Source: a virus
Length of the DNA stretch: 64,000 nucleotides
Virus genome (UHGV): UHGV-0311442
Reading direction: 5' to 3' (one strand)
Every line of letters begins with the position of its first letter. Positions within the stretch are counted from its first letter, which is position 1. Of this stretch, positions 1 through 64,000 are shown one piece after another. The translations under genes and the position numbers were made by a program. The notes under the pieces are model-generated. The model was not told where the DNA came from. It was given only the letters and a program-made list of their open reading frames with translations, and made no database searches.

Positions 1-1
1 G

Positions 2-1849
2 CTCACAGGCTCTCTGTATTCGCGTACTGAGCCAATTCAGAGTATTGCAGTTGACCCTGAGCGCGGTTATATCGGCTACGTTGATATTGTTGCCGGTGAA
101 TCTTACTCGAATAAAACCGTGAGTTTTGAAACCACGTTTGATTTCGGGAAAAGTACCGAGGTTAGTGAGCACATCGACGCTCGTAAAGCACACGGACTCA
201 GTTCTGTAGACTGGACGTTAACGGATAACCCACGGTTGCCGTTATTAAATCGTGCGATTGCTGAACCGAGAACGTGTATTTTTAGAAAAGCGTTAACGGC
301 CGGTACTGGTGATGTTTTTCATCTGGTAAGTCGTGGTCTTTATACCTACGCACACAACCAAAACGTGAAGTCCAGTCTTCAATACGTTGTGATACCTGAG
401 GGTGCTACACCGTATTGCTGGTTTACACCGTTTAACCCGAAAGAAAACAACGCGCCGACGTTCGAAGGTTCGTTTGCGTTCGACGTTGACGATGTCGGTG
501 GAACACAAGCACTCACGGCTGCACCGGATTTGGTGCTGTGTACGTCAACACAAGGTAGCAGCGTTAAACGTCGTTACGTACGTATTGACCTAACTGCCAA
601 AGCGTGTAAGCTGGGGATTGGTTCTCGTTCAGATTCTGCTGTTACGGATATCCCGTTAGTGATGGAGGAATCTGGGGAAACGGCGGTGGTGGCAACGTTT
701 AAGGATGTGTTGTTCAACGGCGAGGAAACCAACGCAGCGATACTCGACTTGATAGGCTGGGGTCCAAATAAAGACAAAATCTCTGCAAACCATGCGCCAC
801 GTGGTATGATTCGTTATCGTTACAACGTAAACACTCGGGTATTACGTTTAGCACTCTCATTCTCACAGTTCGGAACGACAACAGTTAAGCAACGTCAGTT
901 GGAAATTCAATTCCCGTTTGATTTAGTGGATTACTTCACCGGTGACGGTGTAGGGTTGTCGTTTAAAGAACTGTCTGCGAAATGCCGTGTAACGATTAGC
1001 CACGCACTGATTGATCCGGTCACGACTAAAATCGATATTGATAAGTACCATTACTTACGCTCGTTATTTGAGTCGTATTTGGACGCATCTGTTGGTTATT
1101 TGGCTGATACCAAAGACGTCGACTTTAGTCAGTCTGTGATTGACCCAGCGACTTATGAGATTAGTCAGAAATACCGCGTTACCGAAAGCATTGCGCTGCC
1201 GACCGGCCAGGGAAGTGTTGCTGTTTCCCATGACGGCCAGTTACCTGCGCAGTTCTTTGACCGTAAGCTTTCTCGTGGTGCTTTGATGGCCAAGAAAGGT
1301 GAACTTCATGCCTCCTGGAACAATGAGTGGAGTACATCCAAAGCTGCCGCAAACCGGTATCGGCATAAACTCATTCTACGCTTTGCGCAAGGTGCTGATA
1401 AACAGCAGTACCGTGTTGCAAAAGTGGCAGGAACGGTGAAGTGTAACTGGCCGGGTAAGGTGATTATCGGCGATGCTGGGAAGGACGCGTATGTATCAGC
1501 TATTGATAGCGTGCCGTTTGCGCTTTCGACCAGCGCGGACACAGGTAAAGCAGTTACCCTTACGCCAAAGGATCTACGTGTAGGGCAGGATATTTATATT
1601 GTCTTAGAACCACCGGGTAATAATCCTGAAGGCTACGAGCTTAACTTTACCTGTTCGTTAGATGTCACTGACGAGAACGGTGTTCGTCAAGACCAACTCA
1701 ATGCGCAGAGCTTCGAACTCCGTAGCGGCGAAAGTCAATTCTTAATGGAGAAACGCAATCCGTACCACATCACGAGTAAAGCGTGGAAGTGGATTTTGGC
1801 TGTACTGAAACGAGAACTTAACGGGAAGCAGTTAGGGAATCGTACTTAG
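2..1849 (+). CDS. Virion structural protein, probably 5'-truncated by the window edge (ORF-track start 119 is a GTG without RBS; frame is open back to nt 2)
   Basis: Long ORF in same-strand late block; no in-frame stop between nt 2 and 119; terminator hairpin follows the stop. Confidence 0.6.
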   Translation, partial: LTGSLYSRTEPIQSIAVDPERGYIGYVDIVAGESYSNKTVSFETTFDFGKSTEVSEHIDARKAHGLSSVDWTLTDNPRLPLLNRAIAEPRTCIFRKALTAGTGDVFHLVSRGLYTYAHNQNVKSSLQYVVIPEGATPYCWFTPFNPKENNAPTFEGSFAFDVDDVGGTQALTAAPDLVLCTSTQGSSVKRRYVRIDLTAKACKLGIGSRSDSAVTDIPLVMEESGETAVVATFKDVLFNGEETNAAILDLIGWGPNKDKISANHAPRGMIRYRYNVNTRVLRLALSFSQFGTTTVKQRQLEIQFPFDLVDYFTGDGVGLSFKELSAKCRVTISHALIDPVTTKIDIDKYHYLRSLFESYLDASVGYLADTKDVDFSQSVIDPATYEISQKYRVTESIALPTGQGSVAVSHDGQLPAQFFDRKLSRGALMAKKGELHASWNNEWSTSKAAANRYRHKLILRFAQGADKQQYRVAKVAGTVKCNWPGKVIIGDAGKDAYVSAIDSVPFALSTSADTGKAVTLTPKDLRVGQDIYIVLEPPGNNPEGYELNFTCSLDVTDENGVRQDQLNAQSFELRSGESQFLMEKRNPYHITSKAWKWILAVLKRELNGKQLGNRT

Positions 1850-1887
1850 GACAGGCTGCCTGCGGGCAGTTGTGTGTCCGTAGGTAA

Positions 1888-1925
1888 CCCCTCCCTGTAA
1901 TGGGGAGGGGTATCCATTTTATTTA
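1888..1925 (+). terminator. Rho-independent terminator
   Basis: GC stem cccctccc / gggagggg with 7-nt loop followed by T-rich tract; lies between stop at 1849 and RBS aggag at 1931. Confidence 0.55.
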
Positions 1926-1943
1926 AAAGTAGGAGTCTTTACG

Positions 1944-4900
1944 ATGCCGAGAGAAGACGCGGCGCAGTTTAACGGTACGCTAAGCACAGCGACGTACCCT
2001 AACCGATTTAACGTGGTCATTCCGCCTGAAGGACCTTTTTATCGTATCGGATTAAAACTCACAGTAGCCGACGATACCGCGCCTAACGGACGTCGTACTC
2101 TGATTGAGGGGTTGGACTACTATTTAGGCTATTACTTTAAAGAACTCGCAGAAGCTGAGCAAGATCAGATTTACGGCGGGTTCATGTTGCTGACCGCAAC
2201 AGAAATCGAATATGAGATTTTAGGGGTAGCACGCCAGTATCGTGTACCACAATCTGAAATCGGAAAGTTCTTAGTTCGTACTGACCTGAAAGACCCACGT
2301 AACGTGGACTGGTCAGAGTTAATGGCGTATGCGCCAGTTATTCAACCCATCGATCCTCCTGCTAACTTAGAAGAAGCTATTCTGAGGGATGAGGTTGTTA
2401 AAGCGTTAAACGATATCCGTAAGAAAATCGTTCAACGTTCAACAGAGTTAGATGCAGCGTTTACCGAAGTCACTAACCTGATTTACGAGAACGGTAAAAA
2501 GGTTTTCGACGAGGAGTTATACCAACACCACCTTAATCCTAACGCACACCAGTATACGACCACTGATGTTGGTGCCCTTCCGGTTTTGGGACGTGCTGTC
2601 GACGCTACAAAAGCGTTTGGACTGACGATTGACGAATTGGCTACGCTGATGGGTTCGGCGGGTATTGAGCAATCAGACGTTGATCAGTTAATGGGTGAAG
2701 CCCTTGGTACCGTTTACGGTCGTTGGGGTAGCACAAACGGTAACGAGCTGACGTTTAAAACCGCAGGCGGACACATCATCAGTATCCGTGGTGATAAGTG
2801 GTTAATTACCTCACCGCAACCGTTGGTGATTAAAGCAGACCAGGACAACAACGAATCGGGTTTGGCGGTTGAATTTAGTGCGGGACTGAATACGCTTTGG
2901 GTGCACTCTGGGACAGAACAGGATGTATTAGCGCCGGTTTACAACTCTGTGTATTTGGTTACACCAGAAATGGTGAACATGTACCTGACGTCTGTAACGT
3001 TACTTGAAGCAAATGCCTATTTCAAACCATCAGACAGCGTAAAACCATACGGTACAGCGAAGCAGTCTAATCCGCTAACGTTGAACGCGAATATTCCCAC
3101 AGCAACCGAGTCGGTTTATGGGGTGTTTTCGATTACGAATATCGCAACCTCCGTAGCACTAGGCACTGCTATTTCCCAAAAGGCGGTGACCGAATTAAAA
3201 GACCGGTTAGACTTGTACGTTGACGATGACTACACGGTTAACGGTAAAGGGTTTGTTAAGACAGGCGATAAAATGGTGTTAACCTTAACGAAAACCGATT
3301 TCGGTATCGATAAGATGGATAACACCATGCCGATCGCTAAACCGGTAACAAAAGCGTTAGCGAATGTGCTGAAAAATAAAAGTGTGAAGGAGCACACGCA
3401 CACTACCGCCGATTTGGATAATGTCCCGATTGGTAGTGCGACTGTAGATGGTATTTTACAGTTGTGGGATGCGATTGATGCCACGAATGATAAAGCCGTC
3501 ACGTCTCGTCAAGGGTGGTTGTTCGCAAAAGAGATCAAGAAGGTTTCCGATAAACTGAATACCATCTTACCTGCGTGGACTGTCGGTGGGGCGAAGTTCG
3601 GTAACAAAAACTTCTTACCCATTCCGGCACTCGGTAATTATTCAGGTTTTACAAAGAACCAGTCCTATCAGAAAGGCGTTGTAGGATATCAACAAGGTAA
3701 AGTTTATTCGTTACGTAATGCTTCTAATGGTGTACCTGGTACAGAGGCTATTTATTACGGTTATGCTGATATCAATACGTCGAATGCATTTGAGAACCCT
3801 CAGCAAACTTCGGTGAAATACCATCCTGCTGGGATGAGTAAATATCCTGGAGTGACCTTAAAAGCTATTTTGATCGGTGGTCAGGAAGCGATTATTTGTC
3901 TGGGTTCTGACAATAACCGTTATCTGGTCTTGTTCAATGGCTCGATGGACCACAGTAAGCACACAGTGGTGTGCCGTGTTACAATGCCGAATTATCGCGA
4001 TAATAGTCCCACTGGTTCAAACGAGATTCCGTGGAATCCTCGGCCAGAATCTGACGATGTTGTTCTGGTTGACGACCACGTTTACCTTCTTCGCTCCACG
4101 GTAAATAACGCTGCTTATGCCGTGGCGGCATGGCGTTTACGTAAAGCCGATTTGTCTACTAATGTTGCGTTAGAATTTGAACGTGTAACGTTAAATGGTG
4201 AAATGGGACAATTCGGAGATAACCTCTGCCTAAGAATTGGCCAGAAGACCGAAGAGTCGCAGACTGGTCAATTCTTCACGTATTACCCACCCGAGGCACG
4301 GGCTAAATGGACAATCGGTCACAACTTTGTCCATGGTCCAGAATGTAACCATGCTTGTGCGGTGCGTGACAGTGTGATTCGTGTGAATCATGTACCCACT
4401 GTGTGGTTTGCGGCTGCCGACGGTTCGACGATTAATTTCCGTCAATGGTCAACAAGTTTCACAATCGATACGTTAACGGGTAGAGTTACGTTGGAGGGTG
4501 CCGAACGTTTCCCCATTAAGGCTGATACTACCACACTGACGTTCGCGGATGGTTCAACTGTAGAAACCAGTCGTAAGTGGGGCGGTGGTCAAGCAAACAA
4601 TCGTTGTTTTGCAACGTATGCTAAACCTAACGGCACCGGAATGATGCTTTCCTGTTGGCAGGTTAACGATGCGGACCAGATGCCGAATGTTTCTATTAAA
4701 GGAACGCAAGGCAAAGAGTTTTTCGATTATTTGCGTTACGATAACCCGAACAATACCTCAGGCGAAGGAACGTTTACTTGGGATAAAGGCCGTGGTTCTA
4801 TCTATACCATCGGTCTTTCTCATCCTGTCGGTATCGGTGGTTCGAATAAGGTTTGGCTATCCAATCCACGCAACCGTTATACGATCGAAGTAGAAGTTGA

Positions 4901-7127
4901 CCCAAGTAAACCTTATGACGTTCCTGGATATAGCGGTTATGGCCCGAACAACAACCGTCGAGAAGTTGATGCAACCCTTTACGAACAGTTAAGCTGTATG
5001 GCTGCTTGCATGACTCCAGAGGAGCGTCACGGCCAGTTAAACGGTTGGTATTTGACGAAAGCGGAAACCTTCCCATATCGAAACATCTACGGTAACTTTG
5101 CCCTGTCATCAGAACGGCTGACGTTAGAGGAAGCGGATCGCCAGAAGATGATTAGGATGATTGTCGATGGTGCACCATCTGGTCAGGCAAACGGTTACGC
5201 GAACGAGCGCATCAGCGCAGCACACCAAAGCGGTAACGCGTTGTTTGCGCTCTGGTTGCTAGGCATTAACACTGTTTGTGAGTTCGACTTATTACAAGTC
5301 TCATGCATGAAAATCTTGAGTAACGGACGTCGAGTTCTCGACATCTATTATTTCATGGTGAGTCCGACTAAAGAAAACGGTTATCTACGTTTTAACTCGG
5401 CTACTTTCAAACTCGTTGATTGGTTCTTAGACCTTGATTACGGCTTAAGTTATCAGTCTCTGAGGGAAGAAGCGGGTAATAAAACGCGACGTGTAGGCCA
5501 GCCAATTTTTGCTTCTGCCGACGGTGTAAACTTCGGTCTATGGCTACCTTATACGCTGACAATACGGAATATCGGGGACCTAAATGCTTTGGGTTACGCT
5601 GCGAAGTATACCTTCGACCCTGGGTCGGGTTGGACTCGCGTTCCCGGTAAGTCACAATTGCGTCGGATGGCCCCTGCTCATAATCCCGAAACAGGCTGCT
5701 ACATGGGTGCGGGTAATTGGGACAAGATGGCACTAATTTTCTCTAAAGCAGATCGTGTCTTCTGTTCAGGTAACGCATATACAGCCGAAGAGTTCGTTAA
5801 TGACACCAGATTCACAACTGGGGGACAGGCGGTTATTATCGCTGGTGTGGAAACTGCCGAAGGTTGGATTCTATATTTGACGGAAGAGGTCAGGTTAGAT
5901 TTCGGTAGTAATAGCTATACATTACCGACGTGGTTGGTGGATTTAAGCAATGAATTCCCAGAAAACCATGCTAACCAGACGTTCTATGTTCATGCTGCTC
6001 TTGTAGGTTCGAAAGCTCAATATCAGATCGGTCTGGAAAAGCTGCCGGATACGAGTTCGCGATTATTTGTTGGTACAGTTACAACCGATAAAAAGCGCAT
6101 AGTTGCTATTAACATCGATAAAGTGAAACGGTTAGGCAGGGTTCGTGAATTAGAAGAACACGCTGCTGTTAGAGATCAGCACGACGTTGCAGCGGCGTAC
6201 GATCGAAAAACGGGTCCACTCCAAACCTTGGTTAACCAACCGCTGAAAGCCCCCACGGCATCTGCGGGCAAGGGTGCAGGGTATGCCGATGGTCAGAGAT
6301 GGAATGCGTTGACCGGGATCACAACACGTCCCAAACTGCCGATACAGGAAACCTACGCAGGTTATAAAAGTATCGGTAGAGTAGCGTATGAGAACTGCGC
6401 TGATCAGTTCTGGCAGAAAGCGGTCGCTGCAAACGTTGCAGCGGCTACTGCGTCTGAGAACAGTCAAGCGGCAGCCGCGAACATGAAGTGGTTGGGCGCG
6501 TATACGAAACCGACTACAGGTGCGAATGCATATCTGGCGCTGAGTCTGCGTGTTAAAGTGCCTGGTAATCCCGGCACCGCTAATCGTAGACTAAAAATCA
6601 GGCTTGCGGCTCCGACAGGTATAACCCAAGTTCGTTACGGGTTAAACCAGTCTGGTGGCACGATGACTGAACAGACAGTAACGTTAACTGCTAACAGTTA
6701 TCTGGAAAAAGAACACGCCGGATTTAAGCCAGCCGAAGAAGTCCGTGTACATGCTACGTTTGTCATTCCAAAAAATGAATACGATAGCTACCGTACGAAG
6801 TTCGGTGCTGTTCAGCTGATTGACGTTGAGTCGAACACTGTCATTAAACAGACAGATATCGACACACCGTTTATCGTGTATACCGACACGGAGTTAGCAG
6901 CGCAATCTGGTTTGGTGTATAAAGCGGTTAAGGGTCAGTTCCATCAACTCCCGTCTCAACCTGTCGTCATTGTAACTGATGGACAGACAGGGACTACGCC
7001 ACCGGTGAAAACCTCGTTTGCTGACGGGACATTAACGGTCTACGTGGCAACCACGTACGATGCGGTTAACCCAGCACAAACCCGCGATATCGATAAGCTC
7101 CAGTTCAATCTTATGTTTACATCTTAA
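1944..7127 (+). CDS. Giant (1727 aa) tail fibre / virion structural protein
   Basis: Uninterrupted 5.2-kb ORF with RBS aggag 8 nt upstream of ATG; sits directly upstream of fibre genes; no catalytic motif recognised. Confidence 0.8.
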   Translation: MPREDAAQFNGTLSTATYPNRFNVVIPPEGPFYRIGLKLTVADDTAPNGRRTLIEGLDYYLGYYFKELAEAEQDQIYGGFMLLTATEIEYEILGVARQYRVPQSEIGKFLVRTDLKDPRNVDWSELMAYAPVIQPIDPPANLEEAILRDEVVKALNDIRKKIVQRSTELDAAFTEVTNLIYENGKKVFDEELYQHHLNPNAHQYTTTDVGALPVLGRAVDATKAFGLTIDELATLMGSAGIEQSDVDQLMGEALGTVYGRWGSTNGNELTFKTAGGHIISIRGDKWLITSPQPLVIKADQDNNESGLAVEFSAGLNTLWVHSGTEQDVLAPVYNSVYLVTPEMVNMYLTSVTLLEANAYFKPSDSVKPYGTAKQSNPLTLNANIPTATESVYGVFSITNIATSVALGTAISQKAVTELKDRLDLYVDDDYTVNGKGFVKTGDKMVLTLTKTDFGIDKMDNTMPIAKPVTKALANVLKNKSVKEHTHTTADLDNVPIGSATVDGILQLWDAIDATNDKAVTSRQGWLFAKEIKKVSDKLNTILPAWTVGGAKFGNKNFLPIPALGNYSGFTKNQSYQKGVVGYQQGKVYSLRNASNGVPGTEAIYYGYADINTSNAFENPQQTSVKYHPAGMSKYPGVTLKAILIGGQEAIICLGSDNNRYLVLFNGSMDHSKHTVVCRVTMPNYRDNSPTGSNEIPWNPRPESDDVVLVDDHVYLLRSTVNNAAYAVAAWRLRKADLSTNVALEFERVTLNGEMGQFGDNLCLRIGQKTEESQTGQFFTYYPPEARAKWTIGHNFVHGPECNHACAVRDSVIRVNHVPTVWFAAADGSTINFRQWSTSFTIDTLTGRVTLEGAERFPIKADTTTLTFADGSTVETSRKWGGGQANNRCFATYAKPNGTGMMLSCWQVNDADQMPNVSIKGTQGKEFFDYLRYDNPNNTSGEGTFTWDKGRGSIYTIGLSHPVGIGGSNKVWLSNPRNRYTIEVEVDPSKPYDVPGYSGYGPNNNRREVDATLYEQLSCMAACMTPEERHGQLNGWYLTKAETFPYRNIYGNFALSSERLTLEEADRQKMIRMIVDGAPSGQANGYANERISAAHQSGNALFALWLLGINTVCEFDLLQVSCMKILSNGRRVLDIYYFMVSPTKENGYLRFNSATFKLVDWFLDLDYGLSYQSLREEAGNKTRRVGQPIFASADGVNFGLWLPYTLTIRNIGDLNALGYAAKYTFDPGSGWTRVPGKSQLRRMAPAHNPETGCYMGAGNWDKMALIFSKADRVFCSGNAYTAEEFVNDTRFTTGGQAVIIAGVETAEGWILYLTEEVRLDFGSNSYTLPTWLVDLSNEFPENHANQTFYVHAALVGSKAQYQIGLEKLPDTSSRLFVGTVTTDKKRIVAINIDKVKRLGRVRELEEHAAVRDQHDVAAAYDRKTGPLQTLVNQPLKAPTASAGKGAGYADGQRWNALTGITTRPKLPIQETYAGYKSIGRVAYENCADQFWQKAVAANVAAATASENSQAAAANMKWLGAYTKPTTGANAYLALSLRVKVPGNPGTANRRLKIRLAAPTGITQVRYGLNQSGGTMTEQTVTLTANSYLEKEHAGFKPAEEVRVHATFVIPKNEYDSYRTKFGAVQLIDVESNTVIKQTDIDTPFIVYTDTELAAQSGLVYKAVKGQFHQLPSQPVVIVTDGQTGTTPPVKTSFADGTLTVYVATTYDAVNPAQTRDIDKLQFNLMFTS

Positions 7128-7167
7128 CGCCACGAGACAAGGACGTCTCGGATTAAGGAGAGTGGCC

Positions 7168-8367
7168 ATGGCCTCCATTGTATATCAGTACCCTTTAGAT
7201 TTAACGGGAACCCTAACCTCTAACGCCGTGGAGCGTCAGGTTACGTTAGGTACAGGTAAAGTTAACCGTGCGTTTGCTTTTCCTGACGGACCGTTTTATG
7301 CTGATACGTTCCGCTTGCGGGTTGCCAATCGACCCGACGCGACGTATGAACGCGGAACGGACTATGAGTTGATTTTTGCACACCCGGGTTACGAGAAATT
7401 GACGAAGAACCGGGAAGTGGTAATGGCGGTTGTTGTAACGAACACCGCGATTCCGACCGATATCACGGTATCGGCGCAAGTAGTCGGTGGTCCGCAGTCT
7501 GCAAACGTGACTGCGATAGAACAGGCGATTGCCGAGTTGAATCTCGATAATCGAACTGTTGGCTTTAAAGACTTGCGAAATGTGCCGGACACGTTTCCTT
7601 CGGCACCAACGTATAAAGACGTCGGCGATATTTACGGCTTCGAATATATCATTACAGTGCTCGCTGGCATCAAAGATGCGATAACGGCGGGTGATGCTGT
7701 ACAGCTTGAGAACATCAAAGCGATTCTCGAAAGCCTGAAAAACGATTTCCTGGACGCGCTGAACGCGCACATTAACGCCACGGGTAATGTCCACCATCTG
7801 GATATTCATCAGGTTAACGGGTTAACAGAAACGGAGATCCGTGCACTTATCCGTGACGTACAATCTGCCATCGATGCAACCATTACTGATATTAATGCGT
7901 TGAAGAAAGCAGACGAAGCGTTAGGAAAACGTATTGATGCTGTTGTCAAATCTTTGGAAGCGTGGAACGACCAACTTAACATCGTTGCCCAAAACTACCA
8001 GAAGATGGCATTGGCATTGGCGAACCTAAATTCGCTAGTGTTACAGTTACAGAAAAATATCAACGATCTGAACACCAAACTCAACCAAGCGATTCAGCGC
8101 ATTGCTGCGTTAGAACAACGGGGTAATGAGTCCGATCAGAAAATTGATAATCTGCAACAAAACCTGGATGCGCTTAAACAACAGGTTGCGAATAACACGA
8201 ACGCAATCAGTCAGGCGAATCAGAACCTACAAAACCATATTGCGGCGGATAACCCGCACACAGGTTATCTCCACAAGAAATACGGCGGTGTGGTTCAGGC
8301 TCCAGTGCACGTTAACGCTAACTTGACGTCCCGTGATGACGTTCAGGCAGAAGCGGGTACGAAATAA
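7168..8367 (+). CDS. Coiled-coil fibre protein (fibritin / tail-fibre-like)
   Basis: RBS aaggagag then ATG at 7168 (ORF-track start 7060 lies inside the upstream gene); C-terminal half is heptad-rich, Q/N/L coiled coil. Confidence 0.75.
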   Translation: MASIVYQYPLDLTGTLTSNAVERQVTLGTGKVNRAFAFPDGPFYADTFRLRVANRPDATYERGTDYELIFAHPGYEKLTKNREVVMAVVVTNTAIPTDITVSAQVVGGPQSANVTAIEQAIAELNLDNRTVGFKDLRNVPDTFPSAPTYKDVGDIYGFEYIITVLAGIKDAITAGDAVQLENIKAILESLKNDFLDALNAHINATGNVHHLDIHQVNGLTETEIRALIRDVQSAIDATITDINALKKADEALGKRIDAVVKSLEAWNDQLNIVAQNYQKMALALANLNSLVLQLQKNINDLNTKLNQAIQRIAALEQRGNESDQKIDNLQQNLDALKQQVANNTNAISQANQNLQNHIAADNPHTGYLHKKYGGVVQAPVHVNANLTSRDDVQAEAGTK

Positions 8368-8376
8368 CTTTATTAC

Positions 8377-8422
8377 AGGAGGAACTATGCTTATGGGCGT
8401 AGTCCTCCATTCTTTTTTATTT
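8377..8422 (+). terminator. Rho-independent terminator separating the fibre genes from the Cys-rich peptide genes
   Basis: Stem ggaggaactatgc / gcgtagtcctcc followed by ttcttttttatttt. Confidence 0.6.
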
Positions 8423-8434
8423 TAAGGATACGTG

Positions 8435-8830
8435 ATGGCGATCAGTGTTAAAAATGTACGTGACCGAATCACCAACGTAGAGAACCAAATGGCAACTGGC
8501 CCACGTGTTGATCCGCAAGTTGCGTCGAAAGCACATAATGCCGCCGACACTTTTTCGGGTTGGACGCCAAGTCGGTTAGACTGCGGGGGAAGCTGTAGCT
8601 GGACGTGCTCAAACGGTTGTACGCATGGCTGTACGAGTTGTTCGGGCACCTGTACGTCGGTGTGTGTAGGTAGCTGCTCCTCTGCGTGCGGTAACCAGTG
8701 TACTGGATGTAGTTCAACGTGTTCTGGTGGCTGTTCAGGTTGCAGTGGGACCTGTGGAGGTGCTTGCTCGGGCCGTTGTTCTACGGGTTGTTCTGGTGCT
8801 TGCTCCGGTGGCTGTTCTGGCCCAACCTAA
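8435..8830 (+). CDS. Cys-rich repeat peptide 1 (~131 aa, ~26 Cys in CxxxC / CxxC repeats of C-S/T/G); candidate RiPP precursor or crosslinked structural protein
   Basis: RBS aagga 6 nt upstream of ATG; N-terminal ~50 aa leader-like and Cys-free, then the motif Y/L-D-C-G-G-S-C-S-W-T-C-S begins the Cys repeat core. Confidence 0.75.
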   Translation: MAISVKNVRDRITNVENQMATGPRVDPQVASKAHNAADTFSGWTPSRLDCGGSCSWTCSNGCTHGCTSCSGTCTSVCVGSCSSACGNQCTGCSSTCSGGCSGCSGTCGGACSGRCSTGCSGACSGGCSGPT

Positions 8831-8840
8831 GAGGTGAAAA

Positions 8841-9239
8841 ATGGCAATTGGATTACCTGCGCTACAAGCGCGGCTAAATAACATTGACAACACTGCATTG
8901 AAGAATACGGGTGCAGTACAAAACTATATTCGTGGGAAAGCGACGAACAACGCAGACCTATTCGGTGGGCAAGCTCGCAACCACTATGACTGCGGGGGAA
9001 GCTGTAGCTGGACCTGTTCGAGCTGTTCTGGTGGTTGTACAGGGAACGCATCAGGCGGCTGTGGCTCTTCCTGTTCTGCAAACTGTGTATCAGGTTGTAG
9101 CGCGGGCTGTAGTGGATGTTCGAATACCTGTTCTGGTGGCTGCTCAGGAAGCTGTACGGGGAGTTGTTCTAACTCGTGTGTAGGAAACTGTTCTGCAGGC
9201 TGCTCTGGTGCTTGCTCCGGTGGCTGTTCTGGGAGGTAA
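8841..9239 (+). CDS. Cys-rich repeat peptide 2 (132 aa), paralog of peptide 1
   Basis: RBS gaggtg; shares the YDCGGSCSWTCS motif and a 29-bp identical 3' DNA segment (GCSGACSGGCSG) with peptide 1. Confidence 0.75.
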   Translation: MAIGLPALQARLNNIDNTALKNTGAVQNYIRGKATNNADLFGGQARNHYDCGGSCSWTCSSCSGGCTGNASGGCGSSCSANCVSGCSAGCSGCSNTCSGGCSGSCTGSCSNSCVGNCSAGCSGACSGGCSGR

Positions 9240-9241
9240 TT

Positions 9242-9448
9242 GTGATTAGCCTTAAGAACCTTCGTGATCGGTTAGTAACAGCGGAAGGGTATATTACGAC
9301 CGCTAACGCAAACAACTATATTGCAAACCAGGGCACCGTGTCTTCAACCAATAACCTTGCCGGTTTACCTTTAAGCCATTATAACTGTAACGGCGGATGT
9401 AGCTGGTCGTGCAGTGGTAGCTGTAGTAAAGGTGCGGGGGGAAGGTAA
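9242..9448 (+). CDS. Cys-rich peptide 3 (68 aa, GTG start), short paralog with 4 Cys
   Basis: RBS gggagg 5 nt upstream of GTG 9242; N-terminus ISLKNLRDRL parallels peptide 1 (ISVKNVRDRI); core YNCNGGCSWSCSGSCS. Confidence 0.6.
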   Translation: MISLKNLRDRLVTAEGYITTANANNYIANQGTVSSTNNLAGLPLSHYNCNGGCSWSCSGSCSKGAGGR

Positions 9449-9597
9449 CTAAGCCCTCCAGTGGTAGTATGTCTATTACGCAATAACCGAGTTAATCGTA
9501 CGGGTTTACTACTGAGTTTCAAGTTACCGGTAGGCAATGGTGCGGTGGTTTCTATACCCTGAATGTCCGTTTGACCGTGAAATAATTGGAGCAATCA

Positions 9598-10485
9598 ATG
9601 AAGAATGATTTACATTTAGCGTACAAAACAATTTTCAATCATCCACTTCACATTTCTTCCCCTGATTCCGTACGTGCACACTTAGCAGATGAAGTTCGTC
9701 TGTTGACTCAGTTGCCGGGCGAATGGCCTAAAGTGCGCGGACGTTTCTTTACCGATCGTAAAAACTATCGTGTGGAAAATACGTTTAAGATTCGTGATCT
9801 GACGGCAGAAAGTGTAGTGGTCTTTACCGGTGACTCCGAGTTGCGTGGTAAACTGGTTGCGGGTAAATATTTCTTTAGTGACGGGATTTTGAATAACTCC
9901 GTAGATATGGAATTGTTCTTTACCCCATTTGAAGAAATGGGCGCAAAACCAGTTGCCCGTCGTTGGTGGTCGCCGGATTACTTAGGCTCGTTCCCGTATT
10001 TCTTTACCCTGGTAACACCAGAAACGAAGAACTATTTCGATACGGAATCGTATATCGAAATTGAAGGGTACGAAGCGTTAGGGATTAATTGCTTAGCGGA
10101 TTTAATGGCGTATAGCTATAAGTTCGTGTGGGATCGTGAACGTTCCGTGTGGGTTGCCCTGACGGATGAACACGAAATTACAAAACGCATCCGTAAGCCT
10201 TGGATGCAGCATTTGATTCAAACGCGTATTGGCGAGCATCCGTCAACAGAAGCGGATCTGGCAAAACTCGTTAGTTTCTTAATGACGAAAGTCACGTTAA
10301 CTGACGAAGAGAAAGCAGCAGTGTCGGCGGTGTTGGACCGTAACGTAACGTTAGCGGATTTAGAACGTTTAAATGTCCGTTATAAAGACCTTAATCGTAT
10401 TTTGGAAGCGTATAACTCTCCATTCTTGTTAACCCCTGGTGCTAACGTAGACGACGATCCTTTGTTCGCCATTGATTATATTTAA
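9598..10485 (+). CDS. Hypothetical protein inside the Cys-peptide / radical-SAM cluster (possible accessory or recognition factor)
   Basis: ORF with RBS ggag 6 nt upstream of ATG 9598 (ORF-track TTG at 9586 overlaps the RBS). Confidence 0.65.
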   Translation: MKNDLHLAYKTIFNHPLHISSPDSVRAHLADEVRLLTQLPGEWPKVRGRFFTDRKNYRVENTFKIRDLTAESVVVFTGDSELRGKLVAGKYFFSDGILNNSVDMELFFTPFEEMGAKPVARRWWSPDYLGSFPYFFTLVTPETKNYFDTESYIEIEGYEALGINCLADLMAYSYKFVWDRERSVWVALTDEHEITKRIRKPWMQHLIQTRIGEHPSTEADLAKLVSFLMTKVTLTDEEKAAVSAVLDRNVTLADLERLNVRYKDLNRILEAYNSPFLLTPGANVDDDPLFAIDYI

Positions 10486-10506
10486 AAACGACCGGAGTCA
10501 CCTGCA

Positions 10507-11430
10507 ATGACAACCAATGCAGAACCAAGGTTATCGAATCGTTTATACGATAAACCCACCGTATTGTCCGTAGTCGCTACGTCCAAGTGTAACCTGGATT
10601 GTAGCTTCTGCGGTGGAGCCTATTACATGAATCGTGAAGATTCTCCGCGAGAGTTTCAACGTGAGCGAATTTTGGAAGCGCTGGAAGCTAATCCAACCAT
10701 TACCGAAATTCAGTGGACGGGTGGTGAGCCATTACTGGCAACCCGTAAAATTGAGGCGTTTGTTGACGAATTAAAAGTGATTCGTCCAGAACTCAAACAC
10801 CAGTTGTATACCAATGGCTTAAAGATGCGTAAATCGCATCTCCCGTTGCTAAAACAGTTTGACAATGTCTACGTTAGCATCGATGGGTTTAAGTCGTCTG
10901 AGCGCCCGTTTATGCGCTTTATTGACGAAGGCTGTTACGAAGCACTGGAAACGATCTACGAGCTGGATAATGTCCAGACTTGGGGTGTCCTGACACGGGA
11001 CCGTTTAGGGGACAAACGCTGGCACGAAGATATTATTCAGCTGCACAGCGCGATTTACCATTACGGTTTCCGTGCAATGACGTTACTCTTAGATGCGAAA
11101 ATGCCAAAACCTTTATCGCCTGACCACGTCATGAACTTTATTTACGGCTACTATCAGGTTCAGGACAACATTGAACGTCTGAATGTAGTAAATGGACGTG
11201 AATGTGGCTTTACGGTAAGTAAAGTGTTTGAAGAAGGGTGTAACGTTTGCAGCGAAAGTCTTTGGATTAATGCAGACGGTGGTGAGCACCAACTCCAGAA
11301 TGCACCTAACGTTCTGGAATCGGGATGTAACCAACTGGCCTTCTCTATCGGTGTAGAGGCGTACGAATATATTCGTCGCGTAGTGATGGCAGGACGTAAT
11401 AGAGGGGCGGCAAATGAGCCAAGCAAATGA
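10507..11430 (+). CDS. Radical SAM enzyme (CxxxCxxC), candidate peptide-modifying maturase
   Basis: N-terminal CNLDCSFCGG cluster; GGEPLL SAM-binding motif; YTNG and SIDG motifs; four C-terminal Cys (possible twitch-like auxiliary cluster). Confidence 0.8.
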   Translation: MTTNAEPRLSNRLYDKPTVLSVVATSKCNLDCSFCGGAYYMNREDSPREFQRERILEALEANPTITEIQWTGGEPLLATRKIEAFVDELKVIRPELKHQLYTNGLKMRKSHLPLLKQFDNVYVSIDGFKSSERPFMRFIDEGCYEALETIYELDNVQTWGVLTRDRLGDKRWHEDIIQLHSAIYHYGFRAMTLLLDAKMPKPLSPDHVMNFIYGYYQVQDNIERLNVVNGRECGFTVSKVFEEGCNVCSESLWINADGGEHQLQNAPNVLESGCNQLAFSIGVEAYEYIRRVVMAGRNRGAANEPSK

Positions 11431-12736
11431 ATTCCCTAAGCAGTTAACGTATCAGATCGTAACCAACCTTTCGTGTAACCTGGACTGCGAATATTGTTAC
11501 GAACGTAAGTACCCGCGTAACAACAAAGCGGCCGACATTGTTGATTTCTTACACGCCTGTTTTGAACGTGATAAAAACGAACCGAATGTTGAAGTTATTA
11601 TCGACATTATCGGCGGTGAACCGTTCATGCAGCCTAAGTTGCTGCTGGCAGCGTTTGAAACCGCAGAGCAGTTGTGTAAAGAACACAACCGTCCGTTTAT
11701 GTTTAGTATCTCCACGAACGGGACCTTGTTAGATCGTCCGTTGAACCGTGAGATTGTAGAACGTTGGAAAGACAAACTTTCGGTTGGGGTTTCGATTGAT
11801 GGCTTGCCTGAGTCCCATGACCGTTATCGTATCTTCACAACAACGCGCCAGGGTTCTTACGAAGCCGCAGTACGTGGCTATAATTACTTAAAAGAGGTTG
11901 GCATTGCAGAACTCGGCGTAAAAGCGACCTTTACGTTAGAAACACTGCCGTTCTATGCTGCAGGGATGAAGTCATTAATTGACATTACTGGCGGTGGGAC
12001 AATTTCTGGGAACGTAACCTTCGAAGACGTTATGCCACGTAGCATGGCGACGTCAATCGCTTTACAGATGATGGATGTGATAGATTATTGGGTTGAGAAA
12101 GGATTACACACCAACCCACGTAATATCTTATCGCACATCATTCCAGAAGGGTTGGATTTCGATACGATTTGGGAACCGAACTGGCGTGACCAGTTACTGT
12201 ATAATGACACCGTACGGTTGAACCCAGAACGTTTACGTCCGTTCTGTGGGACGTTAACGCACATGACGTGCTTAGGATTTGACCGTAAGATCTTTGGCTG
12301 TAACCGCTTTATGTCAACGGTAACGTCGCGTTCTGCGGTGTTTGAGTTGGTAGGTCGGGAATTCGTCAGTCTGGACAACGGTAAATTGTTAGAAGAGATT
12401 CAAACGCAATATACCAACTACCCAGAGACCTGTTTAGGTTGTCCGATGAAACACGCTTGTGGTAGCTGTGCGGCGGCTTCTTACGAGAACGGGGAAGGAA
12501 CGTTAGAAGACCGTAAAGCGTATCACGCTGAACGTCGTCAGTGTGGCTGGACGACAGCGAAACTGATGGTGGCGGAATACTGGAAACAGAAGATGGGTAC
12601 GACGTCAGCAAAAGCGTTCCACGACACGAGCATGTGTTATTGCCCACGCTGTGTTCGTGAACGTGCCCAAAAGGAAAAATTATTAAGAGAAGCCAAAGAT
12701 GAAACCAATTCTGATCAACAATATTACGAAGCGTAG
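11414..12736 (+). CDS. Radical SAM enzyme with SPASM-like C-terminal domain, candidate peptide maturase
   Basis: CNLDCEYCY cluster; GGEPFM; STNGTLL; SIDGLPESHDRYR (SxDGxxxxHDxxR as in PqqE/anSME/AlbA-type enzymes); C-terminal CLGCPMKHACGSC plus further Cys; start overlaps upstream rSAM gene by 17 nt. Confidence 0.85.
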   Translation: MSQANEFPKQLTYQIVTNLSCNLDCEYCYERKYPRNNKAADIVDFLHACFERDKNEPNVEVIIDIIGGEPFMQPKLLLAAFETAEQLCKEHNRPFMFSISTNGTLLDRPLNREIVERWKDKLSVGVSIDGLPESHDRYRIFTTTRQGSYEAAVRGYNYLKEVGIAELGVKATFTLETLPFYAAGMKSLIDITGGGTISGNVTFEDVMPRSMATSIALQMMDVIDYWVEKGLHTNPRNILSHIIPEGLDFDTIWEPNWRDQLLYNDTVRLNPERLRPFCGTLTHMTCLGFDRKIFGCNRFMSTVTSRSAVFELVGREFVSLDNGKLLEEIQTQYTNYPETCLGCPMKHACGSCAAASYENGEGTLEDRKAYHAERRQCGWTTAKLMVAEYWKQKMGTTSAKAFHDTSMCYCPRCVRERAQKEKLLREAKDETNSDQQYYEA

Positions 12737-13271
12737 AATTCGACTTCTGGATAAGTTTCTGGAAAACAGTAAGCTATTCGGTTGTTATGTGGTGATTAAC
12801 GGTGAAGATTTTACCGATGACGTAAAACGCTTACTGATTCGTCACGGTGTGACTGTAATCATCCCAATGTACTGCACCGAACTTACTGACCTGTCGGTCG
12901 CGGAAATTGAAAAACGTAACCCAGGGTTTGAAGAACGGGTATTGGATTTCCCACGTCACAAAATTGCGTTTCTACGCCGCTCTTTAAGCGAACCCAGCGC
13001 AGAATCTATCACTGTGTTGGCATTGTCCTTCCCCGGCATTACTATCTTCGCAACACGTAACCCGAACTCACCGATTGATGGGTTTTACGATGAGCGAGAG
13101 AAATTTAATACCGTGATTTTTCCTGAGCTAACGCCAGAAGAATGCCAGGGTATCCGTATCGATTGGGAATCGGACTTCGACACAAGATTCCGTCATATCG
13201 ATTTTGAACTGTTAATCGAATTAGGGTTGATTAAAGGAGACGATGAATGTCTGCTACTGGTGAAGGCTTAA
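12699..13271 (+). CDS. Hypothetical protein (cluster-associated)
   Basis: ORF overlapping the 3' end of the rSAM gene; same operon. Confidence 0.55.
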   Translation: MKPILINNITKRRIRLLDKFLENSKLFGCYVVINGEDFTDDVKRLLIRHGVTVIIPMYCTELTDLSVAEIEKRNPGFEERVLDFPRHKIAFLRRSLSEPSAESITVLALSFPGITIFATRNPNSPIDGFYDEREKFNTVIFPELTPEECQGIRIDWESDFDTRFRHIDFELLIELGLIKGDDECLLLVKA

Positions 13272-13918
13272 CGAAAGAAGAAATCCGTCGCCGTTATTTT
13301 GCGCACGATTTACCGATTGACCGTCATGGTAACTACATGGAGAAAATCGGTAGTGAAGATCACGGCCGTACAGGGTTTTGTGCGTTACTGCACTATAAGT
13401 TGATTGATGGGATGTCTGATCGCGAAGCATTGGAACAAATGCGTAACTACGACATGTCTGAAATCGAAGCACGGTTTACGCTACAGAAAGCGAAAGACTT
13501 TGTTAACGACACGTTGGGGATTGACCTGGAAGAAATTCGTGCAGGTTTACGTTCCACGGTGCGGTACATCTTTACCGATGTTCAGAAAATTCTAAGCGCT
13601 CTGGAATTCCGTTATCAGGATGCGCGCTATGCTGAGATTCAGGTAGGTGATTTCACTTTCCAGGCAGATGAGAAGTCACAGGTAGCACTGAGTCGTTATA
13701 TCCAGTCAGAAACTGCGCCAGCGTATTGGTTAACGGCTAACAACACCCGTATCGAACCGTTTACGTTAGAACAGTGCAAGACGTTGCTGGCAGCAATCGT
13801 TGAGCGCGATCAAAGACTACACCACGCAATGTCTGAGCAGAAAAGAGAAGTCAGAGCTTGGGCTGAAGCACGTGATTACGATTCAATTAAAGCGTTTGCG
13901 TTAGAGCAAGGGCTGTAA
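13247..13918 (+). CDS. Hypothetical protein (cluster-associated)
   Basis: RBS aaggaga 6 nt upstream of ATG; last gene before the bidirectional terminator. Confidence 0.65.
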   Translation: MSATGEGLTKEEIRRRYFAHDLPIDRHGNYMEKIGSEDHGRTGFCALLHYKLIDGMSDREALEQMRNYDMSEIEARFTLQKAKDFVNDTLGIDLEEIRAGLRSTVRYIFTDVQKILSALEFRYQDARYAEIQVGDFTFQADEKSQVALSRYIQSETAPAYWLTANNTRIEPFTLEQCKTLLAAIVERDQRLHHAMSEQKREVRAWAEARDYDSIKAFALEQGL

Positions 13919-13939
13919 TCGACAGCGAAAAAAAATAGT

Positions 13940-13981
13940 ATACCTACCTCCTATTACGGGAGGTAGGTATTTTTATTTTTT
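13940..13981. terminator. Bidirectional rho-independent terminator between convergent genes
   Basis: Perfect 12-bp stem atacctacctcc / ggaggtaggtat flanked by an A-run upstream and a T-run downstream. Confidence 0.65.
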
Positions 13982-13982
13982 C

Positions 13983-14513
13983 TTAGGACGTAAAACCGTC
14001 CAGCTCACCGTTGGTGGTGGCCAGGTCAATACGATTATCAACAACTTTCGGCGTAATTACGAAAGTTGCCATTACACCTGGTTTATAACGGAGGTTCTTT
14101 TCAGTAACGGTGCACGTTACCGTACGCAGAGTGACGTTTTCATGTTCGTCTTTCTGGTCTTCGGTGTTGTACACAACGTCGCCTGGTGCGATAGCATCGT
14201 TCGGTTTAACTTTATTGATGTAATATTGTAACCAAGCGCGCAGTTCATTTTCTTGAACCCAGCGAGACAGATCGTCAGTTAGTTCAATACGGCCTACAAC
14301 ACCCGGTTCCAGACGATCGTAATGCAGTTCGATTGCACCTTTGAAATTCTCAGAACCTGGTAGTGCAGTCATGGTAACTTTGGTATTCTTACCTTCGCCT
14401 TCCAGCGCAGTAGGGAGACCAAAGGACACTTCTTTATCAGTTACCTGATGTGGTAGCTCAGTGTTAGCAGCATTATAAAGCGCGACCAACATCATCTGGT
14501 TAGTAGCGGCCAT
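13983..14513 (-). CDS. Paralog family A protein (176 aa), probable fibre-associated virion protein
   Basis: Tandem paralog of 14579..15109; both share architecture and C-terminal GELDGFT. Confidence 0.7.
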   Translation of the reverse strand: MAATNQMMLVALYNAANTELPHQVTDKEVSFGLPTALEGEGKNTKVTMTALPGSENFKGAIELHYDRLEPGVVGRIELTDDLSRWVQENELRAWLQYYINKVKPNDAIAPGDVVYNTEDQKDEHENVTLRTVTCTVTEKNLRYKPGVMATFVITPKVVDNRIDLATTNGELDGFTS

Positions 14514-14548
14514 TATCTTAAATCCTCAATAGTACGAGTTAAAGAAAT

Positions 14549-14574
14549 ATCGGGGAGGTTACCCCCCCCCCGAT
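14549..14574 (-). terminator. Hairpin terminator containing a C10/G10 homopolymer
   Basis: Stem atcgggg / ccccgat with a 10-nt C run (14562-14571); T-rich on minus strand after the stem. Confidence 0.45.
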
Positions 14575-14578
14575 TTAA

Positions 14579-15109
14579 TTATTCTTTAGGAGACGGTGCG
14601 GTGAAGCCATCCAGTTCACCTTCCAAACCGCTCAGTGCTACTTTCTCAGGAGCCGGAGGAGTAACTTTATACGTCGCGACAGTACCAGGCAGGAACTTCA
14701 AGTGGCCAGCCACAACCGTTACCACGTAAATGGTTTTGCCTTCTTCTTCACGAGAAATAGTTTGCAGGTCGTTTTCACCGAACTCGTCATCGGTGTACCC
14801 TTTCTCAGCCATGGCTGCGTTAACTTTCGCCAGGATCTTCGTTGGTGAATCGAAATCGGTAGTAGGTGCAGTTACTTCAACTTCACCAACGATGTCGCAG
14901 GAAAGACGAGTATAGTGGAATTCTTTCTCGCCTTTGAAGTTCTGGCTTTCTGCCTTGGCGGTCAGAGTAATTTTAGTGTTGCGGCCAGCTTCTCCGGTGA
15001 ACTCAGCGACAGCACTAAAATTAACATCATTTACAGTCAACTTAGAAGCAGTTTGGTTGTTTTTAGCAATTACAATCTCGATAAGCTGCTGTTGAAAAGT
15101 TTTAGCCAT
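14579..15109 (-). CDS. Paralog family A protein (176 aa)
   Basis: Paralog of 13983..14513. Confidence 0.7.
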   Translation of the reverse strand: MAKTFQQQLIEIVIAKNNQTASKLTVNDVNFSAVAEFTGEAGRNTKITLTAKAESQNFKGEKEFHYTRLSCDIVGEVEVTAPTTDFDSPTKILAKVNAAMAEKGYTDDEFGENDLQTISREEEGKTIYVVTVVAGHLKFLPGTVATYKVTPPAPEKVALSGLEGELDGFTAPSPKE

Positions 15110-15248
15110 TGTTTTACCTCGTAAGTAGTATGGGTGGTTTGCATAGTATTGTTCGGATTATAGAAGTGTTGTTAATAGTTATGACAGACAGCAGTAAGGG
15201 TTGTCTGTAAAATTATTATTTTTTAACTTTTTATAGAAGGGTGAAAAC

Positions 15249-15728
15249 ATGCTAAAACGTTTTCTACTTGTTGTAACTGCAGCACTTTCGTTGGCAAGCT
15301 GTGCCCTACAACCCACCGCTAACGGTCAATTCTCGACTGTACCCGTAGAGCCACACGACATGGTTATTTACACCTGTATGGGTGTTGAGCAAGATTTTGC
15401 AAATTACAAACCTGTCGTCAGTTCGACTAACCTAATGTTAGGTTCAGTAACTGTAGTCGATACTGGTGCTAACTGGGTAGCCACTTGGCCAAACGGTAAG
15501 ATTGAATCACCACAACTTTATAAAGATCTATTAGGTAAAGTTAATGGGAATATCGATCCTATCACGGGACAACGTTACTACCGTGTAAATGGACTACTTT
15601 CAAAAACGCCAACATTTGCGTATTCTACTTTAGAATATAAAACGGGCGATGGTAAAGGCATTACTTTCTTCCACTGTAAGGAAGGTGTAGCTCCTGACAG
15701 TGGAACAATGCTCCATCCTGCGGAATAA
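15249..15728 (+). CDS. Predicted lipoprotein (159 aa), moron-like gene on the opposite strand
   Basis: Signal peptide MLKRFLLVVTAALSLASC with lipobox L-A-S-C; RBS gaagggtg; own terminator downstream; only plus-strand gene within the minus-strand block. Confidence 0.7.
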   Translation: MLKRFLLVVTAALSLASCALQPTANGQFSTVPVEPHDMVIYTCMGVEQDFANYKPVVSSTNLMLGSVTVVDTGANWVATWPNGKIESPQLYKDLLGKVNGNIDPITGQRYYRVNGLLSKTPTFAYSTLEYKTGDGKGITFFHCKEGVAPDSGTMLHPAE

Positions 15729-15737
15729 TAAAAACTA

Positions 15738-15773
15738 CCCTACTCCCGATAAGGAGTAGGGTATATTGATTTT
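15738..15773 (+). terminator. Rho-independent terminator of the lipoprotein gene
   Basis: Stem ccctactcc / ggagtaggg followed by tatattgatttt. Confidence 0.6.
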
Positions 15774-15846
15774 AACCGTCAAATCGTGCGTAAAACGCAT
15801 TCTAAGCGTCTTTATACAAAATAAGGTATAAACGCCTTAGAAATAG

Positions 15847-16362
15847 TTAAATCTCGACTAAAGCGCTCCAATCGATTGGTTTTTGCTTAACCACTTTCAC
15901 AGTACCACGATTTGGTGACCAGAAAGTAATGTTAGGTTGATTACGAACGTCGATGTGTAACCAGCTGATGTCACATTCAATAAAGTGAATGAACGGAAAC
16001 TCATCAGGGTTAGCAGCGATATAGTCGTGAACCTGTTTTACGGTGCTATCCAACAACGTTGCATCAATTGCGTTACCGAATTTGTGTTGACTTCCTGAAT
16101 CGGCGTAAAGCTGTAACGCACGTTGTTTATAACTACCGCCCTTAGGCTTTTCTTGATTAATAAAGAAATCTAAAGTTCTTAGTCCGCGTTGTTGCGCAGC
16201 GGTTGAGTTAATCACCATTCTACCGAAACGGTTACGAATCTGTTGCAGTGAAATCATTAGCAACGGGTTCATAAACCGGATTGCAGAATCGCCGTATTTG
16301 GCAATATAAGACTGTGGTACTAACTCTCTGAGTTTAAAATTACTCGGATTTGGATGAAACAT
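15847..16362 (-). CDS. Peptidase M15-family cell-wall hydrolase (L-Ala-D-Glu / D-Ala-D-Ala peptidase-like)
   Basis: SQHKFGNAID (H-x3-G-x-A-x-D zinc-ligand motif) and downstream WLHIDV histidine, as in T5-type endolysins and VanY-like enzymes. Confidence 0.6.
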   Translation of the reverse strand: MFHPNPSNFKLRELVPQSYIAKYGDSAIRFMNPLLMISLQQIRNRFGRMVINSTAAQQRGLRTLDFFINQEKPKGGSYKQRALQLYADSGSQHKFGNAIDATLLDSTVKQVHDYIAANPDEFPFIHFIECDISWLHIDVRNQPNITFWSPNRGTVKVVKQKPIDWSALVEI

Positions 16363-17014
16363 CTTCCCTCCCAGACAGAAAAGCGCGTTTGATGTTCAGG
16401 TATTTGACATTAACGGGCTGATCTGTGGTGATATCAATACGTTCGTGGTCAGGGATTGCAGGTTCCTTAAACTCGCGAACGAATAAATAGTTTCGATTAT
16501 AATCTAACGTACGAAACGCGTTAGTGTTGTAGGATGGCTTTGCATTAGGATCTACGTAGGAATCCCAGCCGAATTCAACGACGGCCTTATAAAATGTTTG
16601 GCAGATATAAGGTGAGATTTCCAACGACTGCATAATACGCAGGAACGTTAAATCAGAGAACTCTTTATCGATAATACGCGAAACGTTACCACCCGGTGTC
16701 ATGGGATAGCTACGCTCCGTGTTACATTTTTGATAGAGTAGGTCGTGAATGCAGGCCGCAGGTGCCCACGGTCCGTCAGGATGGAAAATTCCCTGGAGGT
16801 GTTCAGGAATTGACGCTAAATCGGTAACGAACCCTTTCGGTGCTGTTAACCACAGTTGCGTGTCAGGCAATACACCCGTTAAATAAACCGCACGGTCTAA
16901 GTGTACGTGGTCGTGATAAATCTCACGTAACGTAAACGGATAATGGTAATCCTCCGTTAATACAAACCACTTATTGTCTAAACGTTTATATTGAAACTTC
17001 TCCATTACCCACAC
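16340..17014 (-). CDS. Hypothetical protein; TDLASIP...HDLLY motifs are reminiscent of DUF1353-type proteins
   Basis: ORF; probable ATG at 17005 with RBS ggaagg upstream. Confidence 0.6.
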   Translation of the reverse strand: MWVMEKFQYKRLDNKWFVLTEDYHYPFTLREIYHDHVHLDRAVYLTGVLPDTQLWLTAPKGFVTDLASIPEHLQGIFHPDGPWAPAACIHDLLYQKCNTERSYPMTPGGNVSRIIDKEFSDLTFLRIMQSLEISPYICQTFYKAVVEFGWDSYVDPNAKPSYNTNAFRTLDYNRNYLFVREFKEPAIPDHERIDITTDQPVNVKYLNIKRAFLSGREDVSSKSE

Positions 17015-17020
17015 CTTCCC

Positions 17021-17125
17021 TTATAGAAACCAGAAAAATTCGCATCCACGCTTTTCGTCTTTACGTTTTCGTCCAGACGTTAACGCTTTCCACAATAGTG
17101 CTAAGAGTTTAGCAAACCAGTTCAT
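17021..17125 (-). CDS. Small ORF (34 aa, MNWFAKLLALLWKALTSGRKRKDEKRGCEFFWFL), possible lysis-associated membrane peptide
   Basis: ATG overlaps the endolysin stop codon (ATGA coupling); amphipathic/hydrophobic N-terminus and basic C-terminus; below the 60-aa ORF-track cutoff. Confidence 0.3.
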   Translation of the reverse strand: MNWFAKLLALLWKALTSGRKRKDEKRGCEFFWFL

Positions 17126-17712
17126 TTTACTAACCCCGCCTTCACTACATAATCCGGCATTTCCCTGAACACACGTGCGTACCAGCCGTAAGCGAATTTT
17201 TCATTCTTCTTACGCTTTTCGGAGATTTCTGTGTAGTAGGTTACCTGGTGTGAGATTAACGCAAAGATTAAGATGCCTAACCCCTCGTCTTTACGGTAAT
17301 TCAGATAAGCATTCAGGGCACCTAGCGTTTTAGGTCCCATACCGCCGTCGGTGTCAATATCTGCGTAAAGTTTCCCTTCGTTATTTAAAACGTTCAGAAT
17401 ACGTTGTAACGATTTCACACAGTTAACGCGGCCAGAGTTAATAGCAAAATCAAACATCCGGTCTGCGAGTAAGGGTGAAATAGCTAAAATCTCATCGAGT
17501 TTAAGTTTCTTCCACCAACCGCGATCGTAAATATCAAACGCCTGCGCACGGGTCAGATCCTTCATTTTTCCTTTATACCCGTATTCGCGTGCAGTTGTTA
17601 GTGTTACACCGTGACAGGTTTCCCCACCTTTATCGTCAGGGTCGTTTACGTACCCGCCTTCTAAATCTGTTTTCGAAGCAATAATACCTTCTTTAGTCCA
17701 ACGTTCGGCCAT
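17122..17712 (-). CDS. Endolysin: GH108-family muramidase with C-terminal peptidoglycan-binding domain
   Basis: N-terminal EGGYVNDPDDKGGETCHGVT signature of glycoside hydrolase family 108; C-terminal region typical of the PG_binding_3-type domain. Confidence 0.8.
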   Translation of the reverse strand: MAERWTKEGIIASKTDLEGGYVNDPDDKGGETCHGVTLTTAREYGYKGKMKDLTRAQAFDIYDRGWWKKLKLDEILAISPLLADRMFDFAINSGRVNCVKSLQRILNVLNNEGKLYADIDTDGGMGPKTLGALNAYLNYRKDEGLGILIFALISHQVTYYTEISEKRKKNEKFAYGWYARVFREMPDYVVKAGLVK

Positions 17713-17773
17713 TTTGTTTAACTCCTCTTTTACACAAAAAAAGAAAAGAGGGTGGGATTACCCCACCCTGTCG

Positions 17774-18250
17774 TTATTTCTTCTTAGCGCGTGATGGCTT
17801 AGCTGGCGGTGTTTCAACAGTCGGTTTACGCGCAACGCGCACTGTAAAACCACCGACCCAGGTTAGGCACTCAGGACGGAAGAAAATGCCGTGCTCGATT
17901 GCACTGCCGCCCAGCGGTAACTCACCAACCTGCTCTACCCATACGTCGTCTTCAGTAAGGGTTAAGCCATACTGTTCGTTAATTACAGGCAACAGGTCCG
18001 CAGTCGTGGTGGCTGTTTCAACTAACAGTTTCGGCAATACGTTGAGGAAATACAAACCGGCATCGATGCGGTTATACTGGAACGTTTGCTTATTAGCATA
18101 ACCGAGATTCTTAACCGCCACAACCGTAATTTCGGTATTGTACGCACCGGTACTTACGACGGGCTCACCCAATGTAACTTTGGCGGTGTCGAACTCAGCG
18201 TCTGGGTTAGCCTTTTTAATAAGGTCGAAGATAGTTTCTTGACTGGTCAT
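17774..18250 (-). CDS. Paralog family A protein (158 aa)
   Basis: Shares the FQYNRID and ADLLPVINEQYGLTLTEDDV motifs with the other family members. Confidence 0.65.
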   Translation of the reverse strand: MTSQETIFDLIKKANPDAEFDTAKVTLGEPVVSTGAYNTEITVVAVKNLGYANKQTFQYNRIDAGLYFLNVLPKLLVETATTTADLLPVINEQYGLTLTEDDVWVEQVGELPLGGSAIEHGIFFRPECLTWVGGFTVRVARKPTVETPPAKPSRAKKK

Positions 18251-18263
18251 TACTGTAATCCTC

Positions 18264-19112
18264 TTAATCTAAGAATCCCGGTAAGACCGAATTAGTTTTA
18301 GCTAATTCAATCTTCGACTTCGGACGATCGGTACCGTTAAAGTGGATTAACAGATTACCGGTCAGGTTAGCACACAGTCCACTGAGTGCGAGTACCAGCA
18401 CACGTGTGTACTTTGTGTTTGCGCCTTCGTAACCTGCGGTAGGCCCATCGTAGATAACCTTAGCACCGTAGAGGTTATTAGCAGCGTTCTTAGGTACGCT
18501 TACCCATATCTCATCAACGACGTTAGTCAGTTTAGTGGCTAACTCAGCCAGGTCGACGGTGTCGTTAATGGTAATCGGATCAAGGTAATCTTTTTCTGCT
18601 GTGAAATCAATTGGATAAGAATAAACCGCAGCGTTACCTTTCTTAGTGGACGGATACTCTACCAGGTTTTCTAATTGAGTAACAGGTAACAGTTTAGCCA
18701 GATCAATAGGATCGCGTAGCGTAAGTGTTACTTCGCCACACCACTCGTAGGATTTCTCGTTAGCGGTAAGCTGATGGGTTTCACCTTCAACTTTCGCATC
18801 AACGATATCCGACGGCAGAATATTTAAATCGTATTTTGCATTGATTGCATTAAGCAAATCTGCAGCGGTTACAACACCGTCGTTACCAAACACCAACTCA
18901 CCTGTTAGGTATTCGGGCAAATTACGACGATGGTAAGTCACAGTTAAAGTAGTAGACTCATCGCCTTTGAGTTTAGAAGTCAGAACCACCTGGGTATCAA
19001 CCCCAGTACCAGTAGGTTCGCCGATATCAACATCACTGAAGGTCAATGGCGGAACAATATTGTTTTCAGTGTTGATGAGTTTTAGCAGTTTCTGTTTTGA
19101 CGTAAGAGACAT
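18264..19112 (-). CDS. Paralog family A protein (282 aa, extended C-terminus)
   Basis: TYHRRNL and AADLLNAINAKYDLNILPSDIV motifs. Confidence 0.65.
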   Translation of the reverse strand: MSLTSKQKLLKLINTENNIVPPLTFSDVDIGEPTGTGVDTQVVLTSKLKGDESTTLTVTYHRRNLPEYLTGELVFGNDGVVTAADLLNAINAKYDLNILPSDIVDAKVEGETHQLTANEKSYEWCGEVTLTLRDPIDLAKLLPVTQLENLVEYPSTKKGNAAVYSYPIDFTAEKDYLDPITINDTVDLAELATKLTNVVDEIWVSVPKNAANNLYGAKVIYDGPTAGYEGANTKYTRVLVLALSGLCANLTGNLLIHFNGTDRPKSKIELAKTNSVLPGFLD

Positions 19113-19244
19113 CGCGTTAACTCACAATAAGTAAAAAGGTTTAAGAGGTCGTTTTACATCCCTCAGCCAGCATAGGAATAGTCGAGTAGAGGGTAAGCAA
19201 AGTAGTGTCGAAATAACAAAAAAGAAAAGGGAAAGAAAATTAAT

Positions 19245-19272
19245 TCCGCTATAGACCGAAGCCTATAGCGGA
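19245..19272 (-). terminator. Rho-independent terminator
   Basis: Stem ccgctatag / ctatagcgg; T-run on minus strand after the stem. Confidence 0.55.
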
Positions 19273-19278
19273 GAGAGG

Positions 19279-19710
19279 TTAGCGAACGTTATGTGCTAAG
19301 TACATCAGAGAACGAGTGTCGGTGTCACGATAAGTTTGTGACATCTGGCTCAGTAACTTGTTGGCGGTAGGATCGCTATAAAGACGTTTTAACCATTCGT
19401 CAACCATTTCTGGTACAGTGTCGACCAGCAGTGGATAGTTAAGATTTTCCAGTGTGTATTCAACGAATTCGTGCATCAGATTCTGGTCACGATGCATGGT
19501 GTCACCTAACTCACCTGCGGGATACTCTTCACGAGGACGTTTACCCCAGCTGCAAATCTCCATATAGGCCGTGTTTACAATCTCTTTGTATTCCTCTAAC
19601 TTAAGTAAATCGAAGCCAGCATTCGGGCGGCAGAAACCTACTAAAACGCTCAGAGCAATAGGGTTGTTACGAACGTAGTTACGGATTTCATCATTTAATA
19701 CGAAAAACAT
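19279..19710 (-). CDS. Hypothetical protein (paralog of 20914..21342)
   Basis: Similar N-terminus and length to 20914..21342. Confidence 0.65.
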   Translation of the reverse strand: MFFVLNDEIRNYVRNNPIALSVLVGFCRPNAGFDLLKLEEYKEIVNTAYMEICSWGKRPREEYPAGELGDTMHRDQNLMHEFVEYTLENLNYPLLVDTVPEMVDEWLKRLYSDPTANKLLSQMSQTYRDTDTRSLMYLAHNVR

Positions 19711-19779
19711 TTTAATACTCCTTTAGGTAAATACAATAATGGAGGGGTGGTTTACCACCCCTTGTACGATTTTAGTTAA

Positions 19780-20892
19780 TTAACGAAATTTTTGACAAGC
19801 AGGGCAATCGCAGCCTATGCCAGATGATATTTCTCTAAAGATCGCGTCGATCGAGTGCTCATTATTCTTAAGAAAACGAGCTCCCGCCAAGTCACGCAGA
19901 TGAGTTTTTAACTTTCCGATAATACCGGGTTCATAGTTGAGTAGAATGGTAAGTGTATTGTCTGTGTAAGTCCACTGACGGACTTTCTCAGGAAACCAAC
20001 GAGCGATATCACGCATAAACTTATCGGCATCTTCTTTCCCAATAGTAGTGATTGTCAGAAGACGTAGACGATTGTCAACAATCTCATTAATGAGGTTGCT
20101 AATTTCTTCGTCAAGAGCAGCGTCCCACCATTTCCATTTAATGATGAGTTTTTCGCCCTCGAGTTTAGTCTCTACTTTGGTAGGATAGAAAGCTGTCAAG
20201 GTATCATTAATCGCTTCGGCCTCTGGGCCAGTGTAAGTAAAGGAATACGGTTCTTCGAACCATTTAATAACGTCAGGATCATTATCAACAAGCACGGTTA
20301 GCGTGCCGTCGACATAATTAGACCCACGAATTTTCTCCTTGTATTCGTGAACAGCACTACGCATGAGTTCATCAGCGGTATCTTTTCCGATACCATGAAT
20401 CGAAATAAGTCGAACGGCATCGTTATCGATCAGCTCAGCGATAGAACTAATTTCTTCCATGAGATTACGATCGTCTTTCTTCAATCGAACGACGATCTTA
20501 TCGTTATCCGAATAAATGCCTAAATCGTCGGGATAGAGGGTCTCTAACGCTTCTTTAATTTCCTTAATCTTCTTACCTTCGTACCAGAGGACGTGTGGTT
20601 CGTCTTTCTGCTGTTCTTCTACTTTCGGTTGTTCAGTCTCGGTCGTTTCCACCCGAGTGTTCGTGGTACCTTCTGCTGGGTTGAGTAACTCACCGATTTC
20701 TTTCGCGATAGTGTCGCAAAGATAATCGTTGCAGTGAGTCCAGTAGAATACGATGCTTTCATCGTTGACCTGCTCTACACGGAAATGTACACCTTTATCC
20801 AGGAATATGCGATAAAGTTGATCAAGTAACTGTGCTTCAGGAACCGGACGGATTTCAGTTTTAACGAGCGGGGTAATTTCGATATTAAACAT
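19780..20892 (-). CDS. Hypothetical protein with internal tandem domain duplication
   Basis: Two ~110-aa repeats (..RLISIHGIGKDTADELMRSAVHEYKEKIR.. and ..RLLTITTIGKEDADKFMRDIARWFPEKVR..). Confidence 0.7.
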   Translation of the reverse strand: MFNIEITPLVKTEIRPVPEAQLLDQLYRIFLDKGVHFRVEQVNDESIVFYWTHCNDYLCDTIAKEIGELLNPAEGTTNTRVETTETEQPKVEEQQKDEPHVLWYEGKKIKEIKEALETLYPDDLGIYSDNDKIVVRLKKDDRNLMEEISSIAELIDNDAVRLISIHGIGKDTADELMRSAVHEYKEKIRGSNYVDGTLTVLVDNDPDVIKWFEEPYSFTYTGPEAEAINDTLTAFYPTKVETKLEGEKLIIKWKWWDAALDEEISNLINEIVDNRLRLLTITTIGKEDADKFMRDIARWFPEKVRQWTYTDNTLTILLNYEPGIIGKLKTHLRDLAGARFLKNNEHSIDAIFREISSGIGCDCPACQKFR

Positions 20893-20913
20893 GTCATTTT
20901 TCCTTTTGGTAAA

Positions 20914-21342
20914 TTAGCTGTAATTGTGCTTAAAGAACTCTAAAGCACGCTGGTCGTTTGTAATCGCCGTTGTGGACATTCGTTTTAACGCCTGGCGGCA
21001 GTAAGGGTCGTTCAGAATACGTTGCTGCCAAGCGTTGACTATTTCCGTCACTGTTTCCCCTTCTACAGCAGTGTTAAGTTTATCGAGGCAGTGCCGTCCT
21101 AACAGAAACGCAACTGCGTAATCGGTAAACATCTCGGTGCCGAAATCCCCGTCGGGATAATCGCAACGTTTACGTACCGACGTTGCGGTAATGGAGTTAT
21201 AAGCGGTTTTTATTATCTCGTGGAACTGTTCCACCGTTAAGATGTTAACGTCAGTACCTGAAAGCGTAAGCGATGCCAGTACAGGAATACTGGCTGGGTA
21301 CTGACGGATGTAATCACGCAAATCTGAATTGAGCGTTTTCAT
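20914..21342 (-). CDS. Hypothetical protein (paralog of 19279..19710)
   Basis: ORF. Confidence 0.65.
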   Translation of the reverse strand: MKTLNSDLRDYIRQYPASIPVLASLTLSGTDVNILTVEQFHEIIKTAYNSITATSVRKRCDYPDGDFGTEMFTDYAVAFLLGRHCLDKLNTAVEGETVTEIVNAWQQRILNDPYCRQALKRMSTTAITNDQRALEFFKHNYS

Positions 21343-22090
21343 TCATGAACCCTTTTGTTTTTATCCAATATAAGCAATTTGCACCAACCTGAACTGGCTC
21401 GATCCTATCAAGTTCTTCCATCAGAGCCAGATAAGTTTGCCAAACGGTTTGACGTTCGAAGAAAAATGATGTTGTGCCATTAGACCTAAGACATGCACGT
21501 ACTAAGTGCTCGGTTTGTGAAAACTGTATATTAACGTTGTTCAGGACACGTTGTATAGTATCAGAGTCGTAATGCGCGAAACGATCTTTGTGTACCAGAA
21601 CCATCTCTATAGGCGAGGAATCGTCATTGACTGAAAAAGGTTCGTCAATGCGAATAAGGTTATTCCGGTGAGGTACCCCATCGTAACCGAGCGTATAGAC
21701 ATCCATACCTTCCCCCGGGTTACAGTCGAAATACTCCAGAATTTTATCAGCGTTTTTCTCCGCCGAACGTTTAAAGTAAACAATATAAACGGTATGACTA
21801 ATCTTCTCAACTTCGTATACTTTTTCGGAGAACGATCTGAAAATTGCCATGACGTTTAATCTTCCTTTGTCTTTAGCAACGTAACTTGCAACTAAACACG
21901 TTGCTTCACCACGAAGAACATCGTCAATGAACTCTTTTGCTCGTTTTAATTCATCCTCGTTAAAACCACCGATAGTGAGCTCATTCCCATAAATCTGATA
22001 AGCAAGATGTGGAGTAACGTTTTTCAGGAAACTCGTAATGATGTGCGTGTATGCCCAAAGACTACTATTCTTAAACTCGATAGTTTTCAT
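21314..22090 (-). CDS. Hypothetical protein
   Basis: ORF in same-strand array. Confidence 0.6.
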   Translation of the reverse strand: MKTIEFKNSSLWAYTHIITSFLKNVTPHLAYQIYGNELTIGGFNEDELKRAKEFIDDVLRGEATCLVASYVAKDKGRLNVMAIFRSFSEKVYEVEKISHTVYIVYFKRSAEKNADKILEYFDCNPGEGMDVYTLGYDGVPHRNNLIRIDEPFSVNDDSSPIEMVLVHKDRFAHYDSDTIQRVLNNVNIQFSQTEHLVRACLRSNGTTSFFFERQTVWQTYLALMEELDRIEPVQVGANCLYWIKTKGFMNENAQFRFA

Positions 22091-22134
22091 TTTATTTTCC
22101 TTTTGGTTTTACAAGCTGAAACGTTAATTTACGC

Positions 22135-22629
22135 TTAGAGGTGTTTTCCGATAACTTCCGAAACTAATTCGTAAAGGTCATCGTCACTGCACACGTCTAC
22201 GCTAATTCCGATATCGATACTACGACTGCGGAACCCTACTTTGAGCGTTTTACCGAATTCGGTTTGTAGGGCTTTATAGAGTCTATTCTTATCTTCTTTA
22301 AAGAGAGGAACAGGTAGTCTAACAGTGAACTTGTAATGTTCTTTCGAAACAAGTTCGTTAGAATAATTAAAACGTTTAGCCACACGGGTTCCGACAATCT
22401 GTGTTATCAGCTTAAACATTTCTTCGTCACTATACGGAGTTGCGCCATAACCGATATCAATAGAATTTCTACGGAATCCTGCGCAGAATAATGCACCGAA
22501 TTGCTCACGGAATTCTTTGTATAGAACATCTTTTTCTACATCCCACAGCCCGTAACCCAAGTCAACAGTGAATTTGTATTTTTCTTTGTCAACTAATTCG
22601 TTAGTGTAATCAAGTCTAGTGAAGTTCAT
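22135..22629 (-). CDS. Hypothetical protein made of two tandem ~80-aa repeats
   Basis: Repeat NELVxKExYKFTVxL...FRxRSIDIG present twice; RBS ggag. Confidence 0.7.
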   Translation of the reverse strand: MNFTRLDYTNELVDKEKYKFTVDLGYGLWDVEKDVLYKEFREQFGALFCAGFRRNSIDIGYGATPYSDEEMFKLITQIVGTRVAKRFNYSNELVSKEHYKFTVRLPVPLFKEDKNRLYKALQTEFGKTLKVGFRSRSIDIGISVDVCSDDDLYELVSEVIGKHL

Positions 22630-22659
22630 GGTATATTCTCCTAAAATGGTTTTCGTTAA

Positions 22660-22713
22660 GTGAGAGCTTTTGTACTCTCACCTAAGTAATATATATCTGA
22701 AATTATTTTTATT
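22660..22713 (-). promoter_or_regulatory. Conserved promoter-like motif plus 5'-UTR hairpin (copy 1 of 4)
   Basis: Plus-strand gtgagag..ctctcac hairpin followed by CTAAGTAATATATATCTGAAATTATTTTT; near-identical motif at 26566-26623, 46526-46579 and 41221-41263. Confidence 0.45.
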
Positions 22714-22993
22714 AAAAACCCGCAATAAAACTGCCTAGCGAGACACGTTGCAAGTATTTTGGTTTGCGTGCCAGGTAACAGTTCTTAGGATTACCTATTG
22801 CCATCTGTGCAACTGCACGTTCTAAACGCGGCGCTTCTAAGATGGCACGATAGTTCCCTTCGTAGTGCATCAACCACGCACACTCTTCAACAAAACGTTT
22901 TGCTTCTCGGTATTCTAACGTACGAATTAACTTCTTGCCCCGGTATTGTTTTACATCACCGTTTTGACAAAATACAATAGTTTCACGCTTCAT
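22712..22993 (-). CDS. Hypothetical protein
   Basis: ORF. Confidence 0.55.
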   Translation of the reverse strand: MKRETIVFCQNGDVKQYRGKKLIRTLEYREAKRFVEECAWLMHYEGNYRAILEAPRLERAVAQMAIGNPKNCYLARKPKYLQRVSLGSFIAGF

Positions 22994-23330
22994 TGATAAT
23001 CTCCCAGTTCGCTCTTATAATCTCACGTTTACAGTCTTCAATATCTTTACGGTAAAACGTCGTTTTTTCTTTTAATAGCTTTAATATCTCCTCTTTAGGC
23101 AATTTCCCCTCACAACCCAATTCAGCAATAGCACAAACGAGAACAGTCAAATATTCTACTGAACCGGTTTTCGCACGATATTCAGAGATAAGTTCTTGTT
23201 GTGTTTCAACGGTTTCTTCTAATAACTTGATATATTCTTCGTGCTTTGCGCACGCTTTGCATTTTCCGAAACCTAGCAATTTAAAAACCACTATTACCTC
23301 CTTTGGCAATCCAGGTCGCCACACGCACAT
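22983..23330 (-). CDS. Hypothetical protein
   Basis: ORF. Confidence 0.55.
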   Translation of the reverse strand: MCVWRPGLPKEVIVVFKLLGFGKCKACAKHEEYIKLLEETVETQQELISEYRAKTGSVEYLTVLVCAIAELGCEGKLPKEEILKLLKEKTTFYRKDIEDCKREIIRANWEIINEA

Positions 23331-23592
23331 GAGCGTCTTGAAAAGACGATATGAGCAAGATCACACCGCCTAACGTACGAGGGACGCGTAAGGCTTCGTA
23401 ACGACGGCAGTAAGAACGTACGCAATACTCGGAACCTAAGATAACGATTTCGCAGTATTCTGAACGAATAGGTAGTAGTTGAGAAACGAGTTTATCGCAC
23501 GTTTCTTTATTGTCTTCTAACAACCCACCACGGAGAATATAGTTGACAATGTTCTCAGGTACCGATGTGTTTGTGATTTTACTTTCCATCAT
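23281..23592 (-). CDS. Hypothetical protein
   Basis: ORF. Confidence 0.5.
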   Translation of the reverse strand: MMESKITNTSVPENIVNYILRGGLLEDNKETCDKLVSQLLPIRSEYCEIVILGSEYCVRSYCRRYEALRVPRTLGGVILLISSFQDAHVRVATWIAKGGNSGF

Positions 23593-23978
23593 TAAACTCC
23601 TATAGTGATCTCCGTAATGTGCATTCTTCGCATCTCACGGGTCATTCTGTCTATTGCTCGTTGACACTCGAATAAATTGTCGTAGTATTTCTGGGCGGTA
23701 ACGTTGAATATAATCCGACCTTCTTTCAATTGTTTAGCAACGACTTTTGTAGTTTCCGATTCAAACAGCAAACCACCTTCCCTGCCGATCTTAACTAAAA
23801 CGTCACGAATGATAACGTTTATAAGCTCACCATTTGGGGAAACCACGATTTCCGTATACCAATCGCCCTCGCTAACGATACGTTGTACCCTTTCACCGCA
23901 TAGCCAGTTTTTAACTTTCCCGTTAACATACAGTTGGGCTTTCAGTAACAAACGTCTTTTAATGTAAGATAAACGCAT
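23592..23978 (-). CDS. Hypothetical protein (tandem paralog pair, member 1)
   Basis: Shares SGDWYTEI...GREGG...NGTAQ motifs with 23982..24356. Confidence 0.65.
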   Translation of the reverse strand: MRLSYIKRRLLLKAQLYVNGKVKNWLCGERVQRIVSEGDWYTEIVVSPNGELINVIIRDVLVKIGREGGLLFESETTKVVAKQLKEGRIIFNVTAQKYYDNLFECQRAIDRMTREMRRMHITEITIGV

Positions 23979-23981
23979 CTT

Positions 23982-24356
23982 TTAAACCTCCACCGTAGTT
24001 CGTTCAGTTTCTTTAATAAACTTACTAAGCGATTCATTTAAACGTTTTACTCTTTCACCAAACTTAACTACTGTATCGTAAAGGCATTGTGCTGTACCGT
24101 TAAATAAAATCGGACCGTTTTTTAACTCCAGGGCAGAAACTTGATAGTATTCAGAGTTGAAGATTGCTCCTCCCTCGCGTCCTATTCTAACAACTACGTT
24201 ACGAACTTGTATGTTTTGTAACCCACCGTTTGCTAACGTAATAATCTCTGTATACCAGTCACCCGATTTAACTACCGTTGTGACATTCTTGCCGCAAGCC
24301 CAGGTTTTAAACGAAGTGTCTAGCCAACATCTGAATTTGTATAACAGTAATGACAT
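23982..24356 (-). CDS. Hypothetical protein (tandem paralog pair, member 2)
   Basis: Paralog of 23592..23978. Confidence 0.65.
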   Translation of the reverse strand: MSLLLYKFRCWLDTSFKTWACGKNVTTVVKSGDWYTEIITLANGGLQNIQVRNVVVRIGREGGAIFNSEYYQVSALELKNGPILFNGTAQCLYDTVVKFGERVKRLNESLSKFIKETERTTVEV

Positions 24357-24398
24357 ATCGTTACTCCTCCCTCTCAGGATTTCCTGAGAGGGGTTATA

Positions 24399-24680
24399 TC
24401 ACAGTTTCTCTTCTATTGTATCTAATCGAACTAACGCATCGTGACTGACTTTCCGTGCGTGTCCGATTGTCCCACCGAGGGCTTTTGTTGTTGGGTCTAA
24501 GGTATTCAGACGGTGATACTGATAATCGATATCACGTATACAACGCGCCTGTTGTTTTACCATCCGAATTAATAGTCGTTTGGTTTGACGATTGTTACTA
24601 AGCTCCTGCCGTAATCGCGTGTTTTCTTTATAAAGCTCCTGTTGACGTGAGTTAATTAAACCCAACAACCAATCTAACAT
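24399..24680 (-). CDS. Hypothetical coiled-coil protein
   Basis: ORF. Confidence 0.55.
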   Translation of the reverse strand: MLDWLLGLINSRQQELYKENTRLRQELSNNRQTKRLLIRMVKQQARCIRDIDYQYHRLNTLDPTTKALGGTIGHARKVSHDALVRLDTIEEKL

Positions 24681-24682
24681 TT

Positions 24683-25198
24683 TTACCCCCGGTGCAAGAA
24701 AATACGGTTAGTGTTTTCGAATTTCGGTTCTGTCCACTCTAGTTCCCAGTAAGCCTGGTTAATATCGCGAGACGTGAGTTTCAAATTCGAAACACCGGGG
24801 ATATCGATCTGCTGCAGTAAATTAATAATCGTCACCAGCTCTTTACGAGGACGGTTCCAGATAACTTCAAGATACTCTTTCAGACGCTCCGGATAAGCGA
24901 CAGGTCGAATATAAACTAGTCCAGCGGGATACTCAATTGCTGAGGGTGTTCTAGGCACTAACCAAACCCAGTCTTTTAATAACGGTCCTGGGTGATAGTT
25001 AGAGAGTTGAGTAAGCGCGTTTGCGACCGAACAACAACGGAAGTAGGTGATATCCCAATCGTGTTCATGGCAATTTCGCGCAACGATAACTTTTAAACGG
25101 TCAATAGGTTTACCGTCGATGGTCGTAACACCAGGTTGATTCGCCAGAATCTGACGTTCACGTTTAGTGTAAAGATTCATGTTAATATTTACTGACAT
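24683..25198 (-). CDS. Hypothetical protein
   Basis: ORF. Confidence 0.6.
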   Translation of the reverse strand: MSVNINMNLYTKRERQILANQPGVTTIDGKPIDRLKVIVARNCHEHDWDITYFRCCSVANALTQLSNYHPGPLLKDWVWLVPRTPSAIEYPAGLVYIRPVAYPERLKEYLEVIWNRPRKELVTIINLLQQIDIPGVSNLKLTSRDINQAYWELEWTEPKFENTNRIFLHRG

Positions 25199-25244
25199 TT
25201 AATGCTCCTTTAGGTAAATGGTGGGGTAATTAAGCTACGGTTCC

Positions 25245-25688
25245 TTAAATCATGCCTGGGAATTCGAAATCGATTTTATCTAAAAGTTTGTAGTCGTCTT
25301 TTAGCTGAAGCATTAGCGTATTCTTAAACAGTTCAAGCGAACCGATAAAGTAAGCCGTATAGCAGCTACCACGAACAGAAGAGGAAAGACCCAAGTCTCT
25401 TAAACACTGTTTCAAGATTTCATGTTCTTCAGCGGTACCGAAAAGTTGGAAATTGATAACGGTAATCTGTTTATTAATGATTGCCGATAACCATTCTTTA
25501 ATTCTTCTCGTGGTTATTCTTTCTTTGAAATCACTAGCTTCTGGCAGCCAGGTAATGTGAACAAACGGTGCATCGTAATCCACGAGAACTTTCTGCTGCC
25601 AACGTACTTGCATCAAACCACGAATACGGTTTGCTAACGTTTCAGAATCACAAAGTAGCATAATGCCGTTGGTAGTATTTGGTTTCAT
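25245..25688 (-). CDS. Hypothetical protein
   Basis: ORF. Confidence 0.6.
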   Translation of the reverse strand: MKPNTTNGIMLLCDSETLANRIRGLMQVRWQQKVLVDYDAPFVHITWLPEASDFKERITTRRIKEWLSAIINKQITVINFQLFGTAEEHEILKQCLRDLGLSSSVRGSCYTAYFIGSLELFKNTLMLQLKDDYKLLDKIDFEFPGMI

Positions 25689-26536
25689 AATTGCCCTTCC
25701 TTCTTAATGTAATCTTCAACCAACTTATCAAACACGATTTTTATCTTCTCGCGTTCTTCTTCGCCCAATTCACCGGAACAGGTTAGTCCGTTTATCTTTC
25801 CGTACCGTAATTCCAACACATACTTCAACCGATGACGTAAGGCTTGTTCAAAATGCGTTGGAATATAAATTGGTTCGAAGTTGTGCAATAAAATAAAATC
25901 GTCTTCGGTGTGTTTAGGAGGTTCGAATTTTACTCTATCTAAGATAGTAAGCCAGCGTTGTCTGTCGACTAGCCGATCGTCCCAATAAACAGGTTTTGTC
26001 TTAGAGGGGGTAAGTGTATTGTAGTCACTGGAATCGGAGATACGGAAATTTGCTGTGACGTAAGTCTTCGAGAGTAACGAGAGAAGACAAATCGTGCCTT
26101 CTTTAGGGTAGCTTAAAAGCTCTCCGAGTACGTCTTTAGCTTTCTTGAAGTAGTCTCTAATATAGTCTTCAGCAATTGGTTGAATTTCTACTTCCATACA
26201 GCTAATTTGGGGCCCGTCTATCCGTAAAGGAATTTTTAGTTCAGCAATATACTGCCTATCAGATGTATAAGCTCGCGTAATAATAGGGTACGTAACAGGC
26301 TTGGCCAAATGACGATATTCATCATTTCTAATGACTGAGTAACGTCCAAACCCGCCTTTATTCGATTTTGAAAAAGCGTAAAGGTCTTTTAGATACTCTA
26401 GATACTGGTCATCGGTCATTTCGTCGGTATTAAATTCACGAATGTAAAGTCGTTCAACAAATCCCTTTGTTTGTTCGTAGTAATAACTGGGGTCCCTATT
26501 TGCTAGAATGTGCGGGAGATAATACGGGTGTGACAT
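25685..26536 (-). CDS. Hypothetical protein
   Basis: ORF with RBS aaaggagg; preceded by the conserved promoter-like motif. Confidence 0.65.
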   Translation of the reverse strand: MSHPYYLPHILANRDPSYYYEQTKGFVERLYIREFNTDEMTDDQYLEYLKDLYAFSKSNKGGFGRYSVIRNDEYRHLAKPVTYPIITRAYTSDRQYIAELKIPLRIDGPQISCMEVEIQPIAEDYIRDYFKKAKDVLGELLSYPKEGTICLLSLLSKTYVTANFRISDSSDYNTLTPSKTKPVYWDDRLVDRQRWLTILDRVKFEPPKHTEDDFILLHNFEPIYIPTHFEQALRHRLKYVLELRYGKINGLTCSGELGEEEREKIKIVFDKLVEDYIKKEGQL

Positions 26537-26565
26537 CTAATCCTCCTTTCGGCTATAACTAATGG

Positions 26566-26623
26566 AGTGAACGTAAATTTCACTCTCCCCTAGGTAATAT
26601 ATATCTGAGAAAAAATATAAAAA
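26566..26623 (-). promoter_or_regulatory. Conserved promoter-like motif plus 5'-UTR hairpin (copy 2)
   Basis: Hairpin gagtgaa..ttcactc then TAGGTAATATATATCTGAGAAAAAATATAAAAA. Confidence 0.45.
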
Positions 26624-26652
26624 CCGTAGGATGGACTTAGTCCATCCTACGG
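26624..26652 (-). terminator. Rho-independent terminator of the tailspike gene
   Basis: Perfect stem ccgtaggatggac / gtccatcctacgg; T-run follows on minus strand. Confidence 0.6.
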
Positions 26653-26658
26653 TTTAAA

Positions 26659-28785
26659 TTAAATAACTACCCAGCTTTTACCATCGGAGCCAACTTGCAT
26701 TAGCGTAATACTTTCAGTGGTCTCAATGGGTTTGGCAAGACCTTCCGTCCCACCCTTTGGAGTGATGAGAACGTTCGAATTTTGCGGTTTAACGGTGATC
26801 GAACCAGCCTTATTTGCCACGATCTGTATATTTCTACCCACGCTATATTCTAGATCAGGAATAGTAAGTTGGCCGCCACGGTTGGTGGCTGGGAAATACA
26901 CATAAGACGATACATCTTCCTCAGATAACACTATACTACCAGAATCACGATTGACCGAGATCTCAAACTTAGAAATATCGATATCGTAGGCAGTAACTTT
27001 CGTAATATCTGTCAGAACCAATTCGTTCAAATTGGTCTTAGCTGTACTGTTCGCCAGATCAAATGGAGTGCCATTCTTGCCGTCAAGCACAGGCGTGACT
27101 TTGATTTTATTGTCACCCGGATAAATGATTTCAAACGTATGCCAGTTATTATCGTACGCACCAAAAGTTCCTAATTGCACATTCTGCTTTTTATGATGCA
27201 TCAGATAAAGATTCGTACCGTCGGTCTGTAAGAAAAAAGACATTAAGTACGGGTTCGTATCAGCCACACCAGCGTCAGCAAGTGTAGTACCAGAAGGTAG
27301 GTCGGACGCGGAAATACGCCAATAAAGTCCTAATCCGAAACGATCTGCTGCTAAATCACCTTTTAGTCTAAAAGTAACGGTCAGACGTCCACCGTAACGT
27401 ATCATGTCCGCAGCAGATGTCATTGACTTAGTTACATTCCAAGGTTTCATCGTTACAGCCTTTCTTAATTCGACGAAATGCCCGTTTCCATCCTCAGAAT
27501 CTTGCACGGTTACGTTACAATCAACGATATTGTTCCAACCCTGCCCTTTCAGGGAACCATCTCCACGACGTCCGTTATAACCCACAGACTCTACTAATGG
27601 GGTATAGCTTCTTACCACATTCATATTGTCTTTGAGCTCTTTAGTGTCGTTCTTCGTCAGGAGCATTGCACCATTCGCTGTTCTTGATAATATCTCAGCA
27701 GCTATTCTCTCTGAGATAATACCGCGTCGTGCCCAAGAACTGAAATGGCTATTCCTTGTTTCAGACGTCCAGTTTTTATTACTACGGGTGGCAGCACCGT
27801 AGTAGGCAGCACCAGCGATATCAGGATCGTCAGTGGGATCATTAGTCGGTACACGTTGGCCATTATCGTCGTACATGAATGGAACAAAAAAGATATTTTT
27901 TTGTTCATTGTTACGATAATTACCGTATATGGTTTCATATTGAACAGGATATTTTTCCTTCCAATAGTAGGTAGTGTCCCCGCAGATCCATGGTACTTCG
28001 GCGGTGTCGTACTCGGGCATCTGAGAGAGATGGTCAGAGAGATCAGTTCGGAAACGCTCTACCATTGCCATAAATAACGCTGGTTGTTGTGCGTAACCTA
28101 CTTTAGTCAGATCATACTCCCCCTGCATCCACACTACAGCCAAGAGTTTATTTTTAGGATTAACGTCCAGAGCTTTTTTGGTCCGGCTAACTAAATCTTT
28201 ATAAAGAGGTTTTTCCACCCCCCATACCGATGACGTCGCAGAGGCTCCTGTGGCTTCATCGAAGGTACCTTCTGCACCACCCGTGAAAGCAGAACCGCCG
28301 CGTGCGCAGGGTACTAGTAAGATACCAGCGTTGCTAGGAATATACGGGAGAAGACGCTTCGCGATGTGTAGACCTTGACCCACACATCCGTATTCACCTT
28401 TGTCCAAATTGGCTTTGGGGTGCGAGAATACGGACATATCTTGCACGTCGTGCAGACAGTGATCCGCTGGAATGACGTCGTTATACTTACAATCAGCACC
28501 ATTAGGCGTTACCTTCGCACGGCGCGCCATTTGTTTAATCCGCGGATCGGGAGCGTCCAACGTCGCTGGTAAAGGCAATCCTTCACCATAACTCATCGCA
28601 TTAGATTGCCCGGCTATAGGGATCACGAAGTAATAATCCGGTTCCGTCACCCCCCCCCCTTGAAGTTCTGCAATATCAATTTTATATTCTTTTTCTTCCT
28701 TAGAAAGGAGAACTACCGCACCTTTGAGATCGCCAGAGAAATTGTCGAGTTCATGGATACGTTTCTTTCCAATTGGTTGAACCAT
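26659..28785 (-). CDS. Tail fibre / tailspike with N-terminal SASA/SGNH-type carbohydrate O-acetylesterase domain
   Basis: IAGQSNAMSYG (GQSN block of sialate-O-acetylesterase-like esterases) near the N-terminus; ~700 aa; RBS ggagg before ATG 28785 (ORF-track TTG at 28797); G10 tract in codons for QGGGV. Confidence 0.7.
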   Translation of the reverse strand: MVQPIGKKRIHELDNFSGDLKGAVVLLSKEEKEYKIDIAELQGGGVTEPDYYFVIPIAGQSNAMSYGEGLPLPATLDAPDPRIKQMARRAKVTPNGADCKYNDVIPADHCLHDVQDMSVFSHPKANLDKGEYGCVGQGLHIAKRLLPYIPSNAGILLVPCARGGSAFTGGAEGTFDEATGASATSSVWGVEKPLYKDLVSRTKKALDVNPKNKLLAVVWMQGEYDLTKVGYAQQPALFMAMVERFRTDLSDHLSQMPEYDTAEVPWICGDTTYYWKEKYPVQYETIYGNYRNNEQKNIFFVPFMYDDNGQRVPTNDPTDDPDIAGAAYYGAATRSNKNWTSETRNSHFSSWARRGIISERIAAEILSRTANGAMLLTKNDTKELKDNMNVVRSYTPLVESVGYNGRRGDGSLKGQGWNNIVDCNVTVQDSEDGNGHFVELRKAVTMKPWNVTKSMTSAADMIRYGGRLTVTFRLKGDLAADRFGLGLYWRISASDLPSGTTLADAGVADTNPYLMSFFLQTDGTNLYLMHHKKQNVQLGTFGAYDNNWHTFEIIYPGDNKIKVTPVLDGKNGTPFDLANSTAKTNLNELVLTDITKVTAYDIDISKFEISVNRDSGSIVLSEEDVSSYVYFPATNRGGQLTIPDLEYSVGRNIQIVANKAGSITVKPQNSNVLITPKGGTEGLAKPIETTESITLMQVGSDGKSWVVI

Positions 28786-28820
28786 TGTAACCTCCAATTT
28801 TTAAACCAATACTCTTCCGG

Positions 28821-29069
28821 TTAGCGCGACATGCCGTTCTGTGATAAGGCAGTACTAACGATAAGTTTAACCGGGGTTTGTTCTTCCGTAATAGGGATTT
28901 CATCGAGATTGTTGATATCAATAGTAACATCATGGACTTTAGGCATTGTTACCAAGATAGTCAACATTACCACCGATGCTTTTGTGGAAGTATCCGCAAC
29001 GTAATATTTAACGTCCAGTAATTCGTTACTTTCAGATAAGTAGAGTATTTGCGGATAGATTGTTATCAA
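28821..29069 (-). CDS. Possible small ORF (82 aa) in the 320-nt gap between fibre genes
   Basis: Only ORF filling the gap; TTG start without a clear RBS. Confidence 0.25.
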   Translation of the reverse strand: MITIYPQILYLSESNELLDVKYYVADTSTKASVVMLTILVTMPKVHDVTIDINNLDEIPITEEQTPVKLIVSTALSQNGMSR

Positions 29070-29106
29070 TGTAAAAAAAATACCAACGCCATTTAAGTTT
29101 TAGCCA

Positions 29107-29622
29107 TTAATGATCTCCGAAGGTTAATGCACAATTATCTGCGGTAACGATTAAATCGTCGTCTTTTGTTACTGCGGCTTCTTCACTGTTACCGAAAACC
29201 AGAACAGAGAATTGACCTTTATAACCTAATGAATTAGGTGATACCTGTAACGTTACCGCGTCTTTTCCTACAGTGAAAGAATCATCTGTTAGATCTTCAG
29301 CTTGTAAGTTACTGCCACAAGCTGCGTTAATCGCTTCGATTAAATCGTGTGTGGTAAACCCTTCCCCGGCTACTTTTACCAGAATAGGTTGCTGGTTTAA
29401 CCACCGCTCTGCGGTTAAACGGTTGTAATAGATCTGCAACGTTCTGTTTCCAGGACGCTTAATCTTTACAACGGCAGTGGTATCACGATTCATTTCTTCA
29501 GTAGGATTTACGTTGCTGAACTCAACCTCGTTTTCTTGCAGATCGAGCTGAAGGTCGTAGTTGATCAGCGATATAACCATGTTAGTTGAAGTTAATGATA
29601 AATCTGGTGTGAATTGCCCCAT
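29107..29622 (-). CDS. Paralog family A protein (~171 aa)
   Basis: PDLSLTS...LINYD...IYYNRL...HDLIEAINAACGSNLQAEDL motifs; RBS ggagg before ATG 29622. Confidence 0.65.
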   Translation of the reverse strand: MGQFTPDLSLTSTNMVISLINYDLQLDLQENEVEFSNVNPTEEMNRDTTAVVKIKRPGNRTLQIYYNRLTAERWLNQQPILVKVAGEGFTTHDLIEAINAACGSNLQAEDLTDDSFTVGKDAVTLQVSPNSLGYKGQFSVLVFGNSEEAAVTKDDDLIVTADNCALTFGDH

Positions 29623-29720
29623 AAAGTTTACCTCCAACGGTTAGGGGAGTCATAAAATGTTGGCTAAAACATTTCACCCCTCCCCCGATTATGTTTTCAG
29701 GCACTATGACTTGAAAATAA

Positions 29721-30224
29721 TTAACTAATTCTCAAATCACGTAGTGCGCCTGTTGACTTCATCACGTTTTGGAACGCAGCGCTGATGTTATTAGTCCAGT
29801 AGTAATGCTGTCCGTTAATAACCTGCTGATAGGCCAGCGCGCAGGTGTTGCCACCTAAATTTACGGTAATGTTAGAGGCTCTGCCTCCTTGTAAGTAAAC
29901 CGCTAAAGTAGGCTTTGCGTTGGTAAATATCGTCGTTAGCATTAACTCGATACCTATTAAAGTCCCCACCCCGCAGTTACCCGCGTTTTGAATGGTCCCC
30001 TGATTTTTCTGGTTTAACGGCCAGCTTGGTCCTACTGCGCCCCATTTATTACCTAAAGAATCGCTATATGCAGCGGTTGCAATTTTACAGCCCATAGATC
30101 GTCCCACCATTTGACTCATCATAAAAGGTCTACCCAATCCTAATTTACTACCCGCAGCGCTCATCCATTGTTGGCCAGTTTCATTCTTAGCTGAAGATCC
30201 GTCCCATCCTGACGCTACCCCCAT
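29721..30224 (-). CDS. Tail-fibre tip / receptor-binding protein sharing its N-terminal module with 30241..31032
   Basis: N-terminus GWDGSSAKNETGQQWMSAAGSKLGLGRPFMMSQMVGRS parallels the N-terminus of the Gly-rich protein. Confidence 0.6.
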   Translation of the reverse strand: MGVASGWDGSSAKNETGQQWMSAAGSKLGLGRPFMMSQMVGRSMGCKIATAAYSDSLGNKWGAVGPSWPLNQKNQGTIQNAGNCGVGTLIGIELMLTTIFTNAKPTLAVYLQGGRASNITVNLGGNTCALAYQQVINGQHYYWTNNISAAFQNVMKSTGALRDLRIS

Positions 30225-30240
30225 CTACCCTCCTTTTTAA

Positions 30241-31032
30241 TTAAACACGTGAACCGTATATTGCACCTACTGCGTCCCATCTTGGCGCATTACCAGTAAC
30301 AGCTGCACCAGCTGCTCCGCCGTTATATTCTGTACCGTTACCTTGAGTATTACATCTTCCTCCACCAGCACCGACATTACCACCCGAACCGCCTGTATAT
30401 GCACTAAGAGACCCCTCACCAACAGATCCTCTACCAGGAGCGGAAATAGTACCAGCAGCCGCACCGGAACTCATATGAGAGGAAGACCCACCAGCACCGA
30501 ATGGGCGACCACCGCCACCACCAAATATTAGTCTACCCCTGTTACCGCCGCCACCGCCGCCACCGCCTCCGGCAATAGCGCCACGGTTGGTTATACGCAG
30601 TCTGTTTCCTATTCCGTTCTGTACTGCGGTTCCACCTGCACCGCCTGGCGAGTTAGAACCACCGTTGCCTCCTCTGCCGTATACTGTAACCCCAGGATTG
30701 ATGATGAGTGTAATATACGAATTTGGAAGATTGCTAGGGAATTCTAAACAAGGAACCCCGCTACTATAAGACACTAAATCCCCTGTAATGGTCACAACGA
30801 CAGCAGTAGAGCCTAAAGAACGTAAATAGTTAATAAGCGTATCTTTATTGTAATTGTGATTAGCTCCGATCGAATACTGAACCTCTTTTGATTTTCCCGC
30901 CAATTGCGACATCCAGCCTGGAACCGGCACACCGAGTGTGCGCATCGCGCCAGACATCCAACCATTACCAGCTTCAGCTTTTGCTGAAGAACCAATCCAT
31001 CCGGGAGTCGCTGATACAGACAAAATAACCAC
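30241..31032 (-). CDS. Glycine-rich adhesin-like protein (gp38-like glycine-rich motifs)
   Basis: Multiple poly-Gly tracts (GGGGGGGGGNRG, FGGGGGRPFGAGG) separated by variable segments; shared N-terminal module. Confidence 0.65.
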   Translation of the reverse strand: MVILSVSATPGWIGSSAKAEAGNGWMSGAMRTLGVPVPGWMSQLAGKSKEVQYSIGANHNYNKDTLINYLRSLGSTAVVVTITGDLVSYSSGVPCLEFPSNLPNSYITLIINPGVTVYGRGGNGGSNSPGGAGGTAVQNGIGNRLRITNRGAIAGGGGGGGGGNRGRLIFGGGGGRPFGAGGSSSHMSSGAAAGTISAPGRGSVGEGSLSAYTGGSGGNVGAGGGRCNTQGNGTEYNGGAAGAAVTGNAPRWDAVGAIYGSRV

Positions 31033-31078
31033 CTTATAACGTACTTGTGAGTCAGTGAGGGGAACCCCTCACTGATAA

Positions 31079-32170
31079 TTATAACTTGTTCTCGATTATC
31101 TCCGCCAACTCCTTTATTGCCTCAATAAGTAGAGCTATTTGGGCAGAGTTAGAGACCGTTAAAACGTCCTCACCATTAGCGTCTTTATAAGTAGAAACTG
31201 CTTCAGGTAACACTTTTTGTAAGGTCTGTGCTACAACGCCAGCCTCACGATGAACATTAGTGGATTTAAAGTTCTCCTTTTTGTCGTATATTAAACCTGA
31301 CAATTCCTTTACCTTCTCCAATGCATTAGTTATTGGAGAGAAATTACTTTTCAGCCGGGCGTCAGATCGTATATAAACGTCGTTAAAGTTACCGTTCCCA
31401 CCACAAACCCAAGTACCGTCGTTTTGCAAATAAGCATTGGCATCGGTGCCATTATCAGTACGTGAGTTGTTTATCATGTAAAAGCCGAATTGATAGTTAC
31501 CTAAACCACCAACAAAAAATTTCCTATCAGCATGGTCTTGTCTTAACAATGCCTGAGCAGAACTGGTTCCTACCGGATTAAGACCAAAAATAACGTTATG
31601 GTCTCTCATGCTAATCCAAGAACCTGAGTTGCTGTTAATAGAATATCTATTTGCATAAACCCAAGTATTGGTTCTTATATCTCCGGTAACGTTGAGAGGT
31701 TTATTGCTTTGAACAGCCCCACTCGTAAAGCGTAAAACATGAGCATTATTGGCGTAAACATCTAGAACGCCATCCCCGTTCTGCTTAAAGCCGGTGTCAT
31801 TATCCCCTAAAACTATGGAGTTCCCACCTAAAGCATTGGCGGTTCCAATACCCAATGCTCCATTCAATTGACCGCCAGATAATGGCAACGCCCCAACGTC
31901 GGCAGCAGTTGGCTTGTTTCTCGTATTGTACACGCGACGCCAACCTGGTGAGTAAGTATCGCCGTTAAATACGTAGATAAACTCCGCATTAGTGAGTGCG
32001 CCGGAGACGCTCGTCGTTGTGGCGGTCGTTATACGGATCGTGTAGTTGTTTGTGCTATTGCCATTACTAATCACTTCTATAACGGCCCCAGCTAACGGAA
32101 TAGCCCCCACAACCCGTCTCGCTGTGTGGTATGTGCGCACTAGCGGCATAAGCCCATGCACAGCGAGCAA
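31079..32170 (-). CDS. Tail-fibre distal segment with C-terminal intramolecular-chaperone (peptidase S74-like) domain
   Basis: C-terminus SDARLKSNFSPITNALEKVKELSGLIYDKKE...VSNSAQIALLIEAIKELAEI matches the auto-cleaving chaperone domain of phage fibres and endosialidases; no RBS-supported start; overlaps the upstream fibre ORF by ~100 nt. Confidence 0.65.
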   Translation of the reverse strand: MLAVHGLMPLVRTYHTARRVVGAIPLAGAVIEVISNGNSTNNYTIRITTATTTSVSGALTNAEFIYVFNGDTYSPGWRRVYNTRNKPTAADVGALPLSGGQLNGALGIGTANALGGNSIVLGDNDTGFKQNGDGVLDVYANNAHVLRFTSGAVQSNKPLNVTGDIRTNTWVYANRYSINSNSGSWISMRDHNVIFGLNPVGTSSAQALLRQDHADRKFFVGGLGNYQFGFYMINNSRTDNGTDANAYLQNDGTWVCGGNGNFNDVYIRSDARLKSNFSPITNALEKVKELSGLIYDKKENFKSTNVHREAGVVAQTLQKVLPEAVSTYKDANGEDVLTVSNSAQIALLIEAIKELAEIIENKL

Positions 32171-35100
32171 CCCACGATCTTGTGGTAAATGCGCCGTTAT
32201 TTTTCAATAACGTCACTAGCTGTGCTGTAGTTATTGCAGCGCCATCAGCGCCAGTTTCTAACCAACCACTAGGTGATGCCGGGCAACCTATATCGGCAGG
32301 CCCTAACGATATATTTCTAGTGCCGTCAAATGCGATACCGTTAATGGTACGAGCTGTCTGCAACTTTGTGGCCGTGGCTGCGTTTCCGGTAGTCGACTGA
32401 TTACCAGTCTGGTTTACACCAGGTAAACTGATGTCTTTAGTACCATCAAAAGCCACACCGCCTATATTTCGCGCAGTCTGAAGTTTAGTCGCTGTCGCAG
32501 CATTACCTGACGTATTCTGGTTACCGGCTTGGTTAACCCCCGGTAAATTGATATCCCCAGTACCGTCAAAGGTAACGCCACCTATTCTTCGAGCGGTTTT
32601 CAGTTTCGTCGCGGTAGCGGCATTGCCGGTAGTATCTTGATTACCTGTGGCATTTACGCCAGGAATGCTGTCACGGGCAGTATAAACTTGTGCCCAATCT
32701 GACCACGGTGCATCGTTAGTGTCTCGACGACTACGAATATAAACTGGCGCGTGCGCACCGCTCGTGCCAGACCAACCGATTAACAGTTCACCTTCACCCA
32801 CTGCGGTAGAGCCACCCAAATGCAGCAAGTTACCATAAGCGGTCGGATAACCGTTATTGTAAACTTCGTACATCTGAATACCGGGTGTACCTTTGTTTGA
32901 ACCGGATAGAGCAGTAACCCGACCACGGCCCACCAGGGTGTTGATATTGATGTCAGCAGAACCATCGAATCTCACGCCGTTAATATTTCTGGCAGTTTGA
33001 AGTTTAGTGGCTGTACCAGCATTACCCGTGGTGTTTTGATTACCCTGTTGGTTAACACCTGGGAGGTTAACGTCGCCGCTACCATCGAAGGCGACCCCAC
33101 CAATTCTACGCGCCGTCTTTAATTTAGTGGCGGTTGAAGCGTTGCCTGTTAACTCACCTGCTAACCCTTTTGCAAAGGTCTGTTTTTCTGCCCAGGTGTG
33201 CGAAGCGCTCAATACAGGCATCTGCCGTGGAGTAATAGTACGGTTACCTGGATTACCCGCAAGGCGAACAGCAAAGAATCGATAGTTGGCGGTAGACACT
33301 GTACTACGCCAAACCAACATACTCCGACCTGAGGATGCGCCATCTGATGGACCAACCAGAATGCTAACTAAGTTACCGTCAATAACACCCCAATCCATTC
33401 CCGCAGGAATGTTTTTCATGGTGTTAAGTGGTGTACAGATTAACTCGCCCGGTTTAAAGTCATAGGTTTGCCAGTCTAAAGGATCAACATTCGCGCGTTC
33501 ACCGCCGATACCTAATACCAACGGAAGCGAATACGATGTGAAAACCTCACGCCAGTCACTCCAAGCGTTACCCGTACGGATACGTTGGAATTTACGACCT
33601 TTAGTTTCTGCACCCGTACCGTATGTAGTATAATTCTGTTCGACCCCTGTACCGTCTAAGCGTAAGGTAACTTCACAAACGCCTAATATGGTTTCGCCAG
33701 AAGAACCGGTAAGTGGGCCGTTAGTTGCCTCACCAGTAACACTGAAACGACCCGGTTTAACGAGATCGTTAAAATTGGCTTTAAAGAAAGCACCGTCAGT
33801 CTGATAACCAACCTGAATCCAATCTTCCCATTGTGGGTTTGATGAATCCCACGTTGCAGTCAAACCACGGACATACATTGTACCACGACGCGTAGTGTAT
33901 CGCTGCAACCGTCCGAAAAGACCACCTTCCATTACTTCTAGTACGCCTTGCGCACCACCACCTTCTTCAGGGTAATGTCTGCTAAACACAGCCAGCGAAC
34001 TGCTTGAGTTTCGCCAGTTACCCATATGCTCAGCGCCACCCAGAGAGTTCAAGTCTATAGAGGTAGATAACGGACGTACACCAGTAGTTACCATTCTCCA
34101 CGGTGACCAGGGTCCATTGGCACCATTCCACGCACCTGACAACATACGGTTGTACACGTTACCATTACGACAGGTAAAACGTTGCGCACCGCTATAATTA
34201 CCGGCTTTATACACTTCCAGATAACCGACCGCACCGTCTTCTGGGAAGTGTTTTGCCATCGACGCATTGGTTGATGTCGACTTAGCCCACGTTCCTGTGT
34301 AATTGGCATCTGGAGCAAATGTGTTAATATCAGCATCTACAGGCATTTCGCCACGGAAACGCAGATAGGTATCAGGAGATAGGCCGATGTTTCGAGCAAA
34401 AGTTTCTTTATCTGGGATATCAGCGCCGTTAGAGTTTTTCTGTAACGCACCATTCGCTTTATCTACGGTGGTTCTTAATCCCAAGAAATTGATGATATCC
34501 GCAGTTGACCCTTTCGCTAACAAGGATCTGGCCGTTTCTGTAAAATCCGTTAATCCGACATTATTACTGCCGGTGAAATACATGAGTTTGTTTGCCGCTG
34601 TGGTGACTGCGGCAATAGCGGTGAGTAACGGACTGAGAGGTTGTTTCTGCGCAAGCTCCTCAGTAATCGTTGTTGCGAAGTTAGGGTCATTACCTAACGC
34701 CTCAGCTAATTCCGCTAAGGTATTTAGCGTCTCGGGTGAAGAACCAACCAATTCCGCGATTGCGTCACGCACCCAGGACGTTGTGGAGATACTCGTGTCG
34801 TTCGAGTCCTTCGGCGGTTTTGGGGATGTCGGCTTACCCGTAAAATTCGGCGAATGTTTATTGGCTTTTAACTGTAATTCGTCGTTCAGCTGTTTAACCG
34901 TGGACGGTGTGGCGGCCTCAGTCACAGATTCGCTAGTCAGTGTATTGTTAAGTTTAACAATGCCTTTACCGGTTGTAGTAGCGTCAACTAAACCCTGTGC
35001 AGCGATTTTCTCCGCACGTAGGGCGGCTGATTCCGATCGCGTTGCTGCACCTTCTGAACTTTCCTTATCTTTCGTGACCTGTGCAGCAATCTTCTCCACT

Positions 35101-35639
35101 GCGCCTTTACTGGCCTCAACTGAAGCCGCAGTATTTTCAACGCTGGTAGCCGTCTGTTGAACTTGTCCGGCCTGTTGCGTAACCGTTTCTGCTTTCTTAG
35201 TTACATCAGCCGCTGCAGCCGTCACCGATTGTTCGCTTGTAGCGATAGCTTGAGCTTTCTCATTTACCGACTGTAATACACTATCTACGGCAGTTTTCGC
35301 GGCTAAAACTTCAGCGTGTTTTTTGCTAACCTCAGCAGTTTTAGTGGCAACGGTTCCCGCTTGCTCGCTAACTGTGGAAGCTAACGTGTCAGTTTGTTGC
35401 TTCGCTGTTTCTGCTAAGTCTTTTGCTTGTGTGGCTTCTGTTGCAGACTGTTGCGATTTGGCCGCCGCCGTTTGTGCGTCAGCAACCGCGTTTCTGACGG
35501 TGTCAATATCCGCAACAATCTCGCGGACAGGTAACTGATAATCCCTTTCGTCTTTCGAAAAAAGTAAAACGCCTTCACCGATATCCCCGGTGTATGGACG
35601 TAAATCGTGTAAACGAATTTTCTTTACCGCTTTAGCCAT
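32067..35639 (-). CDS. Long tail fibre protein (1190 aa)
   Basis: N-terminal coiled coil; HSPNFTGKPTSP...TSWVRDAI side-fibre motif; five or more GNAxTATKLxTAR-IGGVxFDGSxDI repeats typical of myovirus tail fibres. Confidence 0.8.
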   Translation of the reverse strand: MAKAVKKIRLHDLRPYTGDIGEGVLLFSKDERDYQLPVREIVADIDTVRNAVADAQTAAAKSQQSATEATQAKDLAETAKQQTDTLASTVSEQAGTVATKTAEVSKKHAEVLAAKTAVDSVLQSVNEKAQAIATSEQSVTAAAADVTKKAETVTQQAGQVQQTATSVENTAASVEASKGAVEKIAAQVTKDKESSEGAATRSESAALRAEKIAAQGLVDATTTGKGIVKLNNTLTSESVTEAATPSTVKQLNDELQLKANKHSPNFTGKPTSPKPPKDSNDTSISTTSWVRDAIAELVGSSPETLNTLAELAEALGNDPNFATTITEELAQKQPLSPLLTAIAAVTTAANKLMYFTGSNNVGLTDFTETARSLLAKGSTADIINFLGLRTTVDKANGALQKNSNGADIPDKETFARNIGLSPDTYLRFRGEMPVDADINTFAPDANYTGTWAKSTSTNASMAKHFPEDGAVGYLEVYKAGNYSGAQRFTCRNGNVYNRMLSGAWNGANGPWSPWRMVTTGVRPLSTSIDLNSLGGAEHMGNWRNSSSSLAVFSRHYPEEGGGAQGVLEVMEGGLFGRLQRYTTRRGTMYVRGLTATWDSSNPQWEDWIQVGYQTDGAFFKANFNDLVKPGRFSVTGEATNGPLTGSSGETILGVCEVTLRLDGTGVEQNYTTYGTGAETKGRKFQRIRTGNAWSDWREVFTSYSLPLVLGIGGERANVDPLDWQTYDFKPGELICTPLNTMKNIPAGMDWGVIDGNLVSILVGPSDGASSGRSMLVWRSTVSTANYRFFAVRLAGNPGNRTITPRQMPVLSASHTWAEKQTFAKGLAGELTGNASTATKLKTARRIGGVAFDGSGDVNLPGVNQQGNQNTTGNAGTATKLQTARNINGVRFDGSADININTLVGRGRVTALSGSNKGTPGIQMYEVYNNGYPTAYGNLLHLGGSTAVGEGELLIGWSGTSGAHAPVYIRSRRDTNDAPWSDWAQVYTARDSIPGVNATGNQDTTGNAATATKLKTARRIGGVTFDGTGDINLPGVNQAGNQNTSGNAATATKLQTARNIGGVAFDGTKDISLPGVNQTGNQSTTGNAATATKLQTARTINGIAFDGTRNISLGPADIGCPASPSGWLETGADGAAITTAQLVTLLKNNGAFTTRSWVARCAWAYAASAHIPHSETGCGGYSVSWGRYRSD

Positions 35640-35841
35640 GATATTTAATTCTCTATCGGGAGCTAAAAGATCTGAGGAAGTGTTTTACCCCTCAACATTT
35701 TTATAAGCGGATTATTATACTGGTTTTAATCCATCATCTTCTAACGTGAAAGTGATGCCCAACTCCGCGCTTCATGATTTGGGATTTTTAAGTTTTGATA
35801 AAAGTTTGCTTTGGCCTCCATTACCGGTAAAACGGTCAAGT

Positions 35842-36402
35842 TCATGTAGCCGGGTTTTCTTCAGCTGTGTCGTCATCTGGAACCTCAAAGGTAAGAACGG
35901 CATCATCACCAATACAGAAGATCGCATCATCTTCGTTTGCTAATGCTCGTTCTGTTGTATCGAATAACGTCACCATAAACGCATTCATCCACGCAGGAGA
36001 ATCGTCAGCAACGTTAACAGCAATGGGTTCGTTACCTAAGGTGATATCTGCAGCACGTAAATCTTCGGGTTGTAAGTTCGTTCCGCAGAATTCATTTACA
36101 ACACCTAAAATGTCACGAAGGTTGTCTTCAGTACCGTCTAACGAAATCAAAATAGGTTCAGACGCTAACACTTCGTCCGCATCCAAACGGTCGTAATAAA
36201 CAACCACAGAAGCACCATCAGGTTTCCTGATTTTTGTAATCTCTGTCAGTGTGTTACGACGCGAAGTGGTCGGGGACGGGTTTGCCATAGTGTTGCTAAT
36301 ACGGATTTCGTTTAGAGACAACCGTGAACCGTTATCGTGGTTGATTAAAGCGACCACTAATTCGGCTGAGGCCAGACTTAAATCAGGTACGTAAGTAGTC
36401 AC
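35842..36402 (-). CDS. Paralog family A protein (~186 aa, GTG start)
   Basis: RBS gggagg 5 nt before GTG 36402 (ORF-track ATG 36447 reads through the upstream terminator); VYYDRL and CGTNLQPEDL motifs. Confidence 0.65.
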   Translation of the reverse strand: MTTYVPDLSLASAELVVALINHDNGSRLSLNEIRISNTMANPSPTTSRRNTLTEITKIRKPDGASVVVYYDRLDADEVLASEPILISLDGTEDNLRDILGVVNEFCGTNLQPEDLRAADITLGNEPIAVNVADDSPAWMNAFMVTLFDTTERALANEDDAIFCIGDDAVLTFEVPDDDTAEENPAT

Positions 36403-36439
36403 TAAAACCTCCCAGATCAAAAAAAAATAAAAACACCTA

Positions 36440-36460
36440 CCGCCCATAGAATCGGGCGGT
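36440..36460 (-). terminator. Rho-independent terminator
   Basis: Stem ccgccc / gggcgg followed by T9 on minus strand. Confidence 0.5.
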
Positions 36461-36489
36461 AGGCGGTCATTTTACAGCTAAATATCAAA

Positions 36490-36864
36490 TCAGACCGTTA
36501 GTTCTCCACATAACTCAACGTCGATACCGAACGTCATTCCCACTTCTTGAAGTTTGTTCGCCAGTAGGTGACGATGACAAAACTTACCTGCGGGACAATA
36601 GCACATCAAAACCAAATCTTCGTGTCTAAGCAACGAGACCAACGTTTCGGCATCGGTATCTAACAGTCGTTCGAGTTTGTACAAATACTTTACCGTGTAT
36701 TCACGCTCAGCGGCAGCGTCTTGGGCAGAATTTTTATACGCCATTAGGAAATCCCAGTCGGGGGCGAGTTCCTTTCGCCCTGACTTCACAGTGATATCCA
36801 CTGCGTGAAATCCTTTTTGCTTAGCTAACCGCCACTTAGCGAGTTGTAGCGTCCAGATACGCAT
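36490..36864 (-). CDS. Small conserved hypothetical protein with CYCPAGKFCHR Cys/His motif
   Basis: ORF; motif suggests possible metal binding; family not assigned. Confidence 0.55.
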   Translation of the reverse strand: MRIWTLQLAKWRLAKQKGFHAVDITVKSGRKELAPDWDFLMAYKNSAQDAAAEREYTVKYLYKLERLLDTDAETLVSLLRHEDLVLMCYCPAGKFCHRHLLANKLQEVGMTFGIDVELCGELTV

Positions 36865-37064
36865 TAGGAACGAGTCTGCGATTCAGCCATCAGCGCACAA
36901 CTTTTTACAGCCTGTGCATGAAGCTCTGTACCTGGTGTGTAATCCTTTATACAATCCTGATACAATTCACGTTTTGTTTCTAGAACACGATTATCGTACT
37001 CAGCACTTGCTAGTGCACCTGCGATAAGGATAAAAACTAGAATCGGCAACCAAATTTTCATCAT
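36864..37064 (-). CDS. Small secreted/membrane protein (66 aa)
   Basis: N-terminal hydrophobic signal-like segment MMKIWLPILVFILIAGALASA; paralog of the adjacent 69-aa ORF. Confidence 0.5.
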   Translation of the reverse strand: MMKIWLPILVFILIAGALASAEYDNRVLETKRELYQDCIKDYTPGTELHAQAVKSCALMAESQTRS

Positions 37065-37270
37065 CCATCTCCCATACGTTTAGCGTATTCCGTACACGCC
37101 ATTACTAATTCGGCGTAACGTGGATTATCTACAGTAGTACCTGACATACATTCACGGTAAAGGGTCTCTCTACGTGATTCGTCAGACGTCTTAACGTAGA
37201 ACATCAGCATCGATACAATCAGCGCAGTTGAAACAATTGCCGAGATGATATATCCGTCATTTATTTTCAT
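37061..37270 (-). CDS. Small membrane protein (69 aa)
   Basis: TM segment IISAIVSTALIVSMLMFYV; shares the LY..C...(9-13)...A...AC..A pattern with the neighbour. Confidence 0.5.
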   Translation of the reverse strand: MKINDGYIISAIVSTALIVSMLMFYVKTSDESRRETLYRECMSGTTVDNPRYAELVMACTEYAKRMGDG

Positions 37271-37787
37271 CTATAAAACACCATGGTTCTGGATAAAACT
37301 CTGTAAGTAAATCAACGTAAAAACTATGTAAATTTGTTAGCGTTATAACACGCCCTAACAAATCATGCTCAGTACGGTGATAAATCACTACAGAAGTTTC
37401 TGATACACGTTTAACATGTATATGGCCCACATCTTTAATGCTCTGATACAATCGTCCGAAATCGACCGTACCGACCGCATCAGATGAGTCCGTAACCGAG
37501 TACCGTATACGTGGGGTTTCATTCCCCACCATCGATAAAAATTCCGCTGCTGTTATTGCATAAACCTGCCCTGAAAAGGATAGGTGGGGAATTACCTCTT
37601 TACGTAATGCACTACTTGAAATCTTAGCAAAGACCTGAGTTTCCTTTAGGCGCATTATTTCGCCCAATTTCTTCAAGTCTTTGTTATAATTCAGAAAAGC
37701 AACCACCTTTTCATCGTGCGTAATCGGCGGCCATTCGACCGCCTTTGCCCGACATTGCCTAAACCAACTCACAAGTCGCGCTATCAC
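37257..37787 (-). CDS. Hypothetical protein
   Basis: ORF. Confidence 0.6.
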   Translation of the reverse strand: MIARLVSWFRQCRAKAVEWPPITHDEKVVAFLNYNKDLKKLGEIMRLKETQVFAKISSSALRKEVIPHLSFSGQVYAITAAEFLSMVGNETPRIRYSVTDSSDAVGTVDFGRLYQSIKDVGHIHVKRVSETSVVIYHRTEHDLLGRVITLTNLHSFYVDLLTEFYPEPWCFIDENK

Positions 37788-37789
37788 GT

Positions 37790-38482
37790 TTAGTAATCCT
37801 CTTCCTGATTCACTACCGATTGGATACGGGTTGCGACTTCGTTAGTGTCCAGGTCAGTTTCGTCTACTTTATCCACGAGCTTCTGTACTTTACGTACATG
37901 GGATTCAGTAACATCAAAACGACCACGATCGGCTAACAGCAACGTTACCATATCCTTACGCGAAACCATCAGTTCTTCTTCAGGTAAGTGTAAGGATTTG
38001 TCTAACAGACCCGAATGCATGAAGTTTTCCAGTAAGCGTTCTTCTCCCTGGTCAAAATCATAACGTTCGTTAGGTGCAGCAACAAAAGCGTAACCGAAGT
38101 AGTTTTCTTCCGTCTCACGTAGCGACTTGATGATCTTGTCACCGTGTTGACAGAAATCACTTAACGTGTAGTCGTCAAGCGTTGCCACGATGGTTTCTGC
38201 TTGCACGCCGTTATCTGTTTCGTACAGATGCGCAACCCAGAGTTTCCAGTTACGTGGCTCGTCAAACAAACCACCGATTAACATATCGGTAGCCGCCATG
38301 CGCATACGCGGTGACGTTGTAAACTGGAAACCACGACCTGCGTACGGACCGATAGGACGAATAGAGCTACCGACGAAAGTAATGCGGTTTAACGCATTCT
38401 CAGCAATAGTGTGCGCAGTGCGCTTAGCGGCTGCTTTCGGGTTATACTTTTTGTTACGAGGTTTCTTTTGTTTGGTAGCCAT
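37790..38482 (-). CDS. Hypothetical protein (basic N-terminus)
   Basis: ORF. Confidence 0.6.
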   Translation of the reverse strand: MATKQKKPRNKKYNPKAAAKRTAHTIAENALNRITFVGSSIRPIGPYAGRGFQFTTSPRMRMAATDMLIGGLFDEPRNWKLWVAHLYETDNGVQAETIVATLDDYTLSDFCQHGDKIIKSLRETEENYFGYAFVAAPNERYDFDQGEERLLENFMHSGLLDKSLHLPEEELMVSRKDMVTLLLADRGRFDVTESHVRKVQKLVDKVDETDLDTNEVATRIQSVVNQEEDY

Positions 38483-38964
38483 TATTTATTCTCAACTAAT
38501 ACGGTGTGAAATGCTTTATAAAGAGCTTGACGTGTCTCAACTAACGCAGGGCGATTAATCAAGCACATGTATCCGATTTTCCAAGACCAGTAAGAAGTGT
38601 CATCGGTATTTAATCCATAGTCAGGTTCAAGATATACCAAATCCGTGTATGCATCTGGTATATAAAGACGACACAAACTAAGATTCCAGAAATTCGGTAA
38701 ATCTGATTTTGCAAGTTCGGTCATAACCTGCATTGGAATCTGACTTCCAATAGCGTCTGTTGCAAAAACGATATGCAAATTTCCAGGTGACTTAGAATAC
38801 ATACCGTGACCTTCACAACTCCACATTGTCGCCAAGTGCGGATGGTCGTTGATTAGCTTGCAGGTGTCACGAACACCTTTTTCAATATAGCCGTTTTTAA
38901 CTGCAAACTGAGCACGCTCTTTAAATGACGCCAACCTTTCTGCATCAACAGAAAATTGATTCAT
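38482..38964 (-). CDS. Hypothetical protein
   Basis: ORF. Confidence 0.6.
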   Translation of the reverse strand: MNQFSVDAERLASFKERAQFAVKNGYIEKGVRDTCKLINDHPHLATMWSCEGHGMYSKSPGNLHIVFATDAIGSQIPMQVMTELAKSDLPNFWNLSLCRLYIPDAYTDLVYLEPDYGLNTDDTSYWSWKIGYMCLINRPALVETRQALYKAFHTVLVENK

Positions 38965-39467
38965 GTTGGGTTCTTCCCTAAAATTATCTCACGCATTTCC
39001 AGGTAGGTGTCAAACGGCACCACGGTGTCTTTATAACGTAGCGTTACGTAGGTTACAAAATGTTGGGGTGCCAGGAAAGGACGTTTTGGTGACCCGTCGT
39101 GATTGTAATACTGCTTCGGACGATATTTGTTGAAAATATCTTCCCGTGGGAACAATGATTTCTGAATAACCACTTCCCAACGGTGTGGCGTTTCCAAGAG
39201 CCCAATACGGATCAGCATACCGTCTACCCACCGGCTCATGTTTTCGGTTAATACGAAACTGACGTGGTGGTGCTGTACCTCTGCTAACGCGACTTCGGGT
39301 TCTTTATCCAGTCGCATTAATACCGCAAACAGTGGGCGATAATCAGAATCGTACAAGTCACGGAAAGCAGTTTTCTCACGCTGTTTAAACAACTCAACAA
39401 TTTCTTTAGATTCGAAGTAATTCATTTTGAAATCCCCAATTCGTAAGTAACTAAATCGAACAAACAC
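38961..39467 (-). CDS. Hypothetical protein
   Basis: ORF. Confidence 0.6.
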   Translation of the reverse strand: MFVRFSYLRIGDFKMNYFESKEIVELFKQREKTAFRDLYDSDYRPLFAVLMRLDKEPEVALAEVQHHHVSFVLTENMSRWVDGMLIRIGLLETPHRWEVVIQKSLFPREDIFNKYRPKQYYNHDGSPKRPFLAPQHFVTYVTLRYKDTVVPFDTYLEMREIILGKNPT

Positions 39468-39817
39468 ATTTCCAGCATCGCTTGATACAACGTGTGTTCC
39501 CCATTACCCACAAAACCATTGTTCAACATTTTATACGTATCTATTCCAAACATCGTCTTTACGTCTATAGGACGTTTTTCGAGAATACGTAATAGCGATA
39601 TTTCCATTACAATCCAATAAGCAGGCTCAACCTTAATTCTGAATAACGGATTGATTTTACTTATTGTTTTATCCCAAATATTAAACCAGCGAACCCATTC
39701 TGTGCTATTCTGGGGTTTACGCAATCTAAGACGCGTATACGGTGAGTTGTTATATTGGTCGATAAATGTCCTAACGACATCAGCTTTTCTTGACATTATA
39801 CCTATTATTGCGGTCAT
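39422..39817 (-). CDS. Hypothetical protein
   Basis: ORF. Confidence 0.55.
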   Translation of the reverse strand: MTAIIGIMSRKADVVRTFIDQYNNSPYTRLRLRKPQNSTEWVRWFNIWDKTISKINPLFRIKVEPAYWIVMEISLLRILEKRPIDVKTMFGIDTYKMLNNGFVGNGEHTLYQAMLEMCLFDLVTYELGISK

Positions 39818-39863
39818 CTCTATATTCTCCTAATCATTAAAATAGCCGCAGTTGTAAAAAAGA

Positions 39864-40385
39864 CTACGGGTTAAAAGGCAGCGGTTTGCAATCCCGCTTT
39901 TTCAACTCCTCTACTAACTCAGGTAATGTACACCAACGTTTAAATTGGTTGTTAGCTTTAAAGTGGCTGAGAATCTCCTCAATGCGCTCAATAGACCACT
40001 TCCCTTTCCCTACGTTGTCTAGATCCTTACGTACCGAGAGCGTCTCAATGGTAAACGCTAACTCTGAACTATCCGAGTGGTCGTACAACAATCTTACTGG
40101 TGTTGGTTGGTGTAGCGTAACACGCCACCCTGACTCTTTAGCCCAGTAGACGTCTTTAATTCGACCGCTGACGTCAATTACGGAACTGATATAAGTCCAA
40201 TCACTATCCAGTTTGTTCTTTTCGGCGGTTAATGCATCTTCTAATCGTAAGGAGTTAGGGGACGGAATCCACCAACCGTACTTACCGTAATAATCGTCTA
40301 TTACAGTAATACCTTCGTAATACAAATATTGTGTTTTTGTATTAACGAATATTTCATCGCCAATTAAAACCGCGTTTATCTTCAT
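39864..40385 (-). CDS. Hypothetical protein
   Basis: ORF. Confidence 0.6.
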   Translation of the reverse strand: MKINAVLIGDEIFVNTKTQYLYYEGITVIDDYYGKYGWWIPSPNSLRLEDALTAEKNKLDSDWTYISSVIDVSGRIKDVYWAKESGWRVTLHQPTPVRLLYDHSDSSELAFTIETLSVRKDLDNVGKGKWSIERIEEILSHFKANNQFKRWCTLPELVEELKKRDCKPLPFNP

Positions 40386-40870
40386 CGTAAGTGCTTCCTG
40401 TAAAACAAGTCATAGGCGGTCGAGCTAGATGGATCAATAGAACCTACCAATGGCATAATTTTCTTTTCTGATATTCCAGTTGCCCAAGCAGCTCGCGCAA
40501 AACCTCCGCCAGAACCCGTTGTCCAAACCGCATTTTTATTTATTACAAACGTTTTAAACTTATCTGCTACTAATGTCAGCCAATGTGTTTCTTTAGCCGT
40601 AAAAATGACGATTTGATCGTATATTCGCTCTTTTTCGATAAGATCCGCAAGCAAGGGCTCAACCTTCTTACGTTTATCCTCGTCTAAATATTCTTCTATA
40701 GCAGCGGTAATCGACATTTTCCAAAACTCGGTGTCCAGTACACGTTCACCTGTATAGAAAACAAACTTGTTTTTGTGTTTATGCAGTTTGGGCAATTCTT
40801 TAACCGTACCAGCATAATCCACAAGTCGGTCAGCTAAAATGTAATCCTTTGTTACCAATACCGTTGTCAT
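40382..40870 (-). CDS. HslV-like Ntn-hydrolase (proteasome beta-subunit homolog)
   Basis: RBS gaggtg before ATG 40870 gives N-terminus MTTVLV (Thr at +2 as in HslV MTTIV); C-terminal TGSGGGFARAAWATG matches HslV IGSGGPYAQAAARAL; ORF-track start 40984 reads through the upstream terminator. Confidence 0.55.
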   Translation of the reverse strand: MTTVLVTKDYILADRLVDYAGTVKELPKLHKHKNKFVFYTGERVLDTEFWKMSITAAIEEYLDEDKRKKVEPLLADLIEKERIYDQIVIFTAKETHWLTLVADKFKTFVINKNAVWTTGSGGGFARAAWATGISEKKIMPLVGSIDPSSSTAYDLFYRKHLR

Positions 40871-40897
40871 CACACACCTCGAAGAAAAATAAAAGTA

Positions 40898-40922
40898 CCC
40901 TCTCTCCAGACGGAGAGAGGGG
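40898..40922 (-). terminator. Rho-independent terminator (repeated hairpin, copy 1)
   Basis: ccctctctccagacggagagaggg palindrome with T-run on minus strand; near-identical copy at 41963-41988. Confidence 0.6.
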
Positions 40923-40928
40923 CACTGC

Positions 40929-41198
40929 TTAAATCTTACGGCTGCTACCGTAGCAGCCACAACCTGCTGTCGTTTTCGCAGCACTGACCGGTGCTAACGC
41001 AGCCATCGTACCATCGGCCTTAACAATGTGTAAGTTATTTACGCGAGTCAGACCTTTAAAGGTAATCTTCACACCCTTGCGTAAACTCTTCACATCAAAA
41101 CCGTCGAGTTTGAGTGTTTTAACCTTTTCAGGTTTACCTTCTTCGTAATAGGAAAGAACATTACCTGCACGTTTTTCAACAATATAAATCTTACCCAT
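40929..41198 (-). CDS. Hypothetical protein (89 aa)
   Basis: ORF preceded by the promoter-like motif. Confidence 0.55.
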   Translation of the reverse strand: MGKIYIVEKRAGNVLSYYEEGKPEKVKTLKLDGFDVKSLRKGVKITFKGLTRVNNLHIVKADGTMAALAPVSAAKTTAGCGCYGSSRKI

Positions 41199-41220
41199 TT
41201 TAGATTACTCCATTTAGTTA

Positions 41221-41263
41221 AGTGAGAATTCTCACATAGATGAAATATATCTTAAATTTTTTA
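41221..41263 (-). promoter_or_regulatory. Conserved promoter-like motif plus hairpin (copy 4, diverged)
   Basis: gtgagaattctcac palindrome then ATAGATGAAATATATCTTAAATTTTTT. Confidence 0.35.
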
Positions 41264-41271
41264 GACAATTA

Positions 41272-41592
41272 TCAGCATAGCGCGATGTTAACCGACTTAC
41301 CAGGTAGCGGGAAATGCTGAAGTTCTATCGATAGAAGTTTCCTGTCAATAGTCAGTATTTCATCAACGTTGGGCGTAAGACGGAATACAGCGCGCGGTAA
41401 CGTGAATGGCACATTCGACGAGCAGTTGTTTAACAGTATCTGATCCTGAGAATAGTCAATTTCTACCACCCTCGCAATTACCCAACGTTCGTGAATCTCA
41501 CCACCTAGAGGTGCGGCGAGTACCCGTTGCAAGCGCTGTGAATTCGTTTCATCGGTATTAGTGTGGTTTTGGTTCGACATAAGTTTCCCCAA
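41272..41592 (-). CDS. Hypothetical protein
   Basis: ORF. Confidence 0.55.
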   Translation of the reverse strand: MGKLMSNQNHTNTDETNSQRLQRVLAAPLGGEIHERWVIARVVEIDYSQDQILLNNCSSNVPFTLPRAVFRLTPNVDEILTIDRKLLSIELQHFPLPGKSVNIALC

Positions 41593-41893
41593 ACACGTAT
41601 ACGTGTTCAGTCACGTATGCAGATTCTGTTTCAAGCGTCGGTTTAGCGACACGCCACTTCCATGCGCCGGTTTCAGGATCTTGCCAGGACAACAAAAGAG
41701 AACCCTCACAAATTTCAGAGGTATCGACCTCAGGGTGGAACAACATGAATTCGTTTTCGTTGTCGTCCACTACGACGAATTGGCCTTCTTCTACCCTTTC
41801 GAACTTAGCAACACCTACTACAGTTGCCGGTTCCCCAACGGTAAACACCATTTCTTGTTTTGGTAAATCACGGTGAATCGCACTTAACCACAT
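41558..41893 (-). CDS. Hypothetical protein
   Basis: ORF. Confidence 0.55.
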   Translation of the reverse strand: MWLSAIHRDLPKQEMVFTVGEPATVVGVAKFERVEEGQFVVVDDNENEFMLFHPEVDTSEICEGSLLLSWQDPETGAWKWRVAKPTLETESAYVTEHVYVFGETYVEPKPH

Positions 41894-41962
41894 TTAAGCT
41901 GTTCCTCAATTAATTTTTGTTTACGTGTGCATAATTAGACACGAAAGCGTAAAAATAAATAC

Positions 41963-41988
41963 TCCCTCTCTCCAAACGGAGAGAGGGA
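41963..41988 (-). terminator. Rho-independent terminator (repeated hairpin, copy 2)
   Basis: tccctctctccaaacggagagaggga with T-run on minus strand. Confidence 0.6.
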
Positions 41989-41992
41989 AAGT

Positions 41993-42499
41993 TTACAGTA
42001 CGTTTTCTTCGCGATCGTCTACTAAAATAGAAGTAATCACATAGCGCGCTAAGCGACTGCGTGCTTCTTCCGTTTCTTCTTCAGAAGGTAGCTGTTCGCC
42101 CGCAGGTGCACACAACGTTAGCCCAGACTCACGAAGCTGTTCGGTATAGTCTTCCACGGCGGAGTCGAACGTACCGCGAATACCTGCTACCGCATCCATA
42201 ATCTCGTCGTTCGGAATAATGGATTCTTTTAGCACAGCGTGAGCATCCGTAGGCTCTACCATTTGCAGGTTCTGTTCTACCAGCAACGCCTGTTTCGCTA
42301 AGCTGTCGGTGATAAAGCAAGACAGAATCTTTTCGAAATCGTCTAACGAGAATTCGGTGTCTTCAGATGCCCCGGTAATCAGTTGCCCGTAGCGATTAAA
42401 GAATTCTTTACAACGTGTTTCGTAGTCAGCTTCTAAGTCGCGAACACCGAGATCAAAATCGTGCTGCTCAAGCTGATTAAAATCCAGAGTCTCTTTCAT
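41993..42499 (-). CDS. Hypothetical acidic protein
   Basis: ORF. Confidence 0.6.
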   Translation of the reverse strand: MKETLDFNQLEQHDFDLGVRDLEADYETRCKEFFNRYGQLITGASEDTEFSLDDFEKILSCFITDSLAKQALLVEQNLQMVEPTDAHAVLKESIIPNDEIMDAVAGIRGTFDSAVEDYTEQLRESGLTLCAPAGEQLPSEEETEEARSRLARYVITSILVDDREENVL

Positions 42500-42537
42500 C
42501 TCTAAGTCTCCAGTTAAGAGGTCATATTACCTGCTGG

Positions 42538-42765
42538 TTAGAGTGCCAACGTTAACCCGGTATGGGTTTCTACTGAACCAACACCGTCACGCGCTTTTGC
42601 TTTGGCGATGAGTTTGTCAATCACGCGCTGATGGCTACGAGTAATGACTTTACCTGGATAACCGATAATCAGCACGTTCTCAGTATTAATAACCGCCGAG
42701 AATTCGTTATCACCTGCGACGTAAGTAATCTTTTTGTCTTTGGTTACAATACGTTTGATTTCCAT
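42538..42765 (-). CDS. Hypothetical protein (75 aa)
   Basis: ORF. Confidence 0.5.
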   Translation of the reverse strand: MEIKRIVTKDKKITYVAGDNEFSAVINTENVLIIGYPGKVITRSHQRVIDKLIAKAKARDGVGSVETHTGLTLAL

Positions 42766-42774
42766 TCAATGTCC

Positions 42775-43548
42775 TTAAAAGATAAAATGGCCAGTTAATG
42801 CTTCTACTTCAACACCAGACATTGCTGGAGGTGCTGAGTATGGAAAAGTAAGACGCACGGTTGCACCCTTTAAATACGCAATACGGCAGTATGCGGTCAA
42901 GAGCGCATTCCCGTAAGTACGGTCGTTATAGAAGAAACCTTCGGTTGCAAACGTCTTTTCGTTGATTTTCGAATAGACTAAAATACCTTCAACTTTACCG
43001 TCTTTACGACAGCACAGCCCTTCGGCAGCCCCAATAGCTAACAATCCCAGGGAGTACGTATCCAAACTGACATTAGCCACCTTAGGAATCGTAAACGTTT
43101 CTTCTAACGTTAGAGATTCAATGTCAACTACATCAGGTAAATCGGTGGGAACTTCGGGTTCTTCAGTAAACGTCAGGTCATAGTCGATAGACGTCGGCTG
43201 CATACCCAAAAACGCCATTAACTGATCACGATGATTTAGGTCATTGGCAGGGTAGGCGACATCAAACATCTCCACATTTAACAACCGTTTGAGTTGTGCG
43301 AAATTGATGTTCTTCTTCGCAAACACAACGATTGCTGACATGTAGAAAATCTTACCGTCAGTGCGGCCGGAGAAGATTCCTTGCAGCTGATTCGTGTTCG
43401 AAAGAATGATAAAGGTCGGATCTTCAGATTCGCGAATGACGTCCTTTTCCAGTAACCCTTTCCGTACACGGGTTAGTGAAACCATTTTCCCGTCCACACC
43501 AATTGCTAAATGGTCATTACGATAATCGTGGATATCCACTATGCGCAT
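42775..43548 (-). CDS. Hypothetical protein
   Basis: ORF. Confidence 0.6.
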   Translation of the reverse strand: MRIVDIHDYRNDHLAIGVDGKMVSLTRVRKGLLEKDVIRESEDPTFIILSNTNQLQGIFSGRTDGKIFYMSAIVVFAKKNINFAQLKRLLNVEMFDVAYPANDLNHRDQLMAFLGMQPTSIDYDLTFTEEPEVPTDLPDVVDIESLTLEETFTIPKVANVSLDTYSLGLLAIGAAEGLCCRKDGKVEGILVYSKINEKTFATEGFFYNDRTYGNALLTAYCRIAYLKGATVRLTFPYSAPPAMSGVEVEALTGHFIF

Positions 43549-44363
43549 TAGAGCACTCCCAGTAATTCAGTCACTGTTTTCCGAGCGGCACCAGACGCAC
43601 CCATATAGCGACCAACTTCAATACTACGCCACTCAAAACCGTAATAAATTTCTCGGGTGAGTAGGGTGTCTGCATTTGACAAAACGACGCTGTTGCCACG
43701 TTCCACCTGCTGCTGTAGTAACTTGGCTAATTCACGATGATCCGTTTGTGAGAATTCTTTACGGTGGTATTGCGCATGTTTCGCGGTATCCGATAACGGA
43801 ATATAAGGAGGATCAGCATAAATCACGGCATCCTCAGGTGTCCGTGCTAATACAGAACGAAAGTCCTCACAAACAATTTCCAGATACTCAACTTCTGCGC
43901 AACGTTTAGCCCAATCCCGAATTTCTTCTAATGGATAATAAACGCCGTTCGGGTAACGTCCAAACGGAACATTGAACCCACCACTACTGTTATAACGACA
44001 CATCCCGTTATAACCGTGACGCATTAAGTATAAAAACATTGCAGCACGTTCAACTTCGGTCATCGTTTTACCGCTATTAAACAGTTCACGACGTTCCATA
44101 TACTTTACAGTGGTATTGCCGTCTAAGAACAACGGTTGCGATGCAGCGATCAGTTCTTCAGGCTGTTCACGCGCAACACAAAGTAAGCGTATCAAATCGG
44201 GGTTAGAATCCGATAGAATATACCGGCTGTAATTCGTATTTAGGAAAACAGACCCTGCGCCCACAAACGGTTCTACAAAGGTTGTACGTTTAGGTAAGAC
44301 CTTTTGTAATTCACCCAAAACGCGCGTTTTCCCACCCATCCATTTAATTATCGGTTTCCGCAT
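43548..44363 (-). CDS. dam: DNA adenine methyltransferase (Dam-type, GATC N6-adenine MTase)
   Basis: VEPFVGAGSVFLNT (SAM binding), LFLYLMRHGYNGMCRYNSSGGFNVPFGRY and catalytic DPPY motifs, co-linear with E. coli Dam. Confidence 0.9.
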   Translation of the reverse strand: MRKPIIKWMGGKTRVLGELQKVLPKRTTFVEPFVGAGSVFLNTNYSRYILSDSNPDLIRLLCVAREQPEELIAASQPLFLDGNTTVKYMERRELFNSGKTMTEVERAAMFLYLMRHGYNGMCRYNSSGGFNVPFGRYPNGVYYPLEEIRDWAKRCAEVEYLEIVCEDFRSVLARTPEDAVIYADPPYIPLSDTAKHAQYHRKEFSQTDHRELAKLLQQQVERGNSVVLSNADTLLTREIYYGFEWRSIEVGRYMGASGAARKTVTELLGVL

Positions 44364-45342
44364 TATATCCGCCTTGTAACGATGACACTTCGTCGACTAA
44401 CACCAATTTGACATGATTTTTCTGACGCTCCCAACTGACGACGTTTTCGTCACGCACTAAAACAAATTCGTATTCGTAGGGGCGGAATTTAAATAATTCG
44501 ACGGCCAGGTGCCTGAATGCAGGGTTGTTATTGAAACACCCTATCTCTAATGGTGCCGCTGTTGTCGATGCAATTTGTAGAGCACGATACAATAAAGTCC
44601 GTCCGATACCACGACCCCGATGTGTCTCACTTACCGCAATGGCTTTTAATTCACATTCGTTAAGATTACGCAATTTAACTTGCACCGCGCCCACAACATC
44701 GTTGCCGTCCATCCAAACGTAGGTGTGGTGGTTGACATGACGTACTAACTCCACCAACGTTTCGACTTGTGGCATGATTTGACGTGAGCGACTCACAGGG
44801 TCAGCGTTGATGTTTTCAACGACACTCGTACCCAAAAGCAACATAAGCTGTTCACGTTGTGCAGCGGTTAGCTCTTTATAAAAATCGCCGGAAATGTTCT
44901 TCACGTTTGTTGGTAGAGCGATATCCAATAACGAGCGTGTACCTAAACGATACGTAGTGTGGGTGTGTCTAAATCCTAAGTCATTAAGCTCAGCGATTTC
45001 TTCTACACCACTGGCGATTCGATTAAGATACGTAAAACCGGTATAGTCGAGTACCAGTAGCAGGTTCAGTTTGTTCAAACAACCCGGTACAATTTCATGC
45101 ATATACAAACAGTGTAACGTTGGGTCGCCGTAAATGTGTTTTGTGATGATAAACCCTTGGATTGTTTTTCCTTTTTGTAAAGAGAACGTATTCAGTTCAC
45201 TATTGCACAACGCCTCACGAATCACCGCGCCGTTAGGGCCCGATAAACATGCCTGAAGTTGAGGGTTGCGAATATCTCTACGTGCTAACCGACCTACTGT
45301 TAAATCCGTGGCGGTATGTTTTATAATCTTCATAAAAGCCAT
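44344..45342 (-). CDS. Protein with C-terminal GNAT acetyltransferase domain
   Basis: HRGRGIGRTLL acetyl-CoA binding motif (R/Q-x-x-G-x-G/A) near the C-terminus. Confidence 0.6.
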   Translation of the reverse strand: MAFMKIIKHTATDLTVGRLARRDIRNPQLQACLSGPNGAVIREALCNSELNTFSLQKGKTIQGFIITKHIYGDPTLHCLYMHEIVPGCLNKLNLLLVLDYTGFTYLNRIASGVEEIAELNDLGFRHTHTTYRLGTRSLLDIALPTNVKNISGDFYKELTAAQREQLMLLLGTSVVENINADPVSRSRQIMPQVETLVELVRHVNHHTYVWMDGNDVVGAVQVKLRNLNECELKAIAVSETHRGRGIGRTLLYRALQIASTTAAPLEIGCFNNNPAFRHLAVELFKFRPYEYEFVLVRDENVVSWERQKNHVKLVLVDEVSSLQGGYNAETDN

Positions 45343-45406
45343 GTTAATTACTCCTTAAAAGGTCGTCTCAAAACAATACGCTAAAGTTGTAAAAACAAAA
45401 AAGAAA

Positions 45407-45424
45407 GGGGAACCGAAGTTCCCC
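45407..45424 (-). terminator. Rho-independent terminator
   Basis: ggggaaccgaagttcccc hairpin with T-run on minus strand. Confidence 0.55.
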
Positions 45425-45436
45425 AATTATTAAACA

Positions 45437-46108
45437 TCATGCAGAAGGGGCAGAGTTTGTAAAAGCAAGATTGGGTGTCAAGCCAGCTTTCCCTAATTTT
45501 TCATACAGGTAATTGAAAAATCTGAGATGGGCGTCGTAGTGGCCAGCCGCTACTCGCTGACCGTAAACTTCTACCAAGTCAGGCGAAAACTTAATATGGC
45601 AGTTTTGTCTAGAGAACAAAGGTTGTTGCACCCCACCCTTAATTAAGATGCGATACTTTTTACCGTCGTCTGTTACGGCGTGAAGAATATTTGTACTGAA
45701 ATGGAAATAGATAGAAGGGTTAAAACACAACCAGGTGGCGGCAGTGATTAGTAAGTCAGCTAACTTAACAGCGATTTTGTCAAGTTCAGGCCCTTCAAAC
45801 TTATGCATTAACCGCAGAAGAATTTCAGTAATAACCGTGCCTGTAAGTAATTTGTCTCTATTGAGACCAGGTGCAACCGCCAAAACATCACCATTATAAG
45901 TGCAGACAAGTGTGAATAAGTTGAAAGGCTGGTCTTGATAAAGTTCGAAAACCAGGTCAGTATACGGGCTAAAAGTTAAGAATTTCACCCCGAGTATTTC
46001 ATTAACGCAGGGTAAAAGCTCAACTTTCACAGGCGGTTGTGCTTCGTTAACTTTAGTCTCGTTCTTTACAGTTTCTTCAATTACAGTTTTACCAATTTTC
46101 GGTGGCAT
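45437..46108 (-). CDS. Hypothetical protein
   Basis: ORF. Confidence 0.6.
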   Translation of the reverse strand: MPPKIGKTVIEETVKNETKVNEAQPPVKVELLPCVNEILGVKFLTFSPYTDLVFELYQDQPFNLFTLVCTYNGDVLAVAPGLNRDKLLTGTVITEILLRLMHKFEGPELDKIAVKLADLLITAATWLCFNPSIYFHFSTNILHAVTDDGKKYRILIKGGVQQPLFSRQNCHIKFSPDLVEVYGQRVAAGHYDAHLRFFNYLYEKLGKAGLTPNLAFTNSAPSA

Positions 46109-46129
46109 GATAATACTCCTTCAGGTTGA

Positions 46130-46489
46130 TTAGTGCGTTGCGGTGTTAGTGATAAAACGCACATTCTTCGTGGTGCGTTTAATGGACGTGTTTGCAACGT
46201 AGTCCAACGCTGATTCTACGTGAACGGTTACTGAGCAACGACCCTTAACGGAATTAAAACTAATCTGGTATTTCAGACGAATCGCATCAGCAACTTTCAT
46301 CATAATCGGCAAGCTTAAACGTTCTGAGTGATCGTTCTTAATAGACGAGATAACAGGTTGTGAAACTTTCGCAAGCTGGGCAAGTTCACGCTGGGTAATG
46401 TCTTTTGTGGTCAAGTGACGAATTACGTAAGACAAGTGAAGACCGAATTTACGTTTTGCCAGAACGATGGAATTGTGATTGTAAGCCAT
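46130..46489 (-). CDS. Putative HTH DNA-binding protein
   Basis: ITQRELAQLAKVSQPVISSIKN resembles an XRE-type helix-turn-helix; preceded by the promoter-like motif. Confidence 0.5.
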   Translation of the reverse strand: MAYNHNSIVLAKRKFGLHLSYVIRHLTTKDITQRELAQLAKVSQPVISSIKNDHSERLSLPIMMKVADAIRLKYQISFNSVKGRCSVTVHVESALDYVANTSIKRTTKNVRFITNTATH

Positions 46490-46525
46490 TGTAAATACTC
46501 CTTTAGGTTAACAAGTCGGTGTAAA

Positions 46526-46579
46526 GAGTTAGTTGTAACTCTCATCTAAGTAAAATATATCTGAGAAAAAATAAAATAT
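46526..46579 (-). promoter_or_regulatory. Conserved promoter-like motif plus 5'-UTR hairpin (copy 3)
   Basis: Hairpin gagtta..taactc then TCTAAGTAAAATATATCTGAGAAAAAATAAAATAT. Confidence 0.45.
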
Positions 46580-46603
46580 AGGTACCACCCAACGGTGGTA
46601 CCT
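46580..46603 (-). terminator. Rho-independent terminator
   Basis: aggtaccaccc / gggtggtacct hairpin with T-run on minus strand. Confidence 0.55.
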
Positions 46604-46609
46604 AAGCGG

Positions 46610-47233
46610 TTAGTTTGCTAAAATGTGCGTAACAATCTCAGCGGCTTTCAAACGGTAATCGTCATTCTGCGTTACTGGTAATAATGCGTGAAGACAACCA
46701 CCTTCTGTTAAGATGTGATGCGCGAAACGATAATGGTCGCGTAGGCCATCCCAACATTGATTGTCCATTAGATACTTAACCGTAAGTACCTCATCGTCCC
46801 AATTCTTACCTTGTTCTTCTACACGTTTCTTAAATCGCGCTAACGCTGTTGGGTAATCAACATCAGTCCAAACATAAAGGTCGGGTGCGTGGAAATGACG
46901 AGTTAGCTTACGTTGGAAAACTACGTCCTTGCCATCTGTCCCCTGATAAACAATCGTTGAAGGGCAAAAACGATCGAAAATGACGACATCGTACTCGTCA
47001 ACAACATGGTCTAACGTGTGAAGGAAGTCATCACACATTGCTTCAGCAATTTTTGTTTTCGAAGCAGACTGTACAACCAAGCTACGTGCACGAATACCCG
47101 CCTCGGTTTCAGACGTCGGATGGTTCCGAATACACACTTTTAATCCTGCGGACTCCAACATCGCTTTTACCATTTTACACAACGTTGATTTCCCAGAAAA
47201 ATCAGGACCATCAATAGACACGGTCTTAAGCAT
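46610..47233 (-). CDS. P-loop nucleoside-monophosphate (thymidylate-type) kinase
   Basis: Walker A IDGPDFSGKST and DRF (TMK DRY-like) motif. Confidence 0.6.
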   Translation of the reverse strand: MLKTVSIDGPDFSGKSTLCKMVKAMLESAGLKVCIRNHPTSETEAGIRARSLVVQSASKTKIAEAMCDDFLHTLDHVVDEYDVVIFDRFCPSTIVYQGTDGKDVVFQRKLTRHFHAPDLYVWTDVDYPTALARFKKRVEEQGKNWDDEVLTVKYLMDNQCWDGLRDHYRFAHHILTEGGCLHALLPVTQNDDYRLKAAEIVTHILAN

Positions 47234-47295
47234 TATTGTTTTACCTTTACGCGCTTTTAGATAAAAGGGGTGTAAAAAACACCCCTTAGTTTTAC

Positions 47296-47910
47296 TTACA
47301 ATTCAAAATATGTGGAAATTAAGCTCTCAAGGTTACGTTCTTCGTACACTTCCTTACTCGTAGGGTAACCGACGGTATGGTATTTCGCTGTAAAAGAAAT
47401 GGCCTTGTTTGCAACGACGTACCGGTCATCGATACTCACCTTTTCAGGATGCTTGAGGCTGAGCGTGACGGTACGTATATGGGTCACCTCAAAATCTTTG
47501 ATGATAACGCGATCTCTGTGTCGTGAGATAGCAAAATTGCTACTGCCCGCCACGAACTCCTCATAACCGCCGACCAATTTAAGAGCTGCTAAACATGCAG
47601 TATAAGCGGGATATTTATCAGCCAATAGTTGTTCTTTTGTTACAAAGAGTTTATAGTCTTCCTCATCGCGAAGGTATCTCAGCAATAATTGGGAACGGAA
47701 TTTCGACAACAGTCTTTCGTACTGCGATTCCCAGAGTTTTCCATTTTCAGTGAAGAGATGACCAACGGTATACTTTAATTTCTCACCTTCATAAATCAAA
47801 AGCGAATTTTTCGAGACAAAGCCCGCATTCTTTCTATTTTCGCCAATTTCATTTTCAGCAACTTCAACTAAAGTGTAGTTGTTAGGGAGTTCAAAGCGCT
47901 TAATTTCCAT
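47296..47910 (-). CDS. Hypothetical protein
   Basis: ORF. Confidence 0.6.
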   Translation of the reverse strand: MEIKRFELPNNYTLVEVAENEIGENRKNAGFVSKNSLLIYEGEKLKYTVGHLFTENGKLWESQYERLLSKFRSQLLLRYLRDEEDYKLFVTKEQLLADKYPAYTACLAALKLVGGYEEFVAGSSNFAISRHRDRVIIKDFEVTHIRTVTLSLKHPEKVSIDDRYVVANKAISFTAKYHTVGYPTSKEVYEERNLESLISTYFEL

Positions 47911-48038
47911 AATTTATCTCTCTTTAAATTGGTGAGTTACCGACTCACTACGGTTGTCACATTGATAATATCAATCTGTAATAAAATTTAGGGTAAAAAA
48001 AAAGAAACCCGCCCCTACCGTTAAGTAGGGGTAAGGTT

Positions 48039-48644
48039 TTATTGGTGATCAACAATCGGACCACTCCACACTTCTGACGTTTGTGGTGCGGTGAGGTTAG
48101 CAGCCTGTGCAGACGTTACGCACAGCAAGACTAACCCTTGTTTAGCAAGATAGTGTTGCATTCTTGCTGCCTCCACGGAGGTGTCCACAATAACGAGCTC
48201 AGCGCCACGTAGAAGCGTTAGAGCCGCTTGTCCCTCCTGTGGCGTGGTTAAAGCATCACTGTCGTCCAGAATGCGTTTAAGGCGGTTATACGCCAACCCA
48301 GTTACATTACTCCGACCTGCACGAAGATCAACAACCATATCGTTATATTCCCCCACCACTTGTTGCGTCGAATTGGGATAAAATCGAAACGCGGCACGGC
48401 GGCGTTTACGACGCACCTCAGAAATCGCGCGTTGTAAAACCAGCAAAACGTATTTCGGTGCCGCTTCGCTATTCGGTCGACGCATCTTGGCTAAACGCGC
48501 AGCTAAATCCAAAATTTTCGTTAAGGGATAGCGATGTTTAAACCCGTCACGTTCGATAGTAACGCCACGTTTAGGCAACTTGCCCGTTTTGTTGATATAC
48601 GATACTGTAATCAATAGTAATGAATCGAGAATCATCTCTGACAT
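48039..48644 (-). CDS. Hypothetical protein
   Basis: ORF followed by a terminator hairpin (48011-48030). Confidence 0.6.
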   Translation of the reverse strand: MSEMILDSLLLITVSYINKTGKLPKRGVTIERDGFKHRYPLTKILDLAARLAKMRRPNSEAAPKYVLLVLQRAISEVRRKRRRAAFRFYPNSTQQVVGEYNDMVVDLRAGRSNVTGLAYNRLKRILDDSDALTTPQEGQAALTLLRGAELVIVDTSVEAARMQHYLAKQGLVLLCVTSAQAANLTAPQTSEVWSGPIVDHQ

Positions 48645-48658
48645 TACAAGGCCCTCTC

Positions 48659-49030
48659 TTAGAACCCCTCAAGAACAGCTTTCACAAATTCGTAAACCGT
48701 GCGTCGGTGTTCTTCAAGCGGATAAACAAACTTAGAATAATCGTTGTTCCAGACAACCGGATAGAGGTCGCCATCACAACTTAAATAGCTCTTACGAACC
48801 ATGTAATAATCTAAACCTACACGGAAGTTTAACGACAGACTACCGTGTTTACTACAAACGTGTAACTGGAGCGATTTCACACCGTCGTGAGTTGGTGATT
48901 CAATCGTTTCCGCATACAATACATCCGAACACTGTTCTATAGCGCTAACGACATCTCTGAGGTTGTTGTCTGCATCGATGGTCGCTTTTCGGAGAGCGTC
49001 GGTGTATTGCTGAAGTTCTCGATAGAACAT
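48659..49030 (-). CDS. Hypothetical protein
   Basis: ORF; overlaps upstream gene by 94 nt. Confidence 0.5.
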   Translation of the reverse strand: MFYRELQQYTDALRKATIDADNNLRDVVSAIEQCSDVLYAETIESPTHDGVKSLQLHVCSKHGSLSLNFRVGLDYYMVRKSYLSCDGDLYPVVWNNDYSKFVYPLEEHRRTVYEFVKAVLEGF

Positions 49031-49569
49031 CCTGCTAATCTCCTGTCTCTACCGTATGGCAGAGGAAATGCTTTGTGTTCAAATTCTGCAACGACATACG
49101 CAGGATAGAACAAAAGGTATTTATAGAACGTAGACAACGTAACGTTTTTCTGGGTGGCTAAAAAGTAATTAAGATCGGGGTTGTCTGGAAAAGCAAAATG
49201 CAACCCTGTGTATACCTGACCTTTATACTCCCCATTAAAGGGTGTGACTGCACATCGTGGGTGTGTCGGCTCGACGTGTAACCAACGACTTCTTACGTGA
49301 TAAACGCCACGGACTGTCGCGTTTCGTGTTTTACCCAAATAACGGCAACGGATATTCTTTTCCCACGCCGCACGTTGAGTGGGTGAACCCAGAGAAACAA
49401 ACCGCGTTAAAGCTTCAGGTGTAAAGTAATCAAAAATGCCGGTCGGTAAACACCAACACGCTTTATCGATTCGTACCACTCTCCAACCAGGACGAAAACC
49501 CACAGCGTAACGCTCTACACCAAAAGTATATCTAGACCCGTCATGAAACGGTACTAATCTTGCAGCCAT
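48937..49569 (-). CDS. Hypothetical protein
   Basis: ORF. Confidence 0.55.
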   Translation of the reverse strand: MAARLVPFHDGSRYTFGVERYAVGFRPGWRVVRIDKACWCLPTGIFDYFTPEALTRFVSLGSPTQRAAWEKNIRCRYLGKTRNATVRGVYHVRSRWLHVEPTHPRCAVTPFNGEYKGQVYTGLHFAFPDNPDLNYFLATQKNVTLSTFYKYLLFYPAYVVAEFEHKAFPLPYGRDRRLAGCSIENFSNTPTLSEKRPSMQTTTSEMSLAL

Positions 49570-49570
49570 T

Positions 49571-50038
49571 TTAGATTTCCTTTATCATTTCCCTGCATTC
49601 GGTACGGAATCCCATTTTCTCATACAAGGAGATAGCTTTAACGTTGTTGTCTAACACATCCAGACTCATCCAACCACAACCTTTGGACTTTCCGTATTCA
49701 CGAACTTTGTCCATAAGCGCACGTCCTACCCCTTGAGAACGTGCTTCGGGAATCACATAGTAGTTCCCAATATAAACAAATGTGTCCTTCGAGCAAGAAC
49801 CTATTGAGAACGTCATGAAACCCAGAAGTTGTTCGTTGTCATCCACGGCACACGCACAGAGATAATCTTGGGGCCAAATCTCTTCTAAGTGTTCAATTGG
49901 GTTGAACGTGTCGCGACCGGTTAACTGACTAATACGCACTTTTTCTTCTGCGAACAGCATGTTGTGCAGTTTGAGTACCTGGTCGCCGTATAACTTTCCG
50001 TATTTACTGTCGGGTTTGAGAATAATAGTAATACGCAT
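49571..50038 (-). CDS. GNAT-family N-acetyltransferase
   Basis: ARSQGVGRALM motif A and typical ~155-aa length. Confidence 0.7.
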   Translation of the reverse strand: MRITIILKPDSKYGKLYGDQVLKLHNMLFAEEKVRISQLTGRDTFNPIEHLEEIWPQDYLCACAVDDNEQLLGFMTFSIGSCSKDTFVYIGNYYVIPEARSQGVGRALMDKVREYGKSKGCGWMSLDVLDNNVKAISLYEKMGFRTECREMIKEI

Positions 50039-51171
50039 TATTTAACCTCAATCAGCGACAACCTGCACCACACCAGTAACCCTTCCGCAACGCGCACTAA
50101 CGAGGTAGTAAACGCATCTTCTAAACGCAGTGCGTTTTTATAACGTACGGTAGCGTCGCGTAACTCCCGCCCTTCAAGCGACTTAAGTTCCTTACGCATA
50201 CGCTGAATTTCGTCATAAATTCCTGTATACCCTACACTACGTCGTTTCGCACCACGCTGACGTAACGCTCGGATAATGTTTCTAACGGCGTCGAGTGCTG
50301 AACCGATTTCGTGCAAGTTCAGAGATTTGATTGTGTGGCCAAAATCACCGTCGCGAGCAATCGCCCACTCAATCTTACCGTTGTTGTGTTCAACGACCAC
50401 CACGTTACCTGGCCACGGGTATGCTTTCACCGTTTTAAACGGATCGATAATACCGAACAGCCCTGCGCTTCGTTTAATCGCCCAGTTCGTTGACCGGCCC
50501 ACTTTCTCCAAACCACTCTCGGTAACTTTCTTGCTCTTACCGATTAACGTACGTGTTTTAACAGTATACTCGTTGACCATCGCATCCATTGCACTCAGGT
50601 TCTTACTGAACTCAATACATGCTTTTACGTTAGGCTTGTCTTCTAAACAAACTTTGGTTGTCCAACTTCCCGTGTCACAGTCAACCGGTTCTAAAGTGTC
50701 CTTGATACCGAGTAAACTTAAACGTGCTTCTAACTTCTGTAGCTTGCGCTCTAACGACGATGCTTTGGACGTCGCTTCTTTCAGTTCATTAATAACTTCT
50801 TTACCGGCGGCTTCCGCGAAGTCGATAAAACGTAAGGCCAATTGCTTAGAATGTTTACCTGCGAATTTTCCAGACGCTTTGGCTCCCGCCACTGCTGCTT
50901 TTCCAGCAACGCGTCCAACTCCCTTAACCGCTCTGCCGGTCGCACGCGCGACCGCTTTACCTACCCCTGCGTAAGGCTCGGTGTCCGCAACAAATTGCGC
51001 GCGTTCCATCATCGCTGCAGACTCCAACGCAACGTGGACATCATCTAAAGCCCACCGTTTTCGGATAGCGACAACCGCCGGATAATTGTCTTTAACATTA
51101 AGCGATTCTAACGCGACCAAACGATCGTAGTCATCGCAAAGGACTTCTAAATCGGAATCTAATGTTGACAT
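50038..51171 (-). CDS. Hypothetical protein
   Basis: ORF. Confidence 0.6.
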   Translation of the reverse strand: MSTLDSDLEVLCDDYDRLVALESLNVKDNYPAVVAIRKRWALDDVHVALESAAMMERAQFVADTEPYAGVGKAVARATGRAVKGVGRVAGKAAVAGAKASGKFAGKHSKQLALRFIDFAEAAGKEVINELKEATSKASSLERKLQKLEARLSLLGIKDTLEPVDCDTGSWTTKVCLEDKPNVKACIEFSKNLSAMDAMVNEYTVKTRTLIGKSKKVTESGLEKVGRSTNWAIKRSAGLFGIIDPFKTVKAYPWPGNVVVVEHNNGKIEWAIARDGDFGHTIKSLNLHEIGSALDAVRNIIRALRQRGAKRRSVGYTGIYDEIQRMRKELKSLEGRELRDATVRYKNALRLEDAFTTSLVRVAEGLLVWCRLSLIEVK

Positions 51172-51221
51172 CCTTTACCCCATTTTAAGCTAAAGCGGGG
51201 AGAAGCCCGCCCTGACTAACT

Positions 51222-51770
51222 TCATAATAAGCGTAGGTCTTCTAACCACTTAGATGCATCCGTAACATGATAATAACAAGGGATGTTCAGTGACTGTGCG
51301 TAGCGGACACCCATCGCCGTACCCCCTTTTGGATTTCCCTTTTTATCATGCTCAGCGTAATAATAGACGGCGTCTACATGATCGTCCAAAGAATCACCTG
51401 ATACAATATTTAAGTTTCGTCCATGCAACACCCAAGCTATTTCCGATAGCTTATCAGGATTAGGGTGAAGCGATGCCACAATCCCACGATAACGGACGTC
51501 TTGTGGAATAACGCGAAAATCCACATTCGGATGTAACTTACGTAACCACAACTTACGTTCGTCAGGCAAATAACAAATATGTGGTCCTGGTTCAGTACGT
51601 GCTAACATAAACTGTAATTGGTCTGGTCCTTTGTAACAACCGCCTGACCGCGTTTCGATACTGTGCTGTTTATTACGAAGAATTTTGAACCCGCGTTGCA
51701 ACACATCCAACATTTCATGCATCGTGTCTTCGGGCGTTTCTCGAGAACCAATAATAGCAATTTTATACAT
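51222..51770 (-). CDS. Hypothetical protein with N-terminal IAIIGSR Rossmann-like motif (SLOG/DprA-like fold?)
   Basis: ORF; motif only; followed by terminator hairpin 51816-51843. Confidence 0.4.
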   Translation of the reverse strand: MYKIAIIGSRETPEDTMHEMLDVLQRGFKILRNKQHSIETRSGGCYKGPDQLQFMLARTEPGPHICYLPDERKLWLRKLHPNVDFRVIPQDVRYRGIVASLHPNPDKLSEIAWVLHGRNLNIVSGDSLDDHVDAVYYYAEHDKKGNPKGGTAMGVRYAQSLNIPCYYHVTDASKWLEDLRLL

Positions 51771-51857
51771 TTGTCACCTCCATACTGAAGTTGTGAAGTG
51801 AAAAAAAAAGAAAGCAGGAGAGAACCTTTTCAGGGTTCTCTCCTATCGGTGATGTTA

Positions 51858-52520
51858 TCACGCTTCTAAACCACTTAAAACGACGGTCTCGAGTAACGCT
51901 TTGCCCATCCAGACGTCCAACTCACCATCTAAGCCCCCTAAAGGACGTTTATTCAGTTCGTTGTTGTAATTAAGTCCGTCAAGGGTTTTATTCGTAATAA
52001 TTTGCCCAATATGAAGCGGTAGAATAAATCGATTTCGTGCGCTATAAATAAACGAATCACATTCGTAAATTACCACATAGCGCTCGAGATCCTCATCATA
52101 CTCAACGTGACACTGCGAGCCCGTGTCCCATGCACGCGACAAAACCATACCACGGTCTTGACACATCTTCTCCACCGACACTTTCGCGGACTCTGCCCAT
52201 TTATCGTAATTTTTAGGTTGGCCGTTTTCGAAATCGAACCAATCCAGATACTTACCGGGAATATCAAGAAAGTCGTTCAATTGAAGTTTCGTGTAAGATA
52301 TCATCACCGCGTCGTTAATATCATTGCGGTTAGTTAACTTTACTCGATACCGACCTTCCGGTGTGGGTGCGCCTATTAAAGAAACATCCACTTTCTCAGC
52401 CGAAAGCTTTTTACGTACACTGCCGCTATTACAGTAACTAACGAGGTTGAGTAAGTTCTGTCTATGACCAACTTCAAAATCAATTACAAAAGACATACAA
52501 ACTCCGCGGGGGTTAATCAC
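51858..52520 (-). CDS. Hypothetical protein
   Basis: ORF. Confidence 0.6.
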   Translation of the reverse strand: MINPRGVCMSFVIDFEVGHRQNLLNLVSYCNSGSVRKKLSAEKVDVSLIGAPTPEGRYRVKLTNRNDINDAVMISYTKLQLNDFLDIPGKYLDWFDFENGQPKNYDKWAESAKVSVEKMCQDRGMVLSRAWDTGSQCHVEYDEDLERYVVIYECDSFIYSARNRFILPLHIGQIITNKTLDGLNYNNELNKRPLGGLDGELDVWMGKALLETVVLSGLEA

Positions 52521-52912
52521 TAATACCCGTATAATGGGTACCGTGCGGTGATCTCATCACCAACATAGAAAGTTAAACGTTGAACATTAATACTTTTATT
52601 TGCGTAGGGTACAGTTTCTAACGTTACCTTTACACTGGCAGAACAACTACCCGGATCAACAAACTGATATGTACGCCGTTTGATGTTTACCAAATAGTAG
52701 CCGCCTGCCGGGCACAATTCGGTTTTACCGTAATTTACCGTGGCGAACTCATCGTTTTGAACTGCAACAACTGGCTGGTCGGTAGATTTAAAAACGACGG
52801 GTTTATCGCCCGGCACTGTAGGTTCAAAACGACTAATATCGTGCGGTTTAAATTCCGCGAACGCGGAAAATGAAAGTAACGTTAGAAATAGGGTAATGAC
52901 AGTTCGTTTCAT
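52520..52912 (-). CDS. Secreted protein (signal peptide)
   Basis: N-terminus MKRTVITLFLTLLSFSAFA is a typical Sec signal peptide. Confidence 0.6.
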   Translation of the reverse strand: MKRTVITLFLTLLSFSAFAEFKPHDISRFEPTVPGDKPVVFKSTDQPVVAVQNDEFATVNYGKTELCPAGGYYLVNIKRRTYQFVDPGSCSASVKVTLETVPYANKSINVQRLTFYVGDEITARYPLYGY

Positions 52913-53388
52913 CGGTCTACCTCATCAAGATGATCGCGTAGCCATGGCATCGACTCTAAGCGCGGAATCATATTCCGTGTGTTCGGCGAAAACCATAGCG
53001 CTTCACGATATTTCTTTTTGAAACGTTCCCAGTGATACGAGAAAGGTTTGGGTGTAAAACCGCGCTCTTTTAGCACCTCCTCCCAAACCAAGTCTTTAAT
53101 AAAATCGTCCACTAAAATTAATACCAACACTTTCCATTTACTGCGTCGGTAGTGCCGTGTAAAAGATTTGCGGAGATCAGAAAAGTCCTCTCGACGACGA
53201 GAACGTACTGCTGGAGTTGCCTTCTCTTTAAATTGCGAACAAGGATTATGTTGTAGTATCGTTACAGGAACTCCCCGAACACGGCCTGTACGTAAATCAA
53301 CCTCGTGTGCGGGGATAACTTCAACGCAACGTAACACTTTTGCTTTATTGCCTTCCAAGCACCGCGTCTCATATTCGACACGAATCAT
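52909..53388 (-). CDS. Hypothetical basic protein
   Basis: ORF. Confidence 0.55.
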   Translation of the reverse strand: MIRVEYETRCLEGNKAKVLRCVEVIPAHEVDLRTGRVRGVPVTILQHNPCSQFKEKATPAVRSRRREDFSDLRKSFTRHYRRSKWKVLVLILVDDFIKDLVWEEVLKERGFTPKPFSYHWERFKKKYREALWFSPNTRNMIPRLESMPWLRDHLDEVDR

Positions 53389-53407
53389 TTTGGGCTCTCA
53401 ACTGTTT

Positions 53408-53884
53408 CTAATAAATCTTATCCGCAACAGAGAGAAAGATGGGGGTGTTTTCAATAAAATCCACCAAATATCCTTCTTCCGGCGGGGCGTATGACGAATC
53501 AACGTTACTGTTCGTCATACGAAAATACCGACGGGAGTCACTGGCAATAAACCATCGGTCTATTTGGAAGCCTTTTTTGGAAAAGAAACACAGTCCGTCA
53601 ATGTTTGAGGGATGCACACGACACATCACCATTTGACGATCTGAATTAAGTTGAACGTATTTCAGTAAAAAGGAACCTACACCGCTACGACGAGAACCTT
53701 CGGCCACTACCAGATAGATAAGATTCCCCGGCTCCCAGATTGCAACCCCATGTGTAATATCATCTTCAACGGCCAACGTAATTTTAACTGGCGTTTCTCG
53801 AATCGAATTTAAGTCTTTGACGTATTCACGTAATTCAGGAAATTTAGCGGAAATTTTGTCTTCGGTAATATCTAACTGCTGCAT
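53408..53884 (-). CDS. GNAT-family N-acetyltransferase
   Basis: RRSGVGSFLL motif A. Confidence 0.6.
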   Translation of the reverse strand: MQQLDITEDKISAKFPELREYVKDLNSIRETPVKITLAVEDDITHGVAIWEPGNLIYLVVAEGSRRSGVGSFLLKYVQLNSDRQMVMCRVHPSNIDGLCFFSKKGFQIDRWFIASDSRRYFRMTNSNVDSSYAPPEEGYLVDFIENTPIFLSVADKIY

Positions 53885-54564
53885 TATTGTTCCCCTATCG
53901 ATAAAACGTTTTTAACAAATTCATCCCACGTGGTGTTCCCACCAGAAGTAAATAAACTGCTAAGTGGAACGTTTCGATGCTGTGGAATAATCGCATCGAG
54001 TTTCGTTACTGGAACTTCGGCCCATAAAGCCCAACCGTACAACCCCTCCACTGTTTTTCTCTCACCACGTAGGGACGGCACCCACCAGGTAAACTGTATG
54101 AATCTTTTACCACGACAGATTTTAAGGCTGGTAGTAAAACCGTGGTCTAACATCCGAACGTCGTCAAACTTACAATTAATCGAGAAAAGACCATAACGGG
54201 CAAGCAATCTCCTTATCTGTAACATTAGGTCGTTTTGGTATTTGTTCAGTGTGACAGTGTCTACAAAAACCTGTCCCTTCCCGACCCCAAACCCTTTCTT
54301 TTCTAAATGCTCCGCCATTAAGGCAGACGTACTCCCCTCTACACCCGGACAATCTAGACTGCCGGATAAAGGTACTGCACGATAATAGCGATGGAGCGTC
54401 TCTTGAAAAGCCGCCGTAACAATTTTTTCCTCTTTAACGAAATCAACAATTTCCCCATTGGAGGTGACCAACGGTCCAACCTTCAGATCCTGAATAGGTA
54501 TCAGTAACGTTCTGGTCATTAAGCGTAATGGTTCCACAATAGCACTCCTTCTTTTAAGTCTCAC
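53884..54564 (-). CDS. Hypothetical protein
   Basis: ORF. Confidence 0.6.
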   Translation of the reverse strand: MRLKRRSAIVEPLRLMTRTLLIPIQDLKVGPLVTSNGEIVDFVKEEKIVTAAFQETLHRYYRAVPLSGSLDCPGVEGSTSALMAEHLEKKGFGVGKGQVFVDTVTLNKYQNDLMLQIRRLLARYGLFSINCKFDDVRMLDHGFTTSLKICRGKRFIQFTWWVPSLRGERKTVEGLYGWALWAEVPVTKLDAIIPQHRNVPLSSLFTSGGNTTWDEFVKNVLSIGEQ

Positions 54565-54626
54565 AGTATGTTTAAAAATTGTAAAAATAAAAAGAAGTAA
54601 CCTCTACCCGAAGGTAGAGGTTAATG

Positions 54627-55205
54627 TTATTTCGTTGTTGGGCTTTCTGTCTTCGACTTAAGCTGGCCTGATTTCTCAAGCTTCTTCTCAACAACTTTTG
54701 TGGCTATCTCAAGAGACTTATAAGCCAACGTTTTAATCGGCCAAGTCGCAAAAACAACCAATGCAAAGAACGGTACCAATGTCACAATCAGAACATCTAA
54801 ACTGTCTTCTGGAAAATGCTGGTGCGTGTCGTAACCCAGGAACCCGGTTACAATAACCGTCGCCAACGTCAGGAGGACAATAATGAACTTCTGGGGACCG
54901 GCTAATTTCGGCCATAAGGTTAGCATGGTTTCTTTGCTAATCTCATCCCCTAGAGATTCCACAGCGTCAGTTGCCTGCTGATGGAATTGTTCTGATATTT
55001 TGCCTAAGTTATCGATTAGCGTCGGGCGTAAGTCGGAAAGAATCTTTGTTCCCGAACGGGTAACGTCAACGTCGACGTCATCCCCATACGCCGCTTTCAA
55101 GAGTTTCGTTAACTGTTCAGACTGTTCTTTACTTAACTTTCTGTTTCCAGCTTGGATCAATAAGTCAAGTATTTCAGTGGGTAGTGCTTGTGTGCTCGGT
55201 TCCAT
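54627..55205 (-). CDS. Membrane protein (2 predicted TM helices)
   Basis: Hydrophobic segments FIIVLLTLATVIVTGFLGY and IVTLVPFFALVVFATWPI; terminator hairpin 54601-54620 downstream. Confidence 0.6.
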   Translation of the reverse strand: MEPSTQALPTEILDLLIQAGNRKLSKEQSEQLTKLLKAAYGDDVDVDVTRSGTKILSDLRPTLIDNLGKISEQFHQQATDAVESLGDEISKETMLTLWPKLAGPQKFIIVLLTLATVIVTGFLGYDTHQHFPEDSLDVLIVTLVPFFALVVFATWPIKTLAYKSLEIATKVVEKKLEKSGQLKSKTESPTTK

Positions 55206-55849
55206 TATCGTTTTCTCCGACGCCTTCTCCGCCTGGAGGTCTTAGTCGACTTTTGTTTAGGCGGTAGCAGGCTGTTTAAGTTTAACAGATTTACCCTGAC
55301 GAAAATATTTCCCACCGCCACAGCATCAATACTGTGCTCATCTAACGTTGTAATATCAAACAAAGCATGTTCGCGATAGAGCTTGGTCACGGCCCGAAAC
55401 ATATCGGTTTTATCCGTCCCCTTCGCTTCCACCCCAACGAATGATTTTACAATGATAGGATTGAAGCCGTGTAAAATTTTCTCCGGGTAAACGTCCCACA
55501 AAGTACGTCGCAACATTAATTGTAGTTCGACACCAGATTCATAAGCGGAGAGTTTTGCTCTCCGCATAAACGGTGTCTCTGTTGCAACGAAAGTTGGGCA
55601 GGCAATCCGAAGAAATTCACGGTAACAAGCTTCGAGCTTAACTAAACGATCGTCACGTTTACCGACACACTCTGCAAACGCATTTGGATGCGTTGGGTCT
55701 AATACATGCATGGTATCAGCCCAAACCACTTCGGCTTGATCGCTGCCGTATTCCCAATCCAATACTGCCATACCAAGATGGCTCGTACCGGGGTCTATTG
55801 CCGCGATTCTTACCATCTTATCTGGAAGTCTCGGCTCGGGTATCAACAT
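55205..55849 (-). CDS. RuvC-like Holliday-junction resolvase with poly-Arg C-terminal tail
   Basis: N-terminal RIAAIDPGTSHLGMAVL (RuvC-fold xIDPGxxxxGxAV motif); C-terminus KTSRRRRRRRKR. Confidence 0.65.
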   Translation of the reverse strand: MLIPEPRLPDKMVRIAAIDPGTSHLGMAVLDWEYGSDQAEVVWADTMHVLDPTHPNAFAECVGKRDDRLVKLEACYREFLRIACPTFVATETPFMRRAKLSAYESGVELQLMLRRTLWDVYPEKILHGFNPIIVKSFVGVEAKGTDKTDMFRAVTKLYREHALFDITTLDEHSIDAVAVGNIFVRVNLLNLNSLLPPKQKSTKTSRRRRRRRKR

Positions 55850-56736
55850 CAGTTAGCTGTCCCCAGGAAGAACGGTGCAGGCTGTCCGATACGAATGGTC
55901 AAAGACAATTTGTCATTCGTCTGTGCCAGGTTGGTAAACATCGAAATATAGTACAACGCCTGAACACCGATCGCCTCGTTATAGCTGAATTTAGACCCAG
56001 TTGCAGAATCCCCGGACGCGACCTGGTCTAACCCTGAGCAGAGCGCCAGTTCAGAGATAATTGAACTACGCGGGCTACCACGCATAATGCTCGTTACGTT
56101 CATATATTCCTGAACATCAAAGTCTGTCCACGGAATAACCAGGTCAGCACCTGACTCCACATAACGGCCATCTGGGATTGCAACGGTACCATCGTCGTCG
56201 TAATCGTAGTCCGGCAATACTTTCGGTACGGGGTTTAATTCCGTGTCTGTGTACACAAAGTCTTCGACGGTCTCAACACCGTTCTCACGCCTGATATCGT
56301 AATCGGTGGTTTTTACAGCGCGCATGTCGATGCGTTTTAAATAATACGCCCAGTATTCGCGTTTGTTAAACGTTTCCAAAGTACGAAAAGCGTAGTTCTT
56401 ACGTTGTTCGTCAGACAGATCATTGTCTTTTGTACGCAGGACAAACGGAACGCGGGAAAACATCCCGGAAGCAATAGGTTCTTTACCTACAGGCACAACG
56501 TCAGCCACCACATCAGAGGTGTCGACCATATGGCCACGGTTGCCAATTGCCATGTACTGCAAATGAGGACGCGCTTTACCGTCCGGCACTGGCGTTTGCA
56601 TGAGTTTATAAAACTCATTCAGTGTGGATTTTTGCGGGTATTGCACGTCAGCACCGGTAATTAATGCGGTAGCCAAACGCATCGCATTAAGCGTTACCGT
56701 CGAGAGTTTACCGTCGTAAACTTTGACATTAGACAT
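55849..56736 (-). CDS. Hypothetical protein, possibly virion structural
   Basis: ORF adjacent to a family A paralog. Confidence 0.55.
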   Translation of the reverse strand: MSNVKVYDGKLSTVTLNAMRLATALITGADVQYPQKSTLNEFYKLMQTPVPDGKARPHLQYMAIGNRGHMVDTSDVVADVVPVGKEPIASGMFSRVPFVLRTKDNDLSDEQRKNYAFRTLETFNKREYWAYYLKRIDMRAVKTTDYDIRRENGVETVEDFVYTDTELNPVPKVLPDYDYDDDGTVAIPDGRYVESGADLVIPWTDFDVQEYMNVTSIMRGSPRSSIISELALCSGLDQVASGDSATGSKFSYNEAIGVQALYYISMFTNLAQTNDKLSLTIRIGQPAPFFLGTAN

Positions 56737-57256
56737 TGATTAATTCTCCTGGGCGGAACCCATCCAACGCCAATTTCGTCACAAGAGACGCCAATTTGCG
56801 TGGGGTGGAATCAGTAAATACGACCGGAATCGTTCCTTTAAAAGACAAATGATTCGGGACGAGACGAACATCATAAGAATCCAGCTCCTCTGAAATCGGC
56901 TCAATCATAATGTCGTCGGCACGCAGGTCAATCCCTGTTTGCGCAACGATATAATCAGCCAACTCTTCGCTGGACGTTACTGCGCCTTTCGGTACACTCA
57001 CCGGTTCATCGGCCAGGAACGTTGCCAAATCAACGCGAGTTAAAATGAATTCCTGGTTTCCGACAACGCCGTTACGGAAGACGGCAGCAACCTTTGATTC
57101 TAGTCCGTAACGTTGACGTTCTGCTAAAGTTAGTGGTTGAACGCCGTTTGCGTTAAACTCGATGTTATCAGCAGTATAGGATAGACTAAATACGTAGTTA
57201 ATCCGGTCTACTAAAATTTGTTTAGGTGCTTTCGTTAAATCGACACGATATGCCAT
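56729..57256 (-). CDS. Paralog family A protein (175 aa)
   Basis: FILTRVDL and SSEELADYIVAQTGIDLRADDIM motifs. Confidence 0.6.
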   Translation of the reverse strand: MAYRVDLTKAPKQILVDRINYVFSLSYTADNIEFNANGVQPLTLAERQRYGLESKVAAVFRNGVVGNQEFILTRVDLATFLADEPVSVPKGAVTSSEELADYIVAQTGIDLRADDIMIEPISEELDSYDVRLVPNHLSFKGTIPVVFTDSTPRKLASLVTKLALDGFRPGELINV

Positions 57257-57263
57257 GATTCTC

Positions 57264-59447
57264 TCACTTAGGTAGCTGGTCTAACGTAAACCCTTCGAGA
57301 TCGTTAATTTTCACCTGTTCGTTTAACGCCCAGTCGTCAAGTGAAGACTTGACCTTAACAACCCCGGTGGTCGGTTCATTAATATCCACCACGACTTGCT
57401 GATTCACTCTCACACGGATACCCATGTAAATGTTCATCCGTAGTTTGATGTGTTGCGGCATGGACAACTCTTTAATCACCGGCGCAGCGGGAAGCACTTT
57501 GTCCGTCGTCATGTGTTGATGTCGCGTAACTGACTGTACGCCTAAGAGAGGTTCAATGATGGTAACTGTACCCTCCCCACTCATAGGGATATCCCCTAAG
57601 ATCGGACAAAGCGGGTCCATAACGTCGTAAGAATCTGACCCCATCCGCGCAGCAAAATGTACGGTATACGACGAAAGCTTGGTCATCAATCGAACCATCG
57701 CGCGCTGTATTTCAGATTGCGAAATGGTTGCACGCGTTTCAAGGTTTGTTGCGGTGTTCAATGCATCGACTGCAATATCTTGCCACGTCTCTGCAGAGAC
57801 CAACGTATAGTCTAACCCAAAGGTCTTAAAGAACTCGTCGTAGTTACGATACTTTAACTTTAAATCACAGCGATAATCGCGATAATGGTAATCGAACAGC
57901 ATTAAACCCGCAGCACGATCGGGAATCTTACGGCGGTTTTGGCTGTAACGCCAACGGCGTCGCTTCTGTAAGATAATTTCATTAATCGTATCGTAAAGTT
58001 CGTCGGCACTGAGAATGGTCCCGACTACCTCGGTGTGGGTGTCGGTGTAGTAGTTAATCAGCGCATCGAAACGGTGTTCCCAACTCGGGATAAGATGTTG
58101 TTCCATTTCATCGAAGGGCACCCAACGTTTAATCAACACATCAAAAACGTTAAATACGGGGATTTCTTCAAGGGCAACATCGGAGTAACCTTTATACGCC
58201 GCGTACAAAAACAGTGCCAACAGTTCTTTCGAACTTAACTTTAATGTATCGCCGTTCGTTGGGTTAAGAATCTCGTGGTAGATGTTGTATTTTCCCTTCG
58301 CTACCAAATGTACCCATTCATTAAAGAGGTTATGTGTGTATTCAAAACGCTCAATAGCTTCTGGGTCAACGGCGGTTACTTCTACGAGCTTCGTCGTTAA
58401 GTTAGGATATTGTGTCAGACTCAGTCGCGTGTCTAAGTCTTCTTGGTACTCTGGTTCGTACGCCGGGTTGTTATACGCTAACCCCACCTCTTTTTGGATT
58501 ATGTCCGTAGTGGTAACAATATCCAAATCGCGTCCAGAGTCTTTCTCTGTGTAGTTTAAAGATTGCTGATAACCGATAGGCAACGGTGTTAAGGTTGAAT
58601 CGTCATCATCTTTCGGTTCGTGAATCTGCTGCGCAACATTATACCCAACCGCAGGCATTCCCCAGCCTGTCAGTAGCGCATCGATTTGCCAATCGAAGAT
58701 CTCCTCTTTCCCTGAATTGCGTTCCCAGTATCGAATATTTCGATAAAGAATGAATTTTTGTTTCTGAGTCAGGTACGGCATAAACTCATGCAGTTCCTGG
58801 TGCGAAGCTAAAAATTCGGTAACGAAGAAAGAGTGTGTTTCTGTCGTATGCTGTAAAGAAGAACGAATATAACCAATTATGCCCGGTAGCTGCGGAAACA
58901 ACATGCAGTAGAAAGCTAACACAAACGCATCGTTGTGGACCTTCCAACCCTCAGCCATGTACCGGACGTGGGCTGCACGAATTCTCGCTTCCAGTCGGCT
59001 AATCAATGACGTCTCTTGTGATTCTACTAACGAACTGTCGTAGTACAAAATAGAACAATCGTCTACACGTAACGCGTAATTTAAATCGATTGGCGTAAAG
59101 ACGCCGCGAATATAAACCGCGTATTCGGGATAAGTTGCGATCAACGCCTCGATATACTCGACATTCGAACGAAAAACGTTAGAGGTCTTTTTATGACGGG
59201 ACAGGTTGGCTGTCGTTAATTCTATCTGCTCTTGCGTGTCGAGCGACGTGATGTAAATGGGTTTATCCATTTCGTGACGTTGTCCTGCTAAATGCAGGTA
59301 GTATCGCCACGTACTACGGTTATCGGAAACGAAACCGCCGTTCTCGGTTATTGCCAGATTCATCTGTTGTGCGATTGATTCTGATTTAATAATCAGCGAT
59401 TTCGCCAACGCGATGTTCTGATCACGAAATATGTTAAATCTCTGCAT
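57264..59447 (-). CDS. Hypothetical large protein (~727 aa), possibly virion structural
   Basis: ATG at 59447 (ORF-track TTG at 59459); 11 nt from the divergent plus-strand gene. Confidence 0.65.
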   Translation of the reverse strand: MQRFNIFRDQNIALAKSLIIKSESIAQQMNLAITENGGFVSDNRSTWRYYLHLAGQRHEMDKPIYITSLDTQEQIELTTANLSRHKKTSNVFRSNVEYIEALIATYPEYAVYIRGVFTPIDLNYALRVDDCSILYYDSSLVESQETSLISRLEARIRAAHVRYMAEGWKVHNDAFVLAFYCMLFPQLPGIIGYIRSSLQHTTETHSFFVTEFLASHQELHEFMPYLTQKQKFILYRNIRYWERNSGKEEIFDWQIDALLTGWGMPAVGYNVAQQIHEPKDDDDSTLTPLPIGYQQSLNYTEKDSGRDLDIVTTTDIIQKEVGLAYNNPAYEPEYQEDLDTRLSLTQYPNLTTKLVEVTAVDPEAIERFEYTHNLFNEWVHLVAKGKYNIYHEILNPTNGDTLKLSSKELLALFLYAAYKGYSDVALEEIPVFNVFDVLIKRWVPFDEMEQHLIPSWEHRFDALINYYTDTHTEVVGTILSADELYDTINEIILQKRRRWRYSQNRRKIPDRAAGLMLFDYHYRDYRCDLKLKYRNYDEFFKTFGLDYTLVSAETWQDIAVDALNTATNLETRATISQSEIQRAMVRLMTKLSSYTVHFAARMGSDSYDVMDPLCPILGDIPMSGEGTVTIIEPLLGVQSVTRHQHMTTDKVLPAAPVIKELSMPQHIKLRMNIYMGIRVRVNQQVVVDINEPTTGVVKVKSSLDDWALNEQVKINDLEGFTLDQLPK

Positions 59448-59458
59448 CGGAGACCCCA

Positions 59459-62176
59459 ATGGACGATATTAGTAAATTAACGGGCGACCCCGCCGTAGCT
59501 GCAATTCTTCGTAAAACTACGGGCCCAGCACCCCAGCAACAACGCGGTACGCGTAGCGAGGGTGGTTCTACGCCAACACGTCAGGAACTTGCAGGAATTG
59601 TAAGTTCGCGTATTCGTACTATCAAAAATGCGGAACGTATCTTTGATGCGTTACCTGAACTCGAAACGATTGTTACCATTGCAACTTCGAGCTTGCTGTC
59701 GACAAAAGACTTAATCAACACCACGTTGATTTACGACAACATCGCAGACATTCCAATTGACTTACGCAATGACCTACTGACACCAACGCGTGATTATCAT
59801 GATAACGTACGTCAATTACCTAAGAAATTATATCAGTGGATTTACGACGCGTTAAAAACAAAAGGCGCAAGTCCAGTGATGATAATCTCGGACAACGGAT
59901 TTGACCAGTTGTTCGGTTTAGACGCCAAAGTCGCTACCGAGTCCGTACGTCGTTCTCAAGCTGCCTTTTTCGAAGACCAGCTCGGTATTCTCGGCCCAAT
60001 CAACGGGCAAGAAGACGGGCAACGCGTAGGTGTGGAATCTATACTGAGTCGTGTTCGTGGCCCTGTTAAAGGACCACAGTCGCTGAAAATCAATTTCAGT
60101 AACCACGATAAGATGTTCTCAGATAAGTTCGAAATGGACATCTCGATCACCGACAACCCACGTATCACGTTACTACCCCATGCTTATCGTCGAATCGCTC
60201 ATGAGAACGCACGTACTGGTCTCTACGGCCAATTAGAGCAAGCCGCATATGAAAAGCCTGCCACACCGACAGGTGCTACGCCGTATGAAGTTAATCAACA
60301 GTTTAACGATCGTCAGCGTGACGCGGCTGAAAAAGGCTTCATTAACTTAGGCGATCTGAACGAAGCGTACAAAGGTACACCAAAAACTCAGACTTATGGT
60401 GATATTCCGATTATTTCGATGAATGAAAACAACCAAATCGAATATTTCGAATGTCTATTGCCTGCTGAGTCTACCGCACCGTTGGTTATCGGCGACGACG
60501 TTCGTAACCCTATTGGGTTTCTGACCATTATTGACGATATGGGTAACTTCATCAACTCACGTTCTTCACTTTACGGGGACGCGAACTTTATGAACTACCT
60601 TAATAACGATGGCATGACGGACAGTATTATCAACCGCTCTAATTTAGGTTTGGGTAATACCTCTCGTATAACGCCAGAGATCGCCAACCGTTTAAGTGCC
60701 CGTTGTAGCGAGATTGCTGAGAACGAATTTACCCGTGCGTTAAGCCAGGCATTGGGTGGAGCTGAAATCAGCATGAAAATTACCGAAACTTTCGGTCGTA
60801 TTCTGCTGGCACGTCACCTCGCAAAACGTCACACACAGGTTGTCTATATCCCGGCTAATAACTTGTGCTACTTTGCAACGGACTTTAACGAAGATGGTAT
60901 TGGGGTGTCTATCACCGAACGTTCCTTTATCATCTCTACGGTCAGGATGGCACTGTTGTTCGCAACGATGAACTCCTCAGTGTTGAACTCAGCACGTCAC
61001 ATGCAATACGACATTGAGTTATCGCCAGACGATATGAACGGTCAGAAAACGGTTGACCAAGTTAAATCAGATATTCTCAACTCCTATAACCGTCGTTTAC
61101 CGATGTGGGGTGATATCAATGACGCTTGGTCAATGGGGGCTAATGCCGGGATTGCATTTAACGTGACGGGTAACGAATACTACGCCAGTCATAAAGTGTC
61201 GGTTTCGGACACAACGCCTGAGTATAAAGTGCCCGATCAACAAATCGATGAAAACTTACTCCGTCGTACTTGTCACATCGCGTGTGTAGACCCGGATCTT
61301 GTTTTGACGCCGGAAAACCTGGAATTTGCTTCACAGATTTATTCCAAGTCACTGCTGGTGACTCAGCAAATCGTGAAAAAACAAGAAATTCTGTCTACGC
61401 CGTTAACACGCTACGTGACAAACAGTTTGCAAGCCTCTCCTAAGTTACAAGCAGAGCTGATTCGTGTTATCGTTGAATATATTCGCAATCAAAATCCTAA
61501 TGTAACAGGTGAAGACTTGACCAAACAAACGTCAGAGTATCTGGCGAAGTTCATCAATGGCATGAAGGTCACCTTACCACCACCAGACACATCAGCTTCT
61601 TCTTCACAAGCGGATCTGTTTGATAAACGCTATGAGTTCATTGAGAAACTGGCGGATCTGGTTGTTACCGACGATATTTCGAATATGCTTCAGAATGAAG
61701 GTATCGAAATGCAGCCTGATGATCTCAAGACGATGATTAAATCGTTCTATACGCGTAACTGGCTACGCAATCAGGGCATCGAAACCGATCTGTTTGATTT
61801 GATCTACGACGAAGATAAGCGTGGTGAAAACGTCAAGATGATTTCTGATGAAATCGCAGCAGCATCGAAGACGCTGATTCAGTTAGCTAAGCGAACAACA
61901 GGTAAAGTTGAAACCTTAGCAAAAGCGGCTGATTTGAATCCTGAGGACGCCAATAGCTTCGGCGGGGGTAGCGACTTCGGTGGCGGCTCTGAAGACGACG
62001 GTGGCTTAGGGGGCGATGAGGACTTAGGTGGCGACGATATGGGCGGTGATGAAGACTTGGACATGTCTGATGATGAAACGACGGAAACCGATACGACAAC
62101 GGAAGAAGACGTTTCTGCTGAAGACACAGACGAGACGGATACCGGTACAGACGACAACGCCGACGAAACTCTCTAA
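59459..62176 (+). CDS. Large protein (905 aa) with poly-acidic Gly/Asp/Glu/Thr C-terminal tail
   Basis: Long ORF; last ~90 aa are GGGSDFGGGSEDDGGLGGDEDLGGDDMGGDEDLDMSDDETTETDTTTEEDVSAEDTDETD; bidirectional terminator follows. Confidence 0.75.
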   Translation: MDDISKLTGDPAVAAILRKTTGPAPQQQRGTRSEGGSTPTRQELAGIVSSRIRTIKNAERIFDALPELETIVTIATSSLLSTKDLINTTLIYDNIADIPIDLRNDLLTPTRDYHDNVRQLPKKLYQWIYDALKTKGASPVMIISDNGFDQLFGLDAKVATESVRRSQAAFFEDQLGILGPINGQEDGQRVGVESILSRVRGPVKGPQSLKINFSNHDKMFSDKFEMDISITDNPRITLLPHAYRRIAHENARTGLYGQLEQAAYEKPATPTGATPYEVNQQFNDRQRDAAEKGFINLGDLNEAYKGTPKTQTYGDIPIISMNENNQIEYFECLLPAESTAPLVIGDDVRNPIGFLTIIDDMGNFINSRSSLYGDANFMNYLNNDGMTDSIINRSNLGLGNTSRITPEIANRLSARCSEIAENEFTRALSQALGGAEISMKITETFGRILLARHLAKRHTQVVYIPANNLCYFATDFNEDGIGVSITERSFIISTVRMALLFATMNSSVLNSARHMQYDIELSPDDMNGQKTVDQVKSDILNSYNRRLPMWGDINDAWSMGANAGIAFNVTGNEYYASHKVSVSDTTPEYKVPDQQIDENLLRRTCHIACVDPDLVLTPENLEFASQIYSKSLLVTQQIVKKQEILSTPLTRYVTNSLQASPKLQAELIRVIVEYIRNQNPNVTGEDLTKQTSEYLAKFINGMKVTLPPPDTSASSSQADLFDKRYEFIEKLADLVVTDDISNMLQNEGIEMQPDDLKTMIKSFYTRNWLRNQGIETDLFDLIYDEDKRGENVKMISDEIAAASKTLIQLAKRTTGKVETLAKAADLNPEDANSFGGGSDFGGGSEDDGGLGGDEDLGGDDMGGDEDLDMSDDETTETDTTTEEDVSAEDTDETDTGTDDNADETL

Positions 62177-62202
62177 ATAGCAAAAAAAATAATTCGAGCT
62201 TA

Positions 62203-62243
62203 CTCCGACCCTTCTGGGGTCGGAGTGGCTTTTCTTTTTTTTC
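62203..62243. terminator. Bidirectional rho-independent terminator
   Basis: Stem ctccgaccc / gggtcggag flanked by an A-run upstream and T-run downstream. Confidence 0.6.
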
Positions 62244-62541
62244 ACCACGCTATCTCGTCTTTCTTAATAGCAAGGTCTAGCATCACTCCTATTGCTAAGG
62301 GATCGTTATCGTACGCCGTCAGTTTCGCTAACAGTTCCGACTGACCTGATTTCTTGACGGCTTTCAGTAGCTCATTACGGGCATTATAGTAGATAAGCCA
62401 GTATCTACCGTGATTGATTTTGGTGTTTGAATGCTCTAATAAGTAGCGATTAAACTCCATGGTTGCTTTGGTTTCAGGTAACTCAAAACGAAAACGTGGG
62501 CTACGTTCGTAGTCTACATTAATAACGACATATTTAATCAT
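62242..62541 (-). CDS. Hypothetical protein
   Basis: ORF. Confidence 0.55.
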   Translation of the reverse strand: MIKYVVINVDYERSPRFRFELPETKATMEFNRYLLEHSNTKINHGRYWLIYYNARNELLKAVKKSGQSELLAKLTAYDNDPLAIGVMLDLAIKKDEIAW

Positions 62542-62628
62542 TTCCTCATTCCCTCACTATAGTGGGCGGCTATAATAAATTGGGGAATAAAAATAAAGGA
62601 GGAGAGCCGAAGCTCTCCTGTGGGGCGA

Positions 62629-62913
62629 TTAGACAATAGCGGCAATACGTTCTTCTAACAACAACTTCTCTGCGGCCATTACCTCCAGTTCCGCAGTGAT
62701 CAGTTTCACTTGGCGATCGTCAATGAAAATTGGGCGTTTTTCAATGAACTGTTCGCGTTCGTGCATCCGAACTTGGAGTTGGTATAATTCCAGATTAAGT
62801 TGTTGCTTTAAACGAGCGGCGGTATCAATCTCCTTTAACTCAATTTTTGTATTACTATAATCAACATAGGCTGCCATGTTACTGTCCTGTGGTGTCTGTA
62901 GATTAGGGGGCAC
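62629..62913 (-). CDS. Hypothetical coiled-coil protein
   Basis: ORF (GTG start with aagggg RBS); terminator hairpin 62598-62619 downstream. Confidence 0.55.
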   Translation of the reverse strand: MPPNLQTPQDSNMAAYVDYSNTKIELKEIDTAARLKQQLNLELYQLQVRMHEREQFIEKRPIFIDDRQVKLITAELEVMAAEKLLLEERIAAIV

Positions 62914-62921
62914 GAAGCCCC

Positions 62922-63968
62922 TTAGTAACGCACTGGTGCGGTAATTTCACCATTGCTAAGCAGTGTATACGATGCCGACGGGGTAGCCAGCTTCACAATA
63001 GCTTCAGGTGCGCGTTGGTTAATTGCTTCATAGATACCGACAATAGGTTCAAACGCATTACCGAAGGAGGAAATCTCTACGATATTGCGTCCTTTTGCAG
63101 ACGGGTAATCCGCAGGCAGCTGGATAGTGTAAGTTACGCGGCAAATTTCAATAGCACGATCGTTAGATTTCAGACGGAAGTGCAGCTTACGAACAGAACG
63201 TGCAACCAGCAAGCACAGTTCGCGGAAGAAATCCGCAGCCGTGGTTACGCCATTTTCACCGATAGTGCGCGGGAACAGCGTGTCACGGAAGTATTCGAGA
63301 TCGCTTAAGTTACAATCGAATTGTACAAATTTCGTACCTGGAATTCCTTTACCGTAGTTTGTCGCAACAGAAATCGCGTTATGAACCAAAACCGTGAGTG
63401 TTGCGTTAAACTGCTGACAAAACTCCACACAGCTTTGTTTCAGTGTATCCGGCTCCTCTGCCTGAGTATTGAAATATTGCAGTAGGCGCTCAGACATTTT
63501 ACGGATGCGGAACACCTCATCGATCGTACGCTTCAGCATTTCTTCCGGATCGTCAATATCGCGAATATCTTCGATACCATCGATTGCCTGGCGGGTGGCA
63601 GTATAAAATTCTTGAAGGTAAGTTTTGCTCGAATCCGTACTCACCATCGGGAACAATTTATACTCGCTTTCGGTTTTCACCATCACATCCGCTTCATCAT
63701 AAACGCAATAATCGACGTCTTCATTATCGATGATTTCGTCAACCTTTTCTGACCAATTGTGATGGCTAGAATACGGTGAATTTTTGATGCGTTCATTGAG
63801 TTCTTTCGGCGTAAGAATATTTTTCTTAATCTGTTCTCTAAGTTCGTGATCTAAATAGTCTTCCACAATTTCCACCCGGAAATGATCGATGATAGGTTTA
63901 TTGTAACGTTCGACAAGTTCTTCGATAGTTTTCTCGTCGAGCTCACGCGGCTTGTTAGCTTCCACCAT
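62922..63968 (-). CDS. Hypothetical protein, possibly virion structural; may extend past the window end
   Basis: ATG at 63968 lacks a clear RBS and the frame stays open to nt 64000. Confidence 0.6.
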   Translation of the reverse strand: MVEANKPRELDEKTIEELVERYNKPIIDHFRVEIVEDYLDHELREQIKKNILTPKELNERIKNSPYSSHHNWSEKVDEIIDNEDVDYCVYDEADVMVKTESEYKLFPMVSTDSSKTYLQEFYTATRQAIDGIEDIRDIDDPEEMLKRTIDEVFRIRKMSERLLQYFNTQAEEPDTLKQSCVEFCQQFNATLTVLVHNAISVATNYGKGIPGTKFVQFDCNLSDLEYFRDTLFPRTIGENGVTTAADFFRELCLLVARSVRKLHFRLKSNDRAIEICRVTYTIQLPADYPSAKGRNIVEISSFGNAFEPIVGIYEAINQRAPEAIVKLATPSASYTLLSNGEITAPVRY

Positions 63969-64000
63969 AGACTGCGAAACAGTCGGTTTAGGCTGTGCCT

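What the first reader, a model, noticed from the sequence alone, without database searches (positions are those of the whole stretch)
17021..17125. Unannotated 34-aa ORF translationally coupled to the endolysin gene
Its ATG overlaps the endolysin TGA (ATGA). The peptide has an amphipathic hydrophobic N-terminus (NWFAKLLALLWKAL) and a basic middle section, and its 3' end overlaps the RBS of the next gene. This is a candidate small lysis-associated membrane peptide; no canonical holin or spanin pair was recognised next to the endolysin.
Basis: inference. Interest (0 to 1): 0.4.

Follow-up and report, generated by a model that had tools for sequence, protein, structure and literature searches.

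The report
Conserved endolysin-coupled 34-aa cationic helix peptide
A 34-codon gene overlapping the stop codon of a jumbo phage's cell-wall-degrading enzyme is a real, conserved gene for a small positively charged helical peptide that probably binds membranes and probably helps the phage burst its host, but nobody has tested what it does.

Summary
The ORF is real and lies on the minus strand at 17125..17021. Its ATG overlaps the TGA of a GH108/PG_binding_3 endolysin (ATGA). Its TAA abuts the Shine-Dalgarno of the next gene, which encodes a DUF1353 protein.

It is under purifying selection. pN/pS is 0.09 in frame against 0.81 and 0.95 off frame in six close relatives, and 0.22 against 0.87 and 1.83 in Seoulvirus/Erskinevirus homologues.

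It is a divergent member of an uncharacterised micro-protein family, seen as Asesino gp172 and phrog_25143. Family members always start with (A/G)TGA on the endolysin stop in SPN3US-like jumbo phages.

The peptide has a 17-residue amphipathic helix, an RKRK cluster and a short hydrophobic tail. It has no canonical TMD, no lipobox and no similarity to phiKT disruptin.

The endolysin-to-DUF1353 slot holds one to three micro-ORFs of four types. Three look unrelated to one another; ORF1 and ORF2 may be distant paralogues. These micro-ORFs occur only where the endolysin is present.

The best reading is a membrane-binding lysis accessory peptide, either holin-like or disruptin-like. The function is untested. 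Interest is moderate.

The parts
17021..17125 (-). ORF1: 34-aa micro-gene (MNWFAKLLALLWKALTSGRKRKDEKRGCEFFWFL), stop codon included
   Evidence: Conserved in L007-L011. pN/pS 0.09 in frame against 0.81/0.95 off frame. Sole top hit of a Seoulvirus/Erskinevirus ORF1 profile among 1840 six-frame segments, E 3.5e-4.
17122..17125 (-). ATGA start/stop overlap with the endolysin gene (translational coupling site)
   Evidence: The same (A/G)TGA overlap occurs in every clade that has ORF1.
17134..17140 (-). G-rich Shine-Dalgarno-like tract (GGCGGGG), 8 nt upstream of the ORF1 ATG and inside the endolysin coding sequence
   Evidence: GGGA/GGGG tracts sit at a similar distance in SPN3US, Asesino and phiEaH2. 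Inference only.
17072..17122 (-). Codons 2-18: conserved amphipathic helix core (NWFAKLLALLWKALTSG). The polar stripe is N2, K6, A9, K13, T16.
   Evidence: N, W, F, L, A, L are invariant across clades. Family hydrophobicity profile peaks at 100 degrees, p 0.002. AF2 predicts a helix over residues 4-33, pLDDT 70.8. KD19 of 0.51 is below TMD level.
17048..17071 (-). Codons 19-26: polybasic cluster RKRKDEKR (net peptide charge +5)
   Evidence: The equivalent cluster is RRKR in Seoulvirus and Erskinevirus.
17024..17041 (-). Codons 29-34: clade-specific hydrophobic aromatic tail EFFWFL. The preceding codon 28 is variable (C/Y/Q), so there is no lipobox.
   Evidence: The tail is absent from Seoulvirus/Erskinevirus ORF1.
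17122..17712 (-). Endolysin: GH108 muramidase domain plus PG_binding_3, with no signal or SAR sequence
   Evidence: Pfam. phrog_315 endolysin. PDB 6v40/6v3z relatives at E 8e-45. No TM segment.
17014..17020 (-). Shine-Dalgarno (GGGAAGG) of the DUF1353 gene, directly after the ORF1 TAA
   Evidence: sequence reading.
16340..17005 (-). DUF1353 gene (221 aa from ATG 17005), downstream partner in the same transcription unit
   Evidence: Pfam PF07087, 6.9e-15. phrog_1158. Relatives start MEKL/MEAL at the equivalent ATG.
15847..16362 (-). 171-aa endolysin-like (LAS/M15-type motifs) gene, overlapping the DUF1353 gene by 23 nt. It is the last gene of the unit.
   Evidence: phrog_894 endolysin, 6.3e-28. 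No Pfam hit. The H-x6-D and H-x-D motifs are read from the sequence.
17749..17769 (-). Terminator-like hairpin plus T-run just upstream of the endolysin gene
15736..15763 (.). Bidirectional terminator-like hairpin closing the four-gene unit

Best explanation
ORF1 is a genuine protein-coding micro-gene of an SPN3US-like jumbo phage. It is translated by ribosomes that terminate on or initiate next to the endolysin stop codon (ATGA overlap), so it is made together with the endolysin late in infection.

The product is a single short helix with three parts:
- a 17-residue amphipathic segment with a broad Leu/Trp/Phe face and a narrow Lys stripe;
- a polybasic RKRK cluster;
- a small aromatic tail.

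I infer that it binds the anionic cytoplasmic membrane from the inside and acts as a lysis accessory factor. It would perturb or permeabilise a membrane so that the signal-less GH108 endolysin, and the lysis process as a whole, can proceed. Action at the inner membrane (holin-like or holin-modulating) is somewhat more likely than disruptin-like weakening of the outer membrane.

What is shown: the gene is real, is under purifying selection, is physically coupled to the endolysin and co-occurs with it, and has helical amphipathic cationic chemistry.

What is inferred: membrane binding, the lysis role, and which membrane is the target.

My sub-probabilities are: real coding gene about 0.93; membrane-binding lysis accessory of some kind about 0.5; inner-membrane acting about 0.3; outer-membrane (disruptin-like) about 0.2.
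For: - Frame, length and ATGA overlap are conserved in five 90-96%-identical relatives. Ten of 16 variable sites fall at codon position 3.
- pN/pS is 0.09 in frame against 0.81/0.95 off frame. The same signature appears in distant homologues: 0.22 against 0.87/1.83.
- Homologues lie directly after the endolysin in 43 phage records, always with an (A/G)TGA overlap.
- A profile built from those homologues picks out the window ORF uniquely, E 3.5e-4.
- The amphipathic periodicity is conserved at 100 degrees, p 0.002. AF2 predicts a helix. Net charge is +5.
- The slot between the endolysin and DUF1353 always holds one to three micro-ORFs of four sequence types. Each has a hydrophobic helix and flanking charges.
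- Relatives whose DUF1353 gene is not preceded by the endolysin have no micro-ORF there.
- The endolysin has no export signal. No holin is annotated in a PHROG-annotated Seoulvirus genome.
- The unit is bracketed by terminator-like hairpins.
- phiKT gp28 is a precedent: a small cationic helical lysis peptide whose gene overlaps the endolysin gene.
Against: - There is no experimental datum for any family member. phrog_25143 is 'unknown function'.
- No canonical TMD: KD19 is 0.51 and there are two interior lysines. It therefore fails the structural definition of a holin.
- There is no sequence similarity to disruptin.
- Sister clades with ORF1 also carry a conserved spanin-like TM-protein + lipoprotein pair, so an outer-membrane disruptor may not be needed.
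- The amphipathicity of this single sequence is not exceptional (p 0.34).
- Some relatives (ChrisDB, Caitlin, Huxley) lack ORF1 entirely, so it is dispensable for the lineage.
- Adjacency to an endolysin is only guilt by association.
Confidence: 0.5

Rival explanations
1. Disruptin-type function. The cationic amphipathic peptide reaches the outer membrane, displaces LPS-bridging divalent cations and weakens the outer membrane. The membrane then ruptures once the endolysin has removed the wall, as phiKT gp28 does. This would replace or supplement spanins.
For: - Size (34 aa), charge (+5), helical amphipathic character, absence of a TMD or signal, and a gene overlapping the endolysin gene all match the published description and the authors' search criteria of <80 aa and >= +4.
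- No spanin pair and only one lipobox ORF are found in the 64-kb window.
- In the window's own clade, the homologue of the spanin-like lipoprotein has lost its lipobox cysteine. That leaves room for another outer-membrane-disrupting factor.
Against: - No sequence similarity to gp28.
- Seoulvirus and Erskinevirus phages carry ORF1 together with an intact TM-protein + lipoprotein pair.
- Single micro-ORFs with true TMDs occupy the same slot in other clades. That points to the inner membrane rather than the outer one.
- The rest of this phage's genome is not visible.
Confidence: 0.2
2. The peptide is a partner or regulator of a neighbouring protein rather than a membrane-damaging agent. Examples would be an endolysin chaperone or inhibitor (as Ms6 Gp1 is for LysA; from my own knowledge) or a membrane tether for the endolysin or the DUF1353 protein.
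For: - Strict translational coupling to the endolysin implies near-stoichiometric co-synthesis.
- ORF1 co-occurs with the endolysin.
- The conserved N-W-F...L...A-L motif could be a binding surface.
Against: - The slot is filled by sequence-unrelated peptides next to endolysins that are 60-65% identical. A specific protein-protein interface would be expected to co-vary with the endolysin, not to be swapped.
- No complex prediction could be run.
Confidence: 0.15
3. The ORF matters only as a translational relay. Ribosomes read through it to couple DUF1353 translation to the endolysin, and the peptide itself has no function.
For: - ATGA overlap upstream, and the stop codon abutting the next SD downstream.
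- The ORF is dispensable in some lineages, where other micro-ORFs or a short gap do the job.
Against: - A relay needs only an open frame, but amino-acid sequence is conserved (pN/pS 0.09 and 0.22).
- A motif and an amphipathic pattern are retained between clades at saturated synonymous divergence (pS 0.72).
- The predicted hairpin over the DUF1353 start is not conserved.
Confidence: 0.06
4. The ORF is a C-terminal extension of the endolysin. It would be reached by a -1 ribosomal slip on A-AAA-TGA and would give the enzyme a cationic amphipathic membrane-penetrating tail, like those described for some phiKMV-like endolysins.
For: - The window clade, Asesino and phiEaH2 have A AAA TGA at the junction.
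- Membrane-active C-terminal amphipathic tails on endolysins are discussed in PMC6139136.
Against: - SPN3US has C AAA TGA, and pEa29 and SPAsTU have AAG TGA at the junction, so no slippery run is conserved.
- An in-frame ATG or GTG start with an SD-like tract is conserved in every clade.
- There is no stimulatory RNA structure (fold z-score -1.6).
Confidence: 0.03
5. A small membrane peptide with a non-lysis role, for example host takeover toxin, superinfection exclusion or a virion assembly factor. It would lie here only because this intergenic slot tolerates insertions.
For: - The slot is highly variable.
- DUF1353 and the 171-aa gene travel with structural-type genes (DUF7941, DUF4376) in distant relatives.
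- Phage genomes are rich in small membrane proteins of unknown role.
Against: - Micro-ORFs are present only when the endolysin is present.
- The start codon is fused to the endolysin stop in all clades.
Confidence: 0.1

Closest known systems
Erwinia phage vB_EamM_Asesino gp172 (YP_009290790.1), phiEaH2/Stratton homologues and PHROG family phrog_25143 (all 'hypothetical protein / unknown function')
   Same: - 33-39 aa in length.
- Start codon overlaps the TGA of the orthologous GH108 endolysin, and a DUF1353 gene follows.
- Shared N-W-F-x3-L-x6-A-L core followed by a polybasic cluster.
- Profile match E 3.5e-4 within the window.
   Different: - Only 24-32% identical.
- The window peptide does not reach phrog_25143 in a direct hmmscan at E<=1.
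- It carries a clade-specific EFFWFL tail instead of a hydrophilic tail.
- It stands alone in the slot, whereas Seoulvirus has ORF1+ORF2+ORF3 and Erskinevirus has ORF1+ORF2.
phiKT gp28 'disruptin' (Holt et al., bioRxiv 10.1101/515445)
   Same: - Small, cationic, predicted alpha-helical and amphipathic, with no TMD, no signal and no lipobox.
- The gene overlaps the 3' end of the endolysin gene (8 nt in phiKT, 4 nt here).
   Different: - No detectable sequence similarity.
- 34 aa and +5, against 56 aa and +7.
- phiKT is provably spanin-less, whereas relatives carrying ORF1 have a spanin-like pair.
- Function has been shown experimentally for gp28 and not at all here.
Holins, including the class III phiKZ gp142 (PMC12894885)
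   Same: Small size, a charged C-terminal region, a gene adjacent to a soluble endolysin that needs a membrane lesion to reach the wall, and extreme sequence diversity at an equivalent locus.
   Different: - No canonical transmembrane domain.
- As far as I know, 34 aa is well below the size of characterised holins (my own knowledge).
- phiKZ gp142 has one TMD plus a large cytoplasmic domain.
Melittin / delta-lysin / phenol-soluble-modulin type lytic peptides (analogy only)
   Same: A hydrophobic-amphipathic helix followed by a KRKR-type cluster. Hydrophobicity (0.39 against 0.30) and hydrophobic moment (0.45 against 0.55) are close to those of melittin.
   Different: Unrelated origin. Those peptides are secreted toxins that act from outside the cell. 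This is a resemblance in design only, and the comparison with delta-lysin and PSMs rests on my own knowledge.

Membership tests
ORF1 micro-protein family of SPN3US-like jumbo phages (Asesino gp172 / phrog_25143) | Start codon (ATG or GTG) overlapping the TGA of the GH108/PG_binding_3 endolysin, upstream of the DUF1353 gene | tested here: met
ORF1 micro-protein family of SPN3US-like jumbo phages (Asesino gp172 / phrog_25143) | N-W-F...L...A-L amphipathic core followed by a polybasic cluster; length 33-39 aa | tested here: met
   Alignment A1 has six invariant columns. Conserved 100-degree periodicity.
ORF1 micro-protein family of SPN3US-like jumbo phages (Asesino gp172 / phrog_25143) | Significant profile match | tested here: inconclusive
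   My own profile of five homologues hits it uniquely in the window, E 3.5e-4 with the next hit at 0.45. hmmscan against phrog_25143 gives nothing at E<=1, and tblastn with the window peptide finds nothing in phage records.
Disruptin (phiKT gp28 type) | Small (<80 aa), net charge >= +4, predicted alpha-helical and amphipathic, no TMD, signal or lipobox | tested here: met
   34 aa, +5, helix, KD19 0.51, Cys28 not conserved.
Disruptin (phiKT gp28 type) | Gene inside the lysis cassette, next to the endolysin | tested here: met
   4-nt overlap here. 8-nt overlap in phiKT.
Disruptin (phiKT gp28 type) | Sequence homology to gp28 | tested here: not met
   BLASTP finds no alignment at E<=100. According to its authors, gp28 has no homologues beyond PGT2.
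Disruptin (phiKT gp28 type) | Phage lacks any spanin (no lipoprotein gene) | tested here: inconclusive
   There is no spanin pair in the window and one lipobox ORF. Sister clades have a TM-protein + lipoprotein pair. In the window's clade the homologous pair exists, but the second protein has no lipobox.
Disruptin (phiKT gp28 type) | Complements a lambda Rz/Rz1 defect; membrane-associated; antimicrobial as a synthetic peptide | not testable with these tools
   Needs experiments (described).
Holin | At least one transmembrane domain | tested here: not met
   The maximum 19-residue Kyte-Doolittle mean is 0.51 (threshold about 1.6). Lysines at positions 6 and 13 lie inside the only hydrophobic stretch.
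Holin | Timed lethal hole formation that releases the endolysin (complements lambda S) | not testable with these tools
   Needs experiments.
Spanin (o-spanin or u-spanin) | N-terminal lipoprotein signal with a lipobox cysteine | tested here: not met
   No signal peptide. The single Cys (codon 28) is Tyr or Gln in close relatives. The lipobox scan of the window does not pick up ORF1.

The most novel reading that the evidence does not exclude
The endolysin-to-DUF1353 slot of SPN3US-like jumbo phages may be a cassette of interchangeable 'micro-lysis peptides' of 27-52 aa. On this reading ORF1, a TMD-less amphipathic cationic helix of 34 aa, is itself the factor that gates endolysin access to the wall, or ruptures the outer membrane, in the window's clade. 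That clade has no other micro-ORF in the slot, and its spanin-like lipoprotein homologue has lost its lipid anchor. ORF1 would then be the smallest lysis effector of a tailed phage and a holin- or disruptin-type function without a transmembrane domain.
Probability: 0.12. Interest if true: 0.75.

Novelty: new variant of a known kind. Interest (0 to 1): 0.45.

Why it matters
- How nucleus-forming and SPN3US-like jumbo phages lyse their hosts is largely unknown. A lysis cassette was described only recently for phiKZ (PMC12894885), and none has been described for the SPN3US group.
- A conserved micro-gene fused to the endolysin stop codon gives lysis researchers a concrete, cheaply testable candidate. 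It lies in a slot that swaps between at least three unrelated peptide types. Lambda S or Rz/Rz1 complementation and synthetic peptide assays would test it.
- If active, such 27-52-aa peptides would extend the disruptin/holin repertoire and could be of use as antimicrobial peptides or endolysin adjuvants.
- It also shows that routine annotation misses or mislabels these genes. They are unannotated in the SPN3US RefSeq record.

Tried and rejected
- Near-identity DNA search in phage records: no match.
- tblastn with the window peptide: no match. Homologues were found only through the SPAsTU peptide and synteny.
- The search for homologous proteins refuses queries under 40 aa.
- The look-up of encoding contigs: the exact peptide is not on record.
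- Whole-library phmmer: only one close relative (P0001) and one spurious repeat protein.
- Pfam, PHROG and Rfam on the ORF and region: nothing. One sub-threshold Rfam hit falls on the terminator hairpin.
- Lipoprotein/o-spanin reading of Cys28: rejected, because that codon is C/Y/Q in relatives.
- Hairpin sequestering the DUF1353 start: rejected. It is not conserved and the consensus energy is only -5.3 kcal/mol.
- -1 frameshift fusion to the endolysin: rejected, because the slippery site is not conserved.
- ORF2 or ORF3 homologues elsewhere in the window: none.
- The idea that the EFFWFL tail is a relic of ORF2 (GFFKLL) could not be tested. The ORF1/ORF2 paralogy signal is weak (hhalign P 0.0035, probability 9%).
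- Literature: no paper links SPN3US-type phages to a holin or spanin. SPN3US is not in the spanin survey.
- DUF1353 structure prediction and fold search were planned, then dropped as off-target.

Full report
**1. The observation**

The minus strand of 17125..17021 encodes MNWFAKLLALLWKALTSGRKRKDEKRGCEFFWFL, 34 aa.

- The ATG (17125-17123) overlaps the TGA (17124-17122) of a 196-aa protein with Glyco_hydro_108 and PG_binding_3 domains. That protein also matches phrog_315 'endolysin' and has solved relatives 6v40/6v3z.
- No earlier in-frame start codon exists. A G-rich SD-like tract lies 8 nt upstream of the ATG.
- The TAA (17023-17021) is followed at once by GGGAAGG, then 8 nt later by the ATG (17005) of a DUF1353 gene.
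- The DUF1353 gene overlaps a 171-aa endolysin-like gene by 23 nt (phrog_894).
- Terminator-like hairpins at 17769-17749 and 15763-15736 bracket these four genes.

The description is therefore correct. The feature is on the minus strand.

**2. Is it a gene?**

No near-identical phage is in GenBank. IMG/VR holds five contigs of 107-225 kb whose endolysin is 90-96% identical.

- All five keep the 34-codon frame and the ATGA overlap.
- Of 16 variable sites, 10 are at codon position 3.
- Summed over sequence pairs, pN/pS is 0.09 in the ORF frame, against 0.81 and 0.95 in the other two frames.
- The only variable residues are codon 28 (C/Y/Q) and two conservative changes in one sequence.
- A 94%-identical 34-aa protein exists in the 1.84-billion-protein library.

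The window is related to SPN3US-like jumbo phages. In SPN3US, pEa_SNUABM_29, SPAsTU, Asesino and phiEaH2, an ORF of 33-39 aa starts with ATG or GTG on the endolysin TGA. It reads (MK.)NWF..LM+A...RAL.FA.RRKR....

- tblastn with the SPAsTU peptide finds this ORF in 43 phage records.
- It is annotated as a hypothetical protein in some records (Asesino gp172) and not in the SPN3US RefSeq record.
- A profile of five such sequences finds the window ORF as the single best hit among 1840 six-frame segments. E is 3.5e-4 and the next hit is 0.45.
- Their 22-codon core shows pN/pS of 0.22 in frame, against 0.87 and 1.83 off frame, at near-saturated pS of 0.72.

I conclude that this is a real, conserved protein-coding micro-gene.

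**3. The peptide**

- Six columns are invariant between clades: N, W, F, L, A, L.
- The clade-averaged hydrophobicity profile of the 17-residue core has its maximum periodicity at exactly 100 degrees (shuffle p 0.002). The polar stripe is N2, K6, A9, K13, T16, K20.
- For the window sequence alone the hydrophobic moment is unremarkable (0.45, p 0.34). Mean hydrophobicity and moment resemble those of melittin.
- The best 19-residue Kyte-Doolittle mean is 0.51, with two lysines inside the stretch. It is not a canonical TMD.
- Net charge is +5.
- AlphaFold2 without an alignment gives one helix over residues 4-33 at pLDDT 70.8.
- There is no Pfam, PHROG or Rfam hit, and no conserved RNA structure.

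**4. Context in relatives**

The stretch between the endolysin and the DUF1353 gene is a variable slot:

| Lineage | Content of the slot |
|---|---|
| Window clade | ORF1 only |
| Seoulvirus | ORF1 + ORF2 (DSGFFKLLRAIFxRRV) + ORF3 (30 aa: acidic DDW, then a TMD) |
| Erskinevirus | ORF1 + ORF2 |
| ChrisDB / Caitlin / Huxley type | One 38-52-aa peptide: acidic DDDPPP plus a TMD; no ORF1 |
| L046-L048 type | One 33-37-aa peptide: QGLGAVALVLF.SRLFGKVK |

- ORF1 and ORF2 may be distant tandem paralogues. WFxxLMRALW aligns with GFFKLLRAIF (hhalign P 0.0035, probability 9%).
- In more distant relatives the DUF1353 gene and the 171-aa gene sit next to DUF4376 and DUF7941 genes, without the GH108 endolysin. 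No micro-ORF precedes DUF1353 there.
- The Certrevirus endolysins, which are the closest by sequence, have no such ORF.

The micro-ORFs therefore travel with the endolysin at this locus, not with DUF1353.

**5. Other lysis genes**

- In the window there is one lipobox ORF (15249-15728, plus strand). There is no spanin pair and no obvious holin next to the endolysin.
- A PHROG-annotated Seoulvirus genome (SPLA1a) has no feature named holin or spanin.
- My scan of SPLA1a found a 169-aa protein with one TMD and a Pro-rich C-terminus, followed 10 nt later by a 159-aa lipoprotein, about 44 kb from the endolysin.
- That pair is conserved in Erskinevirus, the Huxley type and the L046 type. It looks like a two-component spanin by architecture only, since there is no family match.
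- The window's clade has the homologous pair, but the second protein has a plain signal peptide and no lipobox cysteine.

**6. Interpretation**

What is shown: a real gene, coupled to the endolysin and co-occurring with it, that encodes a cationic amphipathic helix.

What is inferred: it binds membranes and assists lysis.

- The published disruptin, phiKT gp28, is the nearest functional precedent. It is small, cationic, helical and lacks a TMD, and its gene overlaps the endolysin gene.
- Against a disruptin role, there is no sequence similarity, and relatives carrying ORF1 keep spanin-like genes.
- Peptides with true TMDs occupy the same slot singly in other clades, and the endolysin has no export signal. 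An inner-membrane role (holin-like or holin-modulating) is therefore slightly favoured.
- The loss of the lipobox in this clade keeps the outer-membrane model alive.
- A pure translational-relay role is contradicted by amino-acid conservation.
- A frameshift fusion is contradicted by the non-conserved slippery site.

**7. Novelty and score**

The family is already catalogued as 'unknown function' (phrog_25143), and some members are annotated. The window's peptide is a divergent member of it.

What appears to be undescribed, on the literature searches I ran, is:
- the recognition of an endolysin-coupled micro-ORF slot with at least three unrelated peptide types, conserved under selection;
- the candidate lysis role.

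I rate it a new variant of a known kind (small lysis-cassette membrane peptides), with interest 0.45.

Noticed in passing
Loci L021 (SPN3US), L006 (SPAsTU), L003 (pEa29), L019/L020 (Asesino, phiEaH2), L022-L024, L031, L046-L048: The slot between the endolysin and the DUF1353 gene holds four micro-ORF types of 27-52 aa in different combinations. ORF1 and ORF2 are unannotated in the SPN3US RefSeq record. The Caitlin-type peptide looks like the N-terminus of ORF2 joined to an ORF3-like acidic segment plus TMD.
   Followed up: partly
L144:1949-2452 and 2456-2911 (also L133, L134); SPLA1a OR413578 190947-191456 and 191466-191945: A conserved TM-protein + lipoprotein pair (phrog_8719 / phrog_8165, 'unknown function') looks like an unannotated two-component spanin of SPN3US-like phages. 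In the window's own clade the second protein has lost the lipobox cysteine and keeps only a plain signal peptide.
   Followed up: partly
window 15847-16362 (-): A 171-aa protein with LAS/M15-like H-x6-D and H-x-D motifs matches PHROG endolysin family phrog_894 (6e-28) but no Pfam model. It is a second putative cell-wall hydrolase in the same transcription unit, and it overlaps the DUF1353 gene by 23 nt.
   Followed up: partly
window 15249-15728 (+): This is the only lipobox ORF in the 64-kb window: a 159-aa predicted lipoprotein (MLKRFLLVVTAALSLASC...), phrog_9559 of unknown function. It is convergent with the endolysin unit and conserved in Seoulvirus (SPN3US gp107).
   Followed up: partly
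window 36864-37064 (-) and 37061-37270 (-): Two tandem small genes (66 and 69 aa) overlap by 4 nt. Each encodes an N-terminal TMD plus a short domain with a C-x(14-17)-C pattern. They have no PHROG hit. A protein of the same architecture is encoded at SPLA1a 115445-115654. They could be membrane proteins relevant to lysis or exclusion.
   Followed up: partly
window 54627-55205 (-): A 192-aa protein with two adjacent TMDs (about residues 101-161) after a soluble N-terminal domain. It lies directly downstream of the RuvC-like gene and matches phrog_8722 (unknown function). It is one of the few multi-TMD proteins in the window, so it is a possible holin candidate away from the endolysin.
   Followed up: no
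window 16340-17005 (-); loci L114-L117: The DUF1353 protein is labelled 'tail assembly chaperone' in PHROGs and RefSeq. It has an invariant HPDGPW...C-x-HD motif suggestive of a metal site. In distant relatives it travels with the 171-aa hydrolase-like gene next to DUF4376, DUF7941 and radical-SAM genes. The chaperone label looks untested.
   Followed up: no
window 31033-32066 and 7810-8431: These stretches of about 1.0 kb and 0.6 kb have no ORF of 80 aa or more on either strand, inside an otherwise tightly packed genome.
   Followed up: no
Salmonella phages SPFM1, 5-10, 12, 14, 15, 20 (hits H102-H112): In these records the ORF1 match is partial and falls in unannotated DNA about 30 kb from where it lies in sibling SPFM genomes. 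Their DUF1353 products are also truncated or odd. This suggests assembly or frameshift problems in those records.
   Followed up: no

Follow-up and report, generated by a model that had tools for sequence, protein, structure and literature searches.

The 64,000-nt stretch of viral DNA analysed here (the window) carries five intergenic copies of a probable promoter element on its minus strand. In our estimate the probability is roughly 80% that these are early promoters of the phiKZ kind, read by a multisubunit RNA polymerase carried in the virion and injected into the host. Three copies are nearly identical and one is diverged, each lying 5' of a gene and running in the same direction as that gene. 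A fifth and weaker copy (site 5), absent from an earlier note on this DNA, is the fifth-best matrix match in the window. All five point at the next gene, and the minus strand is the coding strand in the part of the window that holds them. The features are listed below, with +1 denoting the predicted first transcribed base and the supporting evidence in brackets.

22680..22714, minus strand: site 1 promoter, AT-rich upstream part followed by CAGATATATATTACTTAG-GT (exact match, matrix, covariance model, copies in four relatives)
22679, minus strand: site 1 predicted +1, a G
22660..22681, minus strand: site 1 stem-loop, GTGAGAG-N8-CTCTCAC (RNA fold; loop varies and arms are kept in orthologues)
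22662-22679, minus strand: site 1 helix counted from the predicted +1, GAGAGU/GCUCUC
22135..22629, minus strand: site 1 first gene, 164 aa, no family match (ORF list; no PHROG match)
26588..26622, minus strand: site 2 promoter, CAGATATATATTACCTAG-GG (exact match, matrix, covariance model)
26587, minus strand: site 2 predicted +1, a G
26564..26587, minus strand: site 2 stem-loop, GAGUGAA-N7-UUCACUC, at the predicted 5' terminus (fold; compensatory change in the relative L037)
26621..26655, minus strand: site 2 upstream intrinsic terminator, 16-bp stem and T-run (terminator scan; compensatory stem substitutions in relatives)
25685..26536, minus strand: site 2 first gene, 283 aa, function unknown
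46544..46578, minus strand: site 3 promoter, CAGATATATTTTACTTAG-AT (exact match, matrix, covariance model, kept before orthologous HTH genes)
46543, minus strand: site 3 predicted +1, a G
46524..46543, minus strand: site 3 stem-loop, GAGAGUUA-CAAC-UAACUCUU, flush with the predicted 5' end (fold; loop changes in the relative L011)
46579..46604, minus strand: site 3 upstream intrinsic terminator of 11 bp, after the thymidylate kinase gene (terminator scan)
46130..46489, minus strand: site 3 first gene, HTH DNA-binding protein, 119 aa (phrog_7126, E 1e-31)
41234..41268 (core 41236-41253), minus strand: site 4, diverged promoter-like copy, AAGATATATTTCATCTAT-GT (24.6 bits; covariance model E=0.021)
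41222..41235, minus strand: site 4 perfect 14-bp palindrome GTGAGAATTCTCAC, weak RNA hairpin (sequence; fold z -0.47)
40929..41198, minus strand: site 4 first gene, 89 aa, phrog_12339
47953..47993, minus strand: site 5, variant copy CAGATTGATATTATCAATGTGAC (6.0 bits; near-identical SPN3US variant)
48012-48031, minus strand: site 5 upstream terminator (terminator scan)
47296-47910, minus strand: site 5 downstream gene

The repetition of the motif is real and lies well above chance. The pattern CTARGTAAWATATATCTGAR given in the earlier note has exact matches at 22682-22701, 26590-26609 and 46546-46565, that is, three in 64 kb against 0.01 expected (0/100 shuffles). A position matrix built from related sites scores 63.9 bits at site 1, 56.4 at site 2, 52.3 at site 3, 24.6 at site 4 and 6.0 at site 5, against a best score of 0.8 bits in shuffled sequence. 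The motif is therefore present at all four places where it had been reported, including the diverged fourth. Among the sites, only 2 and 3 have the run of six A of the reported consensus. A covariance model of promoter and stem gives E values of 2.4e-10 (site 1), 6e-8 (site 2), 2e-16 (site 3) and 0.021 (site 4). With E=2.3 site 5 is not significant by itself in this model, and it draws its support from context: it follows a terminator, precedes a gene and is nearly identical to a variant found in phage SPN3US.

On the minus strand site 1 is laid out as TAATAAAAATAATTT-CAGATATATATTACTTAG-GTGAGAGTACAAAAGCTCTCAC, followed by about 25 nt, AGGAG and ATG. Sites 2 and 3 share this layout, and site 4 has the diverged form AAGATATATTTCATCTAT-GTGAGAATTCTCAC. 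Sites 4 and 5 may, given their divergence, be weak, inactive or differently timed. The function of site 4 is less certain than that of the other sites and remains uncertain, because upstream of its orthologous gene in one relative (L004) we find only a degenerate version with different spacing. In another relative (L011) site 4 is 100% conserved although the flanking coding DNA differs.

Judged by its proteins and by DNA similarity, the phage behind the window is a phiKZ-like jumbo phage of the SPN3US/Erskinevirus branch, kin of Erwinia phages phiEaH2 and Asesino and of Salmonella phage SPN3US. A 731-aa protein encoded in the window shares 81-83% identity with virion proteins of phiEaH2, Stratton and Asesino and 76% with the SPN3US counterpart; a phiKZ-type internal head protein domain is encoded as well. 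An uncultured viral contig of 225 kb shows 89-97% DNA identity to the window. No RNA polymerase gene lies within the 64-kb window, and over its whole length there were no matches to Rfam covariance models at gathering score and no tRNAs in a tRNA scan. The 225-kb contig and two further close relatives do encode a homologue (76-77% identical) of SPN3US gp241, the beta-N subunit of the virion RNA polymerase, which has been detected in SPN3US heads (PMC5105663). Besides gp241, SPN3US has several more annotated RNA polymerase beta and beta' genes. Early genes of such phages are transcribed by the injected virion polymerase and later genes by a second, newly made polymerase (PMC7598289). As of PMC5312081 the virion enzyme had not been purified from any phiKZ-like phage, so that in the model phages, too, its recognition of the motif is an indirect conclusion.

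On the transcribed strand the element reads gATTAAAAAtaaTTTCAGATATATATTACYTAGGT-G(+1)AGAG and extends from about -35 to +6. Relative to the predicted start its blocks are gATTAAAAA (-35 to -27), TTTCAGA (-23 to -17) and TATATTAC (-14 to -7), then YTAGGT and G(+1)AGAG. Sites 1 and 2 have TATATTAC-6N-G, and site 3 has TATTTTAC. We place the transcript start at the G 7 nt after TTAC because the mapped starts of phiKZ and AR9 lie 6 nt downstream of the conserved element; both this start and the early timing are inferred by comparison. The AR9 early consensus, derived from mapped 5' ends, is AAATATATATTAT-6N-G+1, and in phiKZ and phiR1-37 transcription likewise begins 6 nt downstream of the element (PMC5312081). 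Seven copies of the octamer TATATTAC lie within the first 50 kb of phiKZ, all on the coding strand, in intergenic DNA and just upstream of genes, in the context aaacag-TATATTAC-taacttG. One of these copies precedes PHIKZ054, a gene with a published primary start site that carries the early motif (PMC8244752). The early promoters of phiKZ depend on the virion RNA polymerase (Ceyssens 2014 as summarised in PMC7598289, PMC8244752). Early promoters of phiKZ and 201phi2-1 are conserved at -10, -20 and -30 (PMC11512511), and the blocks of the window element match this pattern, given the predicted +1. More generally, reviews state that in every jumbo phage that encodes RNA polymerases the early operons are preceded by an AT-rich motif with its centre near -10, and that such elements can be predicted in each of these phages (PMC7598289).

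Motifs of the later classes look different. The phiKZ middle motif is a weak AT-rich/TACT signal at about -22 to -24 and the phiKZ late motif is TATG (PMC7598289, PMC8244752), and the AR9 late motif is AACA-6N-TA/G (PMC5312081); compared with these three, the window element is a different and much longer motif. According to reviews, middle and late promoters are not predictable from sequence (PMC7598289). A full-text literature search for TATATTAC returned unrelated papers only. The AR9 genome paper (Lavysh 2016) is said to list early motifs for all phiKZ-related phages, and the motif has likely been described already for the SPN3US/Erskinevirus clade.

Relatives of the phage share the element widely: roughly 15 jumbo-phage genomes hold about 50 copies, which lie between genes and run in the direction of the gene that follows. 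Searching IMG/VR for exact matches to the 18-mer CAGATATATWTTACYTAG gave 52 loci, almost all of them on contigs between 107 and 246 kb long, at 3-6 copies per genome. A few matches on small non-jumbo contigs (L006, L014, L015, L028, L040) were without flanking conservation and were excluded as chance. Across 50 sites, conservation reaches beyond the 18 bases searched, with gATTAAAAAtaaTTT upstream and GTGAGAgT downstream. A co-oriented Shine-Dalgarno sequence, start codon and ORF follow at 45 of the 48 distinct sites, and the median 5' UTR over the 48 is 52 nt. When positions 20-30 kb of the window were compared by megablast with 50,697 phage records, the sole match was 36-56 nt at site 1 (89-100% identity), found in Asesino, phiEaH2, Stratton, SPN3US and related Salmonella phages. 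The matched places share a layout of (often) a terminator with T-run, an AT-rich stretch, TTTCAGATATATATTACYTAGGTGAKAG, a stem-loop, an RBS and a start codon. A mobile repeat or MITE was considered as well and ruled out, as the shared sequence is only about 40 nt long and the flanks are unrelated between paralogous sites.

Position is conserved along with sequence. Sites 1, 2 and 3 stand before the same genes and at the same distance in close relatives. At site 1 the orthologous copies in four relatives lie 69-71 nt before the same gene, whose orthologues are 90-96% identical. At site 3 the motif is kept 73-75 nt before the HTH orthologues of SPN3US (39% protein identity) and of a 246-kb contig (33%). 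The earlier note had named absence from orthologous intergenic regions as a finding that would count against its proposal; the motif is retained there, even before such distant orthologues.

The genes served fit an early class. The first genes of the units encode small proteins of unknown function and the HTH protein, with no virion protein among them. Behind the HTH gene of site 3 follow genes for a GNAT acetyltransferase (PF00583) and a DNA methyltransferase (phrog_56). The whole block is syntenic with SPN3US gp099-gp105, the HTH unit corresponding to gp101-gp105. Virion-protein-like genes do occur farther down some units (for example 18264-19112, phrog_1037). A terminator hairpin with T-run had been reported before each copy. 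The terminator scan agrees for sites 2 and 3, two of the four reported copies, and gives no terminator for sites 1 and 4; there the upstream ORF stops within or beside the AT-rich part. The scan was also positive at site 5 (48031-48012), and across relatives 19 of the 48 family sites have a terminator upstream.

The short palindrome reported after each copy is indeed there: it follows the motif directly, at the predicted start and some 25-30 nt before the RBS. To assess its stability as RNA, we folded 34 nt from the predicted +1 and compared the result with 200 shuffles. Site 1 folds with -8.3 kcal/mol (z -5.48; none of the 200 shuffles was as stable), site 2 with -7.6 kcal/mol (z -3.41) and site 3 with -6.5 kcal/mol (z -2.30); the folds at sites 4 and 5 are weak (z -0.47 at site 4). 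At sites 1 and 3 the first predicted transcribed base is already paired. The 48 distinct sites of the family average a z of -2.4, and the helix begins between -2 and +4 relative to the predicted +1 in 41 of them.

The arms themselves differ from site to site (GAGAGUUA/UAACUCU, GAGAUUAC/GUAAUCUC, GAGCAUUGA/UCAAUGCU, GAGUGAA/UUCACUC, GAUAGA/UCUAUC) and the loop length ranges from about 3 to 11 nt or more. Pairing is better between the 5' and 3' arms of one site than between a 5' arm and the 3' arms of other sites (0/5000 permutations), and positions +4 to +8 show three to five Watson-Crick pair types each. A MAFFT alignment of 43 sites is ungapped and cannot place the 3' arms over loops of variable length, and was therefore replaced by a covariance-model alignment. 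The model, which includes promoter and stem, has 58 matches among the motif loci of relatives and none in the phiKZ segment. In its alignment 87.2% of cells pair (69.6% in shuffles), seven of eight pairs show change on both sides, 63 cells are compensatory (22 in shuffles) and the covariation score is 0.39 (0.13 in shuffles), each with 0/500 shuffles and with slid controls near zero; as the alignment was fitted to the structure by the model, these values lean towards structure. Orthologue comparisons are independent of the model alignment. At sites 1 and 3 they show changes confined to the loop, with three of four loop bases replaced and both arms kept in the site 3 orthologue of L011. The site 2 orthologue of L037 carries a compensatory swap of U-A to C-G in the stem. 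Because arm sequence and spacing vary while compensatory changes preserve pairing, the palindrome can be regarded, on this pattern of substitution, as an RNA stem-loop and not as a fixed protein-binding DNA palindrome. A comparable fold is missing (z above -1.5) from five of seven early 5' ends of phiKZ, so the hairpin appears to be a trait of the SPN3US/Erskinevirus branch.

A matrix scan of the complete SPN3US genome finds six strong copies, before gp055, gp066, gp101, gp135, gp180 and gp249, and, beyond these, about ten weaker variants whose core is AGATAGATATTATCT. Every copy, strong or variant, lies between genes and runs in the direction of the gene it precedes. Variants stand upstream of gp022-gp023 (annotated RNA polymerase beta) and of gp076-gp077, where gp077 is the beta-N subunit of the non-virion RNA polymerase (PMC5105663). 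Site 5 of the window has almost the same sequence as the SPN3US variant at 15613, which stands before the RNA-polymerase operon gp022-gp023, and the SPN3US gap orthologous to site 5 (before gp099) holds a variant copy too. Variants before polymerase genes are to be expected if production of the second polymerase depends on transcription of its genes by the virion enzyme. This link is supportive and not diagnostic, because it is incomplete in 201phi2-1, where some non-virion RNA polymerase genes have no early promoter nearby (PMC11512511).

Other readings of the promoter part have to be weighed. If the copies were host sigma-70 promoters, bacterial RNA polymerase would use them right after injection, with TATATT as the -10 element and the AT-rich stretch as an UP-like region. 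TATATT agrees with TATAAT at five of six positions, site 1 offers TTAATA-16-TATATT (9/12), the phiEaH2 and Asesino copies read TTGATT-17-TATATT, and the related jumbo phages RSL2 and RSF1 are rifampicin-sensitive (PMC7598289). However, the scan shows no -35-like hexamer at sites 2, 3 and 4, sigma-70 sites are not enriched over shuffles in the regions scanned, and the invariant CAG, TTAC, TAG and GTGAGA fall outside sigma-70 requirements. The same core is moreover used in phiKZ, whose development is wholly rifampicin-resistant (PMC7598289). The earlier observation that a canonical -35 element is missing is thus upheld, the weak match at site 1 being the only one among the four reported sites, and we give host promoters very little credence. 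A phage-specific promoter with a 5'-UTR stem-loop was suggested at the same time, and this part is supported by our results; its proposed middle or late timing is not. Such timing, with the non-virion phage polymerase reading the promoters, would agree with a phage-specific motif that has no -35 element and with the virion-protein-like genes farther along some units. Against it, the phiKZ middle, phiKZ late and AR9 late motifs are unrelated to the element, whose core equals the early element of phiKZ and AR9, and the first genes are non-structural. In addition, SPN3US variants precede the genes of the non-virion polymerase, and an enzyme cannot be needed for its own synthesis. We therefore regard middle or late promoters as distinctly unlikely.

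Two further alternatives concern the palindrome. It could be the dimer site of an operator bound by a phage regulator such as the HTH protein of the site 3 unit, either instead of a promoter or besides one. The HTH gene is first in one unit, site 4 has its perfect 14-bp palindrome, and the core of the SPN3US variant class is palindromic (TAGATA-T-TATCTA). Yet the main motif is asymmetric and always co-oriented with the gene, 45 of 48 copies pointing towards an RBS and start codon, whereas the palindrome arms differ between sites at a spacing of 0 to 11 nt, with pairing kept by compensatory changes. The regulatory-protein binding site offered earlier is for these reasons not favoured, and we consider it highly unlikely. 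The stem-loop might also act otherwise than as an mRNA stabiliser, either as a promoter-proximal attenuator or, as in phage N4, as a DNA hairpin that takes part in recognition of the promoter. In many copies the stem is followed by 3-4 U, the site 2 hairpin was flagged as terminator-like by the scan, and premature termination in 5' UTRs has been reported for phiKZ and 201phi2-1 (PMC11512511 for 201phi2-1); but the stems are short and AU-rich (about -7 kcal/mol), and U-runs are missing at window sites 1 and 2. As to the hairpin promoters, which the N4 virion RNA polymerase does use (PMC4496689), those of N4 lie upstream of the start, whereas the helix of the window family lies downstream of the predicted start and has loops that vary from about 3 to 11 nt or more. 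The N4 enzyme is also a single-subunit polymerase, unrelated to the multisubunit enzymes of jumbo phages. An attenuator or N4-like role is in our judgement unlikely.

For early promoters of the virion polymerase, the following course of events can be proposed. The polymerase, packaged and injected with the DNA, would recognise the minus-strand element and start transcription at the G 7 nt after TTAC. Each transcript would then open with a stem-loop of 6-8 bp, whose first paired base lies at the 5' end or within a few nt of it, followed by a 5' UTR (median about 50 nt), a strong RBS and several small early genes in one polycistronic block. In enterobacteria, a helix that begins right at the 5' end is a classical brake on 5'-end-dependent mRNA decay, and Emory, Bouvet and Belasco reportedly described such 5'-terminal stabiliser stem-loops of the ompA type in E. 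coli mRNAs in 1992. By this analogy the stem-loop of the window family probably serves in mRNA stabilisation and would shield the 5' end from 5'-end-dependent decay (RppH/RNase E).

A wider interpretation is tentative, and we hold it to be possible though rather doubtful as a whole. In the SPN3US/Erskinevirus branch of the nucleus-forming jumbo phages, the stem-loop may be a functional module peculiar to this lineage, evolving together with the virion-polymerase promoter, and could mark or protect the first phage mRNAs. For example, it could make these mRNAs resistant to host 5'-end-dependent decay, help the injected polymerase to escape from the promoter, or tag mRNAs made in the early infection vesicle for handling. 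The AGATAGATATTATCT variants might then form a second tier through which early genes, those of the second polymerase included, are expressed in graded amounts or at different times.

The analysis annotates five transcription-unit starts in an uncultured jumbo phage and places roughly 30 minus-strand genes, among them those for the HTH regulator, the GNAT acetyltransferase and the DNA methyltransferase, in a probable early (host-takeover) class. The promoter kind itself is already known from phiKZ, 201phi2-1, AR9 and phiR1-37. The covarying 5'-terminal stem-loop and the weaker variant class, on the other hand, may be the parts that have so far gone undescribed, and both could be used in reporter design and phage engineering for the jumbo-phage systems of Salmonella, Erwinia and E. 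coli. That the core is common to enterobacterial phiKZ-like phages, phiKZ and AR9 speaks for a virion RNA polymerase whose specificity is very old and has been conserved.

Among known systems, the early promoters of phiKZ resemble the window element in the identical octamer TATATTAC, followed by 6 nt and a G, in the AT/T-rich upstream part and in the multiple intergenic, co-oriented copies before small early genes. The flanks differ (CAGA...YTAGGTGAGAG in the window family, aaacag...taacttG in phiKZ), and the covariance model of the window family accordingly has no match in 50 kb of phiKZ. The number of strong copies per genome also differs, with about 6 in SPN3US against 28-32 in phiKZ, SPN3US adding its weaker variant class.

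The AR9 element matches at 10 of 13 conserved bases with the same 6-nt spacing to a G start, and AR9 has two multisubunit RNA polymerases, as the phage of the window probably does. AR9 differs in its uracil-containing DNA, in its Gram-positive host and in an element that ends in TTAT where that of the window ends in TTAC; no 5' hairpin was found for AR9 in the search of PMC5312081. The ompA-type stabiliser is comparable in its short helix at or within a few nt of the 5' end (here a predicted one), with no long single-stranded leader. Unlike the ompA type, the 5' arm in the window family is also constrained as initially transcribed sequence (GAGAG).

A further likeness is with SPN3US (Seoulvirus) and with phiEaH2, Asesino and Stratton (Erskinevirus). 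For the 20-30 kb of the window that were searched, these genomes are distinct from it and have no megablast-level DNA in common with it except the motif. They nevertheless carry an essentially identical motif with the same layout of stem-loop and RBS, in part at shared orthologous positions such as that before gp101.

A fifth copy of the repeated minus-strand element read as a putative early promoter of the virion RNA polymerase, absent from the list in the earlier note, is present in the window as a variant. It is preceded by a terminator and followed by a gene (47296-47910), and its hairpin GTGAGTCGGTAACTCAC lies about 10 nt farther downstream.

47953-47993, minus strand: variant fifth motif copy, CAGATTGATATTATCAATGTGAC

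When window positions 20000-30000 are compared with 50,697 deposited phage genomes, megablast-level similarity is seen at the promoter only. The source phage itself is known solely from uncultured IMG/VR contigs, with 89-97% identity to IMGVR_UViG_3300029126_000001. Compared with close relatives, the minus-strand terminator stems at 26621-26655 and 46579-46604 show compensatory substitutions or loop inversion, whereas the adjoining promoters are invariant. At the diverged copy, site 4, we find a perfect palindrome with an EcoRI site inside, whose loop is too short for a good RNA hairpin.

41222-41235: 14-bp palindrome at site 4, GTGAGAATTCTCAC

An extended ribosome-binding module, ACCTAAAGGAG(T)ATT, recurs in the window and in the 5' UTRs of many relatives. 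There, AATCGACTATTAAT often precedes the module, which means that conservation in these 5' UTRs extends to their 3' half as well. The count of CTAAAGGAG is 3 (against 0.37 expected).

19718-19726, 25205-25213 and 46498-46506, minus strand: ribosome-binding module

The unit downstream of site 1 contains a paralogous gene pair, and amid the putative early units lies a host-recognition cluster encoding a 712-aa protein (SASA esterase and DUF6645 domains), a Peptidase_S74 chaperone-domain protein and a 1190-aa tail fibre. The 202-nt gap before the tail fibre gene is without the motif, and the cluster presumably has later promoters of its own. Nor was the early motif found in a divergent intergenic gap, where the palindrome ACAGACA-N11-TGTCTGT occurs together with a stretch rich in A and T. 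An intergenic hairpin farther to the left may be a terminator, and its run of ten G may be prone to slippage.

19279-19710 and 20914-21342, minus strand: paralogous genes, each phrog_8484
26659-28797, 31079-32170 and 32067-35639, minus strand: host-recognition cluster
15110-15248: divergent gap flanking the lone plus-strand gene 15249-15728
14514-14578, minus strand: hairpin with ten-G run, aatcggggggggggtaacctccccgat

The related Salmonella jumbo phage SPN3US carries another, weaker motif class, whose core, AGATAGATATTATCT, is palindromic. Every copy is located in intergenic DNA in the same orientation as the downstream gene, and some precede operons with RNA polymerase subunit genes (gp023, annotated as beta, and gp077, non-virion beta-N). 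This class may represent a promoter tier that is graded or timed differently.

L057 (SPN3US sequence) 15613: weaker-class site
L058 (SPN3US sequence) 22485 and 22683 (SPN3US 72485 and 72683): weaker-class sites
SPN3US, elsewhere: approximately seven further sites

Follow-up and report, generated by a model that had tools for sequence, protein, structure and literature searches.

The window analysed here, a 64,000-nucleotide stretch of the virus genome UHGV-0311442, carries on its minus strand a gene for an esterase-bearing fibre protein with a run of ten G near its 5' end. This raises the question whether the run is an accidental way of encoding glycine, an error of sequencing, or a site at which the phage can change the protein that it makes. 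The genome is that of an uncultured SPN3US/phiKZ-like jumbo phage, and its hosts are probably of the Escherichia/Shigella type (Enterobacteriaceae); relatives occur in assemblies of E. coli 98232 and S. sonnei. A megablast search of the GenBank phages gave no match to the locus and no close cultured relative.

Domain architecture and genomic context of the esterase-fibre protein

The gene, the parts of its product and the neighbouring features are the following:

26659..28785, minus strand: esterase-fibre gene, 708 aa (ATG at 28785, TAA at 26661-26659)
28791..28795, minus strand: Shine-Dalgarno sequence GGAGG, read from the sequence, 5 nt upstream of the ATG
28660..28785, minus strand: N-terminal anchor module, aa 1-42, fibre-attachment domain
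27688..28653, minus strand: NanS-type SGNH sialate O-acetylesterase domain, aa 45-366, matching PDB 3PT5
26950..27582, minus strand: lectin-like jelly-roll domain (DUF6645), aa 402-612, matching PDB 6YP6 and Pfam DUF6645
26662..26949, minus strand: extra C-terminal beta-sandwich, aa 613-708
26621..26655, minus strand: hairpin resembling an intrinsic terminator, 16-bp stem and T run, directly 3' of the esterase gene
28821..29069, minus strand: 82-aa ORF between the DUF7941 gene and the esterase gene
29107..29622, minus strand: DUF7941 'virion structural protein' gene (Pfam DUF7941, PHROG 2935)
35517..35639, minus strand: N-terminal part of the long tail fibre gene, homologous to the anchor (tblastn)

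The 708-aa protein, which is identical to P0121 in a public collection, belongs to the families Pfam SASA, Pfam DUF6645 and PHROG 143 and consists of a 42-aa anchor, a NanS-type esterase, a lectin-like domain and a C-terminal beta-sandwich. The original prediction of a SASA/SGNH O-acetylesterase is supported, as the Pfam SASA match lies above its cut-off and the esterase domain matched NanS (3PT5) with a phmmer E of 1e-121 and 57% identity. The model of the domain also matched NanS in Foldseek (E 3e-34, TM (target) 0.86). The GQSN block (G59-Q60-S61-N62, residues 59-62) is aligned to the NanS block, and Ser61 and His347, which align to NanS Ser19 and His301 (SHFSS motif), are invariant in 78 homologous sequences. 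His347 is aligned at the same 11-residue offset as the pair Ser61/Ser19. In NanS, Ser19 is the nucleophile (PMC9063846). Taken from the identity to NanS only, the predicted substrate is 9-O-acetyl sialic acid, which may be carried by a bacterial capsule or O-antigen or by gut mucin; as a candidate, the sialic acid of animal mucin is equally good as a bacterial surface receptor.

A domain search of the C-terminal half, as suggested earlier, yielded the lectin-like domain (Pfam DUF6645, E 3e-29), which matched the C-terminal domain of phi24B NanS-p (6YP6) with an E of 5.5e-37 and a TM of 0.90, followed by the beta-sandwich of residues 613-708, for which no Pfam family was matched. In the AF2 model this last part is built of strands, with a pLDDT of 72-91. 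It is absent in E. coli NanS-p and common to Salmonella prophage homologues; homologues span 93% of the query. In P0006 a prophage tail-fibre N-terminus carries the same esterase body, and in phi24B the body is joined to the capsid-binding DUF1737.

A capsid anchor of the DUF1737 type could be ruled out for the protein studied here. No match to DUF1737 was obtained at E<=1, neither with the whole protein nor with aa 1-50, and the BLAST alignment with a phage 434 protein, the N-terminus of which matches DUF1737 at 5e-17, starts only at residue 40. The long tail fibre of the window, identified by PHROG tail-fibre families, has a homologue of the anchor as its N-terminus (34% identity, E 8e-7), and the anchor is also present on SPN3US gp143, which is annotated 'tail fiber protein'. 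The same N-terminus occurs on unrelated proteins in the same slot (710 aa in L011, 206 aa in L010), and the anchor-carrying representatives are 55-710 aa long. The model of the anchor has a pLDDT <50. The esterase is probably attached at the virion tail via these 42 residues. As a separate observation, a G4 run in the long tail fibre gene of the window carries a suspicious +1 G, which splits the gene.

The esterase gene lies in a tail-fibre cluster, with a T4-like long fibre, gp38-like adhesins and DUF7941 virion proteins as neighbours. A DUF7941 gene precedes each anchor-bearing fibre gene, in an order that is the same in SPN3US and all relatives. The 82-aa ORF is what remains of the C-terminal part of another fibre gene, of the L010 type (206 aa), as its ending ...PVKLIVSTALSQNGMSR matches the ending ...PVKIVIKHLAGTTLSQNGMK of the 206-aa protein of L010. 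It is missing in L001-L005, where the esterase gene begins 3 nt after the DUF7941 gene. In sister phages the slot of the esterase gene holds other cassettes or none, and the neighbour proteins P0149 and P0150 likewise lead to phages with other cassettes in this position; the esterase-fibre gene is therefore dispensable.

As in modular tail fibres and tailspikes, the anchor is conserved and the distal part is swapped in the same slot, where an esterase, a 710-aa Ig/beta-propeller-like protein or a 206-aa fibre can be found. Unlike in modular tailspikes, there is no beta-helix depolymerase fold, but an SGNH esterase with a lectin domain. A classical beta-helix tailspike is ruled out by the model, which shows SGNH alpha/beta, jelly-roll and beta-sandwich folds. 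The earlier term 'tailspike' thus holds insofar as the protein is a fibre-anchored enzyme encoded in a tail-fibre cluster and carrying a shared anchor, but not in the sense of a beta-helix tailspike.

The closest known proteins are NanS-p (933W; phi24B gp84/vb_24B_21; 6YP6) and NanS/YjhS (3PT5), with which the protein shares ∼50-57% identity, the esterase and lectin-like domains, the conserved Ser/His dyad and the predicted fold. NanS-p of phi24B is a virion component attached to the capsid via its N-terminal domain, whereas here the DUF1737 capsid-binding domain is replaced by the 42-aa anchor of tail-fibre type. The extra C-terminal beta-sandwich and the poly-G tract at the junction are further differences from NanS-p. 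The genes for NanS-p are situated between Q/stx and the lysis genes of lambdoid prophages, in contrast to the tail-fibre cluster of a lytic-type jumbo phage described here.

The G10 tract and its length in related contigs

The features that concern the tract are the following:

28650..28659, minus strand: G10 homopolymer (C10 on the plus strand), encoding Gly43-45 and the first base of Val46
28647..28650, minus strand: GTGA at the GTG of Val46, considered in the in silico series of tract lengths
27896..27902, minus strand: A7 run in the esterase domain, A6 with a frameshift in the relative L024
14549..14574, minus strand: intergenic, terminator-like hairpin with a second G10 at 14562-14571

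The tract was found in the coding sequence exactly where it had been reported. It reads CAA GGG GGG GGG GTG, corresponding to Q42 G43 G44 G45 V46 (QGGGV), and it occupies nt 127-136 of the 2127-nt coding sequence, a long in-frame homopolymer near the 5' end and at the exact junction of anchor and enzyme. Such a run is rare, as had been estimated: shuffles that preserve dinucleotides predict 0.03 G10/C10 per window, and two were observed. The other G/C runs of the window reach a maximum of 6, with none between 6 and 10, and GGG makes up 16% of the Gly codons. Runs of at least 8 bases of any kind number eight in the window, six of them intergenic. Besides the tract, the only such run inside an ORF is A9 (36419-36427), which falls within the first 30 nt of an ORF that was called mechanically and probably begins further downstream. 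The esterase G10 is the only long homopolymer inside confirmed coding sequence of the window. Around the tract no stimulatory RNA structure (z -0.06) and no Rfam element were detected, which rules out an RNA structure or a known RNA family at this position.

The consequences of a change in length were predicted in silico. Tracts of 3k+1 bases (G7, G10, G13) would give the full-length, fibre-mounted esterase, the state of the window, which would thus be ON. With 3k bases (G9, G12) the GTGA combines a stop (TGA) with an overlapping start (GTG), and translation would end at the TGA after the tract to give a 45-aa anchor peptide, followed by a 663-aa ORF from the overlapping GTG. Tracts of 3k+2 bases (G8, G11) would result in a peptide of 60-61 aa.

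Relatives were then compared with these predictions. A DNA pattern scan for the tract in IMG/VR found nothing, and the scan of metagenome DNA gave 28 unrelated matches and one true relative (L024); the variant contigs were found by searching with the predicted frameshift peptide. All alleles were read from consensus assemblies and represent comparisons between samples. The same tract in the same context was present in at least nine other independent contigs. G9 was identified in L048 (a 224,967-bp contig), in three similar long contigs and in L050, L051 and L052, G10 in the window and in L024 (a 228,572-bp contig), and G11 in L053 and L054; the contig L049 ends within the tract. The different alleles stem from ERR2368357, ERR2367902, ERR2368003, ERR14760501, ERZ27287186, ERZ28628744, ERZ15610544 and the CYGL01 project. 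The proteins P0121 and P0123 read QGGGV, and P0128 (707 aa), a -3 allele, reads QGGV, which suggests that a G7 allele exists as well. Out-of-frame products were also found as proteins, namely an N-truncated protein of 663 aa (P0126), two peptides of 45 aa (P0154, P0155) and one of 61 aa (P0153), and these are identical to the products predicted in silico. The full protein is specified by G7 and G10, the 45-aa anchor peptide with the 663-aa ORF by G9, and the 61-aa peptide by G11. In the G9 contig L048, the 45-aa gene (4001-4138) and the 663-aa gene (4135-6126) overlap by 4 nt.

Different tract lengths were observed between contigs with only 0-2 substitutions in 720 nt of flanking sequence. No substitution at all separates L024 (G10) from L050 (G9), or L051 (G9) from L053 (G11). 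G9, G10 and G11 occur across two haplogroups, with repeated occurrences of G9 and G11 on different haplotypes. The frame is lost in about half of the contigs sampled, and in every out-of-frame allele the 663-codon ORF is intact, with a dN/dS of 0.29-0.44 at a dS of 0.06-0.09, similar to in-frame comparisons. The original prediction of a slippage hot spot that could switch the gene on and off is in agreement with these data, in that G9, G10 and G11 are found in near-identical genomes with the reading frames expected.

Among the cluster representatives that lack the tract, the three nearest (89-93% aa identity) read CAG GGC GTG or ACG at this position, and the tract is therefore a derived feature of +6 nt. 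That it is a leftover of a recombination junction between modules is ruled out by the 93-98% identity to tract-less relatives on both sides. A hinge of three glycines is present at the same place in L010, where it is encoded GGG GGT GGT.

The second G10 of the window served as a control tract. It is intergenic, within a terminator-like hairpin, which rules it out as a coding feature; it is kept in L006, L007 and L009, and other contigs of identical flanking sequence have G9, G10 or G11 at this place. A poly-T run also varies among identical backgrounds, by up to 2-3 bases. The 14-mer GGGGGGGGGGTGAC is common to the coding tract and the intergenic G10-TGAC elements; this is suggestive only, and hints that the coding tract may have been derived from such elements by conversion.

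Readings of the length variation

Since the length of the tract changes far faster than its flanks, it behaves as a contingency locus, and it is considered rather probable that the virion-anchored NanS-type esterase with its G10 in the Gly hinge is a contingency (phase-variation) locus. In the proposed mechanism, a 42-aa fibre anchor would be joined by the Gly hinge to the esterase, the lectin-like domain and the beta-sandwich, and the G run in the hinge would gain or lose bases by polymerase slippage far faster than substitutions arise in the flanks, so that particles with and without the esterase would be produced. Slippage is the presumed cause of the length changes, and the switch may be reversible and the production of both types of particle may confer a benefit.

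The strongest competing explanation is slippage without selected switching, in which G10 is an accidental code for the Gly hinge and the out-of-frame alleles drift as loss-of-function mutants. All long homopolymers of the lineage vary, including the intergenic G10 and the poly-T run. This instability is thus generic, and the coding tract need not be selected for switching. Relatives that carry other cassettes in the slot, or none, are also in line with this explanation, selection may act on the hinge itself, as the differently encoded Gly3 of L010 suggests, and the second, unrelated frameshift of L024, in its A7 run, would fit simple decay equally well. However, roughly half of the contigs are out of frame and all of these keep the 663-codon ORF at the low dN/dS given above, and the recurrence of G9 and G11 on different haplotypes also argues against mere drift. 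Moreover, the coding sequence otherwise excludes long homopolymers, so that this one is at least tolerated, and three GGG codons in a row are unlikely to result from protein-level selection alone. Non-adaptive slippage is therefore regarded as a possible but unlikely account of the locus.

The intact ORF in the OFF alleles, which is under purifying selection, could also be explained if G9 and G12 still yield esterase, by termination and reinitiation at the GTG, with the G run as a Shine-Dalgarno-like element. The switch would then be between a tethered enzyme and a soluble, NanS-p-like enzyme released together with a free peptide. The GTGA overlap is placed directly 3' of the tract, gene callers start the 663-aa ORF at this GTG in the G9 contigs, with the 4-nt overlap, and chromosomal NanS works without an anchor (the 3PT5 alignment starts from residue 45). 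Against this, GTGAC is ancestral and found in the tract-less relatives too, and it has therefore not evolved for coupling; the G11 alleles have no overlap, and the GTG follows the G run at a very short distance. A switch of this kind is rather improbable.

A wider version of the contingency reading, to which only a small likelihood is assigned, is that the DNA of the jumbo phage replicates beyond the host mismatch repair and that the instability of homopolymers is exploited to re-programme the receptor-binding apparatus. The esterase would be mounted (G7/G10), free via the GTGA overlap (G9) or absent (G11), and the free 45-aa peptide, together with slippage in other fibre genes, would redistribute shared attachment sites among the fibres. 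The long tail fibre of the window, split by a +1 G, would be an example of such slippage, and G tracts in intergenic hairpins may tune the transcription of the alternative fibres.

The suspicion that the tract might be a sequencing artefact does not apply to its presence, given at least nine other contigs. As an explanation of the length variation, a constant G10 with G9, G11 and G7 as homopolymer miscalls is very unlikely. Illumina sequencing is error-prone on long G runs, short contigs of low coverage occur (L050-L052, with 2.3 for L052), so that individual length calls may be wrong, L049 breaks in the tract, and the +1 G in the tail-fibre gene of the window is suspicious. But G9 was obtained in at least eight contigs from at least five samples, several of these contigs being ∼224 kb long, one study series contains both G9 (ERR2367902, ERR2368357) and G11 (ERR2368003), and the -3 allele P0128 exists. 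In addition, the differences of up to 2-3 bases in the poly-T of the same contigs exceed typical consensus error, and the 8-kb loci have no other frameshifts.

Slippage at the level of decoding, by which RNA polymerase or ribosome would give mixed products from every genotype and DNA length would matter little, is the least credible explanation: bacteria are known to show transcriptional slippage on long homopolymers and phiKZ-like phages use their own RNA polymerases, but neither a stimulatory RNA structure nor an Rfam element was found, and in-frame lengths (G7, G10) are above the 1/3 expected if frame were irrelevant.

Comparison with known contingency loci and significance

Tracts of this type are reportedly located in receptor-binding protein genes of Fletchervirus phages, in which Sorensen and colleagues are said to have found mixed phage populations. 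Hypermutable polyG tracts in Campylobacter phage genes are described (Sorensen 2021, Cell Rep 35:109214, as cited in PMC10877375 and PMC12823448), and, like the present locus, they are reported to be G tracts in phage genes whose in- or out-of-frame length decides whether the protein is made. The present locus differs in its Enterobacteriaceae hosts, in its SPN3US/phiKZ-like jumbo phage background, and in that a NanS-type esterase rather than a capsule-binding receptor-binding protein is affected, with the tract at the junction of anchor and enzyme; here, polymorphism between samples is what the consensus sequences reveal.

Contingency loci have also been described in T2/T4 and other phages (Gomez, Barrick & Waters 2025, bioRxiv; PMC12633550). 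According to that preprint, these are reversible ±1 changes in single-base repeats that occur at high frequency, with a proposed role in bet-hedging and a widespread distribution across gene classes. The loci described there are poly-A runs in DNA-modification and rII genes, with 9 bases at the characterised agt locus, and their reversion rates were measured (PMC12633550). The run studied here, by comparison, is one of ten G, it belongs to a gene of the tail-fibre cluster in a jumbo phage that has not been cultured, and it was read from consensus sequences.

Until now, phase variation of receptor-binding genes has been demonstrated mostly for Campylobacter phages, and reports of contingency loci in T-even phages date only from 2025. 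The multi-allele poly-G polymorphism extends the principle to another lineage, a common, uncultured jumbo phage of enterobacteria, and thus to a phage whose hosts have mismatch repair. With three Gly codons to recode, it is a test case that is easily engineered. In Shiga-toxin prophages the NanS-p body is known to be a fitness factor and to decorate the capsid; in other phages it sits on tail-fibre anchors, which bears on whether its role is in the penetration of mucus or of capsule. For phage therapy and the prediction of host range, it means that one consensus genome does not define the fibres on the particles.

The esterase gene and its G10 tract

The esterase gene contains exactly ten consecutive G, read from the window sequence, at the junction between the N-terminal anchor and the enzyme. 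The features concerned are (window coordinates):

28785 (ATG) to 26659, minus strand: esterase gene, 708 codons, TAA at 26661-26659
five bases 5' of the ATG at 28785, minus strand: GGAGG
28650-28659, minus strand: G10 tract, nucleotides 127-136 of the gene
26655-26621, minus strand: terminator-like 16-bp hairpin 3' of the gene
14562-14571, minus strand: second G10, intergenic, in the hairpin ATCGGGGGGGGGGTAACCTCCCCGAT with a T-rich tail after it

The tract codons CAA GGG GGG GGG GTG encode Q42-G-G-G-V46, and the GQSN block follows at residues 59-62. The coding tract of the original prediction, encoding QGGGV, is thus present at codons 43-46, and its estimate that such a homopolymer is expected well under once in 64 kb agrees with dinucleotide-preserving shuffles (0.03 expected per window, two observed). 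G/C runs in the window reach lengths up to 6, followed directly by the two runs of 10, both on one strand. Six of the eight window runs of at least 8 bases are intergenic, and besides G10 the sole ORF-internal one is an A9 (T9 on the coding strand; 36419-36427). This A9 falls in the opening 30 nt of the mechanically called DUF7941-like ORF 35842-36447, probably upstream of the true start, since the PHROG match of the ORF begins at residue 20. The esterase tract is therefore distinguished by its in-frame position, in a genome that otherwise keeps its genes free of long runs.

A probably fibre-anchored relative of the NanS-p esterases

Residues 45-366 matched E. coli NanS (PDB 3PT5; E 1e-121, 57% identity) and residues 402-612 the lectin-like C-terminal domain of phi24B NanS-p (PDB 6YP6; E 5.5e-37). 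An AlphaFold model, calculated with 78 homologues as input, had a mean pLDDT of 77.6 and superposed on 3PT5 and 6YP6 with TM scores of 0.86 and 0.90, respectively. The NanS catalytic dyad Ser19/His301 (PMC9063846) corresponds to S61/H347 with one consistent alignment offset, and both residues are invariant in the 78-sequence alignment. The esterase originally proposed from the GQSN block was thus correctly called. The closest family is formed by the NanS-p proteins of Stx and lambdoid prophages (347 phage records), and the window protein is related to them, carrying a new anchor and an additional C-terminal domain. This domain (residues 613-708) is predicted to be a beta-sandwich (pLDDT 72-91) and matched no Pfam family; it is common to Salmonella prophage homologues and missing from E. 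coli NanS-p. The 57% identity to NanS makes 9-O-acetylated sialic acid the presumed substrate, which for NanS-p is carried by gut mucin and for the phage esterase might be carried by the bacterial capsule/O-antigen or by gut mucin.

The N-terminus of phi24B NanS-p is the capsid-binding DUF1737 (bioRxiv 10.64898/2026.04.10.717836), whereas DUF1737 was not matched by residues 1-42 and is ruled out here. These 42 residues form a different anchor, which was also found on unrelated proteins in the same slot of sister phages (710 aa in L011, containing Ig-like repeats and matching a beta-propeller weakly, below threshold; 206 aa in L010), on the T4-like long tail fibre of the window phage itself (34% identity, E 8e-7), on SPN3US gp143, annotated 'tail fiber protein', and on representatives of 55-710 aa in a library of 1.8 billion proteins. 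Upstream of the esterase gene lie the long fibre, two gp38-like adhesin genes and a DUF7941 gene; in SPN3US, gp143 likewise follows a DUF7941 'virion structural protein' gene, an order exactly matching that of the window. In the public protein P0006, the same esterase body has the Pfam domain 'Prophage tail fibre N-terminal' as its fusion partner. Based on the recurrence of the N-terminus on fibres, the tail-fibre gene neighbourhood and the P0006 fusion, we interpret the protein as an enzyme attached through a fibre anchor, with a putative location in the virion. The term 'tailspike' used earlier is acceptable functionally, given the shared anchor and the position in the fibre cluster, although the body has no beta-helix fold.

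Several further observations were made in the fibre region. Four DUF7941 / PHROG 2935 'virion structural protein' paralogues lie within 13983-15109, 29107-29637 and 35842-36447, and since two of them directly precede an anchor-bearing fibre gene, a role as adaptors is suggested. An 82-aa ORF (28821-29069) is the C-terminal part, without anchor, left over from a 206-aa fibre gene of the L010 type and is evidence for cassette replacement beside the esterase gene; it is missing from the related contigs L001-L005, where the esterase gene begins 3 nt past the DUF7941 gene. A truncated third anchor-motif copy (MTTQLKKTRLHELDRFTGN-GGQSKLLSK; 35793-35876), between the DUF7941-like and long tail fibre genes, is probably a further fibre-gene remnant. 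The long tail fibre gene (31079-35639, minus strand) is split into overlapping ORFs of 1190 and 363 aa by one additional G in a G4 run at 32104-32108 (GGTTGTGGGGGCTATT in the window, GGTTGTGGGGCTATT in L054), and is unbroken in relatives (about 1533 aa). The window genome thus has the esterase in frame and the distal fibre and chaperone part out of frame; the additional G may be a true mutation or an assembly error.

Tract alleles and their instability

Tract lengths of 4-14 were simulated in silico with the following products:

3k+1 (G7, G10, G13): full-length protein
3k (G9, G12): stop at the TGA right behind the tract; 44-46 aa, ending QGG(G)(G)
3k+2 (G8, G11): 59-62-aa peptide ending ...DGTGLLLRDPYSRAI

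For 3k lengths, the remaining esterase ORF could be started only from the overlapping GTG (GTGA). A search with the predicted 61-aa peptide identified P0153 (61 aa, 100% identity over the full length) and P0154 (45 aa, on contigs up to 224,967 bp); P0155 is a 45-aa variant carrying Ser2. The 61- and 45-aa proteins are exactly the simulated frameshift products. The 90% protein cluster contains QGGGV (708 aa) and QGGV (707 aa) forms and a 663-aa form starting at the Val46 codon. The three closest cluster representatives (706 aa, 89-93% amino acid identity) read CAG GGC GTG or ACG at the tract site, and because of this the window tract is a derived one, with six additional bases.

At the DNA level, the following alleles were identified:

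G9: L048 and three similar long contigs, L050, L051, L052
G10: window, L024
at least G10: L049, the contig end falling inside the tract
G11: L053, L054

L024 (CYGL01000001.1; 97% identical to the window) keeps G10, and A7 is changed to A6 in its esterase domain (equivalent to window 27896-27902), cutting the protein at 360 aa.

The 720-nt shared flanks fall into two haplogroups with 0-2 differences within each. Haplogroup A contains G10, G10, at least G10 and G9, and haplogroup B G9, G9, G9 and G11; L054 looks like a recombinant. No flank substitutions separate L024 (G10) from L050 (G9), or L051 (G9) from L053 (G11). With several lengths per haplogroup and length differences at zero substitutions, tract length shifts recurrently, at a pace far above that of point substitution. 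In all alleles with an out-of-frame tract the 663-codon esterase ORF is unbroken (dS 0.06-0.09), and their dN/dS of 0.29-0.44 is close to that of comparisons among in-frame lineages, which argues against a long residence as pseudogenes.

As a control for the coding tract, the intergenic G10 at 14562 was followed in ten further contigs encoding an identical neighbouring protein. On identical backgrounds, G9 was found in three, G10 in five and G11 in one of these, and a nearby poly-T varied from 7 or fewer to 10. Relatives also differ in further intergenic G/C tracts of the fibre region (C9 vs C10; G8, G10, G11 or interrupted). Since these tracts vary too, instability of long runs is a generic property of the lineage. 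The intergenic A8 (T8 on the coding strand) at 13928-13935 is T7 or shorter, T8, T9 or T10 in contigs that show 0-4 substitutions over 760 nt, so that A/T runs in this lineage match G runs in instability.

The intergenic hairpin (14549-14574) consists of G10-TAAC-CTCCCC and a T-rich tail, with G9, G10 or G11 between identical flanks in L057-L066. In L059 the entire stem-loop is flipped and reads GGGGGGAGGTTACCCCCCCCC, and the C9/C10 elements between gp38-like genes in L001-L005 correspond to the G10-TGACCTCCCCC element in flipped orientation, which suggests that these quasi-palindromes undergo stem-loop inversion. At 29677-29686, 5' of the DUF7941 gene, the tract is interrupted in the window (GGGGGAGGGG), and relatives have G8, G10 or G11; the intergenic element around it is conserved, has two hairpins flanking it and may be a terminator/promoter unit.

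The original prediction allowed for a sequencing artefact. That the tract exists is beyond doubt, as it is found in many independent assemblies. Miscalled lengths are possible for single low-coverage contigs in these consensus assemblies, but G9 occurs in several ~224 kb contigs from different samples, a single run series contains both shorter and longer alleles, an allele of -3 is on record, poly-T lengths differ by 2-3 bases and the 8-kb loci are free of other frameshifts. We therefore argue for a real polymorphism.

Proposed switching in a jumbo phage lineage

A 905-aa virion protein of the window shows about 73% identity to its counterparts in SPN3US, phiEaH2 and Asesino, and giant-phage virion protein PHROG families occur throughout the window (G+C 44.7%). 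Because of these two findings, the window is assigned by its sequence to an SPN3US/phiKZ-like jumbo phage. Amid the virion genes, on the plus strand at 10507-12736, lie two neighbouring genes with radical-SAM domains (307 and 440 aa; PHROG 1802). At megablast level, no GenBank phage record matched the esterase locus. The neighbouring 176-aa protein is recorded in 34 blocks of the collection, and the lineage is common in public metagenomes. Among close homologues of the esterase, one was found in an assembly of Shigella sonnei, and related replicons of ~222 kb are labelled 'plasmids' of E. coli 98232 (NZ_CP173450.1, 221,873 bp) and Enterobacter ludwigii (NZ_CP134650.1, 222,441 bp). Both have the locus flanks at 84-85% identity, lack the esterase gene and are of a size usual for this phage group; jumbo phage relatives apparently persist or travel along in bacterial isolates.

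It is proposed that slipped-strand mispairing during phage DNA replication would change the run by one base, at times more, and so toggle the full-length fibre-mounted esterase, the window representing the ON state. On/off switching by slippage, as originally suggested, is supported by G9, G10 and G11 on near-identical backgrounds and by the predicted frame outcomes found. In G9 phages the anchor would be made alone (45 aa), and the esterase ORF would be silent or be translated untethered via termination-reinitiation at GTGA. This coupling would be a by-product and not an adaptation, because GTGAC is ancestral. No RNA structure or known RNA family suggested programmed recoding at the tract. 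The main uncertainty concerns selection: switching may be selected for as bet-hedging, or the cassette may be dispensable and switching in it simply tolerated. Relatives hold other cassettes or none in the esterase slot, and L024 has a second frameshift, in an A7 run.

The concept has precedents: Campylobacter phages have hypermutable polyG tracts (Sorensen 2021), and contingency loci were recently described in T2/T4 (PMC12633550); the mechanism is the same as in these cases. The novelty lies in a jumbo, SPN3US-like phage lineage, in enterobacterial hosts that have mismatch repair, in a sialate esterase as the protein class and in the natural series of tract alleles. The finding is well supported and readily testable, and it bears on the prediction of host range.
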